DNA of 64,000 nucleotides from an uncultured Nitrososphaerota archaeon (GTDB taxonomy: Archaea > Thermoproteota > Nitrososphaeria > Conexivisphaerales > DTJL01): the NCBI GenBank assembly GCA_963842885.1, contig CAWJIE010000005.1:288001-352000 (forward strand), read 5' to 3'. The notes beneath the pieces are model-generated. The model was not told the origin of the DNA, did no database searches, and was given only the letters and a program-made list of their open reading frames with translations. The number at the start of each line of letters is the position of its first letter. The first letter of the stretch is position 1. The position numbers and the translations under genes were made by a program. Positions 1 through 64,000 of this stretch are shown one piece after another.

Positions 1-204
1 GAACTGGAAGACCGCGCTCAGATTGACAATCGCGACGAGCTCGACGACCATGAAACCCTGTCTATTCTCCTCCACTGCCCCCTAGCAAACTGGATGTTCT
101 AGAAGGGTTCCCGCCTCGCTTGGCGAGCGTGTGCACCGAGATCGGCCTTTCAGCCGTGAAGGAAGGACGGGCCGCCTGGTGAACGCCCAGAATGTAGCCT
201 AGCT

Positions 205-1755
205 TCAGGCGAAAAGGCCGTGATATCTGATGCCGAGGCGAAGCAGAAGGGCAAAGGGACCAGTTCCTCCGAAATATGTTTCAAGGGAGACAAGGTCGTC
301 GCGAGTGAGTGCCTTCGCTAACGCCAAGATTGGGACGAAGAGGAGGAGGTAGGCGCCCCCGCCCAGGAGCGTCAGGAGTATTGGGTGGAGAGGGAGGTAT
401 GAGACGGGGAAGACCGCGACGGCCGCGACTGCGGCAGCGACGTAAATCCCGGCCACCTCGGAGACTCTGGCGTTGGCCCCTAACTCCCCTGAAATCATCA
501 CCCAGGCCACTACAAGGGAAGCTGCTTGCCCAGCCAAGGTCGCCATTAGGATGCCTATGACGCCAAATGGTATCACGAGCGCGATCGAGGAACCCAGCGA
601 AACCACTGCCCCGACGATGCCTACCAAGAGCACCTTCCTAGTTTTGCCCATCCCGCTCAGAAGAGAACCCTGCGCTAAGCTTCCGAAGCCCACCGGGAGA
701 TAGGAGGAGACCCCCAGTAGGAGATAAACTGCCGAGAACGTGTAGGCCCTGCCGTACACGGCCTGCGAAACAGGGACGCAGAGGGCCATGAGCATCATGC
801 TCACGGGCGCCACGAAGAGGCAAGAAAACTTCACAGTCGTCCTGTAGGTGACTGCGAGGAGGTGCCTGTCGCTCGCGAGCCTGCTGAAGAGGGGAAAGAG
901 CGCGGTAGAAATGGGATAAACGAAGAGGCCAACAATCGTGGAGATGTTGGTCGCCGCGCCGTAGCCACCAATGTTGGCATTCGTAGTGAAGTGTGCCAGC
1001 AGAGTCCCTTGGATTGGGCCGAGAAACCCCCCAATCAGGGAGCCGAGGTAGAGTGGTAAGGAATAGCGCAGGGCGAGTTCGATGTCTCGGTAGACCTGGC
1101 CTAGGCCCGACCTACGGTAGAAGGCCGCCACCGCTATCACCGCTACCACCCCCACCACCAAATAGCTCAAACTATATCCTATGATTGCTCCGCTGACCGC
1201 GAAGCCTGCAAGAACCAGGCCTATGGACACCGCAAACTTCAGGGCCGCAAGGAGGACCTGTAGGATTGCGGAGCGATCCATCCTTCCCAGCCCCTGGTAA
1301 CCGGAGGTCACCACGGTGTAGAGTGCCTGGCCGACATAAGCCATGGCGAGCAAAGGGATGAGCGGAGCCAGTTCCGGCCTGTTGAGGAAGTCGGCGATGG
1401 CCAACGAAAGCGGCACGGTTGTCGCGGCGAGGATTACAGCGACGATTCCCTGGAACGCTGTCATAGAGTACACGAAGGAGGCGGCTTCCCCTGCCTTCCC
1501 CTCCCCCAGGTATTTGGCCGGGAACCTCGTGGCTGCCGTTGATATGCCGAGGCCTCCTATCACCATCAGGTAAGACGTAGGGAGGATGGCGATGCTGTAT
1601 AGGCCATAGCCGTCGGGCCCCAGGATCCTGCCGACTAAGATAGACGTGATCGCCATCAGGAAGGTCGAGGTCGTGTTCCCCAGAAAGAGGTGATACATCC
1701 CCCGGGCGACCGTCCCCCCTCCCTTTTCGTCATTCACGACCATCACTAAAACCAC
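205..1755 (-). CDS. Oligosaccharide flippase (Wzx/RfbX, MOP superfamily)
   Basis: 516 aa, about 12-14 hydrophobic helices; N-terminal 'GRILGPDGYGLYS' and mid 'IGGYGAATNIS' motifs typical of polysaccharide-biosynthesis flippases. Confidence 0.85.
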   Translation of the reverse strand: MVLVMVVNDEKGGGTVARGMYHLFLGNTTSTFLMAITSILVGRILGPDGYGLYSIAILPTSYLMVIGGLGISTAATRFPAKYLGEGKAGEAASFVYSMTAFQGIVAVILAATTVPLSLAIADFLNRPELAPLIPLLAMAYVGQALYTVVTSGYQGLGRMDRSAILQVLLAALKFAVSIGLVLAGFAVSGAIIGYSLSYLVVGVVAVIAVAAFYRRSGLGQVYRDIELALRYSLPLYLGSLIGGFLGPIQGTLLAHFTTNANIGGYGAATNISTIVGLFVYPISTALFPLFSRLASDRHLLAVTYRTTVKFSCLFVAPVSMMLMALCVPVSQAVYGRAYTFSAVYLLLGVSSYLPVGFGSLAQGSLLSGMGKTRKVLLVGIVGAVVSLGSSIALVIPFGVIGILMATLAGQAASLVVAWVMISGELGANARVSEVAGIYVAAAVAAVAVFPVSYLPLHPILLTLLGGGAYLLLFVPILALAKALTRDDLVSLETYFGGTGPFALLLRLGIRYHGLFA

Positions 1756-1972
1756 GTTCGTACTTAAGCCGATTGCAAGCGGAAAGAGTCGGGGCTTCCT
1801 TCACATCTCCCCGTCTGAATTGACCAATTTCAACTACTCTTCTTGCCAGTCCCTCCTTTGACTCCAAACCCTTGATGCTCCGGAGCGTCCCGCCGGGCCG
1901 GATGTCTTGATTCTGAACAAGATAGGCCTCTTGAAAGCGACAGATCTGGGGGGAAGCACTCCAAAGGGCAGC

Positions 1973-2782
1973 CTATATCAAATCCAAGCCTTTCTTGATT
2001 TTCCTTCTGATAGTATGCGCAGTGCTTTGAGTCGTATAGGGTTTGCGGCAGCTTCGGCAGAGCCCGTCCCCATCCCATGCCAGCCGCGACCTCCGGATTC
2101 TTCGAAAGGTCTCCGATTCCCTCAAGCCGTCGTAGGATGTCTCCATCAGGTTCCCCAGCACATGTCTCAGCCCTATATCCATGTAGCAGAGGACCGTCGT
2201 CCCGTCGGGGAGCATTACGAACTTGGGCCCCGAAAGCGTAGGGCAAAGGAAGGGTCCTCGGAAGTGAAAGGGCGGCGAGTTCTTAGAGTTCCCCGCCCAA
2301 TAATGGTCGGGGAAGTACTTGTTCATTATCGATATGTCAAAGATATGGATCTTCATCAGTGTCAAGGAGAGGACCTCCTTATATTCGTCAGTCATGGGGA
2401 TGTTGGCGATCCCGAAGGGGTCGGGGAGGTGGAGGACGAAGCCGGCAGTGTCGACCCTGGCAAGTCGATCTACATCCGAAGGCTTCAGCCCAACGAGCGT
2501 CGAAATGACGCTCACATCATAGCCGCGGTCATGGGCGAGCTCAATCATGTCCACCGTCTGGGGATTGAGGAAGGGCTCTGAGAAACCGGAGAAGTCTATC
2601 CGCACATCGGTCGGAACATGCGAGAGGGCCTTTTCGAAGTCACCTAGCGAAAGCATGGATGAACCATGATATGCAGAATGGAGAAGCTGCTGAGGGCAAT
2701 AGGGGAAGCAATTCACCGTGCACGATGTGTTGGTCGTTATCAAGAGCCATCGCATGTCGGAAACTCTGGCTATCCTATGCAC
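1973..2782 (-). CDS. Radical SAM protein with C-terminal SPASM/twitch-like Cys domain
   Basis: CTVNCFPYC cluster motif, 'FSGFSEPFLNP', C-terminal 'CP...VMLPDGTTVLCYMD...LGNL...CRSC'. Confidence 0.8.
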   Translation of the reverse strand: MHRIARVSDMRWLLITTNTSCTVNCFPYCPQQLLHSAYHGSSMLSLGDFEKALSHVPTDVRIDFSGFSEPFLNPQTVDMIELAHDRGYDVSVISTLVGLKPSDVDRLARVDTAGFVLHLPDPFGIANIPMTDEYKEVLSLTLMKIHIFDISIMNKYFPDHYWAGNSKNSPPFHFRGPFLCPTLSGPKFVMLPDGTTVLCYMDIGLRHVLGNLMETSYDGLRESETFRRIRRSRLAWDGDGLCRSCRKPYTTQSTAHTIRRKIKKGLDLI

Positions 2783-3008
2783 TTGGCATTATTTGGAGCT
2801 TGCCTTTTGCACTCGGGACGCCACGCTGTGCTTCCTTCCCCGCTCACTTCTCGTTATTTGAATTCCTTCGTCTTGCCGCACTTCCTCGAACTCTGAGGCG
2901 CGCAGCCAACTGCCCTCGGCGTCATCAAGTATCTGCGCGTACCGGCGACAAAGACGTCAAGGCCTACGGTGCCCTGACGTCGGTCATCATAGGGGAAAGC
3001 GAATCCAA

Positions 3009-3170
3009 ATGGCTAAAGATCAGGCTCAGGGCGCAGTCATCCTTGCGGTCAGCCTTATTAGCGTCTTGCTCCAAGTTTACGTGATCTTCTTCTGGGTCGG
3101 CCTCCTGGAGATCGATGACCAGCCCGTGGCCTACCGGATGGTCCCCCAGTACAAGGGAGTCGCCCACTAG
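3009..3170 (+). pseudogene. Truncated paralog of the small membrane protein at 15068
   Basis: Translates MAKDQAQGAVILAVSLISVLLQVYVIFFW..., versus MAKDQSLGALILVVSIIGIILYGYLVFFW; lacks the second helix and the TPPP tail; below the ORF-track cutoff. Confidence 0.65.
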
Positions 3171-3209
3171 GGACGAACGGAGACCACGGGGCGTTCAGGA
3201 ATTGCTTAC

Positions 3210-3279
3210 GGTGATATTTTTAAACTATAAAGCTATTTGATGCTTCTATGGCTGATTCGGTCAGGACAGCCGTTATGAA
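3210..3279 (+). promoter_or_regulatory. Conserved ~70-bp upstream element, copy A (ends in BRE/TATA-like CAGCCGTTATGAA)
   Basis: Aligns with 10043-10111 (GATTCGGTCAgGACAGCCGTTAT vs GATTCGGTCAaGACAGCCGTTAT) and 15547-15616; followed by GTG-CTG-GAG-CTT (LEL ORF remnant). Confidence 0.6.
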
Positions 3280-3382
3280 CAGCTGGTAGAACAAGTGTCT
3301 GGGAGAGGAAGCTGTGCTGGAGCTTGGGCTCGGGGCGAAGGCTCGGTTGCCGACTGACTTTGGCCATCTCATCCAGCATGGC

Positions 3383-3446
3383 TGCCGGGCCTGGTGGGAT
3401 TGGCACCTATATGGGTTCGATAGTGAATTCGTCTCATCAGGATTCC
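3383..3446. repeat. att-like recombination site copy 1 (tRNA 3' end + conserved arm)
   Basis: TGCCGGGCCTGGTGGGATT (17/19 to tRNA end) followed by GGCACCTATATGGGTTCGATAGTGAATTCGTCTCATCAGGATTCC. Confidence 0.75.
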
Positions 3447-3465
3447 GCCCGGTCCAATTGCAGCC

Positions 3466-3642
3466 TTAATGATAACGGGAAAGTCCGGCTAGGTCGGCAT
3501 CTATGTGGTCTGGATCGTTCTTGTCGGGTACTCGATGGTTGCAATTAGTGCAACGCCATATGATCTTACTCTTGTCCACCACGGTTGGAACCAGGTACCC
3601 TTTTCCACACTTGGGACAAGGCGGATAGGCGGAGAAGTTCAT
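3466..3642 (-). CDS. Small Zn-ribbon protein (58 aa)
   Basis: MNFSAYPPCPKCGKGYLVPTVVDKSKIIWRCTNCNHRV...; CPxCG and CxxC pairs; not in the ORF track. Confidence 0.65.
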   Translation of the reverse strand: MNFSAYPPCPKCGKGYLVPTVVDKSKIIWRCTNCNHRVPDKNDPDHIDADLAGLSRYH

Positions 3643-3699
3643 CAATGAACGATCGATAGTAGTACAACTTGCCCGGGATTTAAGGTCACTCCAAACGGG

Positions 3700-3718
3700 G
3701 GTGGGCCGGGGCGGATTC
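3700..3718 (-). repeat. Isolated 3' fragment of a different tRNA (att remnant)
   Basis: Reverse complement GAATCCGCCCCGGCCCACC reads as T-arm 3' half + acceptor 3' strand + discriminator A + CC. Confidence 0.45.
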
Positions 3719-3770
3719 TAAGCCATATCGGTATTGAATAGGCCGTCTCAACAAAACTGGCCCTTCGGTT

Positions 3771-4155
3771 CTATGCTTTGAAACGGGTTTGGAGTGGACC
3801 CTTTGCTTTACCTCGTTTCAGATATGCCTTCATTGTCTCGCTACTTGGCGGCTCTTTCCATCTTCCGAAGTCGGCAAACGCCTTCCTAAGGTAGCTGCGA
3901 AGATAGTCCGGTGTCTGATGGCTGTAACTTCGCATTTGAATCCACTTCTCAACTCTCCCAACGAAGAGGTTGCAATCCTTACAAATTCACCCCCCTGACA
4001 ATTCCCGTCTTGTGGTCGTGGTCAACGACTACATACTCTTCAAACGTCTCTACGCCGCAAAGCTCACACTTCCCTTTGTTACTTTTGTATCGCCTGTGCC
4101 TCCATTCTCGATCTGACTTGACCTGGTCATAAGGAACGGGGGGCAGGTCGTCCAT
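3771..4155 (-). CDS. Recombination endonuclease VII-like HNH nuclease (one frameshift near 3985)
   Basis: CELCG...VVDHDHKTGIVRG then, in the shifted frame, ICKDCNLFVG: the DHDH..G.VRG..C..CN signature. Confidence 0.75.
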
Positions 4156-4415
4156 GACCACCGAAACACCCTTGCAGCTTAGATAACGGTTGCGTCCCGA
4201 CGCCAAACCCTAAATCCCCCACAGTAACTTTGGACGTTCAAGTACTCCAAAAGAGCGATCTATTTCGACTAAGAGATGACCAAGAGACCCACGGAGCACA
4301 CGATAGAGAACGTGCGGAGGTATCATATGCTGAAGAAATATGCGGCGAAACCTCCAGGGCAACAGCATAAGGCGATGTTCACCTTCTTATACTTCAATGA
4401 TATGAAGGCATATCG

Positions 4416-5061
4416 ATGAAAGGCTTCAAGATACGGCTGGGTATTCGGATAAGAATGCCTTTCCTGGTCTTGAGGGTGTCCACTTCAAGCGTCTCATACA
4501 GGCTGGGATTATATCCTAGACTTCGACGCATACAGAAGACGGGACTGCTTCTCAATGAGGGGAGTCTTGGTGTCTTGCTCTATGAGGATTTGGTGGCGAA
4601 TTATCTTCCGCCTTGGAGCCTCGAAGGGAAGACTGTCCTCGACATAGGGGCTGCATGTGGGGATACAACATGGTTCTTCTTTCGAACATGGGGCGAAGAA
4701 GGTCATTGGAGTCGAAAGCAACCGAAAGCAAATCTCTTACCTGAAGGCTAACAAGGAGAGGTTCGGCTGGAATCTGGACATCTACGAGGAGAAGTTTGAC
4801 CCTGAGAAGCACCTCGTACTCGACCATGATTTCATCAAGTGTGACATCGAAGGCTACGAGATGGAGCTTCTTCCCTATGTCAAGACGCTGAAGCCCTGCG
4901 TCGTCGAGGTTCACAACTTGTGGGAAGTGGAGCAGTTCCAGAAGGCCGGCTTTCAGCTTTGTGAAGCCACCTACAGGAGGCCTGGGCGTATGCATCATGG
5001 CGAACTACCCAAGGCAGCTGACCTCTGTAGTCACGTAGCGATAATCAACCTATTCTCTTGA
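4416..5061 (+). CDS. SAM-dependent methyltransferase, FkbM-like (frameshift near 4680)
   Basis: 'VLDIGAACGDT' + 'GAKKVIGVES' + 'FIKCDIEGYE' across two overlapping ORFs. Confidence 0.75.
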
Positions 5062-5405
5062 ACGGAGTGGGGCAATGTCAGACTATACTCGACTTCTTTG
5101 TTGCTTTCCGTTCTTTCCATTTCACATTACGCTTTGTCAGTAAGCCTCTCTGTGTGGTGTAAATAACAGTTGCCAAGCGCCAAACAACTCACTGCACTCC
5201 AGTCTTGTTCTTCTCTTATAAGCGTACCCTTGACCCTTCCAAAGGTGAGCCTGAACGACTCTGTCACCCATGAGAGCGCAATCCGTGTTTGTCTAGCCTA
5301 CGGGTTGGGCAGCTTAAGAACCACCAACGGCTGTGGGCCACCCTTCCGCCCTCGTTCAACTAAGACATTGATTTCGATAGCTCAAAGATGATTAAGCGAG
5401 AATGG

Positions 5406-6573
5406 TTACGCCGAATGCAACCTCACTCGCTTGATGTCTGGCCTGGGCCTGGGCTGGCTCATGGCTTTCGACAGCAGTCCGACTTTCTCCTTGATCTCAT
5501 CAACCTCCTTCCTCAGGGCAAGGTTCTCCTTTTCGAGCTCCTCCAACTTCTGCAAGGATGGCCCTTTAACCTGCTCCAGAATCGTCAGTTCCGGGACCGC
5601 CTTCAGGTAGTCCTGGAGAATCTCTTGAGATGTCGGCCGATAGTAGTCGTCTGCCAGCCCTACGTTGTGCCCCATGAGCATCTCGACATGTAGGGACTTC
5701 ATCTGCCTCTCGCATACGCTCTTGAAGAACTTCCTGAAGCCATGGTCGACCTGGAACTCGTGCCTATGCTTTCCCTGCTCTAGGGCTTTGCGGATGCCGG
5801 TGCCCTTCAAAGCATCCTCCATCATCCTCTTGATCCCCAGGCTCTTCAGGCGCTTGGGGATGTGAGGCTCCCCTTTGGCCAGCTTGTCCGGCTTGAAGAG
5901 ATCCCTGATCACCGGAGAATCGTTGCTGACCTTCTCGCCGCTGCTCTTCCTGAAGGCGATGTATTCGTCAAGAGCTTGATAACACTCTGGAGTTATGAAG
6001 CTGAAATACTCGTCTGAGGTCCCGGCATAGACCTTGACTATCCCAGCCACCAACTGCCCCTTCTGCTTCAACCTTCTCGATGTGACCCCAGTTCAGGTAA
6101 TCGAAGGCACCAACCTGATCCCTGAAGAGAGCATCAGAAGGACCGTCGGCTTGACCCGTCTGTCTGGATACGCGAGGATCCGTTTGACCTCCTCGACAGT
6201 CGGGATCCTGTCCTGGCCGTAGCTCCTCCCATGGGGGATCCTCCTCCATCTTCTTCCAGTTGAGGGCGATGTCGTTCATCTCGCAGAAGAGCTTTATCGG
6301 CTTGAAGTAGTTGGGGACAGTCGCCTCTGGGATCTCCTTCCTCTCTGCCCTCCCCTTCTGGAGCCGCATGTACTCGTTTATGACGAAGGTGGCCCACTGG
6401 CTGTCATCCTTGGCCCTCCTGGCGAAGCTGGAGGCTCTCTCATGGAAGGTGGGGCCTTCTACCTTGATGTGCCTGAGGAAGAGGTCCAGCCTCCTCTCGT
6501 ACTTCTCCTTCGTGACCGGGGACTTGATGGCATCATAGAATTCCGCCAAAGGGCCCGTCTATTCCGGCTCCAC
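5406..6573 (-). CDS. Tyrosine recombinase/integrase (frameshifted; in-frame TAG at 6559-6561 near the 5' end)
   Basis: Catalytic motifs SSGIR, HGFRKFF, LMGH and YYRP; starts directly beside the att copy at 6615. Confidence 0.85.
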
Positions 6574-6614
6574 AACCTTGGTGGCTAAGGAATCGTATCT
6601 GGGAACTCAAAAAG

Positions 6615-6678
6615 TGGCGGGCCCGGTGGGATTAGGACCTGTTTAGGTTCATCGTAGAATCTGTTGCAAGAAGATTCC
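6615..6678. repeat. att-like recombination site copy 2
   Basis: TGGCGGGCCCGGTGGGATT identical to the tRNA 3' end, followed by AGGACCTGTTTAGGTTCATCGTAGAATCTGTTGCAAGAAGATTCC. Confidence 0.9.
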
Positions 6679-6916
6679 ATGTCGCAAAAGACCAAGCCAT
6701 AGACCAATGAATCAAGGATAAGTCAAATCATGAGCTAGCAGGGTCCGAGGGCGAGTTGAGTCAAAGCTTTTGAGTAACTGAAGACTCGATTCTAGGCTGG
6801 TCATCGACGAAGAGGAACTAGAGGGATATGTGGCGGAAGGAATGCGGCAAGTGGAAAGGCTTAGTGGGGAGAGGTAGCGCGGATACACGAAGCACTAGAC
6901 GAAGGAGCAGGTCTCC

Positions 6917-7807
6917 TTGAGGTCGCTCTATGATACTTCTGAATATCAAGCAGTGTACGACGACCTTCACAGGAGTGTCAGCGAATCTGCTGAATATCTT
7001 GAGCCTGGTCCAAGTCGTTACCAAGCGACGAGACGCTTGCACGCCGTCGTTCAGTCGGTACTTCGGACTAATGCCGAGAGGTTATTGGATATAGGATGTG
7101 GAGACGGTATATACGCCATCATATTTGCAAGCCTTCGCCATGATTACGTAGGATGTGACGTGAGTCTCGTCAATCTTCGCAGAGTCTTTGAGTGGTCCGA
7201 GAGAAAGGGCCTTGACCAAAGAATCAATCTGGTGCTCTGCGAGATATCCTACCTGCCGTTCCGGGAAAAGGCCTTTGAGATGACGGTATGCAGCGAAGTA
7301 ATAGAACACTTGTTGAACCTTGGGCCCGCTCTAGAAGCTATGTCCAGGGTCACAGAGAACCTCATCATCAGCACACCATGCATCGGGTTTCCCTTAGTCG
7401 ACTTGGCTCTGACAACAAGGGTCTCGAAGTGGTCAATGAACAAAAGGAGAGTCATCCGGCAGTATGGTACCTACGAAGGATTGATGCGGATATTCAAAGA
7501 GAGCAATGCAACTCACACCAATCTATTCACTTTGACTCTGCTCAAAACGCTTCTTCGCAAAGCCGGTACGGAGGTGACTAAAGTTGAGGGTGCGGCCTTC
7601 CAGTTTCCTTTCATAGACGAAAGTAGAATTTACGATCACCGTAATCAGGAGCGTTTCTTCTCTTGGTTGGAAGAGACGTTCCTCAAGTGGATACCTTTGT
7701 TTGACATCCTTCTGGTGCGCCTCGGTCACCGCACCGTAATCTTAACATGTTCTCAGGCAAGTGCGAGAGAACCAGGCCCGAGTCCAAGCTCGATGAAGAA
7801 AGGGTGA
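6917..7807 (+). CDS. Class I SAM-dependent methyltransferase
   Basis: 'LLDIGCGDG', 'VGCDVS', 'LPF...F...CSEVIEHL'. Confidence 0.85.
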   Translation: MRSLYDTSEYQAVYDDLHRSVSESAEYLEPGPSRYQATRRLHAVVQSVLRTNAERLLDIGCGDGIYAIIFASLRHDYVGCDVSLVNLRRVFEWSERKGLDQRINLVLCEISYLPFREKAFEMTVCSEVIEHLLNLGPALEAMSRVTENLIISTPCIGFPLVDLALTTRVSKWSMNKRRVIRQYGTYEGLMRIFKESNATHTNLFTLTLLKTLLRKAGTEVTKVEGAAFQFPFIDESRIYDHRNQERFFSWLEETFLKWIPLFDILLVRLGHRTVILTCSQASAREPGPSPSSMKKG

Positions 7808-7864
7808 GGTTCTTCGGCCTCCTTACTGGCTCCTGTTACTGAAGGACCGACTTGGGGGCGCACA

Positions 7865-9111
7865 GTGAGTAATCGACATCTTGATAAGCAGAGCAGTCCG
7901 AAGTTAGCTTATTGCGATTGGCGAGCGAGTCAACAGATGAAGGTCCACGCAACAGTAATCTCTGATTCCAGGGAGTTATGTCGGAACGAAGATGAAATCG
8001 ACGCTTTCTTGAAAGAACACAGCCCAAATCCTTTCATGCTGTTCGCCTTCATGGCAAAACTGATGGACCTCAGAGCGAACGTCGATCAGACCCCTGCCGT
8101 CATAGTCGTCAAAGCGGACGACCGCATAATCGGCGTGGCACCGTTGGTCCTCAGACGGGTTAGCGGAATCCGTCATGCCGAATTCCTATGTCCGTACGCG
8201 TGTTCGCCTGATTTCGTGTTAGACCGAAAGTACGAATCGATAGCGCTGGAGACCATAATCGACGTGGTCATCAGGAGGCTCGGCTTAAGGTACCTCCTCT
8301 TGGATTTCGAGGCAGACTCTCCAAGCCTCCCAGCTTTGAAGCATGTATGCGAATCAGAAGGCATCCCCTTCTTTGAACAATCCAGCGAGCACCTGGTTCA
8401 CGGTGTGATTCCGGTGAACAGCTCCTGGGAGGACTACAGAAGAATCCTGTGGCAGCCGTCTTTCAAGAGAACTCAGGAACATCGAGAACAAGTTGAACAG
8501 AGAAGGCAGGTGGGAAGTTGCGCTCGTCGCGGACTATGAGGGGTACAGTGTGGAGGCTCTCTACGACAAGGTAATGGCCATCGAGAAGCAGAGTTGGAAA
8601 GAGGCATACAGACAGTTAACAGGGGAGTTCTGACTACAATGTAGAGTGGTCCCTGATGTCATCATCATCAACCAAAGACAACATCAGATTTCTGAGGCGG
8701 AAGGTCTGGTTCCTTGAGCTCGAGGGCCAGCCCGTAGCCTACTCCATAGTCCTTCAATACAAGGGAGTAGCGTACATCGTGAAGACTGCATTTGTCGAAG
8801 CGTACTCGAGGTTGGGGCCAGGGAGGTACATGATCTATGCTACGGTCAGGGGTTTGTTTGAAGACAAAGAAGTTGAGAAGATAGACTTCCAGACCTATTA
8901 TCCGATTGTCCGGTCCTGGCGAGTCAATTGCGTGAAGAGGGTCAGGATTAGACTGGGCAACAGGGCAATCGTGTATCTCGCGCATGCTAGGGCGTTGCTG
9001 AGAAGGACGATCAACTCCTCAAAGAAGAATGACGGACGTGCCGAGCACTCTGACACGGCACGATCGCAGTTGACCCAAGCAAAGAAAAGGCGCGTCTCGA
9101 GTCCGTCATAG
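7865..9111 (+). CDS. GNAT-family acetyltransferase, CelD/BcsL-like (frameshifted)
   Basis: 'RIIGVAPLV', 'SSWEDY', 'EKQSWK', 'LELEGQPVAY', 'YSRLGPG..MI', 'KIDF' across ORFs 7865-8539 and 8656-9111. Confidence 0.7.
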
Positions 9112-9351
9112 CTCGGTCCCCGCCAGCTACTCAAGCGAGAGCATACCACCACATGGTTCTCCAAGGGCGGTACCTTAGGGCACCATGGGAGAGCCTGCGT
9201 CGAGTCTCACCCGATCCGGTTTGGGTATGTATCTAAGAGCCCGGCTGTCGGCAGTGTCCTACTCCCGGTCTATCGGCAGTTGTAGCGGAGGCAGGATTGA
9301 CTCCTCGGCTATGCTGAAATAGGAGGCGAAGGTGCTTGTTCTAGGGGGTAA

Positions 9352-10032
9352 GTGGGCAAGATGGCCGAGCCGAACAGGCGCTATGACCTTTGCCAGAACC
9401 ACTATTCGGATTTCGTGTGCGCCTCCTCTCCCGCCCTTGAGAACGCTCCTTCTCCTGACTCTCTTCCGTTCACGTCCCTTCGCGGACCGTGGCGGAAGTT
9501 GATGAACACGGTTTGGTATGTGCACAGGTGGGGAATCACCGGGTACATCAAGAGGATGTTTTCCCCCGATTTTCCGAAGAAACGCGCTTCGGCGAGCGTT
9601 GCGGACCTGCCCACGTCAGCTCCCCAGTACGGCGTGCTGAACCTGCAGCCGGGAGACCTTGTAGAAATACGTTCCGAGAAGGAGATATTTTCTACCCTAG
9701 ACCGTAACCAGAAGCTCAATGGCCTGGCCTTCCAGCGTGAGATGAGTCATTTCTGTGGGAAGCGGTACAGGGTCTTCAAGAGACTCACGAAGATAATCGT
9801 CGAGTCTACGGGCGAGAAGCGGAACATAAGGTCGCCGACGGTGCTCCTCGAGGGCGTCATATGTGATGGAACCGAACACGGCGGCTGCGACAGGTCCTGC
9901 TTCCTCTTCTGGAGGGAGGAATGGCTGAGGAGGGTGGCCCCGGACGGCACCTTGTCGGGCATGCAGACTGGGCCAGCGGGACTTGAGCCGCGGCCAGCTA
10001 AGAGGCGCGTGATGACCAATAGCTGGTGCTAG
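9352..10032 (+). CDS. Conserved hypothetical protein (SH3-like N-part, Cys-rich CDG..HGGCDRSC C-part)
   Basis: 'LQPGDLVEIRSEKEIFSTLD...GLAFQREM..FCGKRYRV...CDGTEHGGCDRSCFLFWREEWLRRV' recalls a bacterial family seen near EPS genes. Confidence 0.65.
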   Translation: MGKMAEPNRRYDLCQNHYSDFVCASSPALENAPSPDSLPFTSLRGPWRKLMNTVWYVHRWGITGYIKRMFSPDFPKKRASASVADLPTSAPQYGVLNLQPGDLVEIRSEKEIFSTLDRNQKLNGLAFQREMSHFCGKRYRVFKRLTKIIVESTGEKRNIRSPTVLLEGVICDGTEHGGCDRSCFLFWREEWLRRVAPDGTLSGMQTGPAGLEPRPAKRRVMTNSWC

Positions 10033-10042
10033 GGGTGCAAAT

Positions 10043-10111
10043 GGTGATACTTCTAGACCATAACGCTTGAACATGCGTCCTTTTCGGATTCGGTCAAGAC
10101 AGCCGTTATAA
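10043..10111 (+). promoter_or_regulatory. Conserved ~70-bp upstream element, copy B (TATA-like CCGTTATAA)
   Basis: Aligns with 3210-3279 and 15547-15616. Confidence 0.6.
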
Positions 10112-10147
10112 GCGTCGGAAAGCGAATAGCCTTCCGGAAAGGATGTC

Positions 10148-10258
10148 ATGCTGGAGCTACAGCTCACGATGGAGCATCTGGGCTTTCCCATGAGATTCAG
10201 GCCCTTGATCCGGCGTAGCTGGCGCGCAGGTAGGAGTCCTTCAGGGGGACTGGCTTGA
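10148..10258 (+). CDS. Small ORF (36 aa) translationally coupled to the 72-aa gene
   Basis: MLELQLTMEHLGFPMRFRPLIRRSW...; its stop overlaps the next start (TTGA); similar to 15653-15817. Confidence 0.5.
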   Translation: MLELQLTMEHLGFPMRFRPLIRRSWRAGRSPSGGLA

Positions 10259-10473
10259 AGAGAGAACATAACGAAGAGGAAGAGGGGTATTTCACCTTCG
10301 AATGGGTCTGCCGCGACCCCGCCTGCTTCGATGAGGGGCACCTACACAGGAAGCGCATCAGTGCCCCGACCCTGGAGAAGGCCAAGGCGATAGCGAAGCT
10401 TCTGTCCATCCCCGACAACGCGAAGGTCATCGAAGAGGAAGAGCGGATGCTCAAGATGGCCATCGTATGGTGA
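10255..10473 (+). CDS. 72-aa hypothetical protein, paralog 1
   Basis: FTFEWVCRDPACFDEGHLHRKR...SIPDNAKVIEE; close paralog at 15814. Confidence 0.8.
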   Translation: MKREHNEEEEGYFTFEWVCRDPACFDEGHLHRKRISAPTLEKAKAIAKLLSIPDNAKVIEEEERMLKMAIVW

Positions 10474-10646
10474 ACCCCTGGAAGTCATTGCGGTTCCTTT
10501 CGGCCAGATGAGACAAGGATTAGCACGCCGGCTTCAAAGAATTGAAAGTCCGACCCGAGCCAATTAAGGGGCCAAGGTTGCCGGCACCAGCGATTCCCCT
10601 TGACCGATTCATAACGCTTAAACGTTCTACTCATTCTCTTGTCCTT

Positions 10647-11714
10647 ATGATTCCGGAAACAGCTTCGAACGCCGGGGAGCCGGAGTTTCGAAGAACTGAT
10701 TCGAAGAAGGTCGTTCTGGCAGTGTTGACGATTGTGGTGATAGCACTGGGCAGCGGGCTTGGCTATGTCTTGGTACAGTCGTCAAATGAGACTGGGAATC
10801 TGAATCAGACCATCACCTCCCAAAATCAGACCATCGCCTCCCAGAATCAGACCATCACCTCCCAAAATCAGACCATCGCCTCTCAGGAGCAGACACTCGC
10901 TTCACAACGTCAGGCCATCGTTTCCCAGAACTCCGAGATCTCGAGCCAGGCGGCACAGATAGCCAGCGATGGCGCAGAGGTGGCCAGCCTTAATTCCACG
11001 ATTTCCTCCCTTCAGTCCCAATACGCGAGCGATATTGCGCAGTTTGCCAACCTGACTTCGACCATCTCTTCGCTTCAGTCCCAGCTGGAGAGCGACAATG
11101 CACAGGTTGCCAACCTGACTTTGACCATCTCGTCGCTTCAGTCCGAAGTCACGTTGCTAGAGTCTGAGACTACGACCAACGAATCCGAGTTGGCCGCGCT
11201 GATCGCAGGGTACGCTCAGGCCAACCAAACGATCGCAACGCTAGATTCCCAGGCGGCAGCCCTCAACTCGCAGATCGCCATTTTGAACTCTCAGATTGCC
11301 GTCTATCAGGCCCAGGTCTCGTCTCTGAGCAGCCAGGTTTCTTCTCTGCAGGCCATGATCGGACTCTCGAACTCTACCCTGGAACTGAGTCAAGGAACCT
11401 TTTCCACGGGGTCGACGGAAGAAGTGCAGGTAGCCTCCTTTACAACCAGTTATGCCGGCTACATCGCCGTGAGGGTGTCGTCACCAACCGACTACGCAAA
11501 CGAGGGGATTCAGATATACAACAAGTTTGCCTCGAACATCGTGTCACCAAATTACGACAGCGAGTACCTTCCTATGCCTTACTACTTCTTTGACTTCTCC
11601 TCCGCTTCAGACACCCTGATATTCCCCGTGCTCCCGGGTAGCGTCACCGTATACCTTATGACCTCGGACACATCCGCCCAGAGTGCGGTCCTTTCGGTGA
11701 CCTACTACTATTGA
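10647..11714 (+). CDS. Membrane-anchored coiled-coil surface protein with C-terminal beta-rich domain
   Basis: One N-terminal TM helix, long Q/S/N heptad coiled coil, many N-x-S/T sequons; ORF track 10542-11714, ATG at 10647 preferred. Confidence 0.8.
   Translation: MIPETASNAGEPEFRRTDSKKVVLAVLTIVVIALGSGLGYVLVQSSNETGNLNQTITSQNQTIASQNQTITSQNQTIASQEQTLASQRQAIVSQNSEISSQAAQIASDGAEVASLNSTISSLQSQYASDIAQFANLTSTISSLQSQLESDNAQVANLTLTISSLQSEVTLLESETTTNESELAALIAGYAQANQTIATLDSQAAALNSQIAILNSQIAVYQAQVSSLSSQVSSLQAMIGLSNSTLELSQGTFSTGSTEEVQVASFTTSYAGYIAVRVSSPTDYANEGIQIYNKFASNIVSPNYDSEYLPMPYYFFDFSSASDTLIFPVLPGSVTVYLMTSDTSAQSAVLSVTYYY
10803..10886 (+). repeat. Four 21-bp tandem repeats encoding NQTI(T/A)SQ
   Basis: AATCAGACCATC(A/G)CCTC(C/T)CA(A/G) x4; 63-bp (21-aa) repeats follow near 11043 and 11106. 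Confidence 0.9.
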
Positions 11715-12310
11715 ATCTGTTCGTTTATTGTCGCTGGTCTCCGACCGAGGGTGAGCCTTAGGCAGCTCGTCCTGGCTTGAACCTGATGCCTGAAGTCCTA
11801 GCGCGGCCCCCGGACTTGGTGAGGCGAGGTGTGAAAGACGCATCGAGAGGAAATCGACTATGAAGAGGGTGATTTGGGTGGGCTTCCTTTTGGCGGTCCT
11901 CATATCGACTTCAGGCCATGGTTCCTGGGGAGCTATGTGACGAAGCCTCCGGGAACGTGGTTCATGATCTATTCCCTCGTGGACAGTACCCTGCTGACCT
12001 CCGATGCCGACATCCTTTGAGTCGCCGAGCGATCTGTCGGCGCTGGTTGGCGGGCTGTGAACGTTGTGCCACTGGCCTGCGCCAAGGGAGGCACCCCGAG
12101 TTGTTCGGTTGTCAAATGCTGTGGGATTTCCACCGCGGACGCTCCTTGCCGGTGGAGACAGGCCTTCTATCTCAGATGGCCAAATCGAAGTTTCGCCCAC
12201 AGTCTTCCCGACGCCGGAGTCTAGCCCGGCTGACAAATTCTTCAGCTCGTCTCCAGGCTGAATCCCGCCCACCCCTGCCCCATGGCGAGCGCTAGCCGGC
12301 GGTTTGATGC

Positions 12311-12397
12311 ATCTGAGGAATCTGAGACATTTGCTGAGGCATCTGAGATATTTGCTGATGATGAGGAATATGAGACGAACTACGTCAAAATGAGACG
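12311..12397. repeat. Cluster of short direct repeats (ATCTGAG / TGAGAY)
   Basis: ATCTGAG at 12311, 12320 and 12341; TGAGAC at 12323, 12371 and 12391; inverted ATCTCAGAT at 12169. Confidence 0.5.
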
Positions 12398-12577
12398 TTG
12401 GGCTTCCATCGAAGGCCCAATCCTCCCGCCTGGCCACCCTCTCTGTCGTTTCGTGCTGCAAAGTTCGCTTCTCTTGAGGTCGTCGGGAGGACACAGCGCC
12501 ATCGCCCCAGGCCTGTTCTCGATTTCTGTCGTCCCATGGCAACTGAGTTTAATAGGATGAGGGGCCATCTGGGAATT

Positions 12578-14209
12578 GTGCCGCCGCCGATACCCCTCGA
12601 AGTCAAGATAAGCATTCTGCGGAAGCATTTCGAGGGGTACGAAAACGAGGAGATACCTCATGGCAGGACGAAGGGCGGTGGCACTGTCACGAACGTCTTA
12701 AAGGAGTTTGAGAGTGAAGCTATGGTAGATTGGGAGGACGCGATAGATAAGTACGAAGTCAGAGATTTACTGGAGAACCTCTACGACCTGTCCAAGGCCT
12801 TGAAGGAGGCCGACGTCGCCCCCGAGGAGGCGATCGAAGGCGTCGAATTGGCCTCGACCCTGAAGGAGGCTGGCGTGACTCAGAAGCAGACGGAGTCATT
12901 CCTGAAGAAGCTGGTCAGGCAGGAGTCGAAGTATCCGGTCGATGTGATAGTGAAGGGGGCCGCCGAGCTCTACGACCTCGAGCTGGCCTACAAGAAGAAG
13001 TACCCGACCCTCCTGCATGACTTCAAGGCCAAGGGGGAGGAGTACAGGAAGCTGGAGGATTCCGTGGAGGTTCTCGGTGGGCAGAAGAGGGAGGCGGCTG
13101 CCGAGCTCGATAAGACTCTGCGTGCGAACGAGGTCACGAGGACGGACCTCAAGCAGTTCGTGGAGGCAAGGGATACGCTGCAGCGCTGCGGGGTGACGGT
13201 CGACGACCTGCCCAAGGTCGGGAGGATCATCGTCAACATGAAGGAGGGGGGGTTCGACGTGAAGAAGGTCATCGAGAGCTTCTCTCAGGAGCAGTCCCTC
13301 AAAGTGAGGACCGCCAGCGCCCAGTCCGAGCTGGCAGCCCTCGAGAGCAGGAAGGCCCCCCTCGAAGAGGCAAGAGAGCTCTACGAGAGGTTGACGTCCT
13401 ACGGATTCTCCATCGAATACATGAGTGCTCTGGCGAAGATAGCGTCGCATTACAAGGAGCCCGCAAAGTTCGCATCCGAGGTGGCCCAGGCCTACCAAGA
13501 ATATGGCCAACTCCTCGGCTTGATGGGCAAGCTGCATGGGCTTCAGGAGGAGATGATGATTATGGAGCTCAGTAAGCAAAGGGAGGAGGAGAAGAGCAAG
13601 CTCTCAAGGGCGGCTATCGCATCGATGCTCGAGCTGAAGAACCACGGCATCAAGGAGAACGAAATCGTGCTGATAGACGAAGTGATCAAGCAATACAAGA
13701 CCACCGAAGAGACGCTGGAGGCCATCTCGAGGCTGATGAAGCTGGACAACCTCTCTCAGCTGATTGACGAGAAGGCGGCCGAGCTCAGGGAGGTCAAAGG
13801 CCAGCTCGTCCAAGCGAACGCGAATATGGAGGCCCTTGATTCCCGGATGGACTCTCTCGAGGACCGGCTCGGGAGTCTTCCGGATGCATTGGCCACGGCT
13901 GAGGGGTTCATCGTGAGCACCCAGGAGTCCTACACCAAGAAGGCAGAAGAGATGGTGAGGACGGCGGTGGAGGCGGGCAAGAAGTACCAAGAGCGGATCC
14001 AGGAATACGAGTCCAAGAAGCAGTACATCCTCCTCGCCGTCCTTCTCGATAGGCCCTCGGAGGCGGACAGGGCATTTGTGAAGGCCTTCACTCTGGAGTA
14101 CCTGGACAAGATGTTGAAGTGGGCAGCCACAGCCAAAGGCGTAGTCAGCCCCTTGAACCTGCAGGGCGCGATCAAGGAGTTCCGGGGTGCGGTGGAAAAG
14201 CTCGCTTGA
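12578..14209 (+). CDS. Long coiled-coil protein with putative N-terminal HTH
   Basis: ORF 12398-14209; GTG start about 30 nt after TTTAATA; N-terminus 'KISILRKHFEGYENEEI...GGTVTNVLKEF' is HTH-like, remainder is E/K-rich coiled coil. Confidence 0.75.
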   Translation: MPPPIPLEVKISILRKHFEGYENEEIPHGRTKGGGTVTNVLKEFESEAMVDWEDAIDKYEVRDLLENLYDLSKALKEADVAPEEAIEGVELASTLKEAGVTQKQTESFLKKLVRQESKYPVDVIVKGAAELYDLELAYKKKYPTLLHDFKAKGEEYRKLEDSVEVLGGQKREAAAELDKTLRANEVTRTDLKQFVEARDTLQRCGVTVDDLPKVGRIIVNMKEGGFDVKKVIESFSQEQSLKVRTASAQSELAALESRKAPLEEARELYERLTSYGFSIEYMSALAKIASHYKEPAKFASEVAQAYQEYGQLLGLMGKLHGLQEEMMIMELSKQREEEKSKLSRAAIASMLELKNHGIKENEIVLIDEVIKQYKTTEETLEAISRLMKLDNLSQLIDEKAAELREVKGQLVQANANMEALDSRMDSLEDRLGSLPDALATAEGFIVSTQESYTKKAEEMVRTAVEAGKKYQERIQEYESKKQYILLAVLLDRPSEADRAFVKAFTLEYLDKMLKWAATAKGVVSPLNLQGAIKEFRGAVEKLA

Positions 14210-14877
14210 CACAGGGAGACCTCGTAATCGAGTATTCTGAGGCCCTGGACATGTATGTCGGCGCCTTCGGTTGGCTGGACGTGCTCCTTGCGCACACATC
14301 GGAGGCAATCCGCCGGTACGGGTCGCGAGAATTTGACGACAGTTGCTCTAGGGCTCAGGAAGCGGCGATGCTCATGGTTGAAGAGGAGCGACAAATGAAG
14401 GCCAACGACCAGACGGTCGATAAGCTAATGAAGATCTATGGAGACCTTTCGGGGGCTCGAGTCGAGGGTGAAGCCCCAAGGGTGGCTGCCAACATCAAAG
14501 AGGTCTTCGGGACTCCCAAGGCGAAGACCTATAGCAACGTCAAGCTGCTGGTGACGAGGGACGCGGTGGAGGCGGTCAACATCAGCGCGAAGTCTAGGGG
14601 CTCCGGCCTTGCCGAGGAGGAGGTCGAGCAGGAACAGCGGGCTCGAGGTGACCTCGTCGCCTTGGAGGAACTGGAGGCGTTCAGAAAGGAAGTCCGCCTG
14701 CACGTGTTCTTGGATGATGACGGGAGCGGTCACTTCATCTGCCCCAACTGCGATTCCGTCTTCAGCGACAGGTGCCGCACCTGTGGCAAGACCAGGGAGG
14801 AGCTCCTTGGTGGCGCACAGGTCCTCAAATCAGACAGAGCAATTGCTGTGAGAGGGTCCGGTCCCGTCAGCGGTTAG
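14206..14877 (+). CDS. Hypothetical protein with C-terminal Zn finger
   Basis: TTG start overlaps the upstream stop (TTGA); CPNC...CRTCG. Confidence 0.7.
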   Translation: MTQGDLVIEYSEALDMYVGAFGWLDVLLAHTSEAIRRYGSREFDDSCSRAQEAAMLMVEEERQMKANDQTVDKLMKIYGDLSGARVEGEAPRVAANIKEVFGTPKAKTYSNVKLLVTRDAVEAVNISAKSRGSGLAEEEVEQEQRARGDLVALEELEAFRKEVRLHVFLDDDGSGHFICPNCDSVFSDRCRTCGKTREELLGGAQVLKSDRAIAVRGSGPVSG

Positions 14878-15067
14878 CACCGGGCTCCTGCACCAAAGTC
14901 CTTTCGCAGCACTACTTGGCCGGCAACGGCCACGCCGCACCCAAATCCAGTAGCGGCCTTCTCTGTTTGAACAAAGAGCTCAGTGGGTTTCTCACATGAC
15001 GCATTAGCTAGCGTAACCGTTAAAAAGTGGGGACTGTCACATCTCGCGTAGAATCAGGTTAATTCAA

Positions 15068-15352
15068 ATGGCCAAGGATCAGTCTCTGGGCGCGCTCATC
15101 CTCGTCGTCAGCATCATCGGCATCATACTCTATGGCTATCTGGTCTTCTTCTGGAGGTCTCTAGTGGTCTTGGAGGTCACGGCCTTCCTGGCCATCCTCG
15201 GCGTGCTGGGCATCCTCGCCTGGATAGGTTACACTCTGGCCACCACACCGCCTCCGCAGCCCATAGAGGAGATCGAGAAGGAGCTGCAGGAGGAGGCGAA
15301 GAAGGCCTCAGGGGAGGCGGCGCCTGCATCCCCTCCCCCGACGCAGAAGTAG
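15068..15352 (+). CDS. Conserved archaeal two-TM small membrane protein (TPPP.PIEEIEKE family)
   Basis: Two hydrophobic helices + 'AWIGYTLATTPPPQPIEEIEKEL'; promoter-like CCGTTAAAAA upstream. Confidence 0.85.
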   Translation: MAKDQSLGALILVVSIIGIILYGYLVFFWRSLVVLEVTAFLAILGVLGILAWIGYTLATTPPPQPIEEIEKELQEEAKKASGEAAPASPPPTQK

Positions 15353-15546
15353 GAACTCATACCATTGTTGACTCCTCCGCTCCAGCGTCAGGACTGTCTG
15401 ATGCCAGGGGCTCCGCGGCAGGATTCAGTCTTCAGCTCCAGACCTGAGTGATGGCGCCCAAGAGCTGCGACATCGACAATGCCAGGGTGGCCTCTGAGGG
15501 CTCGTGATGGATGGCTCGTGTAGATGCTGTGAATTTGGTAGATAAT

Positions 15547-15616
15547 GGTTACGCTTTTAGATTATTAGACGCCCGAAAAATCCTACAAACCCCTTAGGTC
15601 GAGTCAGCCGTTAAAA
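15547..15616 (+). promoter_or_regulatory. Conserved ~70-bp upstream element, copy C
   Basis: GGTTACGCTTTTAGATTATT...GGTCGAGTCAGCCGTTAAAA, more diverged than copies A and B. Confidence 0.5.
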
Positions 15617-15652
15617 GGGCTTGGCGACAGCCTACTGTCAGGAGCGGGTGCA

Positions 15653-15817
15653 ATGCCGAGGGTGAAGAATGTTGTCGCAGCCCTTGTCCTAGCAACGCGA
15701 AGGAACCTTGTGGAGCTGAGGCTCCAGATGAGGTACATCCGCCCGCCCATGACCTGCTGGCCTTTCATCACAGTCAGCGGCTGGGCTGAGAAGGGTCTAT
15801 CGGAGGGAACCACTTGA
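15653..15817 (+). CDS. Small ORF (54 aa) coupled to the 72-aa gene
   Basis: ...LVELRLQMRYIRPPMTCWPFITVSGW...; TTGA overlap with 15814. Confidence 0.5.
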   Translation: MPRVKNVVAALVLATRRNLVELRLQMRYIRPPMTCWPFITVSGWAEKGLSEGTT

Positions 15818-16032
15818 CCAAGGAGATGGAAGAAGTAAGAAACAACTTCTTCACCTTCGAATGGATCTGTCGCGACCCCGCCTGCGTGGACGAGGGTTAC
15901 CTCCACAGGAAGCGGGTCAGGGCGCAGAGCCTAGAGAGGGCCAGATCCCTGGCGCAGAAGATGAGCATCCCCCAGGACGCCAAGGTAATTGAAGAGGTCG
16001 AGGAGAAGCTCAAGATGCTTATCCTCTGGTGA
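15814..16032 (+). CDS. 72-aa hypothetical protein, paralog 2
   Basis: FTFEWICRDPACVDEGYLHRKR...SIPQDAKVIEE. Confidence 0.8.
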   Translation: MTKEMEEVRNNFFTFEWICRDPACVDEGYLHRKRVRAQSLERARSLAQKMSIPQDAKVIEEVEEKLKMLILW

Positions 16033-16264
16033 GCCGTAGCCTTAGGGCTTTCGATACAGTCCTGCAGCGTGTTCGTCTGGCGCCAGAGCCTGAAACGACG
16101 AGCCACTTGCCCGGCCGTCGAATCATCCTCTGCTTTTCGGACTTTGCTTCCTTAGTGAAGCGCTCACGATGGACAGGCCACGGCTGTCGCTCGCCCGAAT
16201 GAAAGACCATCCAAGTTGCAGGATCCTTTTTGCATATCCGATACAACCGACGGTGAAGAACGAA

Positions 16265-16328
16265 TGGCTGGCCCGGTGGGATCAGTATCCGTCTGGGTTC
16301 GTTATTGAACTCGTTTCAATCAGATTCC
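16265..16328. repeat. att-like recombination site copy 3
   Basis: TGGCTGGCCCGGTGGGAT (17/18 to tRNA end) followed by CAGTATCCGTCTGGGTTCGTTATTGAACTCGTTTCAATCAGATTCC. Confidence 0.8.
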
Positions 16329-16479
16329 AGAAGGCAATCGAAGGTCCAGTCTTCTATCACGAGTCAAGCCGGCACACTCCAAATCGTAGCCAATGCATCC
16401 AAGGTTGTTCTATGGTTTAAGCGCGATTGAGGAACCAAACACAAGGAAGCAACAAGTGATGTATCTGAGGATCCCCAGC

Positions 16480-16773
16480 CTAGACCATTCCAAATGTGAT
16501 TTGAGCGAGCAGTATCAGAAGCACTAGCGAAACTATGAAGATTAACGATAATACCTTCCATCCTTTACTCATTCCTGAACCCCATATCAAGCCCAAACCG
16601 AAGGCTGTGAATCCGAGAGCGATGTCTTCATGATGCAAGACATCCTTCACTTGTATTAGGATTCCTATCTCGAAGTATTGTAGCAGCAAGACAACCCACG
16701 CCACCAAGAAACAGAACGTAGCAGCTATGGCCACCCTATTCGAACCCCGGCCCCCATGCCAAAAGCGCATCAT
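16480..16773 (-). CDS. Small three-TM membrane protein
   Basis: Three hydrophobic segments with 'LHHE' between helices 1 and 2. Confidence 0.6.
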   Translation of the reverse strand: MMRFWHGGRGSNRVAIAATFCFLVAWVVLLLQYFEIGILIQVKDVLHHEDIALGFTAFGLGLIWGSGMSKGWKVLSLIFIVSLVLLILLAQITFGMV

Positions 16774-16839
16774 GAATGAAATCTGACAGGGGAATGCAGA
16801 TAAAGATTGCCGAGCCTGCCTAGGAGCATCCATCTGACT

Positions 16840-17073
16840 ATCTGCCCGCTCCTTCTGAGAATCGCATGTACTCGTTGGTGGCGAGGGTAGCCCACTGGTT
16901 ATCCACCTTAGCCCTCCTCGCAAAGCTGGAGGCACCTGCACTGAACGTCGAGCCTTCTACCTTGATGTGCTTGAGGAAGAGGTCCAGCCTTCTTTCGCGT
17001 ATTCCTCCTTCGTGACCGAGGAATTCGTGGCGTCATGGAACTCTGTCAAAGGGTCCGTCTGTTCCGGCTCCAC
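16840..17073 (-). pseudogene. 5' remnant of a second integrase gene
   Basis: DNA collinear with 6345-6614 (e.g. CTTGATGTGCyTGAGGAAGAGGTCCAGCCT, CCGGCTCCACAACCT) and likewise abutting an att/tRNA end. Confidence 0.85.
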
Positions 17074-17114
17074 AACCTCAGTAGCTAAGGAATCCTATCT
17101 AGGAACTCAAACAG

Positions 17115-17193
17115 TGGCGGGCCCGGTGGGATTCGAACCCACGACCACGAGCTTCGGAGGCTCGCACCCTAATCCAGACTAGGCTACGGGTCC
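17115..17193 (-). tRNA. tRNA-Arg (anticodon CCG), CCA encoded
   Basis: Anticodon arm CGAGC-CTCCGAA-GCTCG, T-arm GTGGG-TTCGAAT-CCCAC, 3' end G-CCA; A3-C70 mismatch in the acceptor stem. Confidence 0.95.
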
Positions 17194-17326
17194 AACATGG
17201 GGTACAAAGCGCACCTTGAAATGCTTTGGCCCTGGGATCGTGGGCTAATGACCTCCGGCGCCCATCGTCGTCACATGAATTGGCGGCTCGATCGCAGCTG
17301 TCTCCCTACGATTTGCCTTTCCAACT

Positions 17327-18385
17327 ATGAAACGTCTCGCGGCCCACCAAAAGTTAAATAGCCCTGCGAGTGTCCTAGCTACGGATTTGAAGGGGCTGAA
17401 CGCGGAGTCCGAGCTCTCGATGTCTTGGGTCGTTCGGAACTTCGCCTACGAGAAGCTCACCAAGGTAGTCTCCATCCAGGAGAGGTTCTCGAACCACTAC
17501 TTCTTCGATCCGCCCATCGACAAGGAGATAACCGTCCCCTTCGCCAACATCCTCAACGCGCTCACAGTCCTCGAGAACTGGGGCTACATGAGCAGCTCGA
17601 AGTCCGTCACGCGCTACTGCGTCGAATGCTTCACCATGGGGCTCAACGTGGCCGGGAGGTGCCCCTTCTGCGGCTCCACTCGCATCAGGAAGGGGAAGAT
17701 CTTCGCCCACAAGTGCGGCTACAGGGGGTTCGAGGAGATCTTCCGCATGGGCGACAAGTGGGTCTGCCCGAAGTGCCAGAAGCAGCTCTACATGGAGGGA
17801 GGCGACTACAAGGACGAAGGAGGCCAGTTCAAGTGCATGACCTGCGGGAACATCTTCGAGAAGTTCGCCACCTTCTACCAGTGCCCCAACTGCCACACCT
17901 ACTACGAAGAGGAGCAGGCGCCCTCCATCGAGTTCATCACCTACAGCCCCACCAACACCATGATCACCAGGAAGGCGACCCTGAAGAGCGCCTACAACGT
18001 CACCGAGAGGGTGGCCCAGTACCTGCAGAAGTCCGGCTTCGAGCCGAAGATGTATTCGCTGATGGAGATGAAGGAGGAGTTCTTCTTCTGGGACGTGATA
18101 GCGAAGAAGGAGGCCAACGAGCCGGGGGCCGCCATAGGCGTGAACACCCTCCCGCTCTTCGACATCATCGACGAGGACTTCGTCAAGGAGCTCATCGAGA
18201 AGAAGGAGAGGTGCGACTTCCACTCGGTCCTCTACATCACGCCCGCCCAGGTGGCGAAGGAGTTCGTCGCGAAGCTGAAGGCCAAGAACATCTTCATCGT
18301 GGACCCCAGGTTCGAGACTCTCATGAATGAGGAGGTCCTGAAGGAATACATCAGTCCGCTGCTTAAGGTGGACAAGGGGCGCTGA
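17327..18385 (+). CDS. TackOD1 (thaumarchaeal output domain 1) multi-Zn-finger protein with possible nuclease-fold C-terminal domain; true start probably 17387 or 17420
   Basis: CVEC, CPFCGS, HKCGY.G.EE.F, CPKCQKQL...GGDY, CMTCG..F, CPNC series. Confidence 0.75.
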   Translation: MKRLAAHQKLNSPASVLATDLKGLNAESELSMSWVVRNFAYEKLTKVVSIQERFSNHYFFDPPIDKEITVPFANILNALTVLENWGYMSSSKSVTRYCVECFTMGLNVAGRCPFCGSTRIRKGKIFAHKCGYRGFEEIFRMGDKWVCPKCQKQLYMEGGDYKDEGGQFKCMTCGNIFEKFATFYQCPNCHTYYEEEQAPSIEFITYSPTNTMITRKATLKSAYNVTERVAQYLQKSGFEPKMYSLMEMKEEFFFWDVIAKKEANEPGAAIGVNTLPLFDIIDEDFVKELIEKKERCDFHSVLYITPAQVAKEFVAKLKAKNIFIVDPRFETLMNEEVLKEYISPLLKVDKGR

Positions 18386-18399
18386 CGCGCCCCCCGATT

Positions 18400-20403
18400 C
18401 TAGAATTCTGAAGACTTCTTGCTCAGCTGAGAGTAGGCCTTGCGTCCCTGGGGCGTTATCGTCACCATCGTCTTGAAGCCTCCCTTCTCGCTCTTCTGCT
18501 GCACGGTCGCGTGGCCGATCTTCGTGAGTATCCCGAGGATCTTCTCGAACTCGTTGGCGTCAAGGCCGGTGCTCTGCAGGAGTAGTGGTCTGGTCGACGG
18601 GGTCGTTGGCATCGGAGAGGCTCTTCAGGATCTTGAAGCTGCCGGACTCCAGGAACCTCAGAGGCGGGGCGACGGGCATGGCGGCGGCCGCTGGGGCGTT
18701 CATCTCCCCCATCTTCGGCATCCCGCTTCGACGGCGGCGGTCCCTCCTCCCTCCACCGTCGGGGACCTCCTTGATCGGCTCCACTTCGATGTTGAGCCTG
18801 CGGAAGAGGCCCTTCGCGTCCACGTAGTATTCCGTGACGTACTTGAAGACCTCCTTCACGTTTCGGACGTTGTTCCCCTGCATCCATCTCAGCAGGGCGC
18901 GCCTCTTCTGTATCTCTTCGAGCATGTCGCCGAAGCTCCTCCCGGTCCTGTAGGCGAACCTGTGAAGCATGACCGACCTCTTGGTGTAGTTGTAGTAGAG
19001 GTCCTCGGTGGGCGACCACTCGAAGACGGGGACGTACTTGTTGAAGTCCTCCACCTCCCAGACGGTGGTGATGCGCCTGCCGAAGGGGACGCCAGCCACG
19101 GTCTTGGGGAGCATGACCCTCTCGAGCATGACGGCCACGTTCATCAGGGGTATGTAGCTCTCCGCGACGTTCATGGGCGGGCTGGTGAGCCTCTTCACGG
19201 CCGAATCGAACGATTCACCGTGTATCGTGCAGAGGCCTCCGTGGCCCGTGGCCACGGCCTGGAAGAGGACGAAGGCCTCCTCGCCCCTGACCTCTCCTAC
19301 GACGAGGAAGTCAGGCCTGTACCTGAGGGAGGTCTTGATGAGGTCGAAGAGGGAGACCTCGCCTATCTTGGAGCCGGACATGCCGTAGCTCTCCCTGCTG
19401 GTGAACTGCACCCAGTTCTCGGTGGGGATGTTGATCTCTGCGGTCTCCTCCACCGTGACGACCTTGTAGCCTGGCTTGATGAGGCCCGCTATGGCGTTGA
19501 GGAGGGTGGTCTTCCCCGCGGCCGTGCCCCCGATGATGAGCATCGAGGCCCTGTTCTCCATCATGAGCCAGAAGTAGGCGCTGATTTCGTCGTTGACGGT
19601 GCCCAGGTTCATGAGGTCTATGACCGAATACGGCTCCTCCCTGAACTTCCTGATGGTGAAGGTCGAGCCCTTGGGCGACACCTCCTCCCTGAAGCTGGCC
19701 GCCAGCCTGTGCTTCCCGAAGATCATGGCGTCGACGATGGGGAAGGCCGATGAGACGTGCTTCCCGGACTTGTGGGCCAGCTTGACTATGAAGTCGTCGA
19801 GCATCTCCTTGTCGACGAACTTGACGTTGGTGGGGATGGACTCGTACCTCCTGTGCCAGACGTACAGGGGGGCCATGACGCCGTCGCAGGAGATGTCCTC
19901 TATCCTCCAGTCGGCCATGATGGCGTGTATGGGGCCGTAGCCGAGGAGGTCCCTTTCGAGGTAGTAGAATATCTTGTCCCTCGTCTCGGGGTTCCTGAGC
20001 CTTGCGAACCTGCGGCTGTACTTGTCAAGGATCCTCTTGGCCTCCTTGAGGACGGCCTTCCTGATGTCCTCCTCCTTCCCGATGGCCATCGGGTTGATTT
20101 CAACCGACACGAAAGAGATGACCTTGTCGAGAAGCTTCTGCTCGCCGGGGGTCAGCTGGACCTCCTGGACGAAATACTGCAGGGAGCCTCCCTGCTCCGG
20201 CATCTTGGCGATGGCGATGCCCGCGAACGGCTCCCTCACCCAGTACTTCTCGATCACCTGGGCGGACTCGGGGAGCGGGTCAAGAATGTATCCCCACGGG
20301 GCCGAAGTTTGAGTTTCTCCAACGGCGTCAGGTTGGCCTTTGCTTCAGCCTCAGCCGCCGCTACCTTTTTCTTGTTCGCGAACAGGCCCTTCAGACTTTG
20401 CAT
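18400..20403 (-). CDS. Type IV pilus/type II secretion ATPase (VirB11/ArlI family) with C-terminal wHTH; frameshifts near 20257 and 18590
   Basis: Walker A GGTAAGKTT, Asp box VTVEET, Walker B LRYRPDFLVVGEVRG, His box GHGGLCTIH. Confidence 0.9.
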
Positions 20404-20836
20404 CGATACCGAGATGATTATAATCGTGGGTCGATAGATAAGCATTCCTCTCTCCGGTCAAGCGATTAGCTTCATTTTCGGCCTTGATTGGCTCCATGGC
20501 CCAGCTGGGCGTTTGATGCCTTGGAGGACCTTCGCCTGGACCTGGCCGTGCGGAGGTCTACCTAGTATCACACAAGAAAATGGAATATTTGCGGCCCTCC
20601 AGGCAAGTGAATCGAAGCGGAGGGACGGTGGATGACGAAGGCCGTGGGGGCTGTGGGCGATGGAACCAAAGCGGGAGAAGAATCACAAATCTCAGCGGCC
20701 CGGGGGTCCTTCCGCTGGCTTGGTAAGGACTATAATATGACGTTCTTGCACTCGGATGGCCCTTGGGCCGGTAGAAGCCCCATATGTTAAACTGACATTT
20801 AATATAGTCGACCGTATGACCCAATCTTGACTACAT

Positions 20837-21280
20837 ATGAAATCACGCAGAGCGATCAGTCCTGTCATCGCCACAGTCATACTCATCGCCGTAGCCGTGG
20901 CGCTGGGTATAGCAGTGGCCGTATGGGCAGGAGCACTCACGAGCAACCTCCAGAAGAGCGAGAAGCTGGTGATCTACGCCTACACCTATGGCAATGGCGC
21001 CACCGAACAACTGAACATATCCGTAACCAACAACAGCCCTGGCACGTCCACCATCACGGGCGTTCTCTTCAACAACGTTCCTATCTCAGGCACGTTCGGG
21101 GTGAACAGCACTGTGTCAACTTCGTCCCTCCCTCAGACCTTGGGCTCTGGTGCGCCAGTTACCACGTTCACTTTCGCACAGGCCAACCTGGGGACAGTGG
21201 TGTCGTCTGGGATAACGTATCCAATAACCATAGAGACAGCAGCCGGCAACAGCTATCCGAGCACAGTCGTTTGGCAATAG
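20837..21280 (+). CDS. Archaeal type IV major pilin, copy 1
   Basis: Class III signal MKSRRA|ISPVIATVILIAVAVAL; several N-glycosylation sequons. Confidence 0.9.
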   Translation: MKSRRAISPVIATVILIAVAVALGIAVAVWAGALTSNLQKSEKLVIYAYTYGNGATEQLNISVTNNSPGTSTITGVLFNNVPISGTFGVNSTVSTSSLPQTLGSGAPVTTFTFAQANLGTVVSSGITYPITIETAAGNSYPSTVVWQ

Positions 21281-21291
21281 GTTGATTGTAC

Positions 21292-21735
21292 ATGACTAAA
21301 CGTAGAGCAATCAGTCCTGTCATCGCCACAGTCATACTCATCGCCGTAGCCGTGGCGCTGGGTATAGCAGTGGCCGTATGGGCAGGAGCACTCACGAGCA
21401 ACCTCCAGAAGAGCGAGAAACTAGTGATCTACGCCTACACCTATGGCAATGGCGCCACCGAACAACTGAACATATCCGTAACCAACAACAGCCCTGGCAC
21501 GTCCACCATCACGGGCGTTCTCTTCAACAACGTTCCTATCTCAGGCACGTTCGGGGTGAACAGCACTAGCTGAACTTCGAAACTCCCTCAGACCTTGGGC
21601 TCTGGTGCGCCAGTTACCACGTTCACTTTCGCACAGGCCAACCTGGGGACAGTGGTGTCGTCTGGGATAACGTATCCAATAACCATAGAGACAGCAGCCG
21701 GCAACAGCTATCCGAGCACCGTCGTCTGGCAATAA
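21292..21735 (+). pseudogene. Major pilin copy 2, same length as copy 1, with in-frame TGA at 21571-21573
   Basis: 444 nt, nearly identical DNA to copy 1; reading frame is preserved through the stop. Confidence 0.8.
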
Positions 21736-21743
21736 GTCACACC

Positions 21744-21768
21744 TATTTTCTTTTATTTGTTTTTCTTG
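21744..21768 (+). terminator. T-rich archaeal terminator after the pilin pair
   Basis: TATTTTCTTTTATTTGTTTTTCTTG. Confidence 0.6.
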
Positions 21769-21925
21769 TCACCTGACAGCCTAGCGAACGCTCTGCTCGA
21801 AGAGCCTGCTAGCTACTGCGCTTGCTTCGTCGGAGCTGGATTGGCGAAGACTAGTGGTCGCCCCAACGTGAGAGGCCCCGCGTGCTGGTCTGGCATTTAA
21901 ATCTTGGCGGGTCAGACCTAAGCGC

Positions 21926-22330
21926 ATGGAACAGCGGGTCAGTCGTAGAGCAATCAGTCCTGTCATCGCGACGGTCATACTCATCGCCGTAGCAGTGGCG
22001 CTGGGCATCGCCGTTGCCGTATGGGCTGGAGCATTGACCCAAGGTGTTCAGCGAACTGACAAGCTCATAGTGATCAACACGTTTGTAGTAAATGGGTCGC
22101 TCGACATACAGGTGCAGAACCGGAGTCCCTATGCGGTTTCCATAGCCATCATCAGCTTCAACAGTGCAGTCGTGCCTCTAGGTGACGTCTCTGGGAACTA
22201 CTCCAATATTGGCTCGGGGTCATCCTCAGTGCTGGTACTCAATGTCACCGGACAGTCTGGGATTACCTACCCCATCACGATCATGCTGACCTCCGGAACC
22301 AGCTATCCTGCTGTGGTCGCTTGGCCTTAG
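21926..22330 (+). CDS. Type IV pilin 3
   Basis: Same N-terminal helix (SRRA|ISPVIATV...WAGALT), divergent globular domain, shared SGITYPITI. Confidence 0.9.
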   Translation: MEQRVSRRAISPVIATVILIAVAVALGIAVAVWAGALTQGVQRTDKLIVINTFVVNGSLDIQVQNRSPYAVSIAIISFNSAVVPLGDVSGNYSNIGSGSSSVLVLNVTGQSGITYPITIMLTSGTSYPAVVAWP

Positions 22331-22562
22331 GCCGGATACAGATCCGTAGCAAGATTCCACTTTTCTTGAGGAGACACGTCGCTCGTCTCCCAGCATCATC
22401 GACTCCTTTGCGGCGGTGGCCAAATCCCATGACAGTCTCATCGCTGCTTGCCTTTTAGGTCGTGGGCTGCGAAGCCGCCGGACCCGCCAGCGGCTGATGG
22501 CCAATCTGCTCCGTGCCTCCAAAGGTTAAATACTTCTCCGGGCCCAATTTGTTTCCAAGGAC

Positions 22563-24299
22563 TTGCCAGTCGACACATTCGCCTACGTAAACTTCCACCG
22601 CCTGGGCCGACGAATACTGGCCTCTAGTAGGTCCATGCCCACTCAGCTGCAGGCGGCCAACATTAGATTGCACCCGGAAGTGTATGCTTCGATAGTGGGG
22701 ATGTTCACCGTTCTATCCGTGGTGGTTGCGGTTCCCTTGGCAATCTTGGGCGCTCTGTTCGTCAGTCCCTTTGCCCTTCTTGCTCTGATCATCCCCCTCG
22801 TTGTTTTCGGATTCCTGATGGTATATCCATCGTTCGTGGGCCAGAACCGAGCCTACAACCTCGAGAGCGAAGTCCCGTACGCGGCGGCCTACGTGAGCGT
22901 GATGTCGACGGGAGGGATCTCTCCTTACAAAGCGATACAGCGGCTGCGGAACGTCAAGCTTCTGCCCAGCCTGTCCAGCGCTGCGTCCATCATGGCCGTG
23001 GACGTGGAGGCCATCGGGATGGATCCCGTCTCCGCCATGGAGAGCATGGCGAAGGCCCTTCCCTCTCCTGACTTCAAGGACCTAATCCTTGGTTATGCTT
23101 CGACCCTGACCGTGGGCGGAGATGTCGTTCATTACCTCCAAAGGAAGGCCTACAACATTTTTGAGAACAGGGCCAGGAACGTGAAAGGCATTGGAGAAAG
23201 GGTCACCCTTGTCATGGAGACCTACACGATTACGGTGATTCTCCTGGCTTTGGGCATTTACATCCTCTTCATCGTTTCGAAGATCCTCCCCGCCGCAGGT
23301 TCGATGTTCGGGACCGGAAGCTTCGTGATGTTCGGGTATTTCCTGCTCCCAGGTCTTACGGTGTTGTTTCTGTTCTTGCTGGACATGTTCGAACCGAGAT
23401 ATCCCCTGGCCGACTGGCGGCCCTATGAGGTGCTGGCGGTGACGCTTCCCTTCACGCTGATCGCGACATATTATACGGTCTTTCCCTATTACATACAGAT
23501 AAACAGCCCACTCAAGTCATACGTCTCTGGTCTCGCGAGCGCCTTGCGACTGAACGTCGGCTACTCCCCAGCCTTGTCATTGGCCCTCGTGATGGCTTTC
23601 ACTTTTCTCCCGGCCGCTATCGTGGCGCAGAAGGCCAGCAGCGAACAAAGTCAGGTGAGTTCTCAGCTGGTCAGCTTTCTTAGGGACCTGGTGGAAATCA
23701 GGAAGACCGGCATGGCCCCTGAGAGATGCATCCAGATGTTGGCCAAGAGGGACTATGGTAAGTTCTCAAAGAGAGTGCAACGGATTTCAAACAAGCTGGG
23801 ATGGGGGATCTCTTTCACCCAGATTCTCGATCAGGAACTGGGAGGAATAAAGAACTGGTTTGTGGCCATCAACATATTCCTCCTCATTGACAGCATTGAC
23901 GTCGGAGGGGGGACACCTGAGACCCTGGAGTCCTTGGCCGCCTTTGGTGAGCAGATCGAGTTGCTCGAAAAGGAGAAGGCCTCCACGCTGAAGCCCCTGC
24001 TTCTCATCCCCTATATCGGCGGTCTGACGACGCTGCTCACGGCTACGGTCATGATGGCCTATATGCAGAATCTTTCCCAGATGTCGCACTTCGCCTTCTC
24101 CTTCTCAGATTTCGCTCTGCTCTTCCTTCCGCCGGTCGTAATGAACACGGTGCTCGCGGGGCTTGTAGCTGGAAAGGCCAGCGGGGAGAAGATTTGCGCG
24201 GGCTTCATACATGCCTTTGTGCTCGGGCTTGCGGTCGTGGTCTGTCTTGCGTTGATGCCGTATCTCACGGGGGCTCTCTCCTTGTCGAGTGGTTCTTGA
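22563..24299 (+). CDS. Pilus membrane platform protein (TadC/ArlJ, T2SSF)
   Basis: Two T2SSF-like repeats ('MSTGGISPY','FLRDLVEIRKTGMAPE'), multiple TM helices. Confidence 0.9.
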   Translation: MPVDTFAYVNFHRLGRRILASSRSMPTQLQAANIRLHPEVYASIVGMFTVLSVVVAVPLAILGALFVSPFALLALIIPLVVFGFLMVYPSFVGQNRAYNLESEVPYAAAYVSVMSTGGISPYKAIQRLRNVKLLPSLSSAASIMAVDVEAIGMDPVSAMESMAKALPSPDFKDLILGYASTLTVGGDVVHYLQRKAYNIFENRARNVKGIGERVTLVMETYTITVILLALGIYILFIVSKILPAAGSMFGTGSFVMFGYFLLPGLTVLFLFLLDMFEPRYPLADWRPYEVLAVTLPFTLIATYYTVFPYYIQINSPLKSYVSGLASALRLNVGYSPALSLALVMAFTFLPAAIVAQKASSEQSQVSSQLVSFLRDLVEIRKTGMAPERCIQMLAKRDYGKFSKRVQRISNKLGWGISFTQILDQELGGIKNWFVAINIFLLIDSIDVGGGTPETLESLAAFGEQIELLEKEKASTLKPLLLIPYIGGLTTLLTATVMMAYMQNLSQMSHFAFSFSDFALLFLPPVVMNTVLAGLVAGKASGEKICAGFIHAFVLGLAVVVCLALMPYLTGALSLSSGS

Positions 24300-24300
24300 G

Positions 24301-25182
24301 ATGACACCCCGCAGAAGAGCGATATCACCCATCATATCTACCATGATTATCACGGCCACTACTTTGGTCCTGGTCATAGGCATACTAGCCTATTCGAACA
24401 ACCTGTTCAACACCCAGACGGAGAACGGAGAGTTCGCACAGGCTCAGACGGCGATGACGAATCTCGCCGACTACGTCGAAAGCGTCGCCACCAGGCAAGG
24501 CTCGTCCGCCTATGTCACTTTCAGCACGCGTTCGGGTGGGCCCGCTTGGAATCCTTCGATAGATAGCATCAGCGTGACGGTCAACATCAAGGGGCAGGCG
24601 AACAACATCACAAACGGGGTGCAGGGCAACTACACTGTGTTCAGCGGAATCGTCAACCAGCTCCTGTTCAAGGCAGGAAGCGCGGTGGGCACAACGTCAC
24701 TGAATACGGTACAGGGCAAGAACGCCCCGTTTGTCCTTAACAACAATGCCTCTATGGGATGGGTCTACACGAACCAGTCGAACGGAGCCGTGGTGGGCTT
24801 GAACTTTGACAGAGTGGGCATCGTCGACCTGGGGTATCTGAACGTGACCTCCGGTAGCAGCGCTAGCCCGGCCTTTAACTACATCCACCTCATCCAGGTC
24901 ACCTTCATCAACTTCACCTTTGGGAACGTGACAGGGGGCGCCAGAAACGTAGTTGTCACGAATACGGGCTTGAGCGTGATCTCAGAACCCCTCTATTTTA
25001 GCGGCAACCCCACCAATCCCTATTACCTCTACGTGAACGTGAGTCAGAGTTCAGGGTCTACCCAGGTCGCCAACATGACGATTTCACCTGGGGCCGTCAC
25101 GGACAACATTTCCGGCTACGTCCCCGTGAACGTCGTAATCGAAGTGGTCTCGGTGACGATCAGGATAGACTTCGTGGGGTAG
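24301..25182 (+). CDS. Minor pilin
   Basis: MTPRRRA|ISPIISTMII class III signal. Confidence 0.85.
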   Translation: MTPRRRAISPIISTMIITATTLVLVIGILAYSNNLFNTQTENGEFAQAQTAMTNLADYVESVATRQGSSAYVTFSTRSGGPAWNPSIDSISVTVNIKGQANNITNGVQGNYTVFSGIVNQLLFKAGSAVGTTSLNTVQGKNAPFVLNNNASMGWVYTNQSNGAVVGLNFDRVGIVDLGYLNVTSGSSASPAFNYIHLIQVTFINFTFGNVTGGARNVVVTNTGLSVISEPLYFSGNPTNPYYLYVNVSQSSGSTQVANMTISPGAVTDNISGYVPVNVVIEVVSVTIRIDFVG

Positions 25183-25186
25183 GAAA

Positions 25187-25735
25187 ATGCCACACGTGGT
25201 CATCGCCAACGTCATCGGCACCGTCATGCTCATAGGAATCCTGGGCATAGTGACAGTGATATCCGTGACGGTGGCCGCCCAGATGTCGGCTGAGACGGTG
25301 CAGTCGGGGCTCCAGGAAGTTGCGCAGTACGTTTCGAGCCAGGTCATGACCATGGCGACCCTGGTCTCCTCTTCGCCTCAGGCGAACCTGACTGCGTTCA
25401 AGTTCCTCAACCTGCCGAGCTCGCTAGGGTACTACGGGTATTCCATAACCCTTACGAACGCGACCAGCGGTCCCAACGACGCCGTGGGTTGGAAGATCGT
25501 CGCCTACCTGGATTCGATGCCAAGCGTAACGGCTGAATCGGTGTTGAACTTTCAGTCTGGCATCGTCGTCATCTCCAGTGGCTCCGTTTCAACAGTAATA
25601 ACCATGACTTCGACGATACATAGCGGCCAGGCCGGCGCACTGAATTCGGTGACGGCGGCGGTCATCGTTGCGCAGAGCGTGAACGGTCAAGCTCAGATCG
25701 GTTTGGGGGTAAGCTCCGTTGGACGTAACGTTTGA
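25187..25735 (+). CDS. Pilin-like protein
   Basis: N-terminal hydrophobic helix, operonic; 'LNLPSSLGYYGYSITL' motif. Confidence 0.75.
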   Translation: MPHVVIANVIGTVMLIGILGIVTVISVTVAAQMSAETVQSGLQEVAQYVSSQVMTMATLVSSSPQANLTAFKFLNLPSSLGYYGYSITLTNATSGPNDAVGWKIVAYLDSMPSVTAESVLNFQSGIVVISSGSVSTVITMTSTIHSGQAGALNSVTAAVIVAQSVNGQAQIGLGVSSVGRNV

Positions 25736-26939
25736 ATACATATTGGCCGTCATCGCGATCTTCCTCATGCTCTCCACTTCGATATACGTGGTTACGAACA
25801 TGACTTCGAATCAACTGGGGCAGGTCGGCGAACAGCAGCTCACGCCCCTGGTGGAGCAACTCATGGACAAGCTGATACTCACCGCCGGTTCGCCGGCTGG
25901 CTGGGGATACAACTTGAGCATCGGCAACGCTACACTTCAAGATTTCGGCTTGGCGTCCTCGGTGGTGTCGGCCGCCTACAACGTCGATCCTGCGAAGGTT
26001 GAGCGGCTCTTCAACTCTTCATCCACGATCGTCAACCCGGAGTACATCGCCCCGCTGGTTGTGGGCAATCTGACAGGCCTGTACACGGGGAACCACTGGG
26101 CCTATGGTTTCATGCTACAGATTGTGCCCTCCCTTAACATATCCGTCGGGGTCCCAAACAGCAACTGGGCGGTCACCGTGCATGTCCAGACGTCCGACAG
26201 TGTGCCTGCCATCGGTGCGTCCGTGACCGGGGAGTACTTCGGATTCTTCGTCAACACCACCGCCTTGCCAGCAGGTTCCTTCACATATAATGCGACTTCT
26301 GCGAGCTCGATTGCTGACTATGCCGGTAATGCGACCTTGAATTTCGGCGCCCCTCCGGCCCCCCCAAGTGGCAGCAGCAGCTCTTCAGCCGTCTACGTCT
26401 TGGTCGTCCAGGCGAACTACCTCGGCTTGGTCTCAAGTACTTCCAGTCAGGTTTCTACTTGGTCTCAATCTCCGCCCAGCTGCGGCGCCTTGGTCGTCAG
26501 CCAGTACCTGCTCGCAAACTCAAGTGTTAGCAATGGCTGTTCTTGGAATGGATACCCCTACCCCTCGGGCTATCCGAGCTCGAGCGTGTCGGTCATCGAG
26601 ATAACCGACAACCTCAATCTTCTGGTGAATCCAAGCACCGATCTGACGGGAGTCTACAACGCGATTCCTAATCTAGGAACGTCTCCCCTGCATGTCTTCG
26701 CACTTGGCAATGCCGTGTCATCGGGCGTCATTCTCGCCGGTGTCCTGGTCAACGCAGGGGCGAATGGCTTCTTCTTCGTGTCTGCCCCTGTGCCTCCTCC
26801 GATCGCTTACTCTTCTCTTTCGTCTGGTTTGAACCTATCAAACGTACGCTTGCTTAGCGCGCCGACGGTGGAAAGATACGTTCTTATAGGCAGGGAGACT
26901 TATTCAGCGTACCTCACCGTTTGGAGGATCAGCACTTGA
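25719..26939 (+). CDS. Pilin-like/surface protein
   Basis: N-terminal TM, 'LILTAGSPAGWG...DFGLA' motif, overlaps neighbours. Confidence 0.75.
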   Translation: MDVTFEYILAVIAIFLMLSTSIYVVTNMTSNQLGQVGEQQLTPLVEQLMDKLILTAGSPAGWGYNLSIGNATLQDFGLASSVVSAAYNVDPAKVERLFNSSSTIVNPEYIAPLVVGNLTGLYTGNHWAYGFMLQIVPSLNISVGVPNSNWAVTVHVQTSDSVPAIGASVTGEYFGFFVNTTALPAGSFTYNATSASSIADYAGNATLNFGAPPAPPSGSSSSSAVYVLVVQANYLGLVSSTSSQVSTWSQSPPSCGALVVSQYLLANSSVSNGCSWNGYPYPSGYPSSSVSVIEITDNLNLLVNPSTDLTGVYNAIPNLGTSPLHVFALGNAVSSGVILAGVLVNAGANGFFFVSAPVPPPIAYSSLSSGLNLSNVRLLSAPTVERYVLIGRETYSAYLTVWRIST

Positions 26940-27484
26940 AACGCAATAGAAGAGGGATTGCCAGGCTAGTGGAAGTGATCATGGCAAGTGCTCTGTTGGT
27001 AGCCTCTTTGAGCGTAAGTTATTTCTATCTCGTGGCAGCGAACCCGATCACTCTGAGAGGCCAAAGCGACCTAGATAGAATGGGCTATGACCTCCTGGGC
27101 ACGTTGTCCAGCCAGGGCGGGTTCGATACTTCCATAGTGAACTCCGCCGGAGCGCCCGTGGCGTACTTTGAAAACGGGCTGACGGTCACGCTGGGCAGCG
27201 TCTTGCCTGTGGGGATCTTGTTCAACCTCACTGTGTACGAGGCTGTGAACTCTACCGGAGCTCCTCTGACGGTGGCGACCGGGCTGAGTACCGCTCAGCT
27301 TTTGGTGCTCAACAGCGTTTCCGACCCTGCAGGTGGGCTGATAACGAACGCGCAGTCGTCCGCGTTTCTCCACACTGGAGTGACGGCTCAGATCACCTAT
27401 CTCTACACGACGAAGATCTTTCCGAACGGCAACTTCTTCATTCTGGTGTTCATGCTGCAGCTGGCTGAGGCGGAGGCGGCATAG
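26936..27484 (+). CDS. Minor pilin
   Basis: TTG start; KRNRRG|IARLVEVIMA class III signal. Confidence 0.8.
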   Translation: MKRNRRGIARLVEVIMASALLVASLSVSYFYLVAANPITLRGQSDLDRMGYDLLGTLSSQGGFDTSIVNSAGAPVAYFENGLTVTLGSVLPVGILFNLTVYEAVNSTGAPLTVATGLSTAQLLVLNSVSDPAGGLITNAQSSAFLHTGVTAQITYLYTTKIFPNGNFFILVFMLQLAEAEAA

Positions 27485-27493
27485 GGGCTGGGC

Positions 27494-30400
27494 ATGATGA
27501 GATTGCCTTTCAGAAGACGCCGTGCGCAGATGATCGTGTTGGCAGCTCTCGTAATGTCCCTCATGATCCTCTCTGTGACGATTTCAATCTATCAAGCCTC
27601 CACCGATTACCAACAGCTTACGTACGATCAGACAACTGAGATCGTACAGAACCTCAACGGGGACTTCGGTCGGGCTCTGGTGAACATCTTGGCGAATCTC
27701 ACACAGAGCTACTATGTCCTAGCCGAGATGAACACCCCCAGATATCAGGCGTTCGAGCTGTACTCATCCTGGACCTTGGCGGCAGCCCGGGCCTATGAAG
27801 CGGAGGGCGTCCAGCTCAGCTTCAGCACTCCATCCAGCGGGCTGATCCAGCCCGCAGGGAACTTCTACGGTTACAGCGCGCCAAGCGAGTACGTCGGCAA
27901 CCTCACCAAGCTCTACTGGTACGGACCGCAGGACCTTTCAGCCATCTACGCGACGTACAATGTCAACGTGACCGGCCTCGGCTTCTACAATTGGCACGAG
28001 GAGGAGACCTACCTCCTCAACATGACGATGGACGCAAGTCAGGCAGACTTCATGAACCAGACGAAGACGGTCATCAACGGAGTGAGCTACCCCGTGCTCA
28101 ACGTTACGATTGACAAGGAGGGAGGCGCTCCCGTCCAGGACCTCTCAGCTTCGAACTTCTGGGTGGAGTACTTCGATGTGGGCCACAACGCCTGGTTGAA
28201 CGCGACCCTCTTGGTTCAGAACCTTGGCGGTGGAGTTTATTCTTTATACGTCGCGCAGGCCAACGGCCAGCCCATGCCTGATCCTTACTGGAAGTACCTT
28301 CTAGTGACTTGTGAAGATAATCGCGGCATCATGGTGGAGGGATATACGTACACCTATGTGGACATCACGGTCCAGGAGAACGCCCTCTCAGCCTACACCT
28401 CGGCCAAGCCCTCCGAGACATACGACCTTGAGATGCTCTCCAACGGCTCCTTGATGTGGTACAACACCATCCTTCTCCCTAGCGGGATTCAGGTCCCGAG
28501 CGGCGTGGTCGAATATGTGCCTCTGAATCTCACCAACTCGCAGGGCGGCGCGGTGGCCGGAGGCTCCCAGATATACCTGAACGTGAACTGGGCCAGCTAC
28601 GCTGCCTTCTTGGATAACCCGGTGGACAATTATGTGTTCTTCAACGCGACTGGCTACCCCCTGAACAGCTGGCTCGAGAATGGGACATCCTCCTCTTCGA
28701 CCAATTCGCGCATCTGGTTGCAGCTCGACTCCAATGGCATAGCAGCCAATAGCAACTACACCGTCTATCTGGGGTTCTATTCCAGGGGAGAGAACGTCCT
28801 GGGCGTGAACAGCGCGACCGGATGGGCTCCCACCCTCTCCAGCCCGTACGGGGTCTATGACAATGGCGCCCAAGTGTTCACTTTCTACGACAACTTCACT
28901 GGAACGTCCCTGTCGTCAGCGTGGACGAAGGTGGGAGGCGGGACCGTTGCCGTGAACAACGGGACCACGTTCACGACGACTTCGGGTAATGGGTACGTGT
29001 TCATAGCGTCGGGTGTCCTGACCGCGCCTCTCATCGCAGAGGCCTACATGACTTCGGCGGGCTCTTCGACGAATCCCATCTTGGGAGTCTCGACCTCTGC
29101 TTCGGTCTCCAGCGGCAACAAGGGGCTCTACAACGGATACTCCATCGGATGGGCGTCCCCCAACCTATCTCTTCTCTATCTGACATCAACGGGACCCACG
29201 ACCGTGCAGAGTGTGGGTGCCAGTTTCAACTCCGGGGTCTGGCAGCTCAACTGGTCGGCCACGGCGAGTCAGTTCGGGAGCGACGGCGTGAACACGCTGA
29301 AAGGGACGAACAGCGGGGTTGCCATAGCCAACTATAGGGTGTACGTAGGGCAGGCGCAGTCAGGGATTGGCAGCAACGCCGTCCAGTGGGTGAGGATGCG
29401 GTCGGAGCTTCCGGGGGGCGTCAACCCCAGTGCCCAGTTCGGCCAGGCCACTCTGCCTTCTGAGACAGTTCCGATACCCATCCCTCCGGTCAAGCAGCTC
29501 AGGGTCAACGCCACCATTTCGGGCCCCAGTGACCTTGGCGACTTGACCAGCAACACGGTGCTTAGCCAGGTGGAGGTCTGGAGTCAAAACCTTACCACTC
29601 CTTCGATGTACTTTGCTGACTGGCAGCTCAGATTCAACTCCACTGATAAGCTGGTGTTCTTCCTCAACTACAGCACGTCCAATGTGCACCAGCAGACGGC
29701 AAGGATCTACTGGCTCACCGACAGCGACGCTTCGCCTCCACAGTTTCTCATAGGGATTACTCCGAGTTCCGGCTTCGTGGATATCAACAATGCGGCGTAC
29801 ACGCTGAGACTTCTCAACAATGCCAGCGCCAGCTTGAACATTGACTATTCGATCAACATGACCTTCAAAGGGTATGACATAGAATCCGAATTCAACGCGA
29901 TCGGATGGTTACCCACACAAGGCTGGGAGCCCAATTGGCTCCCCGGGGGAGACTGGAACGACAGCACTCCCCAATCGTTCATCATCGCAGGGCCCGTTAG
30001 AGCGGTGGCGTTCAGGAGCTCTAGCAACGACACCATTTTCGGCTTCTCCGGTGGAAATCCCACCGAGAAGTTTGTTGTGCCGGGGCCCTTTAGCCACTCG
30101 GACATGCTCCTGATACCCTACGACACGAACTACGTCCAAGTCTACGAGACGTACACCTGGACACAGGCACTCACCAATTACAGTCTCGCAAACATGATTA
30201 CACTAATCGCTGGGATCTATCAGGGAGGTCAGGAAGTACATCCCTTTACGGGCGCCTTGTGGGCTTATTCGCATGCCGACGGAAGCACTCCGACCGGCAA
30301 TTCGTACCCAAACACCGGCACTGCGACATCCAACCTAGGGAGTTGGTATGCCATGTACAACGGCTCTGTGGGAGAGGCGGTAATGGGTGGTTCCAGCTTC

Positions 30401-30670
30401 ATCAGCGCGCTCAACCAGTGGGGCAAACAAGAATACTATATGTGGTATTCCGGAGACCTTCGATATGCTGCGTGGGCGTGCCAGCAGCCGCCCTGGGTCA
30501 ATAGCAACATCCTCATAGACCTCGGTACCCTGCCACAGACATTCACCTACACGGCCGCGCTCTGGACCTTCAGCGGGTACGCTTCGTCGAACCTGACGAA
30601 CCTTCCTCCCAACATCTACTACAAGATGTTCCTTCAGCCTTTCTATCCTACCATCGTGCCTTCCCCTTAG
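27494..30670 (+). CDS. Large pilin-like adhesin with DUF2341 domain
   Basis: RRRRA|QMIVLAALV signal; 'YVPLNLTN...PLNSWLE...IWLQL...YDNGAQVFTFYDNF' DUF2341-like segment; 1058 aa. Confidence 0.8.
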   Translation: MMRLPFRRRRAQMIVLAALVMSLMILSVTISIYQASTDYQQLTYDQTTEIVQNLNGDFGRALVNILANLTQSYYVLAEMNTPRYQAFELYSSWTLAAARAYEAEGVQLSFSTPSSGLIQPAGNFYGYSAPSEYVGNLTKLYWYGPQDLSAIYATYNVNVTGLGFYNWHEEETYLLNMTMDASQADFMNQTKTVINGVSYPVLNVTIDKEGGAPVQDLSASNFWVEYFDVGHNAWLNATLLVQNLGGGVYSLYVAQANGQPMPDPYWKYLLVTCEDNRGIMVEGYTYTYVDITVQENALSAYTSAKPSETYDLEMLSNGSLMWYNTILLPSGIQVPSGVVEYVPLNLTNSQGGAVAGGSQIYLNVNWASYAAFLDNPVDNYVFFNATGYPLNSWLENGTSSSSTNSRIWLQLDSNGIAANSNYTVYLGFYSRGENVLGVNSATGWAPTLSSPYGVYDNGAQVFTFYDNFTGTSLSSAWTKVGGGTVAVNNGTTFTTTSGNGYVFIASGVLTAPLIAEAYMTSAGSSTNPILGVSTSASVSSGNKGLYNGYSIGWASPNLSLLYLTSTGPTTVQSVGASFNSGVWQLNWSATASQFGSDGVNTLKGTNSGVAIANYRVYVGQAQSGIGSNAVQWVRMRSELPGGVNPSAQFGQATLPSETVPIPIPPVKQLRVNATISGPSDLGDLTSNTVLSQVEVWSQNLTTPSMYFADWQLRFNSTDKLVFFLNYSTSNVHQQTARIYWLTDSDASPPQFLIGITPSSGFVDINNAAYTLRLLNNASASLNIDYSINMTFKGYDIESEFNAIGWLPTQGWEPNWLPGGDWNDSTPQSFIIAGPVRAVAFRSSSNDTIFGFSGGNPTEKFVVPGPFSHSDMLLIPYDTNYVQVYETYTWTQALTNYSLANMITLIAGIYQGGQEVHPFTGALWAYSHADGSTPTGNSYPNTGTATSNLGSWYAMYNGSVGEAVMGGSSFISALNQWGKQEYYMWYSGDLRYAAWACQQPPWVNSNILIDLGTLPQTFTYTAALWTFSGYASSNLTNLPPNIYYKMFLQPFYPTIVPSP

Positions 30671-30844
30671 CCTCAGGTGTCAAGTCTTGGACGGGCTTCA
30701 TTGCGTTGATGGGCTCACGGAGGCTATCCCGCCGTCGCCATGCTGAATGGCTGGTATAGAGGTTGAGTGGGTCATAGGCTGCCAAGCGCAAGGATGCCCG
30801 AAAGGGGACGCGCACGGGAAAGGTTTATAATCGCTCCAATCATA

Positions 30845-33766
30845 ATGTCTTTCGTAACCTTGACGAGAAGAGTCTTGCGCCTATTACTGTTGGTGTTTCT
30901 TGTGGCTTCGTCTGCCTCACTCGGCATCTTCTCCGCTCCCGTCGCTCATGCTCAGCAGTACAACCTGAGGCTGAACCTTTCAATAGCCCCGTCGGTTGTG
31001 CCTGCTGACAATGGGACTTGCGCGATATATGTGTACCTGACCGATTCTTCAGGGGCACCTGCCGCGGCTCCCTCCTCCCTCGGGATTTCGCTGTATTCGT
31101 CGGATCAGCGCATAGGAAGCGTCCAAGCCACGGCGACGATTCCGCAAGATGGTTACTCCGTCAGTGTCGCCTTCATTTCGACCAGCACGCCTGGCGCCAC
31201 CACGGTGACAGCATTGGCTCAGGGTTTGCAAAGTGGGTCTCTTGTGGTGAACACTCAGACTCCCGTCGGGTTCCCAAGCCGACTGGTCGTGTTCGCCCTT
31301 CCTCCGTCGTTGATACCGGGAGGCGGTGAGACCGGCAAGCTGGTCGTGCAGCTCCAGGACGCCATAGGCAATCCCGCGCGTGCTCCCCTGGCGCTGTCCG
31401 TTCAGCTTTCTTCTTCTGACACGAATGTGGTGTATGTTCCATCTTCCCTGGTGATCCCGCAGGGTGACACCTACGCCACCGCTACATACACCCCCACGAC
31501 GATTCCGGGGACGGTCATAGTCAGTGCCACGGCATCTGGGTACCAGAGCGGGGCTACGAATGTCATCGTGAGCGGTCCGTCGCCGACTCGATTGGTGATG
31601 TATGTGCTCGCCACTGTCTTGCCCACCGACGGCCAGACATCAGTTCCAGTAGCGATCGCCCTTCAGGACGACAGTGGCTTTCCTGCCCTCGCGCGGAGCA
31701 ACGTCCAGGTAATACTCACCAGCTCCAACCTGGCCATCGCCTCTTTTGCGTCGACTACAGTGTCGATCCTACAGGGAACCATGTACACGATGACCACGCT
31801 CAACTGTGGCAGTGTAGGAGGCACGGTGCAATTGACGGCGCAGTCGCAGGGGTTGTATAAGTCAGTCGTCAGCACGACTGGTGTCGCGCCGATTCTCGCC
31901 GCGAACGGCAACATTTCTCTCTCCTTGGGACCAAGTGTTGTGTTGCCTGATGGTGCGAGTTACTCTGACATAGTTGTTGCCCAGCTGGGTGTGATCGGGA
32001 ACGGCACTTTCATTCCTATGAAAGTCTCAGGCACGGGCTCGGTCCAGGTTTATTTCAGTTCCAGCGACAACCTCACCGGGTCCGTCACCTCTGAAGTCAC
32101 CATTCTTCCCGGCGGCAACTATGCGTCTGCCAGCTTCACGAGCACCCTGTACGTCGGGAGAACCACTCTGACCGCCGCCGCAAATGGTTACAGCGAGGAT
32201 CAGAAGACCATGGCATCCTCTGCTCCGCCTCCAGCTAGTATTGTCGTTGGGGCTGCAACCCAGGTCCTCAGAGCCACTGGCGATTCCTACCCGGTCCTGT
32301 ACGTGCAACTTCAGGATTCGGAGGGCAACCCAGCAAAGGCCCCCCAGCCCATCCAGGTCCTTCTTTCTGTGGACAACCCTACAGCGGGTGATGTCGACAC
32401 CTTCGTGATCATACAAAAGGGCGCTTCGTACGCGGTGGCGACATTCCATTCTACCTCATCTCCTGGGTCGGTGAACATCACCGCTTCCGCCACAGGTTTC
32501 TCTCCTGCATGGTACGTCGTCCAGACCGTGGAGCCGTTTCCCTCGGTCCTCGCCGTATATGCGCCTCCAGGTCAATTCTTCAATGACGGTGGCAGCTATC
32601 AGGTGTTCGTCCAACTCCTGGACGCGCAGGGACGGCCTGCCAAACCTGAGCTCCCTGTACAGATCTTCCTCACGTCCGATAACCCGTCCGTGGCGAGCGT
32701 AGCCGAGTCGCTCACGCTGGGGTCAGGTAGTTCCTTTGCGTCAACGGCGCTCTCCTTGGGTCAGGGGACAGGCGACGCGGTCATAACCGCCATCGCGCAG
32801 GGCTTCACGGCAGGCACGGCGACGGTCGATCTTGTCACTGCGCCCGCCACCTTGAGCGTCTCCTTGGCTAGTTCGAGCGTGACAGTGGGGAACTCATATG
32901 CCGTGTCGCTCTCGCTCTACAGTGGTCCAGCGCCGGTCAGCGGAGCGACCATCACAGGGTCAGCTGTGACCGGAAGGTTCTCTTCGGCCACGGGGACAAC
33001 TGGAAACGATGGCAAGCTGGGCATGCAGTATACCCCGCTGGTTCCTGGGATTGACAATCTGACCTTTGTAGCTACCAAGGTGGGCTTTGCCACGTCCACT
33101 TCCACCATAACCGTATCGGTCAACGCCTACTACACGGTGACCGTGAGCCTCATAGATGAATCCGGAGTGGGGTTGGCTGGTGCCAATGTCAGCTTAACTA
33201 ATTCAAAGGGCGTGTCGACTTCCCAGCTGACGGACGGCTCAGGGAACGCCGTCTTCACCGGGGTAACATGGGGCCAGACATCCGTGTCCGTGCCTGCACT
33301 GATACAGGGAGGCACGACACAGTATCACTTTGCGAGCCTAGTGAATTCCACATCCACTTCGGCTAGTTTCTACCTTGCGGCGGACACGACCCTGACGGGC
33401 TCATACCAGACCTACTTCTACGTGACCGGGATATCTCCGTACGGTTCCGTGACGGGTTCGGGCTGGTACCCCAAGGGCGGCACAGCCACCTTCACCGTCA
33501 GCCCAACGTCCGTCTCGTCTGGCTTCCTCATGAGCAAGAGGTTCTCCTCCTGGACAGGTGCGGCCACTGGTACACACCCCTCCATCTCCTTCGTGGTCAA
33601 CGGGCCTGGTTCCGTCACGGCGAATTGGGGCAGTGACTTCACTCTCCTCTACATATTTGTGGCCATCATAGCCGTGGTCGTGGTGGCTGCCGTTGGCGTC
33701 TTCTGGTTCATCCGGAAGCGCAGGGCTTCGACGACCGAGCCACAGAAGGAAGAGGAATTCACCTAG
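30845..33766 (+). CDS. Ig-like repeat cell-surface protein with C-terminal membrane anchor
   Basis: Sec signal, about 6 repeats of 'VQLQD..G.PA.A...V.L.S', C-terminal TM + RKRR; promoter GAAAGGTTTATAA upstream. Confidence 0.85.
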   Translation: MSFVTLTRRVLRLLLLVFLVASSASLGIFSAPVAHAQQYNLRLNLSIAPSVVPADNGTCAIYVYLTDSSGAPAAAPSSLGISLYSSDQRIGSVQATATIPQDGYSVSVAFISTSTPGATTVTALAQGLQSGSLVVNTQTPVGFPSRLVVFALPPSLIPGGGETGKLVVQLQDAIGNPARAPLALSVQLSSSDTNVVYVPSSLVIPQGDTYATATYTPTTIPGTVIVSATASGYQSGATNVIVSGPSPTRLVMYVLATVLPTDGQTSVPVAIALQDDSGFPALARSNVQVILTSSNLAIASFASTTVSILQGTMYTMTTLNCGSVGGTVQLTAQSQGLYKSVVSTTGVAPILAANGNISLSLGPSVVLPDGASYSDIVVAQLGVIGNGTFIPMKVSGTGSVQVYFSSSDNLTGSVTSEVTILPGGNYASASFTSTLYVGRTTLTAAANGYSEDQKTMASSAPPPASIVVGAATQVLRATGDSYPVLYVQLQDSEGNPAKAPQPIQVLLSVDNPTAGDVDTFVIIQKGASYAVATFHSTSSPGSVNITASATGFSPAWYVVQTVEPFPSVLAVYAPPGQFFNDGGSYQVFVQLLDAQGRPAKPELPVQIFLTSDNPSVASVAESLTLGSGSSFASTALSLGQGTGDAVITAIAQGFTAGTATVDLVTAPATLSVSLASSSVTVGNSYAVSLSLYSGPAPVSGATITGSAVTGRFSSATGTTGNDGKLGMQYTPLVPGIDNLTFVATKVGFATSTSTITVSVNAYYTVTVSLIDESGVGLAGANVSLTNSKGVSTSQLTDGSGNAVFTGVTWGQTSVSVPALIQGGTTQYHFASLVNSTSTSASFYLAADTTLTGSYQTYFYVTGISPYGSVTGSGWYPKGGTATFTVSPTSVSSGFLMSKRFSSWTGAATGTHPSISFVVNGPGSVTANWGSDFTLLYIFVAIIAVVVVAAVGVFWFIRKRRASTTEPQKEEEFT

Positions 33767-33846
33767 GATATCCTGACGTGCCCTGGACGCAAGGCGCGCC
33801 CACCATCTTTTAATACCATGAAGGGCCGCTCTAGCGAGAAACCTGG

Positions 33847-34539
33847 ATGAAAGTGAGCGCCTTCGCCGTCGACGTCGACGGCACGCTGACGGCTGAAGAG
33901 GGAGGGGTGGACCTCGAGGCCGCTTCGGTCCTCGCTAACGTGGAGCGGCTGGGCTATCCGGTCGTGCTCGTCAGCGGGCGGAGCGGCTGGGAGCTCCTGG
34001 CCCTCTCCATCAACCTCGGCCTTTCGCGGGTCGTAGTGGGCGAGAACGGCGGCGTGACGGTCTTCAAGAGCCCCCTCAGCATCCGTCTATGGGCCGACAA
34101 CACCCAGCCCACGCTCGCCTACGAATACCTGTCGAAGAGGATCGACGGACTGGTGCTCAGGGACACCTTCCCGCGCTTCACGGAGGTGGTGCTCGAGAGG
34201 ACCATGGACGTGGGCATACTGAGGAGGGAGCTGGCGGGGAGCGGCATCGGTGTGAAGGTGCTGGACAGCGGCTACGCCTTCCACATCACCAACGTCGGCG
34301 TGGACAAGTCACTGGGGCTCTCGAAGGTCCTCCAGCAGATGAAGGTCCCTCCCGAAGAGGTGGTGGCCATAGGCGACAGCGAAACCGACGTCCCCATGTT
34401 CAACCTCGTCGGCTACAGCGTGGCCGTGGGGAACAGCGACGCCGCCGCCCGCGCGGCATCCAAGCACTTCGTCAAGGGCAAGCAGGGCGAGGGCGTCATC
34501 GAGGGAGTTGGCTTTACCTTCGAAAGGTTGGTTCGATGA
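33847..34539 (+). CDS. HAD phosphatase (archaeal phosphoglycolate phosphatase type)
   Basis: DVDGTLT, SGR, VDK..GL, IGDSETD. Confidence 0.9.
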   Translation: MKVSAFAVDVDGTLTAEEGGVDLEAASVLANVERLGYPVVLVSGRSGWELLALSINLGLSRVVVGENGGVTVFKSPLSIRLWADNTQPTLAYEYLSKRIDGLVLRDTFPRFTEVVLERTMDVGILRRELAGSGIGVKVLDSGYAFHITNVGVDKSLGLSKVLQQMKVPPEEVVAIGDSETDVPMFNLVGYSVAVGNSDAAARAASKHFVKGKQGEGVIEGVGFTFERLVR

Positions 34540-34548
34540 ATTCACCGG

Positions 34549-35825
34549 CTGATGTTGGTCCTTAAATAGAATCCAAGTCTGCTCCTTCGGCTCACCGTTG
34601 CAGGCCGTCAAATCTGTCAAACAGAGGTTCGTCCCTTCTAGAGAAGTGCTCACCCTAATGGAGACGTTCAGGAAGATGACCAACGTTTGCATCTCCATTG
34701 GGACGGAGGAAGAACGAAAAGGCGATCGGATCTTGACACTGATGAAGTTATGCAGGCTCTCATATCACTCGTTCGATAGATACGACATTGCCTCATATTA
34801 CAAGGTCTGCGCGATCTCCAGGGCAATGGGCATCCTTTCAGCACGGAAGAAGTCTATGAAGAGAGGCATCTCTACCAAGACACCCTACGCAGTCAAATCG
34901 ATCCTCTCTTCATGCTATGGATTCAAGGTGGAAGAAGGGAGGCTGAAGGTCCCGCTCGGTAGCAGGCGATTCGCTGAGATACCGTTGAACAGGCATACTC
35001 TGCAAGTGCTCTCGGAACCTGCCCTGAAGGTGCGCTCCTTCACGCTGAGTGCCAACAGCACCCTGAGTTTGTGCATCTCCAAAGAAGTGAAGGAGAGGGA
35101 GGTCACAGCGACGGCGGGAGTGGACAGGAACCTTAGGAACGTCACTTATGGAAACTGTAGAAGGGCGGTCCAGTACGACTTGAGCCAGGCCGTGAACATT
35201 GCCGAAAGGACGAGGTCCATCATATCATCGTTCAAGAGGAATGATGTCAGGATCAGGCGGAGAATAGCAATCAGGTACGGAAGGAGAAGGGCGACCAGGA
35301 TCCGGGAAATGCTCCATCGGTCAACCAAGCAAATGGTGAGGATGGCGATTGAATGCAGAGAAGCCATCATCTTGGAGGACATCAGGGGGATTAGGAAACT
35401 TTACCGGAAAGGGAACGGGCAGGGATCAAAATACAGAGGTATGATGAATTCGTGGTCTTTCTTCGAGGTGCAAAGACAGATAGAATACAAGGCCAGATGG
35501 GAGGGGATACCGACCGTACGGTTGACAGGGAACGAAACCAGAGGGACGTCGTCGCACTGTCCCAAATGCGGGGAGAGACTCCAATGGGCAGACAACGACG
35601 ATGGCCAGCATAGGAGGCAGCTCTGGTGCAGGACGTGTCAGAGGTGGTTGGATAGGGATGTAGCTGCCGTCATGAACCAATCTCTGAAGGGGTGGGTGAG
35701 GCTCGCCCATTCCAAAGGCGAAGCATGTGAAGCTATGAATGGGAACCAGACAACTCCTGTAATCCTTAGAGTGGATGCTTCGAAGTCAAGTTGTCAGCAG
35801 TCCAGCCGATGACTTGGCAGAGCCC
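34549..35825 (+). mobile_element. IS200/IS605-family solo tnpB element 1
   Basis: Left boundary motif GGCTGATG, tnpB, conserved 3' scaffold ending CAGAGCCC. Confidence 0.7.
34598..35812 (+). CDS. tnpB: RNA-guided endonuclease TnpB
   Basis: RuvC GVDRN / LEDIRGI / DRDVAA, Zn finger CPKCG..CRTC. Confidence 0.9.
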   Translation: MQAVKSVKQRFVPSREVLTLMETFRKMTNVCISIGTEEERKGDRILTLMKLCRLSYHSFDRYDIASYYKVCAISRAMGILSARKKSMKRGISTKTPYAVKSILSSCYGFKVEEGRLKVPLGSRRFAEIPLNRHTLQVLSEPALKVRSFTLSANSTLSLCISKEVKEREVTATAGVDRNLRNVTYGNCRRAVQYDLSQAVNIAERTRSIISSFKRNDVRIRRRIAIRYGRRRATRIREMLHRSTKQMVRMAIECREAIILEDIRGIRKLYRKGNGQGSKYRGMMNSWSFFEVQRQIEYKARWEGIPTVRLTGNETRGTSSHCPKCGERLQWADNDDGQHRRQLWCRTCQRWLDRDVAAVMNQSLKGWVRLAHSKGEACEAMNGNQTTPVILRVDASKSSCQQSSR

Positions 35826-35845
35826 GAAAGGTTAATCAAAGCAGG
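35687..35845 (+). ncRNA. Putative TnpB reRNA (omegaRNA) 1
   Basis: Conserved with the other two elements; CGAAGCAT..ATGCTTCG stem; terminal hairpin. Confidence 0.6.
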
Positions 35846-35876
35846 GTCGCATCGAAGATAGGGAATAGGTGAACAC

Positions 35877-37789
35877 CTGACGTTCAGAGAAGCCCAGGCC
35901 GAGGCCAGCCGCCTCATCGACGGCGCCCTGCACGAGATGGGGGTCGAGCCGATGCCATACGCATTCTCCGAACCTCCCCACCCGGACCTCGGCGAGCTAA
36001 CCTGCAACGTCGCTTTTTCGCTGGCCAAGGTCCTCGGCCTGTCGCCAAAGGACGCGGCGGCCAGGGCTGTCGAGAACATCAACTTCAGGGACTCACGGTA
36101 CGTCCTCAGCGCCCAGGCCCATCCCGCCGGCTACATCAACTTCAGGCTGAACCTCCCGGAGCTGGCGTTTGAGACCATCAACGCCGCCATAGGGGACCCG
36201 AACTTCGGCTCGCTGAAGTACGGAGCCGGCAAGAAGGTAATAGTCGAGCACACCAGCGTCAACCCGAACAAGGCCCTTCACATCGGCCACGCGAGGAACT
36301 CCGTCGTAGGCGACACCCTCGCCCGGATCTACAGGAAGGTCGGGTACAATGTCGAGGTCCTCAACTACATCGACGACACCGGCATCCAGGTGGCCGACGT
36401 CATCACCGGCATGCTCTACGGGGACCTGCCGAAGAAGGCCGCCTTCTGGAATCAAGTACGACCAGTACTGTGGAGACTACGTCTACGTCAAGGTAAACGA
36501 CCTTTACACGCTGCAGCCAGACCTCGTCGAGAAGAGGAAGGAGGTCAGCAGGGCCATAGAGGAGGGGGACAACAAGACGGCCAAGATGGCCCAGGAGGTG
36601 GTGGAGAAGGTGGTCAGGGCCCAGCTGGAGACGCTGGCGAGGATGAACATCCAGTACGACCTCCTGAACTTCGAGAGCCACATCCTCCGGACGGGTTACT
36701 GGGACGAGGCCTTCGACCTACTCAAGAAGAAGGGCGTGGTCAAGCTGGCGACGGAGGGGAAGCTCAAGGGCTGCTGGGTCCTGGAGTCGGACGAGGAGGG
36801 AGAGGAGAAGGTCCTCGTCCGCAGCGACGGCACCGCCGTCTACGCGGCGAAGGACATCCCCTACGCCGCTTGGAAGATGGGCATCCTCCCCGACCGCTTC
36901 GCCTATGTCAAGTTCCTGATACAGGCCGGGGGAAGGCAGCTCTGGGCCACCTCGCCGGAGCCCAGGAAGAAGGGGGGGAAGGGCCCCATCTTCGGTGGGA
37001 GCGACCTCTGCGTTTCGGTCATCGGCGCCAGCCAGAGCCGCGTCCAGCGGTTCGTGGCCTTCGCCCTGGAGAAGCTGGGCCTCGGCGACAGGACCTACCG
37101 TCACCTCGCATACGGAGAGGTCAGCCTCAGCAACGAGACCGCTAAGGACCTCGGCATGAAGGTCAAGGACGACAAGGAGTCCCTCAGGATGTCCGGCCGC
37201 TTCGGGATCTACGTCAACGTAGACGACGTGTTGGATTCCTTAGGTCAGAAGGCCAGAGAGCAGAGCGCCCACGGGAACCCTGGGGCCTCAGCTGAGTTGG
37301 CTGTCCTTCGTCAGCGAAAAGCTGGCCGTGGCCGCCCTTCGCTACGACATGGTCAAGCAGGACCTGGACAAGACCGTCACCTTCGACCTCAAGGAGTCGC
37401 TCAAGCTCGAAGGGGACACCGGCCCGTACGTCGTCTACAGCTACGCCCGCGCGTCCAGGCTCCTGGAGAAGATGGGATTCACCCCCGTCAAGCTCACAAG
37501 GCCGGTCGCGGCGCAGCTGAAGGGCGTCGACGAGAGGCGCCTCTTCCTGCTGATGTCTAAGTTCGACATGGAGCTGGAGAACGCGGAAAGGGCGATCGCA
37601 CCTCGCAAGATCGCCCAGTACGCCCACGACCTGGCCGTCGCATTCAACCAGTTCTACGAGACGTCGCCCGTGATCTCCGAGAAGGAAGTCGAAGTCAAGA
37701 AGGCGAGGGCCTACCTCGTCCTCGGGTACAAGATGGTCATGCTGGAGGTCCTCGCCCTCCTGGGCATCGAGCCGCTGACCGCAATATAG
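35877..37789 (+). CDS. argS: Arginine--tRNA ligase (frameshifts near 36440 and 37300)
   Basis: EHTSVNPNKALHIGH, RSDGTAVYAAKDI, MSGR.G, GDTGPYVVYSYARA. Confidence 0.95.
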
Positions 37790-37834
37790 AATCCTTTATT
37801 TCAGGGAGAAGGGCCTAGGTCTACTGTCATCCTT

Positions 37835-38458
37835 ATGGGCCTCAGAGAGATATTCATCCCACAGGATAAGATATTCTTCGAGCTTCTTGAAAGGGAGTCC
37901 CAGAACGTCCTCCAGGGCGCCCTGGCCTTGAAGGACTTCGTCAACGACTTCACCGACGTCCCCGTGAAGAGGGACAAGATCAAGGAGATAGAGCACAAGG
38001 GCGACGATATCGTCCACGAGATCTACCTCCGCCTGAACAAGAGCTTCATCACCCCCATCGACCATGAGGACATCGCCAAGCTCGCCTCCAGCTACGACGA
38101 CGTGATCGACTTCATCTACGCCACGGCCAACAGGCTCGCCCTCTACGAGGTGGGCCAGACCACGGTCGTCATGAAGCAGTTCGCCGAGATCATCCTCTCC
38201 AGCGTCCTAGAGCTGGACAGGGCCTTCGCCTCCATGCGCAAGCTCAGCAAGGACATAGACGAGCGCTGCAACGAAGTGGACAGGCTCGAGAACGTGGCCG
38301 ACGTCCTCCTCAACGAGTCCGTGGCCGACCTCTTCAAGAGCGGCGACCTCCTCCAGATAGTCAAGCTGAAGGAGATCTACGAGCACATGGAGGGGACCAC
38401 CGACAAGTGCGAAGACGTGGGATACGTCCTCCGCGACATAGTCATGAAGAACACCTGA
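37835..38458 (+). CDS. DUF47 phosphate transport regulator
   Basis: EHKGD...FITPIDHEDI, D.CED; upstream of PiT. Confidence 0.9.
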   Translation: MGLREIFIPQDKIFFELLERESQNVLQGALALKDFVNDFTDVPVKRDKIKEIEHKGDDIVHEIYLRLNKSFITPIDHEDIAKLASSYDDVIDFIYATANRLALYEVGQTTVVMKQFAEIILSSVLELDRAFASMRKLSKDIDERCNEVDRLENVADVLLNESVADLFKSGDLLQIVKLKEIYEHMEGTTDKCEDVGYVLRDIVMKNT

Positions 38459-38459
38459 G

Positions 38460-39472
38460 CTGATCGCCCTGACCGACTTCCTCTACGTAGCCGGCATCAT
38501 CTTCGTCGCCTATTCGTTCGACTTCTTCAACGGCTTCCATGACGCCGCCAACGCCATCTCGACGGTGGTCTCGACGAGGGTGCTCTCGCCACAGAGGGCA
38601 GTGCTCCTGGCCGCCTTCTTCAACTTCATCGCCTTCGTGGTGTTCGGCGTGGCCGTCGCCGGCTTCATAGGCTCAGGGATCGTCAACCCCCATTTCGTCG
38701 ACGCCAACGTCGTCCTCGGCGCGCTTAGTGGGCGCCATCTCCTGGGACATCATCACCTGGAGGCTGGGGCTGCCCACCAGCTCCTCTCACGCCCTGATAG
38801 GGGGTCTCGTCGGCGCCACCGTCACCAAGGTCAGGGTTCTCCGTCGTGGAGTGGGCGGGGCTGTCGAAGGTCGTCGCCTTCATGTTCATCTCCCCTCTCG
38901 TGGGTATGGCCGCCGCCTTCGGCCTCTCCATAGTCTTCATCAGGATCTTCTACAAGAGCACTTCAGCCACTATCAACCAGTACTTCCGCCGGCTTCAGCT
39001 GGTCTCCTCCAGCCTCCTCAGCCTGAGCCACGGTACCAACGACGCCCAGAAGACGATGGGGGTCGTGACGTTGCTGCTCTTCAGCGCGGGCTACGTCTCC
39101 TCCGCGGCTGTCCCCCCACTCTGGGTGGTCCTTGCCGCCCACTTCTCCATCGCCCTGGGCACGGCTCTCGGCGGCTGGAGGATCGTCAGGACCATGGGCA
39201 TGAGGATCACGAAGCTTCAGCCCTTCAACGGCTTCGCCGCAGAGACGGCCAGCGCAGCGACCATCATCACGGCCTCCTTCCTCGGCATACCCGTGAGCAC
39301 CACCCATGTGGTCTCCGGCGCGATAATGGGTGTAGGGGCGACCCGCAGGCTGTCCGCGGTGAGATGGGGCATCGCCAGGAGGATCGTCTTGGCTTGGTTC
39401 GTGACCATCCCGGCCTCAGCGGCGGTCGCATCCGTCTCCTATTTCGTGATCTCTTCCTTCGTCCACCTATGA
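38460..39472 (+). CDS. pit: Inorganic phosphate transporter, PiT family (frameshifted)
   Basis: NGFHDAANA, GLPTSSSHA, HGTNDAQK, PVSTTH. Confidence 0.9.
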
Positions 39473-40136
39473 GCGTCTGAGATGCTCAAGGAGCTCCTCG
39501 AGGTTCTCAAGGTTGGGCATCCCCAGCTCCTCTGCCAGCTGACGGTTCCCCACGACGAAACCCCTCCCGGCGGCCCTGAGGAACGAGGAGTCGTACCTGC
39601 TGTCTCCCACACAGACCGTGTCCTGGAGCTTCACGCCCATCCTCTTGGCAAGGCCGGCCAGGACGAGGTCCTTTCGAAGGGGCTCGACTAGGGGGTAGAG
39701 CTTGCCGTTGAAGTTGCCTGCCCTGTCGAAACCTATCCTGTTGGCCATCACGTACTTGATCCTCAGCTTCCTCGCGACGGCCTTCGCCATGAGGTCCAGG
39801 GCCGAGGTTACGATGGCGATTTCGTAGCCGAGAAGCCGTAGGTCGTCCACCACGCCCGGGGCCTCAGGCCTCATGGTGTACCCTCCCAACACGTCGAGGA
39901 GCTCCTCCCTCTTCAACGGCCTGGGCCACGCCGAAAGGTCCCTTTTCATGAACTGGACGTAGCTGATAGTGTAGCCGGAGTAGTCCCTGTGAGCCTGCTC
40001 GGCCGCCCTCAGCGGTCCCGAAGTGCTCGTGGAGCATCTCCCAGCTGGGGGTCCCGGTCAGCAGGGTGCCGTCGAGGTCGAAGGCCACGAGCCTCCTGAC
40101 CTTGGTGAACCTTCCTTCACGCTCCTTGACCCGCAC
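39467..40136 (-). CDS. HAD hydrolase, phosphoserine phosphatase-like (frameshift near 39995)
   Basis: FDLDGTL, IVTS, VGDSRYD. Confidence 0.8.
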
Positions 40137-40237
40137 GTCGAAGAAGTCCGATTACACGCATATATATTGTAGCCGGGGTGAGTTGGGGCAAGGACTTCGC
40201 GATGCAGGACGGAGACTTCCCGAGGGTGTAGCCTGAC

Positions 40238-41224
40238 TTGAAGGTGAGTTACGTCACGCTCGCTGCCATCGTCCTGAGCGTAATCATCCTCGTCATCATC
40301 ACTTCGGTCAGCGGCATCAACCCCGCCGTCATCCTCACCCTCGGGCCCCTGTTCCTGCTCGGGGCCATCGCCTCGGTCCTGCTGAGGCTCCTGTTCCAGG
40401 GGCTGCGCTTCAACTACATCCTCAGGTCCTTCAGCGAACGGAGGTACGGCTTCCTCGAGAGCGTGGCGGTGCGTATCGGAAGCGAGTTCGTGGCCCAGAC
40501 CAGCGCCGCCTACGTCGGGGGAGAGGTGGCCCGGGCGGCTTGGATGGCCAAGAACGGGGAGGCATCGGGGAAGGCCCTCTGGCTCCCCTACATCGAAATC
40601 GTCTTCGATGTGTTCGCCGGGAACTGCATCGGCGTTGTCGCCGGTGTGATTGCCATCCTATCCGGCGACTCCTTCCTGGGTGGCGTCGTCCTCGTCCTGT
40701 CGCTCTTCATACTCTCCTTAGTCACCTCCGTGGTGCTGCTTTCAAGGAAGAGGTTCATTCACATGCCCTCGTTAGCGATGACACCCCTAAGATGGGTGGT
40801 GGGGGAGCGCCGAGCCACAGGCCTGTTCGAGAAGGGGAACGCCTTCATGGCGGAGTTCTGTGAGGCGGCCACCCATACGTTCACACGCAGGAACTCGGTC
40901 AAACTCCTAGTCATCGGCGCGTGTACGGCCGTGATGGTGCTGCTGACCGTGTCGACTCTATGGTTGGTGGCGCTCGGACTGGGCCTGCCCCTGTCGTTCG
41001 TCGACTGCGCGCCGCTCGTCTACACCTCCATCGTCCTCGGCAACCTTCCGATAACGCTCGGCGGCTCCGGTGTGGCCGAGGCGGGCATCTACTTCTATGC
41101 TTCAGCGGTCTTCAACGTGAGCTCGTGGCCCATGGTCTTCGCCTGGCGCATCTTGAGCTACCATTTCGTGCTCCTCATCACGGGGATCCCGGCCTTCGTG
41201 ATACTCCGCAGGTACACCAAGTGA
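40238..41224 (+). CDS. Lysylphosphatidylglycerol synthase TM/flippase-like membrane protein (UPF0104)
   Basis: 'GGEVARA', 'LPITLGGSGVAE', 'WRILSY'. Confidence 0.8.
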   Translation: MKVSYVTLAAIVLSVIILVIITSVSGINPAVILTLGPLFLLGAIASVLLRLLFQGLRFNYILRSFSERRYGFLESVAVRIGSEFVAQTSAAYVGGEVARAAWMAKNGEASGKALWLPYIEIVFDVFAGNCIGVVAGVIAILSGDSFLGGVVLVLSLFILSLVTSVVLLSRKRFIHMPSLAMTPLRWVVGERRATGLFEKGNAFMAEFCEAATHTFTRRNSVKLLVIGACTAVMVLLTVSTLWLVALGLGLPLSFVDCAPLVYTSIVLGNLPITLGGSGVAEAGIYFYASAVFNVSSWPMVFAWRILSYHFVLLITGIPAFVILRRYTK

Positions 41225-41228
41225 GCTT

Positions 41229-41537
41229 CTAGGCTCCCGGCACTGCACCCTCTTTCCGCTTGGGCAGATTGATGAGGTAGAGGGCGCCATATGCTAGGCA
41301 GACCCACACGAGGAAGTCCACGATCAGGTAGAAGGCGTTGACCTTGAAGAAGCTCGAGGGGCCCACCGGCGACGCCACCTCGAAGAGGACGAACTGAAGG
41401 GGAAGGCCTGCCCCCTTCTCCGAGTAGGTGATGGGGCCCCGAGAGTTGGAGGTGACCCATTGATAGCTGAACGAAACGCTCAGGCTCAGAAGCAGGATGA
41501 CTGCCCCCGCGGCAATCGCGATAGTGCTTCTCTGCAT
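41229..41537 (-). CDS. Small membrane protein
   Basis: Two TM segments flanking 'GAGLPL'. Confidence 0.6.
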   Translation of the reverse strand: MQRSTIAIAAGAVILLLSLSVSFSYQWVTSNSRGPITYSEKGAGLPLQFVLFEVASPVGPSSFFKVNAFYLIVDFLVWVCLAYGALYLINLPKRKEGAVPGA

Positions 41538-41565
41538 CCCAAGGTCTCTCCTGGAGGGGCTCCCG

Positions 41566-42246
41566 TCAGGAGACCACGCGGAAGCCGGGTTCTTTAATAT
41601 TGTTTCTCACAGATATATTCAGCAGCAGCGGGGTCAGAGCCTCAAGTGAGGCCGACACGGTCAACGGACCTGCGAAGAGCGGGCGGAGGCCGTCCACTCC
41701 CTCTAGCACCTGTGCCGCCGTGGCAACCGAATCCTTCGGCCCAGCGAGGGGCACGTCGAAGCCGAGGGGATCGCCCAGGTCGGCCAGCCTCCCAGCTGGA
41801 ACGCAGTGAAGTCCTGACACGACACGGGCCCCTGCGCCGAGGGTCTCCTGGACGAGCTCCGCGGCCGAAGCCGTCCGCCCTCCCACCAGAAACGGCCTGT
41901 AGGTGAAAGCCCCTCCCTCCCTGACGAACCTCGTCACCGGCGAGAGGACAAGCTGTCCCTTCCAGGCGTAGCCCTTGGCGGTTTCGAGGAAGCCTTCGAG
42001 GGTGTCGGCAGGGACGGCCAGCACGACTAAATCGGACTGTCCGACCGTCTCGGAGTTGGACGCCCCAGATACGCTCCCGGCGGCCATGCCCCCGAACCGT
42101 GCCTGGACCATCTGCTCCAGTTCCTTCGCCACCGACTTCGCCCTTTCTTCGTCCCTGGAGCCGACGATCACTTCATTGCGACGGGCCAGGCGTAAGGCCA
42201 GACCGCCGCCCAGGCCACCGCTTCCACCGATGATCCCGACCTTCAA
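41566..42246 (-). CDS. npdG: NADPH-dependent F420 reductase
   Basis: KVGIIGGSGGLGGGLALRLA, VGSRDEERA, LEALTPLLLNI; TTG start at 42246. Confidence 0.8.
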   Translation of the reverse strand: MKVGIIGGSGGLGGGLALRLARRNEVIVGSRDEERAKSVAKELEQMVQARFGGMAAGSVSGASNSETVGQSDLVVLAVPADTLEGFLETAKGYAWKGQLVLSPVTRFVREGGAFTYRPFLVGGRTASAAELVQETLGAGARVVSGLHCVPAGRLADLGDPLGFDVPLAGPKDSVATAAQVLEGVDGLRPLFAGPLTVSASLEALTPLLLNISVRNNIKEPGFRVVS

Positions 42247-42312
42247 CGCGTCTTCCCTCAGGCTGGCTGGCGATTTAAGCCTTGGACGATTTCTCCTCTG
42301 GAAAGTTGTCGG

Positions 42313-43559
42313 TTGATGTAGGCCCTTAATAGTGATTCCGAACTGCATCCTTGATTTGCTGGCCAGGAAGGCGGTGAGGCAGTCGTATTCTCCGTCTGCG
42401 GAGGTCCTAGGCCTTATGTGGTCGTTCAAGGAGATGACGAACGAATGCATCCGCATAGGTTTGGCCAGCCATGCTTCGACTCTCAGGCGCCTGGACTTCC
42501 TCTGTTATCGCAACCTCGCAAGGTTTCGCGTCCCATCATACTACAAGCTTTGCGCAATCTCAAAGGCCGCAGGCATACTGGCATCAAGGAAGAAGTCCAT
42601 CAGGAGGGGATACCCGACAAAAACGCTATACCTGAAAGAGCCGATGTTGACTTCTTGCTATGGCTTCAAGGTCACCGTTGCCGCTCTCAGCATACCCATT
42701 GGGGTTCGCCAGCACGAGGAGATACCACTGAACAGACACACATTGGGTGTACTGTCCGACTCGACGCTGAAAGCGAACTCCTTCACGCTGACTGAGACGT
42801 CTCTGTCAGTCTCTTACTCAAAAGAGGTGGAGAAGGTTGAGGGCCTAGCTGGAGCCGTCGGGGTGGATAGGAACCTGCGCAACCTTACGGTAGGCGACGA
42901 AAGGAAGGTGACCTATTATGGCATGGCGAAGGTCGTGGACATTGGGGAAACCACGAAGAGCGTGGTCAGGTCGTTCAAGAGGGACGATGTTAGGATACGA
43001 AAGAGAATCGCTTCGAAGTACGGGAGGAGGAGGCACTACCGCATCGAGAGCTTCCTTCACAAAGTCTCCAAGATGGTCGTAGCCGATGCTGTGAAGGAAA
43101 GGCAAGCCATAGCCTTAGAAGACATCGGACACATCAGGAGGCTATACCAGAAGGGGAACTGGCAAGGAAAAAGCTACAGGGGGATGATGAACAGCTGGCC
43201 CTACGCCGAGATCAAGAGGCAAATCGAGTACAAGGCGACATGGGCTGGCATACCGGTGATTCATCTGACTAAAGCCGAGACCAGAGGGACGTCGTCGAGC
43301 TGCTACCGATGCGGGGAGAGACTCCAAGGGGCAGCGAAGGAGGGCGTCCAGCATACAAGGCAGCTCTGGTGTCCGAAGTGCGGGATGTGGTTCGACCGCG
43401 ACTTGGTCGCCGTATTGAACATCTAGTATAAAGGGCGGGTGAGGTTCGCCCATTCAAAAGGCGAGGCAGCTGAAGCGATGAGGGGGAACCAGACGATGCC
43501 TGCAATCCTCAGAGTCGATGCCTCGAAGGGAAGCGCCAGACGATAACGTCCCAGAACCC
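42313..43559 (+). mobile_element. Solo tnpB element 2
   Basis: GGTTGATG left motif; right end CAGAACCC. Confidence 0.7.
42356..43426 (+). CDS. tnpB: RNA-guided endonuclease TnpB
   Basis: GVDRN / LEDIG / DRDLVA; CYRCG..CPKC. Confidence 0.9.
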   Translation: MLARKAVRQSYSPSAEVLGLMWSFKEMTNECIRIGLASHASTLRRLDFLCYRNLARFRVPSYYKLCAISKAAGILASRKKSIRRGYPTKTLYLKEPMLTSCYGFKVTVAALSIPIGVRQHEEIPLNRHTLGVLSDSTLKANSFTLTETSLSVSYSKEVEKVEGLAGAVGVDRNLRNLTVGDERKVTYYGMAKVVDIGETTKSVVRSFKRDDVRIRKRIASKYGRRRHYRIESFLHKVSKMVVADAVKERQAIALEDIGHIRRLYQKGNWQGKSYRGMMNSWPYAEIKRQIEYKATWAGIPVIHLTKAETRGTSSSCYRCGERLQGAAKEGVQHTRQLWCPKCGMWFDRDLVAVLNI

Positions 43560-43579
43560 GGAAACCTATTATAGCGAGA
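43430..43579 (+). ncRNA. Putative TnpB reRNA 2
   Basis: Nearly identical to the element 3 scaffold and lies outside the ORF here. Confidence 0.6.
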
Positions 43580-43604
43580 GGGCTCGTCCATTTCGTGCTG
43601 ACCC

Positions 43605-44459
43605 TTGCCAAGAGATGAGCTCACGGTGGGCGTGCACGTCAGTGCCAGCGGCTCCCTCGACCTGGCCGTCGACAGGGCGGTCCAGCTGGGCTGCGGCGCC
43701 TTCCAGATGTTCACAAGGAACCCCCAGGGCTGGAAGTTCGGCCCCATCAAGGAAGACGTCGCCGCGTCGTTCAAGGAGAAGATGAAGAGGTCAGGGATCA
43801 AGGAGGCCGTATCCCACATGCCCTACCTCCCCAACCTTGCCACGCCCGACCCCCTGACATTCGGGAAGTCCCAGGAGGCCCTGAATGAGGAGCTGCGCAG
43901 GGCTTCGCTCCTCGGCCTGTCGGCCGTGGTGATGCACCTCGGCAGCCATCTGGGGAAGGGGAAGACCTACGGCCAGGGAAGGGTGGCTTTGGCCATCATC
44001 CATTCCTATTCGGAGACGGGGGCCAAGGTTCCGATACTGCTTGAGAACACCGCGGGCCAGAAGAACAGCGTTGGCTCTGGCTTCGACGACCTGAGGAGGA
44101 TACTCGAGCTCGTCGGGGACTCGAAGGGCGTCGGTGTGTGCCTGGACACGTGCCATCTGTACGCGGCCGGCTACGACTTGACTTCCCCCAGCTCGGTGGA
44201 GGACACCCTCTCGAAGTTCGATGAAACGGTGGGGCTCCAGGCCCTTAAGCTGATCCACCTCAACGACTCCAAGGGCGGGCTGGGCTGTCATCTCGATCGG
44301 CATGAGAACATCGGAAAGGGCCAAATCGGGTCGGCCGGCTTCAGGGCGTTCCTTCACAACGAGAAAGTCCGCCATCTCCCCATGATTCTCGAGACGCCCG
44401 TGGCTGAGGATGGAGACTGGGGGAAGGACCTGGTCGTCGTCAGGAAGCTCTTCAAGTGA
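43605..44459 (+). CDS. nfo: Endonuclease IV
   Basis: HMPYLPNL, LLENTAG, CLDTCH, HLNDSK, DRHENIG, ILETP. Confidence 0.95.
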   Translation: MPRDELTVGVHVSASGSLDLAVDRAVQLGCGAFQMFTRNPQGWKFGPIKEDVAASFKEKMKRSGIKEAVSHMPYLPNLATPDPLTFGKSQEALNEELRRASLLGLSAVVMHLGSHLGKGKTYGQGRVALAIIHSYSETGAKVPILLENTAGQKNSVGSGFDDLRRILELVGDSKGVGVCLDTCHLYAAGYDLTSPSSVEDTLSKFDETVGLQALKLIHLNDSKGGLGCHLDRHENIGKGQIGSAGFRAFLHNEKVRHLPMILETPVAEDGDWGKDLVVVRKLFK

Positions 44460-44633
44460 CCCATAGGACTTCCTCCTGATCGGATATTATAGGAAAGGGC
44501 TGTGCCGGGCTTATGAGCTTTCATCGATTCGCGATGAGGGGCTTCATGCGCAACGATTCTAGCTTACGACCGTAGCCCCAACCTATTTGCCGAAGTCCGG
44601 AGCAGATGTGCTGCCCTCAGAGCGGCTTCTCGA

Positions 44634-45497
44634 CTACCTTTCGGGAACGAGCTCTCTGATCTGGACCACGTTGACGGCCGGCCTCTTCTTCTTCAGCGTC
44701 CCAGCCTTCCATATGGCCAGCGCCTTGAGCTGCTGTATGGCGAAGGCGGGGTCCACCCCCTTCGGGCAGACGTCGCTGCAGCTGCCGGCGAAGTGGCAGT
44801 TCCAGAGGCCATGGCTGCTGTCCAGTACCTCCATCCTCTTTGCATGAGCTCCGTCCCTGGTGTCCGCGATGTACCTGTACGCCTGCCCCATGGCCATGGG
44901 GCCCAGGAAGGACTTGTCCATGGCGTTGGTGGGACACGCGGAGTAGCAGAGGCCGCATTTGATGCAGTTGGAGAACATGAGGAAGTCGATCACCTGGTCG
45001 GGCGTCTGCATGTACTCCCTGTTCAGGTTCAGGTCGACGTCCTCCCTGACGATGTAGGGAAGTATCGAACGGTGCTTGTCGAAGAAGACGGAGAAGTCGG
45101 GGACGAGGTCCCTAGTGACGGGCATGTTGTTCATGGGCCTCACCACGATAGTGTCCTTCTCCAGGTTCTCCACCTGGGTCTTGCAGGCAAGCATCTCCTT
45201 GCCGTTGATCACCATGCCGCAGGAGCCGCAGACGGCCATCCTGCAGGAATAGCGTATGGAGAGCGACGGGTCCAGCTTCTCCTTGATGTAGAGGAGGGAG
45301 TCGAGCACGGTCGTTCCCTTGAACACGGGGACCTCGTACATGGAGTACCTTACACCTTCGCCCTTCGCTGGGTCGTATCTGAAGACGCGGAAGTTCACCT
45401 TCTTGATGGGCTTGCCCAGGCCCTCCATGACCTTGGGGTCGAAGTGAAGGGGAACTATGGGGACATTGGACTTGTCTTGGGACATCAGTGGAGCCAC
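44634..45497 (-). CDS. sdhB: Succinate dehydrogenase/fumarate reductase Fe-S subunit
   Basis: SCRMAVCGSC, CIKCGLCYSACP, CHFAGSCSDVCPKG. Confidence 0.95.
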   Translation of the reverse strand: MAPLMSQDKSNVPIVPLHFDPKVMEGLGKPIKKVNFRVFRYDPAKGEGVRYSMYEVPVFKGTTVLDSLLYIKEKLDPSLSIRYSCRMAVCGSCGMVINGKEMLACKTQVENLEKDTIVVRPMNNMPVTRDLVPDFSVFFDKHRSILPYIVREDVDLNLNREYMQTPDQVIDFLMFSNCIKCGLCYSACPTNAMDKSFLGPMAMGQAYRYIADTRDGAHAKRMEVLDSSHGLWNCHFAGSCSDVCPKGVDPAFAIQQLKALAIWKAGTLKKKRPAVNVVQIRELVPER

Positions 45498-45835
45498 TCC
45501 AGGAAGATCAGTATGGTGCGTGTGCCCCAGACGAAGGTCGCCGCGCCTCCGAGCAGCATGAGCCAGGAGACGGCGGTCTCGTAGGTCTTCCCCTGGTACA
45601 GCTCAATGAGCACCTTCCTGAAGCCGTTGAAGACGTGGAAGGAGAGGAGCACGAGGAAGAGCTCGAAGAACAGTGCGCCCGCAAGGTAAGCGGACTTGAC
45701 GGTGTTGAACTCCAAGGCGGTGGGTAGGCCTCCCGCAGACAGCGTAAGGCCCGCAAAGTGCAACGCCCCAAGGACGAGGATGCATGCGCCCGTTATGTAC
45801 TGCAGGAGCATGAACGTTGATTCTCTCAAGCTCAC
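45485..45835 (-). CDS. sdhD: Succinate dehydrogenase membrane anchor
   Basis: Three TM helices, QYITG, FHVFNGFR. Confidence 0.8.
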   Translation of the reverse strand: MSLRESTFMLLQYITGACILVLGALHFAGLTLSAGGLPTALEFNTVKSAYLAGALFFELFLVLLSFHVFNGFRKVLIELYQGKTYETAVSWLMLLGGAATFVWGTRTILIFLEWLH

Positions 45836-46332
45836 ACCCCCAAGGCGACCACGAAGAGCTGATAGAAGGCGAAGGCCATCAGCACGAAGGAGGCGATGAC
45901 GATAGCTATCCCTATCTGCTTCTGGCTACCTCTGAGGCTGCTGGGCAGGAAGGGATACGTAGGCCTCTCCACCTTGCCGATGAGCCAGCCCTGCTCGGAC
46001 ATTACCAGCCGTACACCGTTCATACTGTGAAAGACGGCCGCCGCGGCCACCAGGAGGAGGCCGGTGTGGAAGGCGTAGTTGGTGAGGAAGCTCATCAGGC
46101 TGGTCCAGACTACCGGCTTGAGCCCCTGCTCCACGTCCAGGAAGGCCTGGGCGGCATTGCTCGTCTCCCAGATATGCATCACGAAATAGATCCCCACGCC
46201 CACGCCCGTGATCCTGTGCATGGCGTAGAGCCACCTCTCGAAGTTGCGGTTCCAGAACTTTATCCATCCACGGTATAATCCGGCGTTGTTCTTCTTCTCC
46301 ATCACGGAGTCCTGCTCCATCATCCTCACCAT
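45832..46332 (-). CDS. sdhC: Succinate dehydrogenase cytochrome b subunit
   Basis: HRITG, FHSMNGVR. Confidence 0.85.
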   Translation of the reverse strand: MVRMMEQDSVMEKKNNAGLYRGWIKFWNRNFERWLYAMHRITGVGVGIYFVMHIWETSNAAQAFLDVEQGLKPVVWTSLMSFLTNYAFHTGLLLVAAAAVFHSMNGVRLVMSEQGWLIGKVERPTYPFLPSSLRGSQKQIGIAIVIASFVLMAFAFYQLFVVALGV

Positions 46333-46333
46333 C

Positions 46334-48050
46334 TCAATACTTCCTCTCCATGGGAGCCCACTTAGTGATCACCACGGGCTTGTACTCGACCCTGGGGCCT
46401 TCTGGCGTGTAGTAGACCATCGAATGCTTGAGGAAGTTCACGTCGTCTCTCTTCGGGTAGTCCTTCCTCGCATGGCCTCCCCTCGACTCCTTCCTCAGGA
46501 GGGCGGAGGTGACCAGGGCGTCCGCGACGTCCAGGAGGTTCCCCACCTCCAGGGTGCCCGTGAGGTTGGTGTTGAAGTTCTTCGACTTGTCCTCAACCCT
46601 CACCCTGGCGTACCTTCCGCGAAGCTCCTTGACCTTCTTCAGCGCCTCGGTCAGGCCCTGCTCGGTCCTGTAGACGTAGACGTTGTTGTCCATGGCGGCC
46701 CAAAGCTCCTTCTTGATGGCGTAGGGGTCCTCGCCCTGCTCCCTTCCGAGGAGATCGACGAAGATGCGGTTCTCCTCGGCCTCCATTCTGGAGGCCGGCA
46801 GGCCGGGCGCCGACGCCCCCTCCATGATGTACTTTGCGGCCTTCTCGCCGGTCAGCCTGCCATACACGAGGCAGGCAGTGGTGGAGTTCGCGCCCAGGCG
46901 GTTCGCACCGTGGACGCTGACGCAGGCGCATTCGCCGGCGGCCCAGAGCCCCTTCGCTGTGGTCTCGCCGTTGATGTCCACGTCTATGCCTCCCATGCTG
47001 TAGTGCGCGACCGGCCGGATAGGGAGTGGCGCCTCGAGCGGGTCGATGCCGACGAAGTTGTGCCCGAGCTCGATCATCATGGGGAGCTTCTCCTTGACCT
47101 TCTCCGCCCCTATGGGGCTGAAGTCCAGGAGGACGTAGTCCAGGCCGTTGGGGCCCTTGAAGCCCCTCCCCTGCTCGATCTCCGTGACGATCGACCTCGA
47201 AATCAGGTCGCGGGGTGCCAGCTCCAGCTTCTCTGGGGCGTACCTCTTCATGAAACGCTCGCCCTTGCTGTTGACCAGGATTCCCCCTTCTCCCCTGACG
47301 GCCTCGGTGATCAGTATCCCGGAGGGGACGAGCCCCGTGGGATGGAACTGGACGAACTCGACGTCCTTCAGGGCGATGCCGGCCCGGTAAAGCGCGCCCG
47401 CGCCGTCGCCCGTGACGCTGTGGCTGTACGTAGTGAAGCCGAAGAGGCGCCCCAGCCCACCCGTGGCTACTATCACCGCCTTGGCGGCGAAGCCCACCAG
47501 CTCCCCCGACTTCATGTTGATGGCCGTGATGCCCCTGCAGACCCCGCCCTCCAGGACGAGGGAGGTGAGGAACCACTCCTCGTAGAAGTGGACGGAGGTG
47601 TACTTGAGAAGCGTGTCGTAGAGGGTCTGCATCTCATAGAAGCCGGTCTTGTCCGCGGCATACGTGGCCCTGGGGAAGCTGTGCCCTCCGAAGGGCCTCT
47701 GGGCGATCCTGCCGTCGGGCCTCCTGCTCCAGGGCATCCCCCAGTGCTCAAGCCTCAGTATCTCCTCGGGGGCGAGCTTGACGAATGACTCCACTACGTC
47801 CTGGTCGGCCAGGTAATCCGCGCCCTTGACCGTGTCGAATGCGTGAAGCTCGACGCTGTCATTCTCGTCTGTGTAGAGGACGGCGGCCGTCCCTCCCTCG
47901 GCGGCGACGCTGTGCGCCCTCATGAGATGGACCTTGGAAACTATGGCGATGTCGAGCTTGCCGTTGCTGACGATGGCCGCCTGGATCGCCGCCCTCAGGC
48001 CCGCCAGCCCGGCGCCCACGATAACCAGATCATGGCTGACAGTGTGCGTC
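46334..48050 (-). CDS. sdhA: Succinate dehydrogenase flavoprotein (start uncertain)
   Basis: GAGLAG, HSVAAEGG, QFHPTG, HYSMGG, HGANRLG. Confidence 0.95.
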
Positions 48051-48266
48051 TAGATCACCGTTACGGGAATTTGGAGGTTCTTGAGGTATAAAAAAGTTGG
48101 CGTCGGACGATTCTTGCCTCAGACGAGTCGTTTCCTACTTTTATTTCATGCACTGCCCCCTCCGGCTGATGGTTCGGCAGGAAAGCCAGGCTTCTACTCG
48201 CAGAAACGCCCCTATCTTGTGCTAGGTGAAAGAGACAGACAAAACGAAAGGGCTCTTAGAAGCCGC

Positions 48267-48425
48267 TCAGCCGATGATGTAGACAACAGTGACCTGTGCT
48301 GTTTCCGTCGCTGGGCCTGCATTGAACTGCGGCGTCTTGGTTCCGCCCGACATTACGGCCAGGGACGCCGTGATGGCGAGGGCTATCACGAGAAGAGACA
48401 GCACCTTGTACCTTTCCTGCGGCAT
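48267..48425 (-). CDS. Small secreted/membrane peptide (52 aa)
   Basis: MPQERYKVLSLLVIALAITASLAVMSGGTKTPQFNAGPATETAQVTVVYIIG; GGTGA RBS upstream; not in the ORF track. Confidence 0.55.
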   Translation of the reverse strand: MPQERYKVLSLLVIALAITASLAVMSGGTKTPQFNAGPATETAQVTVVYIIG

Positions 48426-48463
48426 TACACTTCTTCACCTACCACCACTGCCGGGAGGAGGGA

Positions 48464-48475
48464 GTTAGCGCTAAC
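48464..48475. promoter_or_regulatory. Perfect palindrome, candidate operator
   Basis: GTTAGCGCTAAC in a divergent intergenic region. Confidence 0.45.
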
Positions 48476-48566
48476 CAATGAAACGGAACCTTCCACCCCG
48501 TTCTACCCTCCCGAACGCCCCCCGGCGGCAAAGCTTTAATCGCCATCTGGCCTCAACAGGCTCGTC

Positions 48567-48984
48567 TTGAAGCGCGACGACCGGCTCTCCGCCTCCACCG
48601 TGAAGGTCTACGTCTTCCTTCTCAGGAAGGGGGAGAGCGCGGGCGTCCGCGAGGTGCAGAGGGCCATGGGTTTCAAGAGCCCCAGCGTGGCCTATTATCA
48701 CCTGAACAAGCTCATCGAGATGGAGCTGGTGAAGCAGGACCAGTACGGCGCCTACGTGGCTGAGAGGAAGGTGGACGCCAGCGCCCTCGGCCCCTTCCTG
48801 CTCCTCGGCTCGGTCATCGTGCCCCGCTTCGTCTTCTACGCCGCCTTCTTCTCGACGTTCCTCGCGCGGCTACCTCCTGGTGTACCGCCTCAATTCCAGC
48901 GTCGAGCTGATCGCCGTGGCGGCCCTGGCTGCCGCCTTCTTCTGGGTCGAGGCGCTGCTTGCTTGGCGGAGGAGGTCCTTCTAG
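48567..48984 (+). CDS. Membrane-anchored winged-helix transcription regulator (frameshift near 48866)
   Basis: 'GVREVQRAMGFKSPSVAYYHLNKL' HTH followed by 'PRFVFYAAFF' and a second TM helix. Confidence 0.8.
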
Positions 48985-49244
48985 CGGTAGGTGGCGGAGC
49001 CCTTCTCCTTGTCCTTCTTCATCAGGTCCTTCGGGATGCTCACCATCCTGATGAGGTTCGTGTTCTGTATGGCGTAGACGGGAAGCCCCGTGTTGGGGTC
49101 GTTGCCCATCCTGAAGACGGCGGTCACACTGCTCCTGAACTTGAGGACGCTGCCGTCCTTGAGCTTCAGAGTGACCCAGCTGTCCTCCCCCTCCGCTTCG
49201 AACTCCACCAGCTCGCCTCCCTGAATGGGCATGGGCATGCTCAA
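48981..49244 (-). CDS. Conserved small archaeal protein
   Basis: 'W.TLKLKDGSVLK.R..V..V.R...DP.TG.PVY'. Confidence 0.75.
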   Translation of the reverse strand: MSMPMPIQGGELVEFEAEGEDSWVTLKLKDGSVLKFRSSVTAVFRMGNDPNTGLPVYAIQNTNLIRMVSIPKDLMKKDKEKGSATYR

Positions 49245-49369
49245 AACTTGCTTACCTTGTGCTTCGGGGTGGCAGGTCTCTATAAGCCTTCTGCATCGCC
49301 GAGCCCGCCCTCCCTGTTCTATTGATTAGAGCTTAATCAACTGGCTTTGATACTCAAGGCAGACAAGCG

Positions 49370-49864
49370 ATGCAGACCGCCAGCGCTCCTTCCCCCGTCC
49401 GCGGCCTAGCCATCGCCCTTCTCCTTGGGGTGGTGCTTGCCGCCGCAGCCGTGGGGTTCCTGGCCAGCGTCCCCTCTTCCTTGGAGCTCACCGGCGCCTC
49501 TCAGAGCTCCCCGTCGACGAACCAGACCAAAACAACCCAAGGAGGCCAGGCTGGTGCTTCGGTCCCGACCTCCAGCAACAACACTACCTCCTGGTCCAGC
49601 GTATTTGCAGTCGTCAACTCCACCTCCCCCAGCATCATGAGCGTGGGTGACATCGCCGCTGCCATCTCGGGCGGGAAGGGGGTGGGCGCATCGAATTCCA
49701 GCATCTCCGGGAGCACCTCTGAGAACGCCTCGAATGCAGCCCTGACCTACGGCCAGGAGAGGTCCGCTACCGTGGCGACGGCCTGGAGGGATCTGGCCAT
49801 CTTCGCCGCCGCCGGAGCACTCGCGTCGGCGGTCTTCCTCCTCTCAAGGCGCCGGGTGTCCTAG
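49370..49864 (+). CDS. Membrane protein with S/T-rich extracellular linker
   Basis: N- and C-terminal TM helices, sequon-rich middle. Confidence 0.7.
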   Translation: MQTASAPSPVRGLAIALLLGVVLAAAAVGFLASVPSSLELTGASQSSPSTNQTKTTQGGQAGASVPTSSNNTTSWSSVFAVVNSTSPSIMSVGDIAAAISGGKGVGASNSSISGSTSENASNAALTYGQERSATVATAWRDLAIFAAAGALASAVFLLSRRRVS

Positions 49865-49926
49865 CGGCTGGCGACTAATGCGAAACGTTCTTTAGAAGTC
49901 AAGGGCCCACATGGGCTAGATCTGAA

Positions 49927-50724
49927 ATGGCAAAACCCACCATATTGGTAAGCAACGACGATGGGCCCACCAGCAGAGGTCTTCACGCGCTGGTGCGAGC
50001 CCTCCTCGACGTGGGCGAAGTGGTCCCGGTGGTCCCGGAAGGCCCCCGAAGCGGCACCTCCATGAGCCTGACCTGGCACAAGCCCCTCAGGATCCGCGAG
50101 GTCCAGATCGCCGGGGTGAAGGGATTCGTCGTGTCGGGCAGCCCGGCCGACGCCGTCATGATGGCGCTCAACAAGGTGCTCGAAGAGAAGCCTGATGCCA
50201 TGGCGTCCGGCATCAACATCGGAGACAACACGGGCCTGCAGGACGTCTACGCCAGCGGCACGGTTTCGGCCGCCCTCCAGGCGGCCCTCTCGGGAATCCC
50301 CTCTGTGGCCTTTTCCATGCAAATCTCCGAGGACGTTGTCTTCTCGCCTGCGGAGGCCAGGGCAGATTTTGGGACGGCCGCCTTCCACGCCAGGAGGGTC
50401 ATGCACTGGCTGGCCAAGAACCGCCTCCCCGAAGGAGTGAACTTCCTTAACGTGAACATCCCATCCAATGCGGCCCTGAACACGAAGGCCGTCATCACCA
50501 AGCTGGCCCTCCACAAGTACGACAACTTCATCGTGGAACGCCTTGATCCTCGAGGAAAGCCCTACTACTGGGTCTGGGGGAACAGGAAGAAGAATTACGA
50601 GGATGGAAGCGACGCCAAGGCCATCATAGAGGATGGCCTGGTCTCTGTGACGCCTCTCCACATGGATCCCACCTGGCCCGCCAAGGGCATCGAAGGGCTC
50701 CTGAGCAGCCTCAATGGGCAATGA
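49927..50724 (+). CDS. surE: 5'/3'-nucleotidase SurE
   Basis: ILVSNDDG, SGSPAD, SGINIGDN, SGTV. Confidence 0.95.
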   Translation: MAKPTILVSNDDGPTSRGLHALVRALLDVGEVVPVVPEGPRSGTSMSLTWHKPLRIREVQIAGVKGFVVSGSPADAVMMALNKVLEEKPDAMASGINIGDNTGLQDVYASGTVSAALQAALSGIPSVAFSMQISEDVVFSPAEARADFGTAAFHARRVMHWLAKNRLPEGVNFLNVNIPSNAALNTKAVITKLALHKYDNFIVERLDPRGKPYYWVWGNRKKNYEDGSDAKAIIEDGLVSVTPLHMDPTWPAKGIEGLLSSLNGQ

Positions 50725-51312
50725 CGGGAAAGCGTTTATCCCCCCACCTTCGCCCGGACCTTGACTTGACCGAAACGAAGCCCAAGATCCTCGATTCTGC
50801 AGTGGTATTCCGGGGGGAGAAGCTGGAGATCGTCCGGGACACGCTGTCGTGGGGGAGGGACAGGGAGGCTGCCGTCGAGACGATACTTCATCCCGGTGCT
50901 GTGGCCATCCTCGCCGCCACGGCGGACGGCAGAGTCATCCTCGAAAGACAGTACCGTCACTCCGTCAACAGCTTCCTCTACGAAGTGCCGGCCGGCACCC
51001 TGGAGCCCGGCGAGGAACCCGCGGAGTGCGCGTCAAGGGAGCTGCTCGAGGAGACCGGATATCGGGCCGCCTCCTTGAAGAAGCTGGGAGCCATCTACAC
51101 CGCGCCGGGATACAGCTCCGAAATCCTCCACCTGTTCATGGCCAGGGCCGTCAGGGCTGGGGGCCAGAGGCTCGAGGACGACGAGGCGATACTCGGTGTC
51201 CCTTCATAGTCCGAAGGAGGCCCTGAGGCTGGTCATGAGTGGCGAGACTTCAGACGCCAAGTCGATGATCCTCTTGAAGATGGCGGTTGCCGACCCGGGC
51301 CTTCTGTCCTAG
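50721..51312 (+). CDS. NUDIX hydrolase, ADP-ribose pyrophosphatase-like (frameshift near 51195)
   Basis: Nudix box GTLEPGEEPAECASRELLEETG. Confidence 0.9.
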
Positions 51313-52334
51313 GAGGCGCCCGCCGGGGAGCCCGTCGGTTCCTTCAACGTGCTGTGCTCGAAAGCGGCGGCTCCAGGCGTGAGGACCTTCTTGATCCTGT
51401 TGACGCACGTCGTCCCCTGGGCGAAGCCCACTACGAGGAGGTTCTGCTTCAAGGTGTCCTTGGGCGATGCCACGTCGCCGGCGGCATATATCCCGGGGAC
51501 GCTCGTCTCGAAGTTCGAGTCCACGGATATGCCCCTCGGGTCCATCGATATCCCCCACTGCTTCACGATGCTCAGGTCGGCCTTGTAGCCGACGAGGACG
51601 AGGAGGGCGTCGCATTCCAGCGTCTCCGTGGCATCAGTCTGAGAGTTCTTGATGACGACCTCCCTGACCCAGTCGTCCCCCTTCACCTCGACCATCTCCG
51701 ACCAGAGCCTGATGTCGATGTTGGATGTCTTGAGAGCCTCTACCGATTTTTCATGGGCCCTGAAGACGTCCCGTCGGTGGACCAGGTATATCTTCGCCGC
51801 GATGTCCTTAAGGTGGAGCGCCCAGTCCACCGCGGTGTCTCCTCCCCCTATGATGACGATCCTCTTGTCCTTGAAATCTAGGGGCTCCCTGACGTAGTAG
51901 TAGATGCCCCTTCCATCGAGCTCGTTCACGCCGGGCACGATGAGCTTGTTAGGCGAAAAGGCTCCGATGCCCGTCGCTATGATGACCGCCCTGCCCAGAT
52001 GCCTCCCCCTGTCCGTGACTATCTCGAACTCCTGCGAGCTCATCCTCTCGATGTGGAGGACGCGCTCAGCGAGACAGATGGTGGGATTGAATTGGGAAGC
52101 CTGGGCGACGAGGTTGCCGATCATCTCCTTACCGTTGACTGACCTGAACCCGGGCATGTCGTAGATGAACTTGTCAGGGTAGAGGAGCGAGACCTGCCCG
52201 CCGAGGGCCTCCGTGGCTTCCAAGAGCTTCACCTTGAGGTCCCTGAACCCAGCATAGTACACCGCGAAGAGGCCGATGGGGCCCCCTCCGATGACGATCA
52301 CATCGAAGAGTTCGTCTTCGGGGGCTTCGGACAT
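51309..52334 (-). CDS. Ferredoxin--NADP reductase (TrxR-like)
   Basis: GGGPIG, LYPDKFIYDMPG, GGGDTAVDWA, no CxxC. Confidence 0.85.
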   Translation of the reverse strand: MSEAPEDELFDVIVIGGGPIGLFAVYYAGFRDLKVKLLEATEALGGQVSLLYPDKFIYDMPGFRSVNGKEMIGNLVAQASQFNPTICLAERVLHIERMSSQEFEIVTDRGRHLGRAVIIATGIGAFSPNKLIVPGVNELDGRGIYYYVREPLDFKDKRIVIIGGGDTAVDWALHLKDIAAKIYLVHRRDVFRAHEKSVEALKTSNIDIRLWSEMVEVKGDDWVREVVIKNSQTDATETLECDALLVLVGYKADLSIVKQWGISMDPRGISVDSNFETSVPGIYAAGDVASPKDTLKQNLLVVGFAQGTTCVNRIKKVLTPGAAAFEHSTLKEPTGSPAGAS

Positions 52335-52402
52335 GGTTGCTTCGGTGCCGCGTATGGCTTTAGAGCACTAATATGCCTATCTACGTAGTGGTGCGTCTTA
52401 GG

Positions 52403-53656
52403 TTGATGGTTGCCGTTAATAGTGTCCCACTGATGCATTTATGACGTGCAGGCCCTGAAGTCGGTCAGGCAGGGATTCATTCCATCAGGCGAGATTCTAT
52501 TATTGATGGAGGCCTTCAGGAGGATGGCCAACGAGTGTATCTCCATAGGGCTCGCCGACGGCGCGTCGTCCTTGAAGCGCCTCTCGAAACTCTCATATGG
52601 CAAGCTTGCAGGCTATGACGTTCCTTCTTATTACAGGCTCTGCGCGATCTCCAGGGCGGCAGGCATCCTCTCCTCAAGGAAGAAATCCATCATGAGAGGG
52701 TTCCCGACCAGGAGTCCGTACACCGTGAAGCCTGTCCTCACTTCATGCTACGGATTCAAAATCGAGGAAGGGAAACTGAAGGTCCCGCTGGGCGGGCGCA
52801 GATATGCAGAGATACAATTGAACCGTCATACCCTCGAAGTCCTGTCCGACCCAGCCCTGAAAGTGCGCTCCTTCACGCTCAGCGCCTGCACAACGTTGAG
52901 CCTGTGCATCTCGAAAGATGTGACGGAGAAGGAGTGCATCAGAACGGCTGGTGTGGACAGGAATTTGAGGAATTTGACCTATGGCAATCATGAACGCGTT
53001 GTGCAGTATGATTTGAGTGACGCCGTCAAGGTATCCGAGCGAACGAAGAGCATCGTTGCTTCGCTTAAGAGGAACGATGTCAAAATACGGAGGAAGGTAG
53101 CCTCAAAGTATGGCAAGAGAAGGGCTAACCGGATCGGCCAGATGATTCATCGTGCGATCAAGGACATGATGAAGCGTTCTCTCATCGACAAGGAGGCCAT
53201 CGTTCTGGAGGATATCAGAGGGATCAGGTTGATGTATCGGAGGGGAAACGGGCAAGGAGCTGGGTATCGTGGAATGATGAACTCTTGGCCATTCTTCGAA
53301 GCACAGAGACAGATTGAGTATAAGGCCAAGTGGGAAGGGATACCTATCATCCGTTTGACGATCAACGAAACCAGAGCGACATCTTCTCTCTGTCCTCAAT
53401 GCGGGGAGAGTCTCCAAGAGGCTGTAAGAGACGATGTCCAGCACAAAAGGCAACTCTGGTGTGAAAAGTGTCAGAGATGGCCAGACAGGGATGTCGTCCC
53501 CGTCATCAACCAGTCTCTGAAGGGGTGGGTGAGGTTCGCACATTCCAAAGGCGAGGCAGCTGAAGCGATGAGGGGGAACCAGACGATGCCTGTAATCCTC
53601 AGGGTGGATGCCTCGAAGGTCTGTCTTCGGCAACAACCGAAGACGCACCAGAACCC
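52403..53656 (+). mobile_element. Solo tnpB element 3
   Basis: GGTTGATG left motif; hairpin GTCTTCGG-CAACAA-CCGAAGAC; right end CAGAACCC. Confidence 0.7.
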
Positions 53657-53672
53657 CTATCTAGATTCCTGA
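52446..53672 (+). CDS. tnpB: RNA-guided endonuclease TnpB
   Basis: GVDRN / LEDIRGI / DRDVV; CPQCG..CEKC. Confidence 0.9.
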   Translation: MQALKSVRQGFIPSGEILLLMEAFRRMANECISIGLADGASSLKRLSKLSYGKLAGYDVPSYYRLCAISRAAGILSSRKKSIMRGFPTRSPYTVKPVLTSCYGFKIEEGKLKVPLGGRRYAEIQLNRHTLEVLSDPALKVRSFTLSACTTLSLCISKDVTEKECIRTAGVDRNLRNLTYGNHERVVQYDLSDAVKVSERTKSIVASLKRNDVKIRRKVASKYGKRRANRIGQMIHRAIKDMMKRSLIDKEAIVLEDIRGIRLMYRRGNGQGAGYRGMMNSWPFFEAQRQIEYKAKWEGIPIIRLTINETRATSSLCPQCGESLQEAVRDDVQHKRQLWCEKCQRWPDRDVVPVINQSLKGWVRFAHSKGEAAEAMRGNQTMPVILRVDASKVCLRQQPKTHQNPYLDS

Positions 53673-53676
53673 TTAC
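53520..53676 (+). ncRNA. Putative TnpB reRNA 3
   Basis: Conserved scaffold overlapping the tnpB 3' end. Confidence 0.6.
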
Positions 53677-53722
53677 TGAAAGGCATGATTCTAAGAAAAC
53701 ATGAGCTTCCCCACACAGGAGT

Positions 53723-54119
53723 CTAGGGTAGGGAGGTGAACTTGTATCCGTAGTAGATGGTGCCCTTCTTCGAGTCCTCCGTGAGCTTCCTCAGCGTCAG
53801 CCTCACCGGGGACCCGTCCTGCACGCTGGTGATGTCGACGTCCACGATCTGGGCCAGCAGCCTCTGGCCGTTGTCCAGCTCCACGAGGCCCAATTATGTA
53901 AGGTGCGAAACGCTTGAACTCGTCGGAGGGCTCCCTCAGCACCGTATGGGCCACGATCTTGCCCGTGTGGGGCATCTCGCTGTCCGCCACGTCCTGGGAG
54001 CCGCACTTCCTGCAGACCTTGACGGGCGGGAACCACTCCGCTCCGCACTTCTTGCACTTCGAGCCGACCAGGTTGAAGTAGCGGTCCTTGAGCCTCCAGT
54101 ATGAAACAGGGTTCACCAA
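53723..54119 (-). CDS. DUF35 Zn-ribbon/OB-fold scaffold protein (frameshift near 53890)
   Basis: CKKCG..FPP..VCRKCG; ends IYYGYKF; in operon with thiolase. Confidence 0.9.
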
Positions 54120-54121
54120 CT

Positions 54122-55279
54122 TCAGGCCGCCCTCCTAAGGATGTGCACGCTCGTAGTCGTGTCCACGCCTCCCATGTTCTGGGTGAGGCCCAGCTTGGCG
54201 CCCTTGACTTGGTTCCTCTCGGCCTTCTCTGACAGCTGCAGGTATGCCTCGGCCACCTGGTAGACGCCGGTGGCGCCGACGGGGTGCCCTCTGCCCTTCA
54301 GCCCTCCGAACGTGTTCATGGGGAGCGCCCCGGTCAGGTCGAACCTGCCCGAGCTCACGTCATGGGGGGCCTTCCCCGGCTTGCTTATGCCGAGCGACTC
54401 CAGCGTCAGCGCCGCGGTGACGGAGAAGGCGTCATGGGTCTCCATGAAGTCCATCTGCTCCAGCTTCAGCCCAGTCCTGTCGAGGGCCCGCTTGGCGGCG
54501 GTCCTGGTGGCCAGGTAGTCCAGGGGATCAGGCCTTTCGTAGATCGAGAAGATGTTGGCCGCCACTTCGCTGGCGACCAGCTCCACGACCCCCGCGTCAA
54601 GCTCCCTGGCCTTCCTCTCGCTCAGCAGGATGAGCGCAGCCGCGCCGTCGCAGACGGGTGAGCTGTCCATGAGCCTGATGGGGTCGGAGATGAGAGGTGA
54701 CCGCAGGACGTCTTCGACGGTTATGGCCTTCCTGAACATGGCGTGCTTTGAAAGAGCCGCGTTCTTGTGGCCCAGGACGGGGAAGCCCGCCATCTCCTCC
54801 CTGGAGACGTTGTACTTCTTGAGGTAGAGCGAGTGGGTCAGCGCGTTGAGGGAGATGAACGTCGCCCCCGGGAACTGTGTGTATTCGGCGCTGTCCGCCA
54901 TCGCGAGGGCGGCTGTTATGCGGCCCACGTCGATGTCCTTCATCTTCTCCACGCCGCATACCAGGACCACGTCGCTTTCGCCGGCCTTGATGGAAAGGAA
55001 TCCGTTGTGCACGGCGACCCCTCCCGAGCCGCAGGAAGCCTCGACCTTGTATGCGGGCACGCCGATGAGATTGACCTGGCTGGCCAGAAGGGCGCCGAGA
55101 TGCTCCTGGCTCGAGCCGACGCCGCTGAACATGTTGCCGACGATGACCCTTTCGGGCTTCGCGTCTGGCATTGCGTTCATTGCGGACAGGGAGGCCTCCG
55201 CCATCAGGTCCAGTATGGACTTCCTCCAGTGCTCTCCCACCGGGACGAGGCCGGCCGAAGCCACGAATACCTTGCTCAT
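54122..55279 (-). CDS. Acetoacetyl-CoA thiolase
   Basis: VEASCGSGG, ETHDAF, GHPVGATG. Confidence 0.9.
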   Translation of the reverse strand: MSKVFVASAGLVPVGEHWRKSILDLMAEASLSAMNAMPDAKPERVIVGNMFSGVGSSQEHLGALLASQVNLIGVPAYKVEASCGSGGVAVHNGFLSIKAGESDVVLVCGVEKMKDIDVGRITAALAMADSAEYTQFPGATFISLNALTHSLYLKKYNVSREEMAGFPVLGHKNAALSKHAMFRKAITVEDVLRSPLISDPIRLMDSSPVCDGAAALILLSERKARELDAGVVELVASEVAANIFSIYERPDPLDYLATRTAAKRALDRTGLKLEQMDFMETHDAFSVTAALTLESLGISKPGKAPHDVSSGRFDLTGALPMNTFGGLKGRGHPVGATGVYQVAEAYLQLSEKAERNQVKGAKLGLTQNMGGVDTTTSVHILRRAA

Positions 55280-56307
55280 TCCTGGAGCTTCCCCCTGAAC
55301 CTCGTGTAGACGGCGTAGTCCACCTTGACGGACCTCTCCACCATGCTCCTCACGGAGACGCCCAGCTTCCTCCTCTCAACTATGCTGTCCGTCACGTCGA
55401 GCGTGAAGGCGTCGCTGCCAGCTCCGCTGCCGAAGCTGCACATCAGGATCCTGTCGCCCGGCTTGGCCACGTCCAGCGTCGCCGCCAGCCCGATAAGGGA
55501 GCTCCCCGCGTAGGTGTTCCCGATCAGTGGGTTGAGGAGGCCGGGCTCCATCTGTTCCATCTTGAAGCCGAGCCTCAGGCCCACTTCGACGGGGAAGCGG
55601 GGGTTGGGCTGGTGGAAGACCGCCCAGTTGTAGTCCGATGGCTTGTGCCCCGTCTCCTCCAGGTGCGCCTTCATGCAGCTTTCCACGTGGTGGAAATAGG
55701 CGGGCTCGCCCGTGAACCTCCCCAGGTGGCTGGGGTACTTCTCGCCCGGCCTACGCCAGAAGTCGCCGGTGTCGCTCACGTACGACGTGCTGGCCTCGAA
55801 CGTCGCCAGCGCGTCCTTGCCCTTCCCTATCACGAAGGCCGCTCCGCCACTGCCGGCGGTGTATTCCAGTTCGTCCCCCGGCCTTCCCTGGGCGGTGTCC
55901 ACCCCGACGGCTAGGCCGGCCGGTATCATCCCCGAAGCGACTAGGGCGATGTTGAACTGCATGGCCTCGGTCCCCGCCTTGCACGCGAACTCCAGGTCGG
56001 CGGCGAGAGCGAAGTGTTGCCTGAGCGCCTGGGCAAGTATGGTGGAGGTCGGCTTCACGACGTACGGCTTGGACTCGGTGCCGACAAGCACAGCTCCCAG
56101 CTTGTCGATGCCTGCCATCCTGACCGCCCTCCGGGCCATCTCGCAGGCCATCGTGAAGGTGTCTTCGTCGTCATGTGCCACGGCCTTCTCCTTGTTGGGA
56201 CCCGCCCCTTCGCCGCGCCAAACGCGGGCCACTTCCGTCGTGGGGAGACGATAGATCGGCACGTAGGCGCCGTAGCCGATAATACCCACAGAGCTAACTG
56301 GCTTCAA
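55276..56307 (-). CDS. Hydroxymethylglutaryl-CoA synthase (archaeal)
   Basis: GTESKPY, EFACKAG, FHQPN, IGNTY, SFGSGAGSD. Confidence 0.95.
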   Translation of the reverse strand: MKPVSSVGIIGYGAYVPIYRLPTTEVARVWRGEGAGPNKEKAVAHDDEDTFTMACEMARRAVRMAGIDKLGAVLVGTESKPYVVKPTSTILAQALRQHFALAADLEFACKAGTEAMQFNIALVASGMIPAGLAVGVDTAQGRPGDELEYTAGSGGAAFVIGKGKDALATFEASTSYVSDTGDFWRRPGEKYPSHLGRFTGEPAYFHHVESCMKAHLEETGHKPSDYNWAVFHQPNPRFPVEVGLRLGFKMEQMEPGLLNPLIGNTYAGSSLIGLAATLDVAKPGDRILMCSFGSGAGSDAFTLDVTDSIVERRKLGVSVRSMVERSVKVDYAVYTRFRGKLQE

Positions 56308-56393
56308 CGAAATTCTTTGAAGGACTCAGGCGTGGGCGTTAAAAACCTTTACATCACTGTGGTAGGGCCGTTCGTTGAAAGACGTAGAAGCTC

Positions 56394-56573
56394 TCAGTAG
56401 GATTTCAGCTGCTTCACGACGGGTGGCCGGCTCTTCTTGAAGACCCTGTACCCGCAGATGCACTTTATCTCGGGCAGCGACGCCAGGTCCTCGCTGCTGA
56501 CCTTGGTGCCGCACCTGATACATTCGTACATTATGGCGCCGGACTTCGTTTCGGCGACTGGTTCTTCTGTCAT
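56394..56573 (-). CDS. rpoP: RNA polymerase subunit Rpo12
   Basis: YECIRCG...LPEIKCICGYRVFKKSRPPVVK. Confidence 0.9.
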   Translation of the reverse strand: MTEEPVAETKSGAIMYECIRCGTKVSSEDLASLPEIKCICGYRVFKKSRPPVVKQLKSY

Positions 56574-56605
56574 CTTCTTCCGGACTCTCCCCCGAACAGC
56601 CGCCT

Positions 56606-57716
56606 TTAAGGTTTCTCGTCGGTCTTGATGAGCGTAACCATCTCGTCGATGTCGCTCTCGGTGACGAAGGGATGGACGGGGATGGAGAGGACATGGGCCG
56701 CAGCGTCGTCGGTGTTCGGCAGAGGCCCGTTCACCATCTTCGCGTAAAAGGGGGTCCGGTGGACCGGCGGATCGTAGTACACGGTGGCCCCGAAACCCCT
56801 CTCCCGCAGCCTCTTCATGAGCTTGTCGCGGCCGCCCTTGACATATATGGTGTAGAGGTACCAATTGAACCGCTGGCCGGGCATCTCCCTGACAACCCTG
56901 ACGCTTCCCAGCGAGCCGAGACCCTTGGTTAAGGCTTCAGCGTTCCTCCTCCTCGAGGCAATGAAACCTTCGAGGCGCCTGAGCTGCCCTACCCCCAGGG
57001 CGGCCTCAATCTCGGGCATCCTCAGGTTCAGGCCCAGTATGGTCGTGTCGTATCCCTTGACCATCCCATGATTCCTGATCATCCTGAGCTTCGTCGCCTT
57101 CTCGGCGTCGTTGGTGGCGATGGCTCCCCCTTCGCCGGTGCTGATGACCTTGCTGGGATAGAAGCTGAAGCATCCCATCTCTCCTAAGGTCCCCGAGTAG
57201 ACTCCCCCCTGCATGCTTCCGAGGCTCTGGGCGGCGTCCTCGATCACGGGTATGGAATCGCGGTCTAGGAACTCCCTCAGAGCGGCGATGTCGGCGATGC
57301 CACCATAGAGGTTCACGGGGATGACGGCCCGCGTTTTCTTGGAGAGCTTCCTCCTGACGTCGGCGACGTCCATGGTATAATCGGATAGCCTGATGTCTGA
57401 GAATACAGGAACAGCGCCCGAGGAACTTCACGGCGTTAGCCGTCGCGACGAACGTGAAGGACGGGATTATCACCTCGTCGCCGACTCTGACGTCGGCCGC
57501 CATGAGGGCGGCCACCAGGGCTGAGGTGCCGGAGTTCACCATGACGACGTCCTTGCACCGAAGGTACTTGGCGAGGCTGGCTTCGAACTCCCTCACCTTG
57601 TTCCCTCCTTCGTTCGCCGAGCTCGTCAGCGCGCCGGCGATGACAAGCCTGTAGGCCTCCTTCGCCTCCTCCTCGCCGAAGAACGGCTTGTTGATTGGGA
57701 CCCTGATCGTCTCCAC
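56606..57716 (-). CDS. DegT/DnrJ/EryC1/StrS aminotransferase (frameshift near 57415)
   Basis: NSGTSAL, PSFTFVAT, IEDAAQS, FSFYPSK..STGEGG. Confidence 0.9.
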
Positions 57717-57805
57717 GCGTAGCTCCACTGATGCAGGGTTATTTGTGGTTTTTATCGAAGCCAAGCCATCGGCTCGTCCGATGTTCCTCTCCATGACTGG
57801 ACTGG

Positions 57806-58483
57806 TCAGCGAAGCTCGTCTGCGGGGTTGGACCGCAGCTCGTTCAGGACCTGGACCACTTGCCAGGCGGCGGCCTTGCACGCCTCATCGGTCACGCCCA
57901 AGACTCTGCAGCCAAGGATGAGCACCTCCTTGGTTCCTGAGGTGATCTTCGTCCTATCGCAGTCCCTATGGGGGAAAAGGTGGATCACCCCCGCCCCGTC
58001 CTTTAGGACCACCTCCTCTGTCGTCTTCCCCTCCTTTCCCGAAATGTCGACGAAAGGCTCGCCGGCCCTGGACATGGCCAGCCGCAGCGGTCCCTTGACC
58101 TTGGCGTAGTCGTAGAGCCCAATGGGGATGTGCGTCCTGATCGATGCGATGTTGCCCGCGTCCACGACATAGTTGATTGAAGGTATCACGTTCCCCTGGA
58201 GAATCCTCCTTAGAAGTGCTTCGCTGGCGGGCCTCTGCTTGGTCGGGTCTATCCCTATGCGCCAGTAGAAGCTCCTGAACGCGGCTATGATGGGGTCGTC
58301 CTTCAGTTCGTTGAGCGGCACCCGGATTTTCGTCTTCTCATTTTCGATGATGCGGTTGAAGTCGTAGAGGCCGGGGCGCCCCGGCTCGCACAGGATGCCG
58401 TACACGCCTGTGGCGGGGTACTTCCTGATGACTTCGCTCTCGACCTTGACATTGAAGTCGTCCTGGATGATGGATGTCATCAA
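57806..58483 (-). CDS. B3/4 (PheRS beta-like) tRNA-editing domain protein
   Basis: GIDPTKQRPASEALLRR, IN.VVD.GN. Confidence 0.85.
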   Translation of the reverse strand: MMTSIIQDDFNVKVESEVIRKYPATGVYGILCEPGRPGLYDFNRIIENEKTKIRVPLNELKDDPIIAAFRSFYWRIGIDPTKQRPASEALLRRILQGNVIPSINYVVDAGNIASIRTHIPIGLYDYAKVKGPLRLAMSRAGEPFVDISGKEGKTTEEVVLKDGAGVIHLFPHRDCDRTKITSGTKEVLILGCRVLGVTDEACKAAAWQVVQVLNELRSNPADELR

Positions 58484-59546
58484 CTAATCACGCAGGATCT
58501 CTTCAAGCCTGCGCTTGTGCCCTTCGAACTTCTTCCTGAGGTCTGCAACGACCTTGTCGACATAGTCCGCCGTCGAGCGCTTGAGGTCGGCAGGGTGGAG
58601 CTCCCTCCTTACGTAGGCCCCCTCGACCTCCTCATACGAATAGTACGTGACGGGGCCACCGAACTTGGATGGTCTCTCAACGTGGAACTCCCTGAAGTCG
58701 TGAAAAACGATGTACTTGACCAGCTCAAGGACGGGGTTCAGCTCGGCGGAACCTTCGGGGCACCAGGCGCGAGCGAGCTTGTCCTGTATCGTCCGGGCGT
58801 CGTCGTGGATGAAGATGGCCGTCCTCGGCTTCGACTTGCTCATCTTGGCGCTTATCATGGTGTCCACCTTCGCGTCTTCGTCGAGGCCCGTTGCCTGAGG
58901 CTTCTGGAGACCCAGAAGGATATGGTGGTGCAGGGCCACAGGCGGCTTCCAGCCCAGGGCCGGGTAGACCTCCCTTGCCAGCATGTGGACCTTTCGCTGG
59001 TCGATCCCCGCATGGGCGATGTCGGCGTCAAGGTAGTGGATGTCGACGGCCTGCATGGAGGGGTAGAGGTACGATGCGATGTCCAGCGTGTCCTTCATGG
59101 ACCTCCCCATGATGGTGAGGGTCCTGCTGGCCCTGTTCAGGGTCACGTGCTTGCCGAACCTAATGATGTCCTTCCAGTAGTCGTCGTTGTCGTGGTAGAG
59201 GTCGCTTCCTGCGACCACCTCCACGCCCGGGGCGTACGCCTTGAAGGCCTCTCTGTAGTAGTCGGACGCGGCCTTTATCCTGTCCCAGTCTCCTCCGAGC
59301 TTGTTGTTGATGACGCTGTGCCAGTCCGCCAGGAAGACCTTCGTCCGGACGCCGGCGTTTATCAGATCGCGAATCTTATTACCGGACACAATCAAAGTGC
59401 CTAGATGGAGGAAGCCTGAGATTTCAAATCCCACATAGTGGGTGGGATGCATCCTTGCTTTCGAAGAGCTCCCTGAGCTCGCCAGCCGTCACTACCTCTT
59501 CGGTGGGAGGTCGAAGGACAAGGCCGAGCTTCTGTTCCACATCCAT
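58484..59546 (-). CDS. tyrS: Tyrosine--tRNA ligase (frameshift near 59452)
   Basis: YVGFEISGFLHLG, YPSMQAVDI, GIDQRK, KMSKS. Confidence 0.95.
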
Positions 59547-59555
59547 CTCGTCGCT

Positions 59556-59919
59556 TCACTTCTGGTCCTTGCCGTAGCTCTGGATTACGATGATCATGAA
59601 GAGGAAGGCCATGGCAACCAACGCGAAGACCAGGGTCAGAGCCGAGCGCCGGGACGTAGCCCAGCGAGGAGTAGGTCCCCCACATTGCAGAGGCCCAGCC
59701 GGAGAATGCGGCGAAAAGCATGAAAGATGCGACCCCAGTGCAAAACCTGAACCTATCGCCTGACGTCCAGAAGAATGAGGCAGCCGAAAGGGCAATCCCG
59801 ATGACGCCTGGGAAGGCGGTGTACAGCCCCACGCCGCCGACGAGAGGGACGGCTATCAGCGCGGCGCTGCCGACTAGGTCGACGATTGAGAGCAATCGCC
59901 TTACGGCAGCTTTCTGCAT
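59556..59919 (-). CDS. Small four-TM membrane protein (frameshifted)
   Basis: Hydrophobic segments split across ORFs 59401-60045 and 59556-59795. Confidence 0.55.
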
Positions 59920-59966
59920 GAGCCAAGCACCGATGAAACGACAATATAAGATTTTATGTCCCGTCC

Positions 59967-60292
59967 TCAGCCGAAAGCCCCGGGAACATCGCGAAGTGCC
60001 GTGGCCATGCCCGCGATGGAGTCCGCCATTTCGTCGGCGGTCCACCGCTCCGTAGGGACGCCCAGCCTACGGGCGAGGTCGATGAGAGAGCCCGTCTGGC
60101 CTCTCCGGCTCCGGTCTGGGCACCTCGAGAGCAGCAGGCTCTCCTGACTGCTTCTGGAGGTTTCGCACAGCCCTGTCGAATGCGTCTTTCGCCTGGGCGC
60201 TGAGCTGATCGAACTGCTCCTTAGCCTTGGCTATCGACCGCATCGTGCTGGGGAGCTTCTTGGGGTCGCCGCTGAAGCTGCTCGAAATTCAT
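59967..60292 (-). pseudogene. TatA/TatB-like protein lacking its TM helix, frameshifted
   Basis: 'FSGDPKKLPSTMRSIAKAKEQF' amphipathic helix and 'LIDLARRLGVPTE..TADE' tail. Confidence 0.45.
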
Positions 60293-60407
60293 AACCCCTC
60301 TGCCTAGAGCCTTGCTCCGGCGCTCTTCCACTTGTGTGAGCGGCCCAGAGGCCTCTCCAAACGTTAATAGCCATAACGACGGCGTATCCATGCGGAGGTT
60401 TAGACGC

Positions 60408-63400
60408 ATGCCAACGTCTGGCGACATAGCCGCCAGTCTCAAGGAATTGGAGATGGGGAATGACGACATACCCACTTCCATACTCCTGGGCGCCGGCTAC
60501 GACGGAGAGAAACGGTTAGCCTTCCTTGAGTTCTACGAACCCTCCTCCCAGAGGATCTTCCATTACTACGACAAGTCAGGCCATATGCCATATTGCTTCA
60601 CGAAGGAGCCCCTTGAGGAGCTGGCCTTCCTGAAGCAGCGCAAGGATGTCGTAGACGTGCACACGGAGGAGAAGATGGACCTCATCAACGACAAGAGGAT
60701 ACTTGTCTCAAAGATCGTCACTTCCGACCCTCTCGCCATCGGCGGCGCCACCAACGAGCGGAGCATCAGGAACACAATAACGGCGTACGAGGCTGACATC
60801 AAGTACTACGAGAACTACCTCTACGACAACCAGCTTCAGGTCGGCTCCTTTTATTCAGTCAGGGAGGGCAAGGTCATCCCGGAGGTGATGGAGACCGCGG
60901 CAGGCGTCGAAGACGCGCTCCACAAGAGCCTTGAGGGCTCGACTCCGCCCCTCTCAGACTACATCCGCAACTGGGCGCTCCTCCTCACCCAGCCGCAGCC
61001 CGAGATCAAGAGGGCGGCCATCGACATCGAAGTCTACTCACCCGTCGAGAGCCGTATCCCCGACCCCGAGAAGGCCGAGTACCAGATCATCAGCGTCGCG
61101 CTGGCGGGCAGCGACGGCAAGAAGGTGGTCTACGTGTTGGAGCGTCCCGGCCTCGAGCTGGGCCCCGACAGGGTCCCCCCGGACGTCGAGAAGCGGTTCT
61201 TCAAGACGGAGCCCGAGCTCCTTCTCTCCATGTACGAAGACCTCCTGACGTACCCGGTCGTAATCACCTTCAACGGCGACGAGTTCGACCTCCCCTACCT
61301 ATACCAGAGGTCCCTAAACATGAACATCCCCAAGGAGAGCATCCCCATAACCCGGGGGAACCAGATGGCGTCAATCCGCCACGGCATACACATAGACCTC
61401 TACAGGGCGTTCAACAACCGAAGCATCCAGATTTACGCTTTCTCGAACAAGTACTCCGAGCACACCTTGAACGGAGTCGCCTCCGGCCTCTTAGGGAGGG
61501 AGAAGGTCGAGATCGACGTCCCCATCGGTGAGCTCCTGCTGAACGAGCTGGCGTACTACAACTACGTTGACTCCGAGCTCACCCTGGACCTCACTCGCTT
61601 CGACAACGACGTCTTCATGAAGCTCTTCATTACCATCTGCAGGATCTCCAAGATGCCGCTGGAGGACGCTTCGAGGCTCAACGTCTCCAACTGGATTCGT
61701 AGCCTCATGATATTCGAGCACCGCCGCTGGAACGCCCTCGTCCCGCGGAGGGAGGACCTGGAGGGAAAGGGCGGGGCGTCGTCCGAGGCCATCATTAAGG
61801 GGAAGAAGTACAAGGGAGGCTTCGTCGTCGACCCCAAGCCGGGCGTCCACTTCAACGTCGTCGTCCTCGACTTCGCGTCGCTGTATCCGTCGCTCATCAA
61901 GGTCTACAACCTCAGCTATGAAACCGTCCGCTGCGTCCACCCCGAATGCAGGGACAACCTCATCCCGGAGACGGACCACTGGGTCTGCACCAAGCGGAAG
62001 GGGATGACGTCGCTCCTCATCGGCAGCCTCCGCGACGTGAGGGTCGGATACTTCAAGAGCCTGTCTAAGAGGCCCGGCCTGACAAAGGCCGACAAGGAGT
62101 TCTTCAACGTCATCTCTCAAGCGCTCAAAGTCTTCCTTAACGCATGTTTCACGGGAGACACCGACATCGTTACGCCCGATGGCATCAAGAACATCAGAGA
62201 GATGAAGGTCGGGGACCGGGTGGTGAACGTCAACCCCGAGACGATGGAAATCGATATAGACAGGGTCATCGAGGTGCAGGAGTTCCCATACAGGGGTGAG
62301 ATGTACCACTTCAATGACCGGCGTTTCGTTGATCTTATGGTCACCCCGAACCATCGCTTCCTGACCACGAACGGGAAGGGCAAGAAACCCGTCTTCCGCG
62401 CGGCAGAAGAGATCTTCAAGGCCACGGACATTGCGATCCCCAAGATCAAGCCAAGGATTGATACAGAGCCGCCAACACGCCTGTCATTTCTCCAGACCGC
62501 CAAGAACATAGGCGCCATGGCGGCGTTCTACCCTGGAGCAGAGCGCCCCCACTTCTGGTTCGCCAAGCTGCCTGAAGACTTCAAGCTCAAATTGAGGAAG
62601 AACAAGGTCCCCGACGAGAAAGGCAGCAAGCTCGTTGGAGGAGCCCGCCCATTCTTCAGGGTTCCCGCGAGGGAGCTTACCGAGAACGACATCGACCGTG
62701 CCGAGGCCATAGGCGGTTCGGTCTTCTTCTCGCAGCCCAAGTGCTTTAAAGTCCCCGCGCGCCTGGAGACGGAAGACTTCGCTGCATTGTGCGGGTGGTT
62801 CGTCTCCGAGGGCAGCTTGTTCTCAAACACCCCGAAGCTTTACGCCGACGGAGGGCATAGGGGGAGCAGTCAGGGGATAACGGTTTCCCAGAGCTACGGC
62901 AGGGGTAACCCGAACGGCGACTCCTACCGGAACGAAATAGGGAGACTGCTGGATAGGCTCGGGTTGAAGCACGACGCGGATCCAGGCGGGAAGAGGTATT
63001 TCAGAATCGCGAGCAGCGTACTCCACGAATGGATGCTCTCCAACTGCTACATGGCTGGCACTCTTCATCACACATCCATTTCCAAGAGGGTGCCCAGATT
63101 CGTCTTTGAATCCGAGAGGAACATGAAAGCTTTCCTTGATGCTGCCTACATGGGCGACGGCTCCGCGAAGCAGTGCTGCTACACGACCAACAGCAGGCGT
63201 CTGGCCGAAGACATGGTGGTACTCACCAGCCTGCTCGGTGCCAAATCCAAGATAAAGCGCGACGGAAACGTATACCGCGTGGTCTTCAAGAACGTCAGCT
63301 CAAAGCTGACCTACGCGGGAGCTGAGACGCGCAAGTATGTGAGGAAGGTGCCCTTCGATGGCACGGTTTACTGCGTCACGACGGAAAAGAACCACACCGT

Positions 63401-64000
63401 CATCGCTGGCAGGAACGGGAGGTTCGTGCACGTCGGCCAGTCATACGGCGTCATGGGATACGACAACTTCGCCCTCTACTGCCTCCCCGTCGCGGAAGCT
63501 ACGGCTGCCCTGGGGCGATACTCCATCGGGAAGACCATAGATAAGGCGAAGGAGCTGGGCGTGGAGGTCCTCTACGGCGACTCTGTCGCCGGCGATTCCG
63601 TCGTCTGGGTCAAGGAGCCGGCCGGGGTCCACGCGACGCGGATTGAGAACCTGTTCGGCTGGCCTTTGGGCACGACGATTGACGGAAAGGAGTATTTCAT
63701 GCCTCGCGAACTGAGCGTCCTGACGTTGGACGATGCCGGCAGGGCGGTCTTCAAGCCGGTCAAGCACGTGATGAGGCACCTGACCAAGAAGAGACTCTAC
63801 CGATTGAGCCTCACCAACAGGCTGGCCCTCACGGTCACAGAGGACCATAGCCTGATTAGCCTCCCACCCCGCCGCGGCAAGGAGAGCCACGCGAAATCGC
63901 TCAAGTTCGTCGAGATCAAGCCCACTGAGGTAGGGCGGCGGGTCAAGGAGCTGATTGCTCTCACGCGAGTCCCGCTCGAGAAGGTCGCCGTGCGGGGTTA
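60408..64000 (+). CDS. polB: Family B DNA polymerase (PolB1) with two inteins; runs off the window end
   Basis: Open frame from ATG 60408: AIDIEV, TFNGDEFDLPYL, LDFASLYPS, KVFLNA/SYG, LYGD; absent from the ORF track because it has no stop in the window. Confidence 0.95.
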   Translation, partial: MPTSGDIAASLKELEMGNDDIPTSILLGAGYDGEKRLAFLEFYEPSSQRIFHYYDKSGHMPYCFTKEPLEELAFLKQRKDVVDVHTEEKMDLINDKRILVSKIVTSDPLAIGGATNERSIRNTITAYEADIKYYENYLYDNQLQVGSFYSVREGKVIPEVMETAAGVEDALHKSLEGSTPPLSDYIRNWALLLTQPQPEIKRAAIDIEVYSPVESRIPDPEKAEYQIISVALAGSDGKKVVYVLERPGLELGPDRVPPDVEKRFFKTEPELLLSMYEDLLTYPVVITFNGDEFDLPYLYQRSLNMNIPKESIPITRGNQMASIRHGIHIDLYRAFNNRSIQIYAFSNKYSEHTLNGVASGLLGREKVEIDVPIGELLLNELAYYNYVDSELTLDLTRFDNDVFMKLFITICRISKMPLEDASRLNVSNWIRSLMIFEHRRWNALVPRREDLEGKGGASSEAIIKGKKYKGGFVVDPKPGVHFNVVVLDFASLYPSLIKVYNLSYETVRCVHPECRDNLIPETDHWVCTKRKGMTSLLIGSLRDVRVGYFKSLSKRPGLTKADKEFFNVISQALKVFLNACFTGDTDIVTPDGIKNIREMKVGDRVVNVNPETMEIDIDRVIEVQEFPYRGEMYHFNDRRFVDLMVTPNHRFLTTNGKGKKPVFRAAEEIFKATDIAIPKIKPRIDTEPPTRLSFLQTAKNIGAMAAFYPGAERPHFWFAKLPEDFKLKLRKNKVPDEKGSKLVGGARPFFRVPARELTENDIDRAEAIGGSVFFSQPKCFKVPARLETEDFAALCGWFVSEGSLFSNTPKLYADGGHRGSSQGITVSQSYGRGNPNGDSYRNEIGRLLDRLGLKHDADPGGKRYFRIASSVLHEWMLSNCYMAGTLHHTSISKRVPRFVFESERNMKAFLDAAYMGDGSAKQCCYTTNSRRLAEDMVVLTSLLGAKSKIKRDGNVYRVVFKNVSSKLTYAGAETRKYVRKVPFDGTVYCVTTEKNHTVIAGRNGRFVHVGQSYGVMGYDNFALYCLPVAEATAALGRYSIGKTIDKAKELGVEVLYGDSVAGDSVVWVKEPAGVHATRIENLFGWPLGTTIDGKEYFMPRELSVLTLDDAGRAVFKPVKHVMRHLTKKRLYRLSLTNRLALTVTEDHSLISLPPRRGKESHAKSLKFVEIKPTEVGRRVKELIALTRVPLEKVAVRG
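62145..63440 (+). other. Intein 1 (432 aa) with LAGLIDADG homing endonuclease, C-terminal Gly-Gln
   Basis: Starts CFTGDT; block B VTPNHRF; CGWFVSEGS and FLDAAYMGDG; ends YCVTTEKNHTVIAGRNGRFVHVGQ|S. Confidence 0.9.
63582..64000 (+). other. Intein 2 at the YGD|TD (pol-c) site, truncated by the window end
   Basis: LYGD|SVAGDSVVWV...; block B VTEDHSL. Confidence 0.85.

Follow-up and report, generated by a model that had tools for sequence, protein, structure and literature searches.

Successive insertion, at a single tRNA 3′ end, of elements whose integrases have the same specificity, giving att-bounded members that lack an integrase and composite islands, has been described for ICESt1/ICESt3-related elements of Streptococcus and is the subject of the CIME and accretion model (PMC5704250, in the portion considered here). 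In archaea, integration sites are re-used in tandem and integrases are lost, as related in the portions considered of PMC6563490 and PMC8371274. The cryptic integrated elements of Thaumarchaeota surveyed by Krupovic et al. 2019 (PMC6563490) insert in tRNA genes by means of a tyrosine recombinase, have the integrase as their only conserved gene, and carry restriction-modification cargo. The text of that survey, its supplementary att table being outside our scope, sets element boundaries by direct repeats only (att cores with a median of 17 bp and a minimum of 8 bp) and mentions neither a conserved arm beyond the repeat nor Conexivisphaerales. Prochlorococcus tycheposon islands (bioRxiv 10.1101/2020.12.28.424599, in the portion considered) have a tRNA anchor, adjacent elements parted by partial tRNAs, fragmented integrases, an inward-facing integrase and mostly non-intact DNA, and in SNJ2-type haloarchaeal att sites the P and P′ arms beyond the core are highly conserved between hosts (PMC5861418, in the portion considered).

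The locus described here lies in a 64,000-nucleotide stretch of DNA, the window, from a peat archaeon of the Conexivisphaerales, and shares the features listed for the Streptococcus islands, but its host is archaeal, no conjugation genes were seen, the integrase-side flank is missing from integrase-less units, and any mobilisation in cis is putative. With the thaumarchaeal elements it shares phylum, recombinase type, tRNA targets, the integrase as the conserved gene and restriction-modification cargo, with an att core of 19 nt compared to their median of 17 bp. All the features of tycheposon islands named above recur as well; the domain of life differs, and Pfam scans of the ORFs found no primase or helicase. 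Pfam and PHROG searches for the tycheposon hallmarks primase, helicase and excisionase were negative for 34 ORFs of the window or of a related element at C4 in the same genome, although remote homologues could be missed since many of these ORFs have no match at all. The tycheposon-like nature suggested in an earlier note on this DNA stands for the manner of island growth and falls for family membership. The SNJ2 arms resemble the arm reported below, yet they belong to a different integrase family and were tested experimentally, whereas ours is defined by comparison alone. We consider it quite likely that this tRNA-Arg(CCG)-anchored island was built by repeated site-specific integration of cryptic elements sharing one integrase family, followed by decay.

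A recurrent site with sharp limits

The tRNA-Arg(CCG) gene occupies 17115-17193 on the minus strand (ARAGORN; Rfam RF00005, 58.8 bits), and its 3′ end forms the attB/attR core. Read as the reverse complement, its last 19 nt recur in a single orientation, with core starts at 3383, 6615, 16265 and 17115, so that the units are bounded by direct repeats and the start-to-start distances are 3232 bp (3383 to 6615), 9650 bp (6615 to 16265) and 850 bp (16265 to the tRNA). Each of the three copies outside the tRNA continues into a 45-bp arm, and the resulting 64-bp plus-strand sites align without gaps, as the earlier note had reported: site B (16265-16328, two core mismatches) is the attL of the 0.85-kb remnant, site C (6615-6678) has an exact core with 0 mismatches, and site D (3383-3446, two mismatches) is the attL of the 3.2-kb unit, with no recognisable site further left.

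The integrase-side (P) flanks were found on the minus strand at 17050-17114, in the tRNA-proximal remnant, and at 6550-6614, upstream of the integrase start of the 3.2-kb unit. They are 82-85% identical to each other, and the former aligns with the flanks at C4 and in sister genome G002. The GGAATC noted previously is indeed present in both (17089-17094 and 6589-6594), in each case 20 nt ahead of the core. Together, 6550-6614 and site C make up a P-flank/core/arm tandem junction laid out like an attP.

An arm-only HMM trained on the three window copies detected two additional copies in the 2.03-Mb genome, at C2:90573 (E 4.7e-8) and C4:70153 (E 9.7e-5). The full site at C4:70134 bounds a 7.6-kb element adjoining tRNA-Arg(TCT); that at C2:90554 has a well preserved arm, with a left core half that is not tRNA-like. 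The site also occurs in sister genomes (G003:C30, G002:C62 and G002:C50) and, complete, on three peat-metagenome contigs, while a search with model R1 gave full-length matches in 3 of 101 genomes, all of one genus. The profile scan of this genome and its relatives has thus borne out the arm beyond the window. Within the window, the arm pattern has three matches against 0.00 expected (100 shuffles), the pattern being derived from these very copies.

All ten site copies align without gaps and share 22 invariant columns, and in every one the arm directly adjoins the core at a constant distance. Mean pairwise identity (45 pairs) is 0.80 for the core, 0.73 for the arm, a value biased upward because a model or pattern derived from the site itself served to find seven of the ten, and 0.27, the random level, for the 45 nt on either side. 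Hexamers of the type GRRYYC lie at site positions 5, 31, 43 and 58. The arm is common to elements at tRNA-Arg genes with anticodons CCG, TCT and GCG, and the DNA beyond it varies between copies in gene content and strand. On contig L135 the chromosomal flank found at C4:70134 (91% over 139 nt including the core) is joined to a different arm and cargo, which shows that the arm is a property of the element rather than of the chromosome, as had been proposed. We found no description of the arm in the literature searched, which includes PMC6563490 and PMC8371274 in part and leaves supplementary tables outside its scope, in agreement with the earlier statement that it was undescribed.

An integrase family in every stage of decay

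The integrase, about 377 aa long, is predicted to be a divergent tyrosine recombinase that has two domains and a coiled-coil helix at its C terminus. The AF2 model of the intact 377-aa homologue (mean pLDDT 82.2) has core-binding and catalytic domains, and a Foldseek search of the PDB returned 67 matches at E<=0.001, with XerA (5hxy, E 2.4e-9) ranking first, ahead of Cre and lambda Int(75-356). The predicted structure does not show a separate arm-binding domain of the lambda type. Twenty homologues (47-95% identity) all conserve the catalytic residues R154, H278, R281, H303 and Y311/Y312, and the motifs SSGIR, HGFRKFF, LMGH and NYY are visible in the translations. By sequence the query scores 12.5 bits with PF00589 (curated cut-off 27.1), PF00589 is precomputed for 15 of 120 homologues among the matches listed, and a PDB sequence-profile search had 0 matches at E<=0.01. 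Judging from its sequence homologues (1191 at E<=1e-5 among 1776 candidates, the named ones all from Nitrososphaerota), the family is widespread in that phylum. Its usual place is just downstream of a tRNA gene, and at 38 of 80 related loci a same-strand tRNA ends <=400 bp upstream of the integrase.

SSV-type ("suicidal") integrases have attP inside the integrase ORF, and integration splits the gene between both ends of the element. We rejected this type here: an in-frame stop lies between core and integrase start (window copy and contig L038), and the whole integrase gene is on one side of the core.

The integrase of the 3.2-kb unit (5406-6549, minus strand) is full-length, as had been described, but its frame is not intact. 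Three-frame translation, and tblastn matches in two frames to the intact 377-aa homologue P0001, place three frame changes near 6245, 6113 and 6065, where related-strain contigs differ by +2, +1 and -1 nt. With all three indels confined to 190 bp, local assembly errors could account for them. General assembly noise is unlikely, since the long ORFs neighbouring this gene stay open and the coding-part indels of the 11.9-16.3 kb block relative to related strains are multiples of three. The 0.85-kb unit (16265-17114) keeps only the integrase stub noted before (16754-17049, minus strand; tblastn matches 16754-16996 and 16990-17067), of which the first ~45-70 codons are recognisable. The C4 copy, at tRNA-Arg(TCT), has at least five frame switches. 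Neither cognate integrase of the source genome (window and C4) is thus intact, and the array would be frozen unless an integrase were supplied in trans.

Elsewhere in the genus, the G002 integrases at tRNA-Arg(CCG) and tRNA-Arg(TCT) are intact over 293 codons, and the full-length 377-aa form is present in public data. G003:C85 has an integrase with an internal deletion, and a lone P flank beside a radical-SAM gene. Loci with an intact, frameshifted, internally deleted or 5′-stub integrase, with a P flank only, and with neither were therefore all observed, and the presence of every stage of loss fits accretion followed by decay.

Units, cargo and competing explanations

The units of 0.85, 3.2 and 9.6 kb contain several genes on both strands. 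The stretch at 6679-16264, which has no P flank at its right end, holds a SAM methyltransferase (6917-7807) and an Acetyltransf_6-like gene broken into two parts (7865-8539 and 8656-9111), both from Pfam scans, a repeat-rich surface-type protein of 390 aa (10542-11714), a coiled-coil protein of 603 aa (12398-14209), and the small genes p94 (15068-15352) and p72, the latter in two copies (10255-10473 and 15814-16032). In line with the earlier description, tblastn found no integrase in the core-bounded interval 6615-16264, as in a CIME. It is not a single coherent block among strains: an assembly-contig depth break and joints mark it as composite, contig L134 of another strain has a junction at ~12.1 kb, and a former boundary lies at ~12033-12137. 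Compared with other strains, its cargo genes seem to have lost their reading frame at 8442 and 10000.

The cargo region of the 3.2-kb unit (3447-5405) contains a Zn-ribbon ORF (3466-3645, minus strand), an endonuclease VII fragment (3979-4206, minus strand) and an FkbM-type methyltransferase over two overlapping plus-strand frames (4416-4751 and 4657-5061). To the left of site D, the small-gene module said to recur there is reduced to a 94-nt fragment (3002-3095, 74% identical to 15061-15154) within a patchwork at 3002-3331 of pieces homologous to genes of 6679-16264, comprising the 5′ end of p94, part of an Acetyltransf_6-like sequence and DNA from upstream of p72, with fragments matching 8703-8771 and 10043-10109. 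Cargo of the island includes surface-polysaccharide, surface-protein and restriction-modification genes.

The integrase-less units could also be read as organised gene capture, in which core and arm form a self-sufficient portable signal and non-autonomous cassettes are moved in trans at tRNA-Arg genes, as an analogue of integron cassettes or satellites. We regard this as unlikely, although several observations speak for it. In three cases (6679-16264, the DNA left of 3383, and G003:C30 beside tRNA-Arg(GCG)) units without integrase end exactly at a core, with no P flank right up to it. The G003:C30 unit is 1.33 kb long with a single 345-aa ORF, an NHL-repeat gene; it is present in one sister genome only, the same place in four sister genomes spanning just 137-513 bp. 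C2:90554, with its good arm and atypical core, looks as it would after secondary-site insertion, the genus does have intact integrases, and the content following a given junction is not invariant but turns over between strains. Against this, the full decay series accounts for integrase-less units by no special mechanism, no unit was found at two different sites among the loci compared, the 9.6-kb "cassette" is composite with apparently broken cargo genes, both cognate integrases of the source genome are broken, and there is no attC-like hairpin or covariation. Assembled contigs of four metagenome runs, in which rare circles would not figure, held no excision or empty-site junction between sites. 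The stricter proposal that the 64-bp core and arm suffice for the family integrase in trans, with units as small as one gene being taken up, cut out and rearranged at three tRNA-Arg genes, is in our judgement decidedly improbable; if true, such capture in trans would give archaea a functional counterpart of integron cassettes that supplies cell-surface and defence genes to a hypervariable island. Integrons have one platform integrase beside attI and a cassette promoter, and their cassettes mostly consist of one promoterless ORF and an attC imperfect palindrome. Serial units, a recurring recombination site and a tyrosine recombinase are held in common, but here integrase genes or remnants of them belong to separate units, each at the end nearer the tRNA, with no single platform, attI or promoter, and in place of attC there is a tRNA-derived core and a linear arm whose pairing does not exceed that of shuffles. 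The integron-like system envisaged in the earlier note does not agree with multi-gene, heterogeneous units, the missing hairpin covariation and the lack of an intact cognate integrase.

It is very improbable that the arm is conserved as a transcript feature, such as a structured RNA, promoter or terminator, instead of a recombination site. RNAalifold does propose plus-strand helices (columns 5-16/24-36 and 43-48/58-63), and a TATA-like TTAAATAG lies within the integrase-side flank of the G002 (intact) and C4 copies; helix pairing over the ten copies, however, is 86.5% against 86.2% when shuffled, a level reached by 233 of 500 shuffles, with one compensatory change, and Rfam at E<=0.1 over 1-22000 gives tRNA only. 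The fixed, gap-free arm-core distance and the differing genes and strands after the arm also argue against it. That the region next to the tRNA was simply duplicated as a segment, with sites copied by descent and no mobility, is scarcely credible: 6341-6639 matches 16838-17139 at 82% identity over 302 nt, but site likeness ends sharply after 64 bp, with flanks at 27%, and copies of the site border different DNA beside two more tRNA-Arg genes, on a further contig, in sister genomes and on metagenome contigs.

Proposed history and significance

Returning to accretion and decay, the 64-bp sites are attL junctions made of a tRNA-derived core and an element-side arm, and each unit once had its own integrase; the comparisons of sites and integrases support the earlier view of scars left by tyrosine-integrase elements stacked at a tRNA. 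Strand exchange would take place within the 19-nt core shared with the tRNA 3′ end. The arm would be the P′ (element-side) part of attP and may offer the integrase, or a helper protein, additional sites to bind, and the flank between core and integrase start, which resembles an integrase promoter too, would supply the second half of attP. Newcomers presumably entered at a core, shifting older elements outward, where these would have decayed as their integrases picked up frameshifts, became truncated or were lost, the cargo changed its arrangement and one junction or more disappeared, leaving CIME-like remnants. Simple internal deletion does not predict the precise, core-ended loss of the P flank.

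On present evidence, this is a familiar route of genomic-island growth and no new gene-capture machine. The ends of Nitrososphaerota elements are hard to set because their att repeats are short, with a median of 17 bp and a minimum of 8 bp (PMC6563490, in the portion considered), and a conserved 45-bp arm that keeps a constant spacing to the core is a specific element-end marker for its integrase family, which here revealed remnants that have no integrase at all. The defined P flank/core/arm substrate and an intact integrase sequence provide a basis for a first thaumarchaeal integrase biochemistry. For Conexivisphaerales, a little-studied order that does not oxidise ammonia, the locus points to an accretion-and-decay route to a hypervariable island that is already known in bacteria.

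The 64-bp site and its recurrence in the genus

ARAGORN detected a single tRNA in the window, the minus-strand tRNA-Arg(CCG) at 17115-17193, and Rfam confirmed it; the Rfam scan of positions 1-22000 returned nothing at E ≤ 0.1 apart from this tRNA. Read as reverse complement, the 3'-terminal 19 nt of the tRNA are found again on the plus strand as an exact copy at 6615 (site C), and with two mismatches each at 16265 (site B) and 3383 (site D). A repeat finder reported a 65-nt family with three copies and spacings of 3232 and 9650, and 850 bp lie between 16265 and the tRNA. The three sites, each a core followed by a 45-bp arm, align without gaps; the earlier note is thus right about coordinates, unit sizes and the 64-bp span without gaps, and the GGAATC it placed on the integrase-side (P) flank is present at 6589-6594 and 17089-17094. 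The pattern count within the window (3 against 0.00 expected) is circular and carries little added weight.

An HMM of the arm alone, trained on the three copies of the window, matched two further places in the 2.03-Mb genome (11 contigs, 58% GC): C2:90573 (E 4.7e-8) and C4:70153 (E 9.7e-5). These copies are independent, and recurrence of the arm is not a matter of chance. The profile scan proposed earlier, run on this and related genomes, found full sites here and in the sister genomes G002 and G003. The site at C4:70134 bounds a 7.6-kb element adjoining tRNA-Arg(TCT) (C4:77715-77793), and the others lie at C2:90554, in G003:C30 adjoining tRNA-Arg(GCG), in G002:C62 and G002:C50, and on three metagenome contigs. 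The site search model R1 matched 45 of 101 genomes at E ≤ 0.01, nearly all of them over model positions 1-26/28 only, which are tRNA ends; full-length matches were confined to three of the 101, all in one and the same genus.

Ten copies align without gaps and share 22 invariant columns. Mean pairwise identity over 45 pairs is 0.80 in the core, 0.73 in the arm and 0.27 in the 45 nt on either side; the arm value is biased upward, as seven of the ten copies were retrieved by a pattern fixing many arm positions (three) or by the model (four), a bias that does not touch the sharp edges of the site. On its chromosomal side, the contig L135 agrees with C4:70134 (91% over 139 nt); it differs in arm variant and cargo and matches the C4 element again only at a conserved integrase-proximal piece. 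The arm therefore moves with the element, as a discrete site borne by it, and elements turn over at a fixed attB. We also infer that the arm holds additional protein-binding sites: GRRYYC hexamers recur at site positions 5, 31, 43 and 58, and their count over the ten sites (42 against 5.3 expected in shuffles) is a lead only, being post hoc and drawn from homologous copies. Three cores are hybrid, with the first 2 nt (C4) or the first ~10 nt (C2) unlike the tRNA, or the last 7 nt differing from the local tRNA (G003:C30). Taken together, they tentatively suggest that strand exchange may occur in the central CGGGCCCGG segment of the core.

Beyond the genus, other families (G063, G057, G006, G039, G061) match the arm in its proximal part only (...CTATATnGGTTC...). 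The window's own genome also carries two att-like sites, C2:112990 and C5:36147 (minus strand) (L003, L004), whose cores derive from other tRNA 3' ends (…GGGCCCGAAGGGAC) and whose sequence after the core retains the proximal motif …TGGGTTC-N6-…; their architecture suggests related integrase subfamilies using the same kind of site. Since the proximal arm is kept both in other families and at cores from other tRNAs, there is a hint that this feature may be older than the genus. A family-wide comparison covered the 38 of 80 related loci in which a same-strand tRNA ends ≤400 bp upstream of the integrase, with distal repeats sought within 10 kb. Exact repeats of ≥13 nt were found at 4 of 38, and repeats with ≤3 mismatches at 4 of the 36 loci whose sequence sufficed, of which two are probably chance; a GGTTC-containing stretch follows the core in three of the loci with distal repeats, too few to generalise.

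An RNA-structure reading of the site was rejected, as alifold helices across the ten copies pair no better than shuffles (86.5% against 86.2%). Searches for a viral origin were negative: a 23-nt proximal-arm pattern hit six IMG/VR contigs, none with the remainder of the site, a 33-nt arm pattern had no IMG/VR match, and an integrase-profile scan of viral contigs returned no relatives.

A divergent, decaying tyrosine recombinase

Translated in alternating frames, 5406-6549 yields the motifs SSGIR, HGFRKFF, LMGH and YY. An intact 377-aa homologue, P0001, is present in public data, and its AlphaFold model (pLDDT 82) matches XerA (E 2.4e-9), Cre and the core-plus-catalytic fragment of lambda Int, with R154, H278, R281, H303 and Y312 invariant among 20 homologues. 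The integrase is therefore a tyrosine recombinase, and a divergent one, because the match to Pfam PF00589 is marginal (12.5 bits) and its sequence profile drew no matches from the PDB. In the model a long helix (341-376) lies at the C-terminus, and no separate domain for arm binding is visible at the N-terminus. With 1191 matches at E ≤ 1e-5 among 1776 candidates the family is large, and its named members are Nitrososphaerota.

It follows that the parts are ordered tRNA, core, P flank, integrase, cargo, arm, core, and that each 64-bp site is an attL composed of the core and the element-side (P') arm. Positions 6341-6639 and 16838-17139 are 82% identical, the former taking in the 5' end of the minus-strand gene, the core and the 65-bp flank between them. 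At site C (6550-6678), P flank, core and arm meet in a tandem junction. An SSV-type split integrase was rejected, as a stop lies between the core and the integrase start.

The gene at 5406-6549, described earlier as a full integrase, has a broken frame: tblastn against P0001 takes two frames, and related-strain contigs carry two extra nt at 6244-6247, one extra at 6113 and one fewer at 6065. A local assembly error could account for these frameshifts, but nearby ORFs of 516-941 aa are open, and within the block at 11.9-16.3 kb coding indels come in multiples of three. The C4 integrase copy has at least five frame switches. Two intact paralogous integrases, C5:357421-358485 and C4:323415-324515, share only 33-37% identity with the family member examined here; translation directly upstream of the latter resembles a tRNA T-arm, and this gene probably sits at a tRNA fragment. 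Because the window and C4 copies are frame-broken and the intact paralogues so distant, the genome appears to be without an intact cognate integrase. G002 integrases are open over 293 codons at tRNA-Arg(CCG) and tRNA-Arg(TCT), where the contigs end inside the gene.

Decayed cargo and the integrase-less units

Decay is general across the island and not limited to the integrase. The 3.2-kb unit (3383-6614) has an FkbM-type methyltransferase split over two frames and a fragment of endonuclease VII, and the Acetyltransf_6-like gene at 7865-9111 lies in two ORFs; other strains miss 1 nt at 8442, 8627 and 10000. The 9.6-kb unit (6615-16264) has the size first assigned to it and is not the single block then supposed, being composite. 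Contig depth is ~21x (run X1) and ~9x (run X3) over 11890-16305 and ~5x and 2-4x over 7800-11900, an X2 contig links 12119 with 6615, and on the metagenome contig L134 a stretch matching window 12033-12137 (93%) leads straight into a P-flank remnant, core and arm, where the window itself runs on with unrelated sequence. The small-gene module thought to recur left of 3383 amounts to mere fragments: 3002-3095 resembles the 5' end of p94, a small gene of the 9.6-kb stretch, 3095-3163 resembles 8703-8771, and 3210-3276 resembles 10043-10109.

G003 shows the same locus in another decay state. Outward from the tRNA it has a unit of 1.3 kb, an internally deleted integrase together with P flank, core and short arm, a 2.4-kb unit, and finally a P flank and core directly abutting a radical-SAM gene, the 87% ortholog of window 1973-2782. 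At the left edge of the island, synteny with G005, of another genus, is interrupted by an inversion; the right flank of G002 is different.

In three places the DNA of an integrase-less unit reaches the core with no P flank in between. This fits an aberrant site-specific excision that took integrase and P flank, and it also fits insertion by an integrase acting in trans, a reading that it helps to keep alive. The other support for insertion in trans is a 1.33-kb unit in G003:C30 (L043 8377-9782), between tRNA-Arg(GCG) and core-plus-arm, with one 345-aa ORF whose repeats are of the DSSGNYIV type (NHL-like) and whose C-terminal tail is hydrophobic; the same place holds only 137-513 bp in G000 (the window's genome), G001, G002 and G004, although the five genomes could not be aligned over the first ~100 nt behind the tRNA, so that the comparison shows a kb-scale insertion only. 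Against it, no unit was found again at a second site. Assembled metagenome contigs held no circle junction. Logan contigs of four of the ten listed metagenome runs, none covering the whole stretch, were compared with 2500-17600 and gave no joint 3383/6615, 6615/16265 or 16265/17115, which is neutral either way as contigs omit rare forms. Joints seen on single contigs (12119 to 6615; 3164 to 12033; 2840 to 6858, inverted; 12042 to 7919; 16305 to 17005) reflect arrangements in other strains.

Other genes of the region were also noted. The second same-family element (L001 6135-13794 = C4:70134-77793) carries a 941-aa protein of the fused restriction-modification type, an Eco57I/MmeI-like N6-methylase. 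Within ORF 10542-11714 (390 aa, with coiled-coil matches and a hydrophobic stretch at the N-terminus), six 21-bp tandem repeats at 10782-10949 encode NQTI(T/A)SQ heptads with N-x-T sequons, and other strains differ there by 42-63 bp; the product is probably a glycosylated surface protein. Just left of site D lie genes for a Wzx-like polysaccharide-synthesis protein and for a radical-SAM protein with a SPASM domain, along with a paralogue of the Acetyltransf_6-like gene of the island (window 205-2782; C5:283505-284512), and the island grades into a surface-polysaccharide gene region whose order varies among sister genomes. On the other side, a minus-strand T2SSE-type secretion ATPase (18560-20257) neighbours three tandem paralogous small genes (20827-21285, 21282-21581 and from 21926) sharing a 57-nt block (repeat families D1/D6) whose translation resembles a hydrophobic pilin- or archaellin-like N-terminus; 18560-22330 looks like a type IV pilus-like locus adjoining the tRNA.

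Probable accretion at the tRNA and known systems

Accretion and decay is the most economical explanation of the island, and every intermediate decay stage is visible. Elements of one integrase family would enter at the tRNA-derived core, older elements would shift outward, and integrases and junctions would erode. This matches statements in three papers: archaeal tyrosine-recombinase elements build arrays by re-using the integration site (PMC6563490), integrase-less integrated archaeal elements may have lost the gene after integration (PMC8371274), and bacterial islands follow an accretion model with cis-mobilizable elements, CIMEs (PMC5704250), and the present locus works like such islands. 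SNJ2-type systems offer a precedent for conserved P/P' arms (PMC5861418).

The integron-like reading in the earlier note does not hold: the locus is without a platform integrase and attI, its units are multi-gene and the site has no attC-like fold. The likeness to tycheposons extends to island build-up and stops short of membership. Tycheposon islands agree in tandem elements parted by partial tRNAs and degenerate remnants, whereas no replication hallmark genes were found among the ORFs scanned here. As the note had supposed, no description of the arm was found for this integrase family in the literature searched, supplementary tables aside. The feature is real and well-defined. Its elements are further thaumarchaeal cryptic integrated elements.
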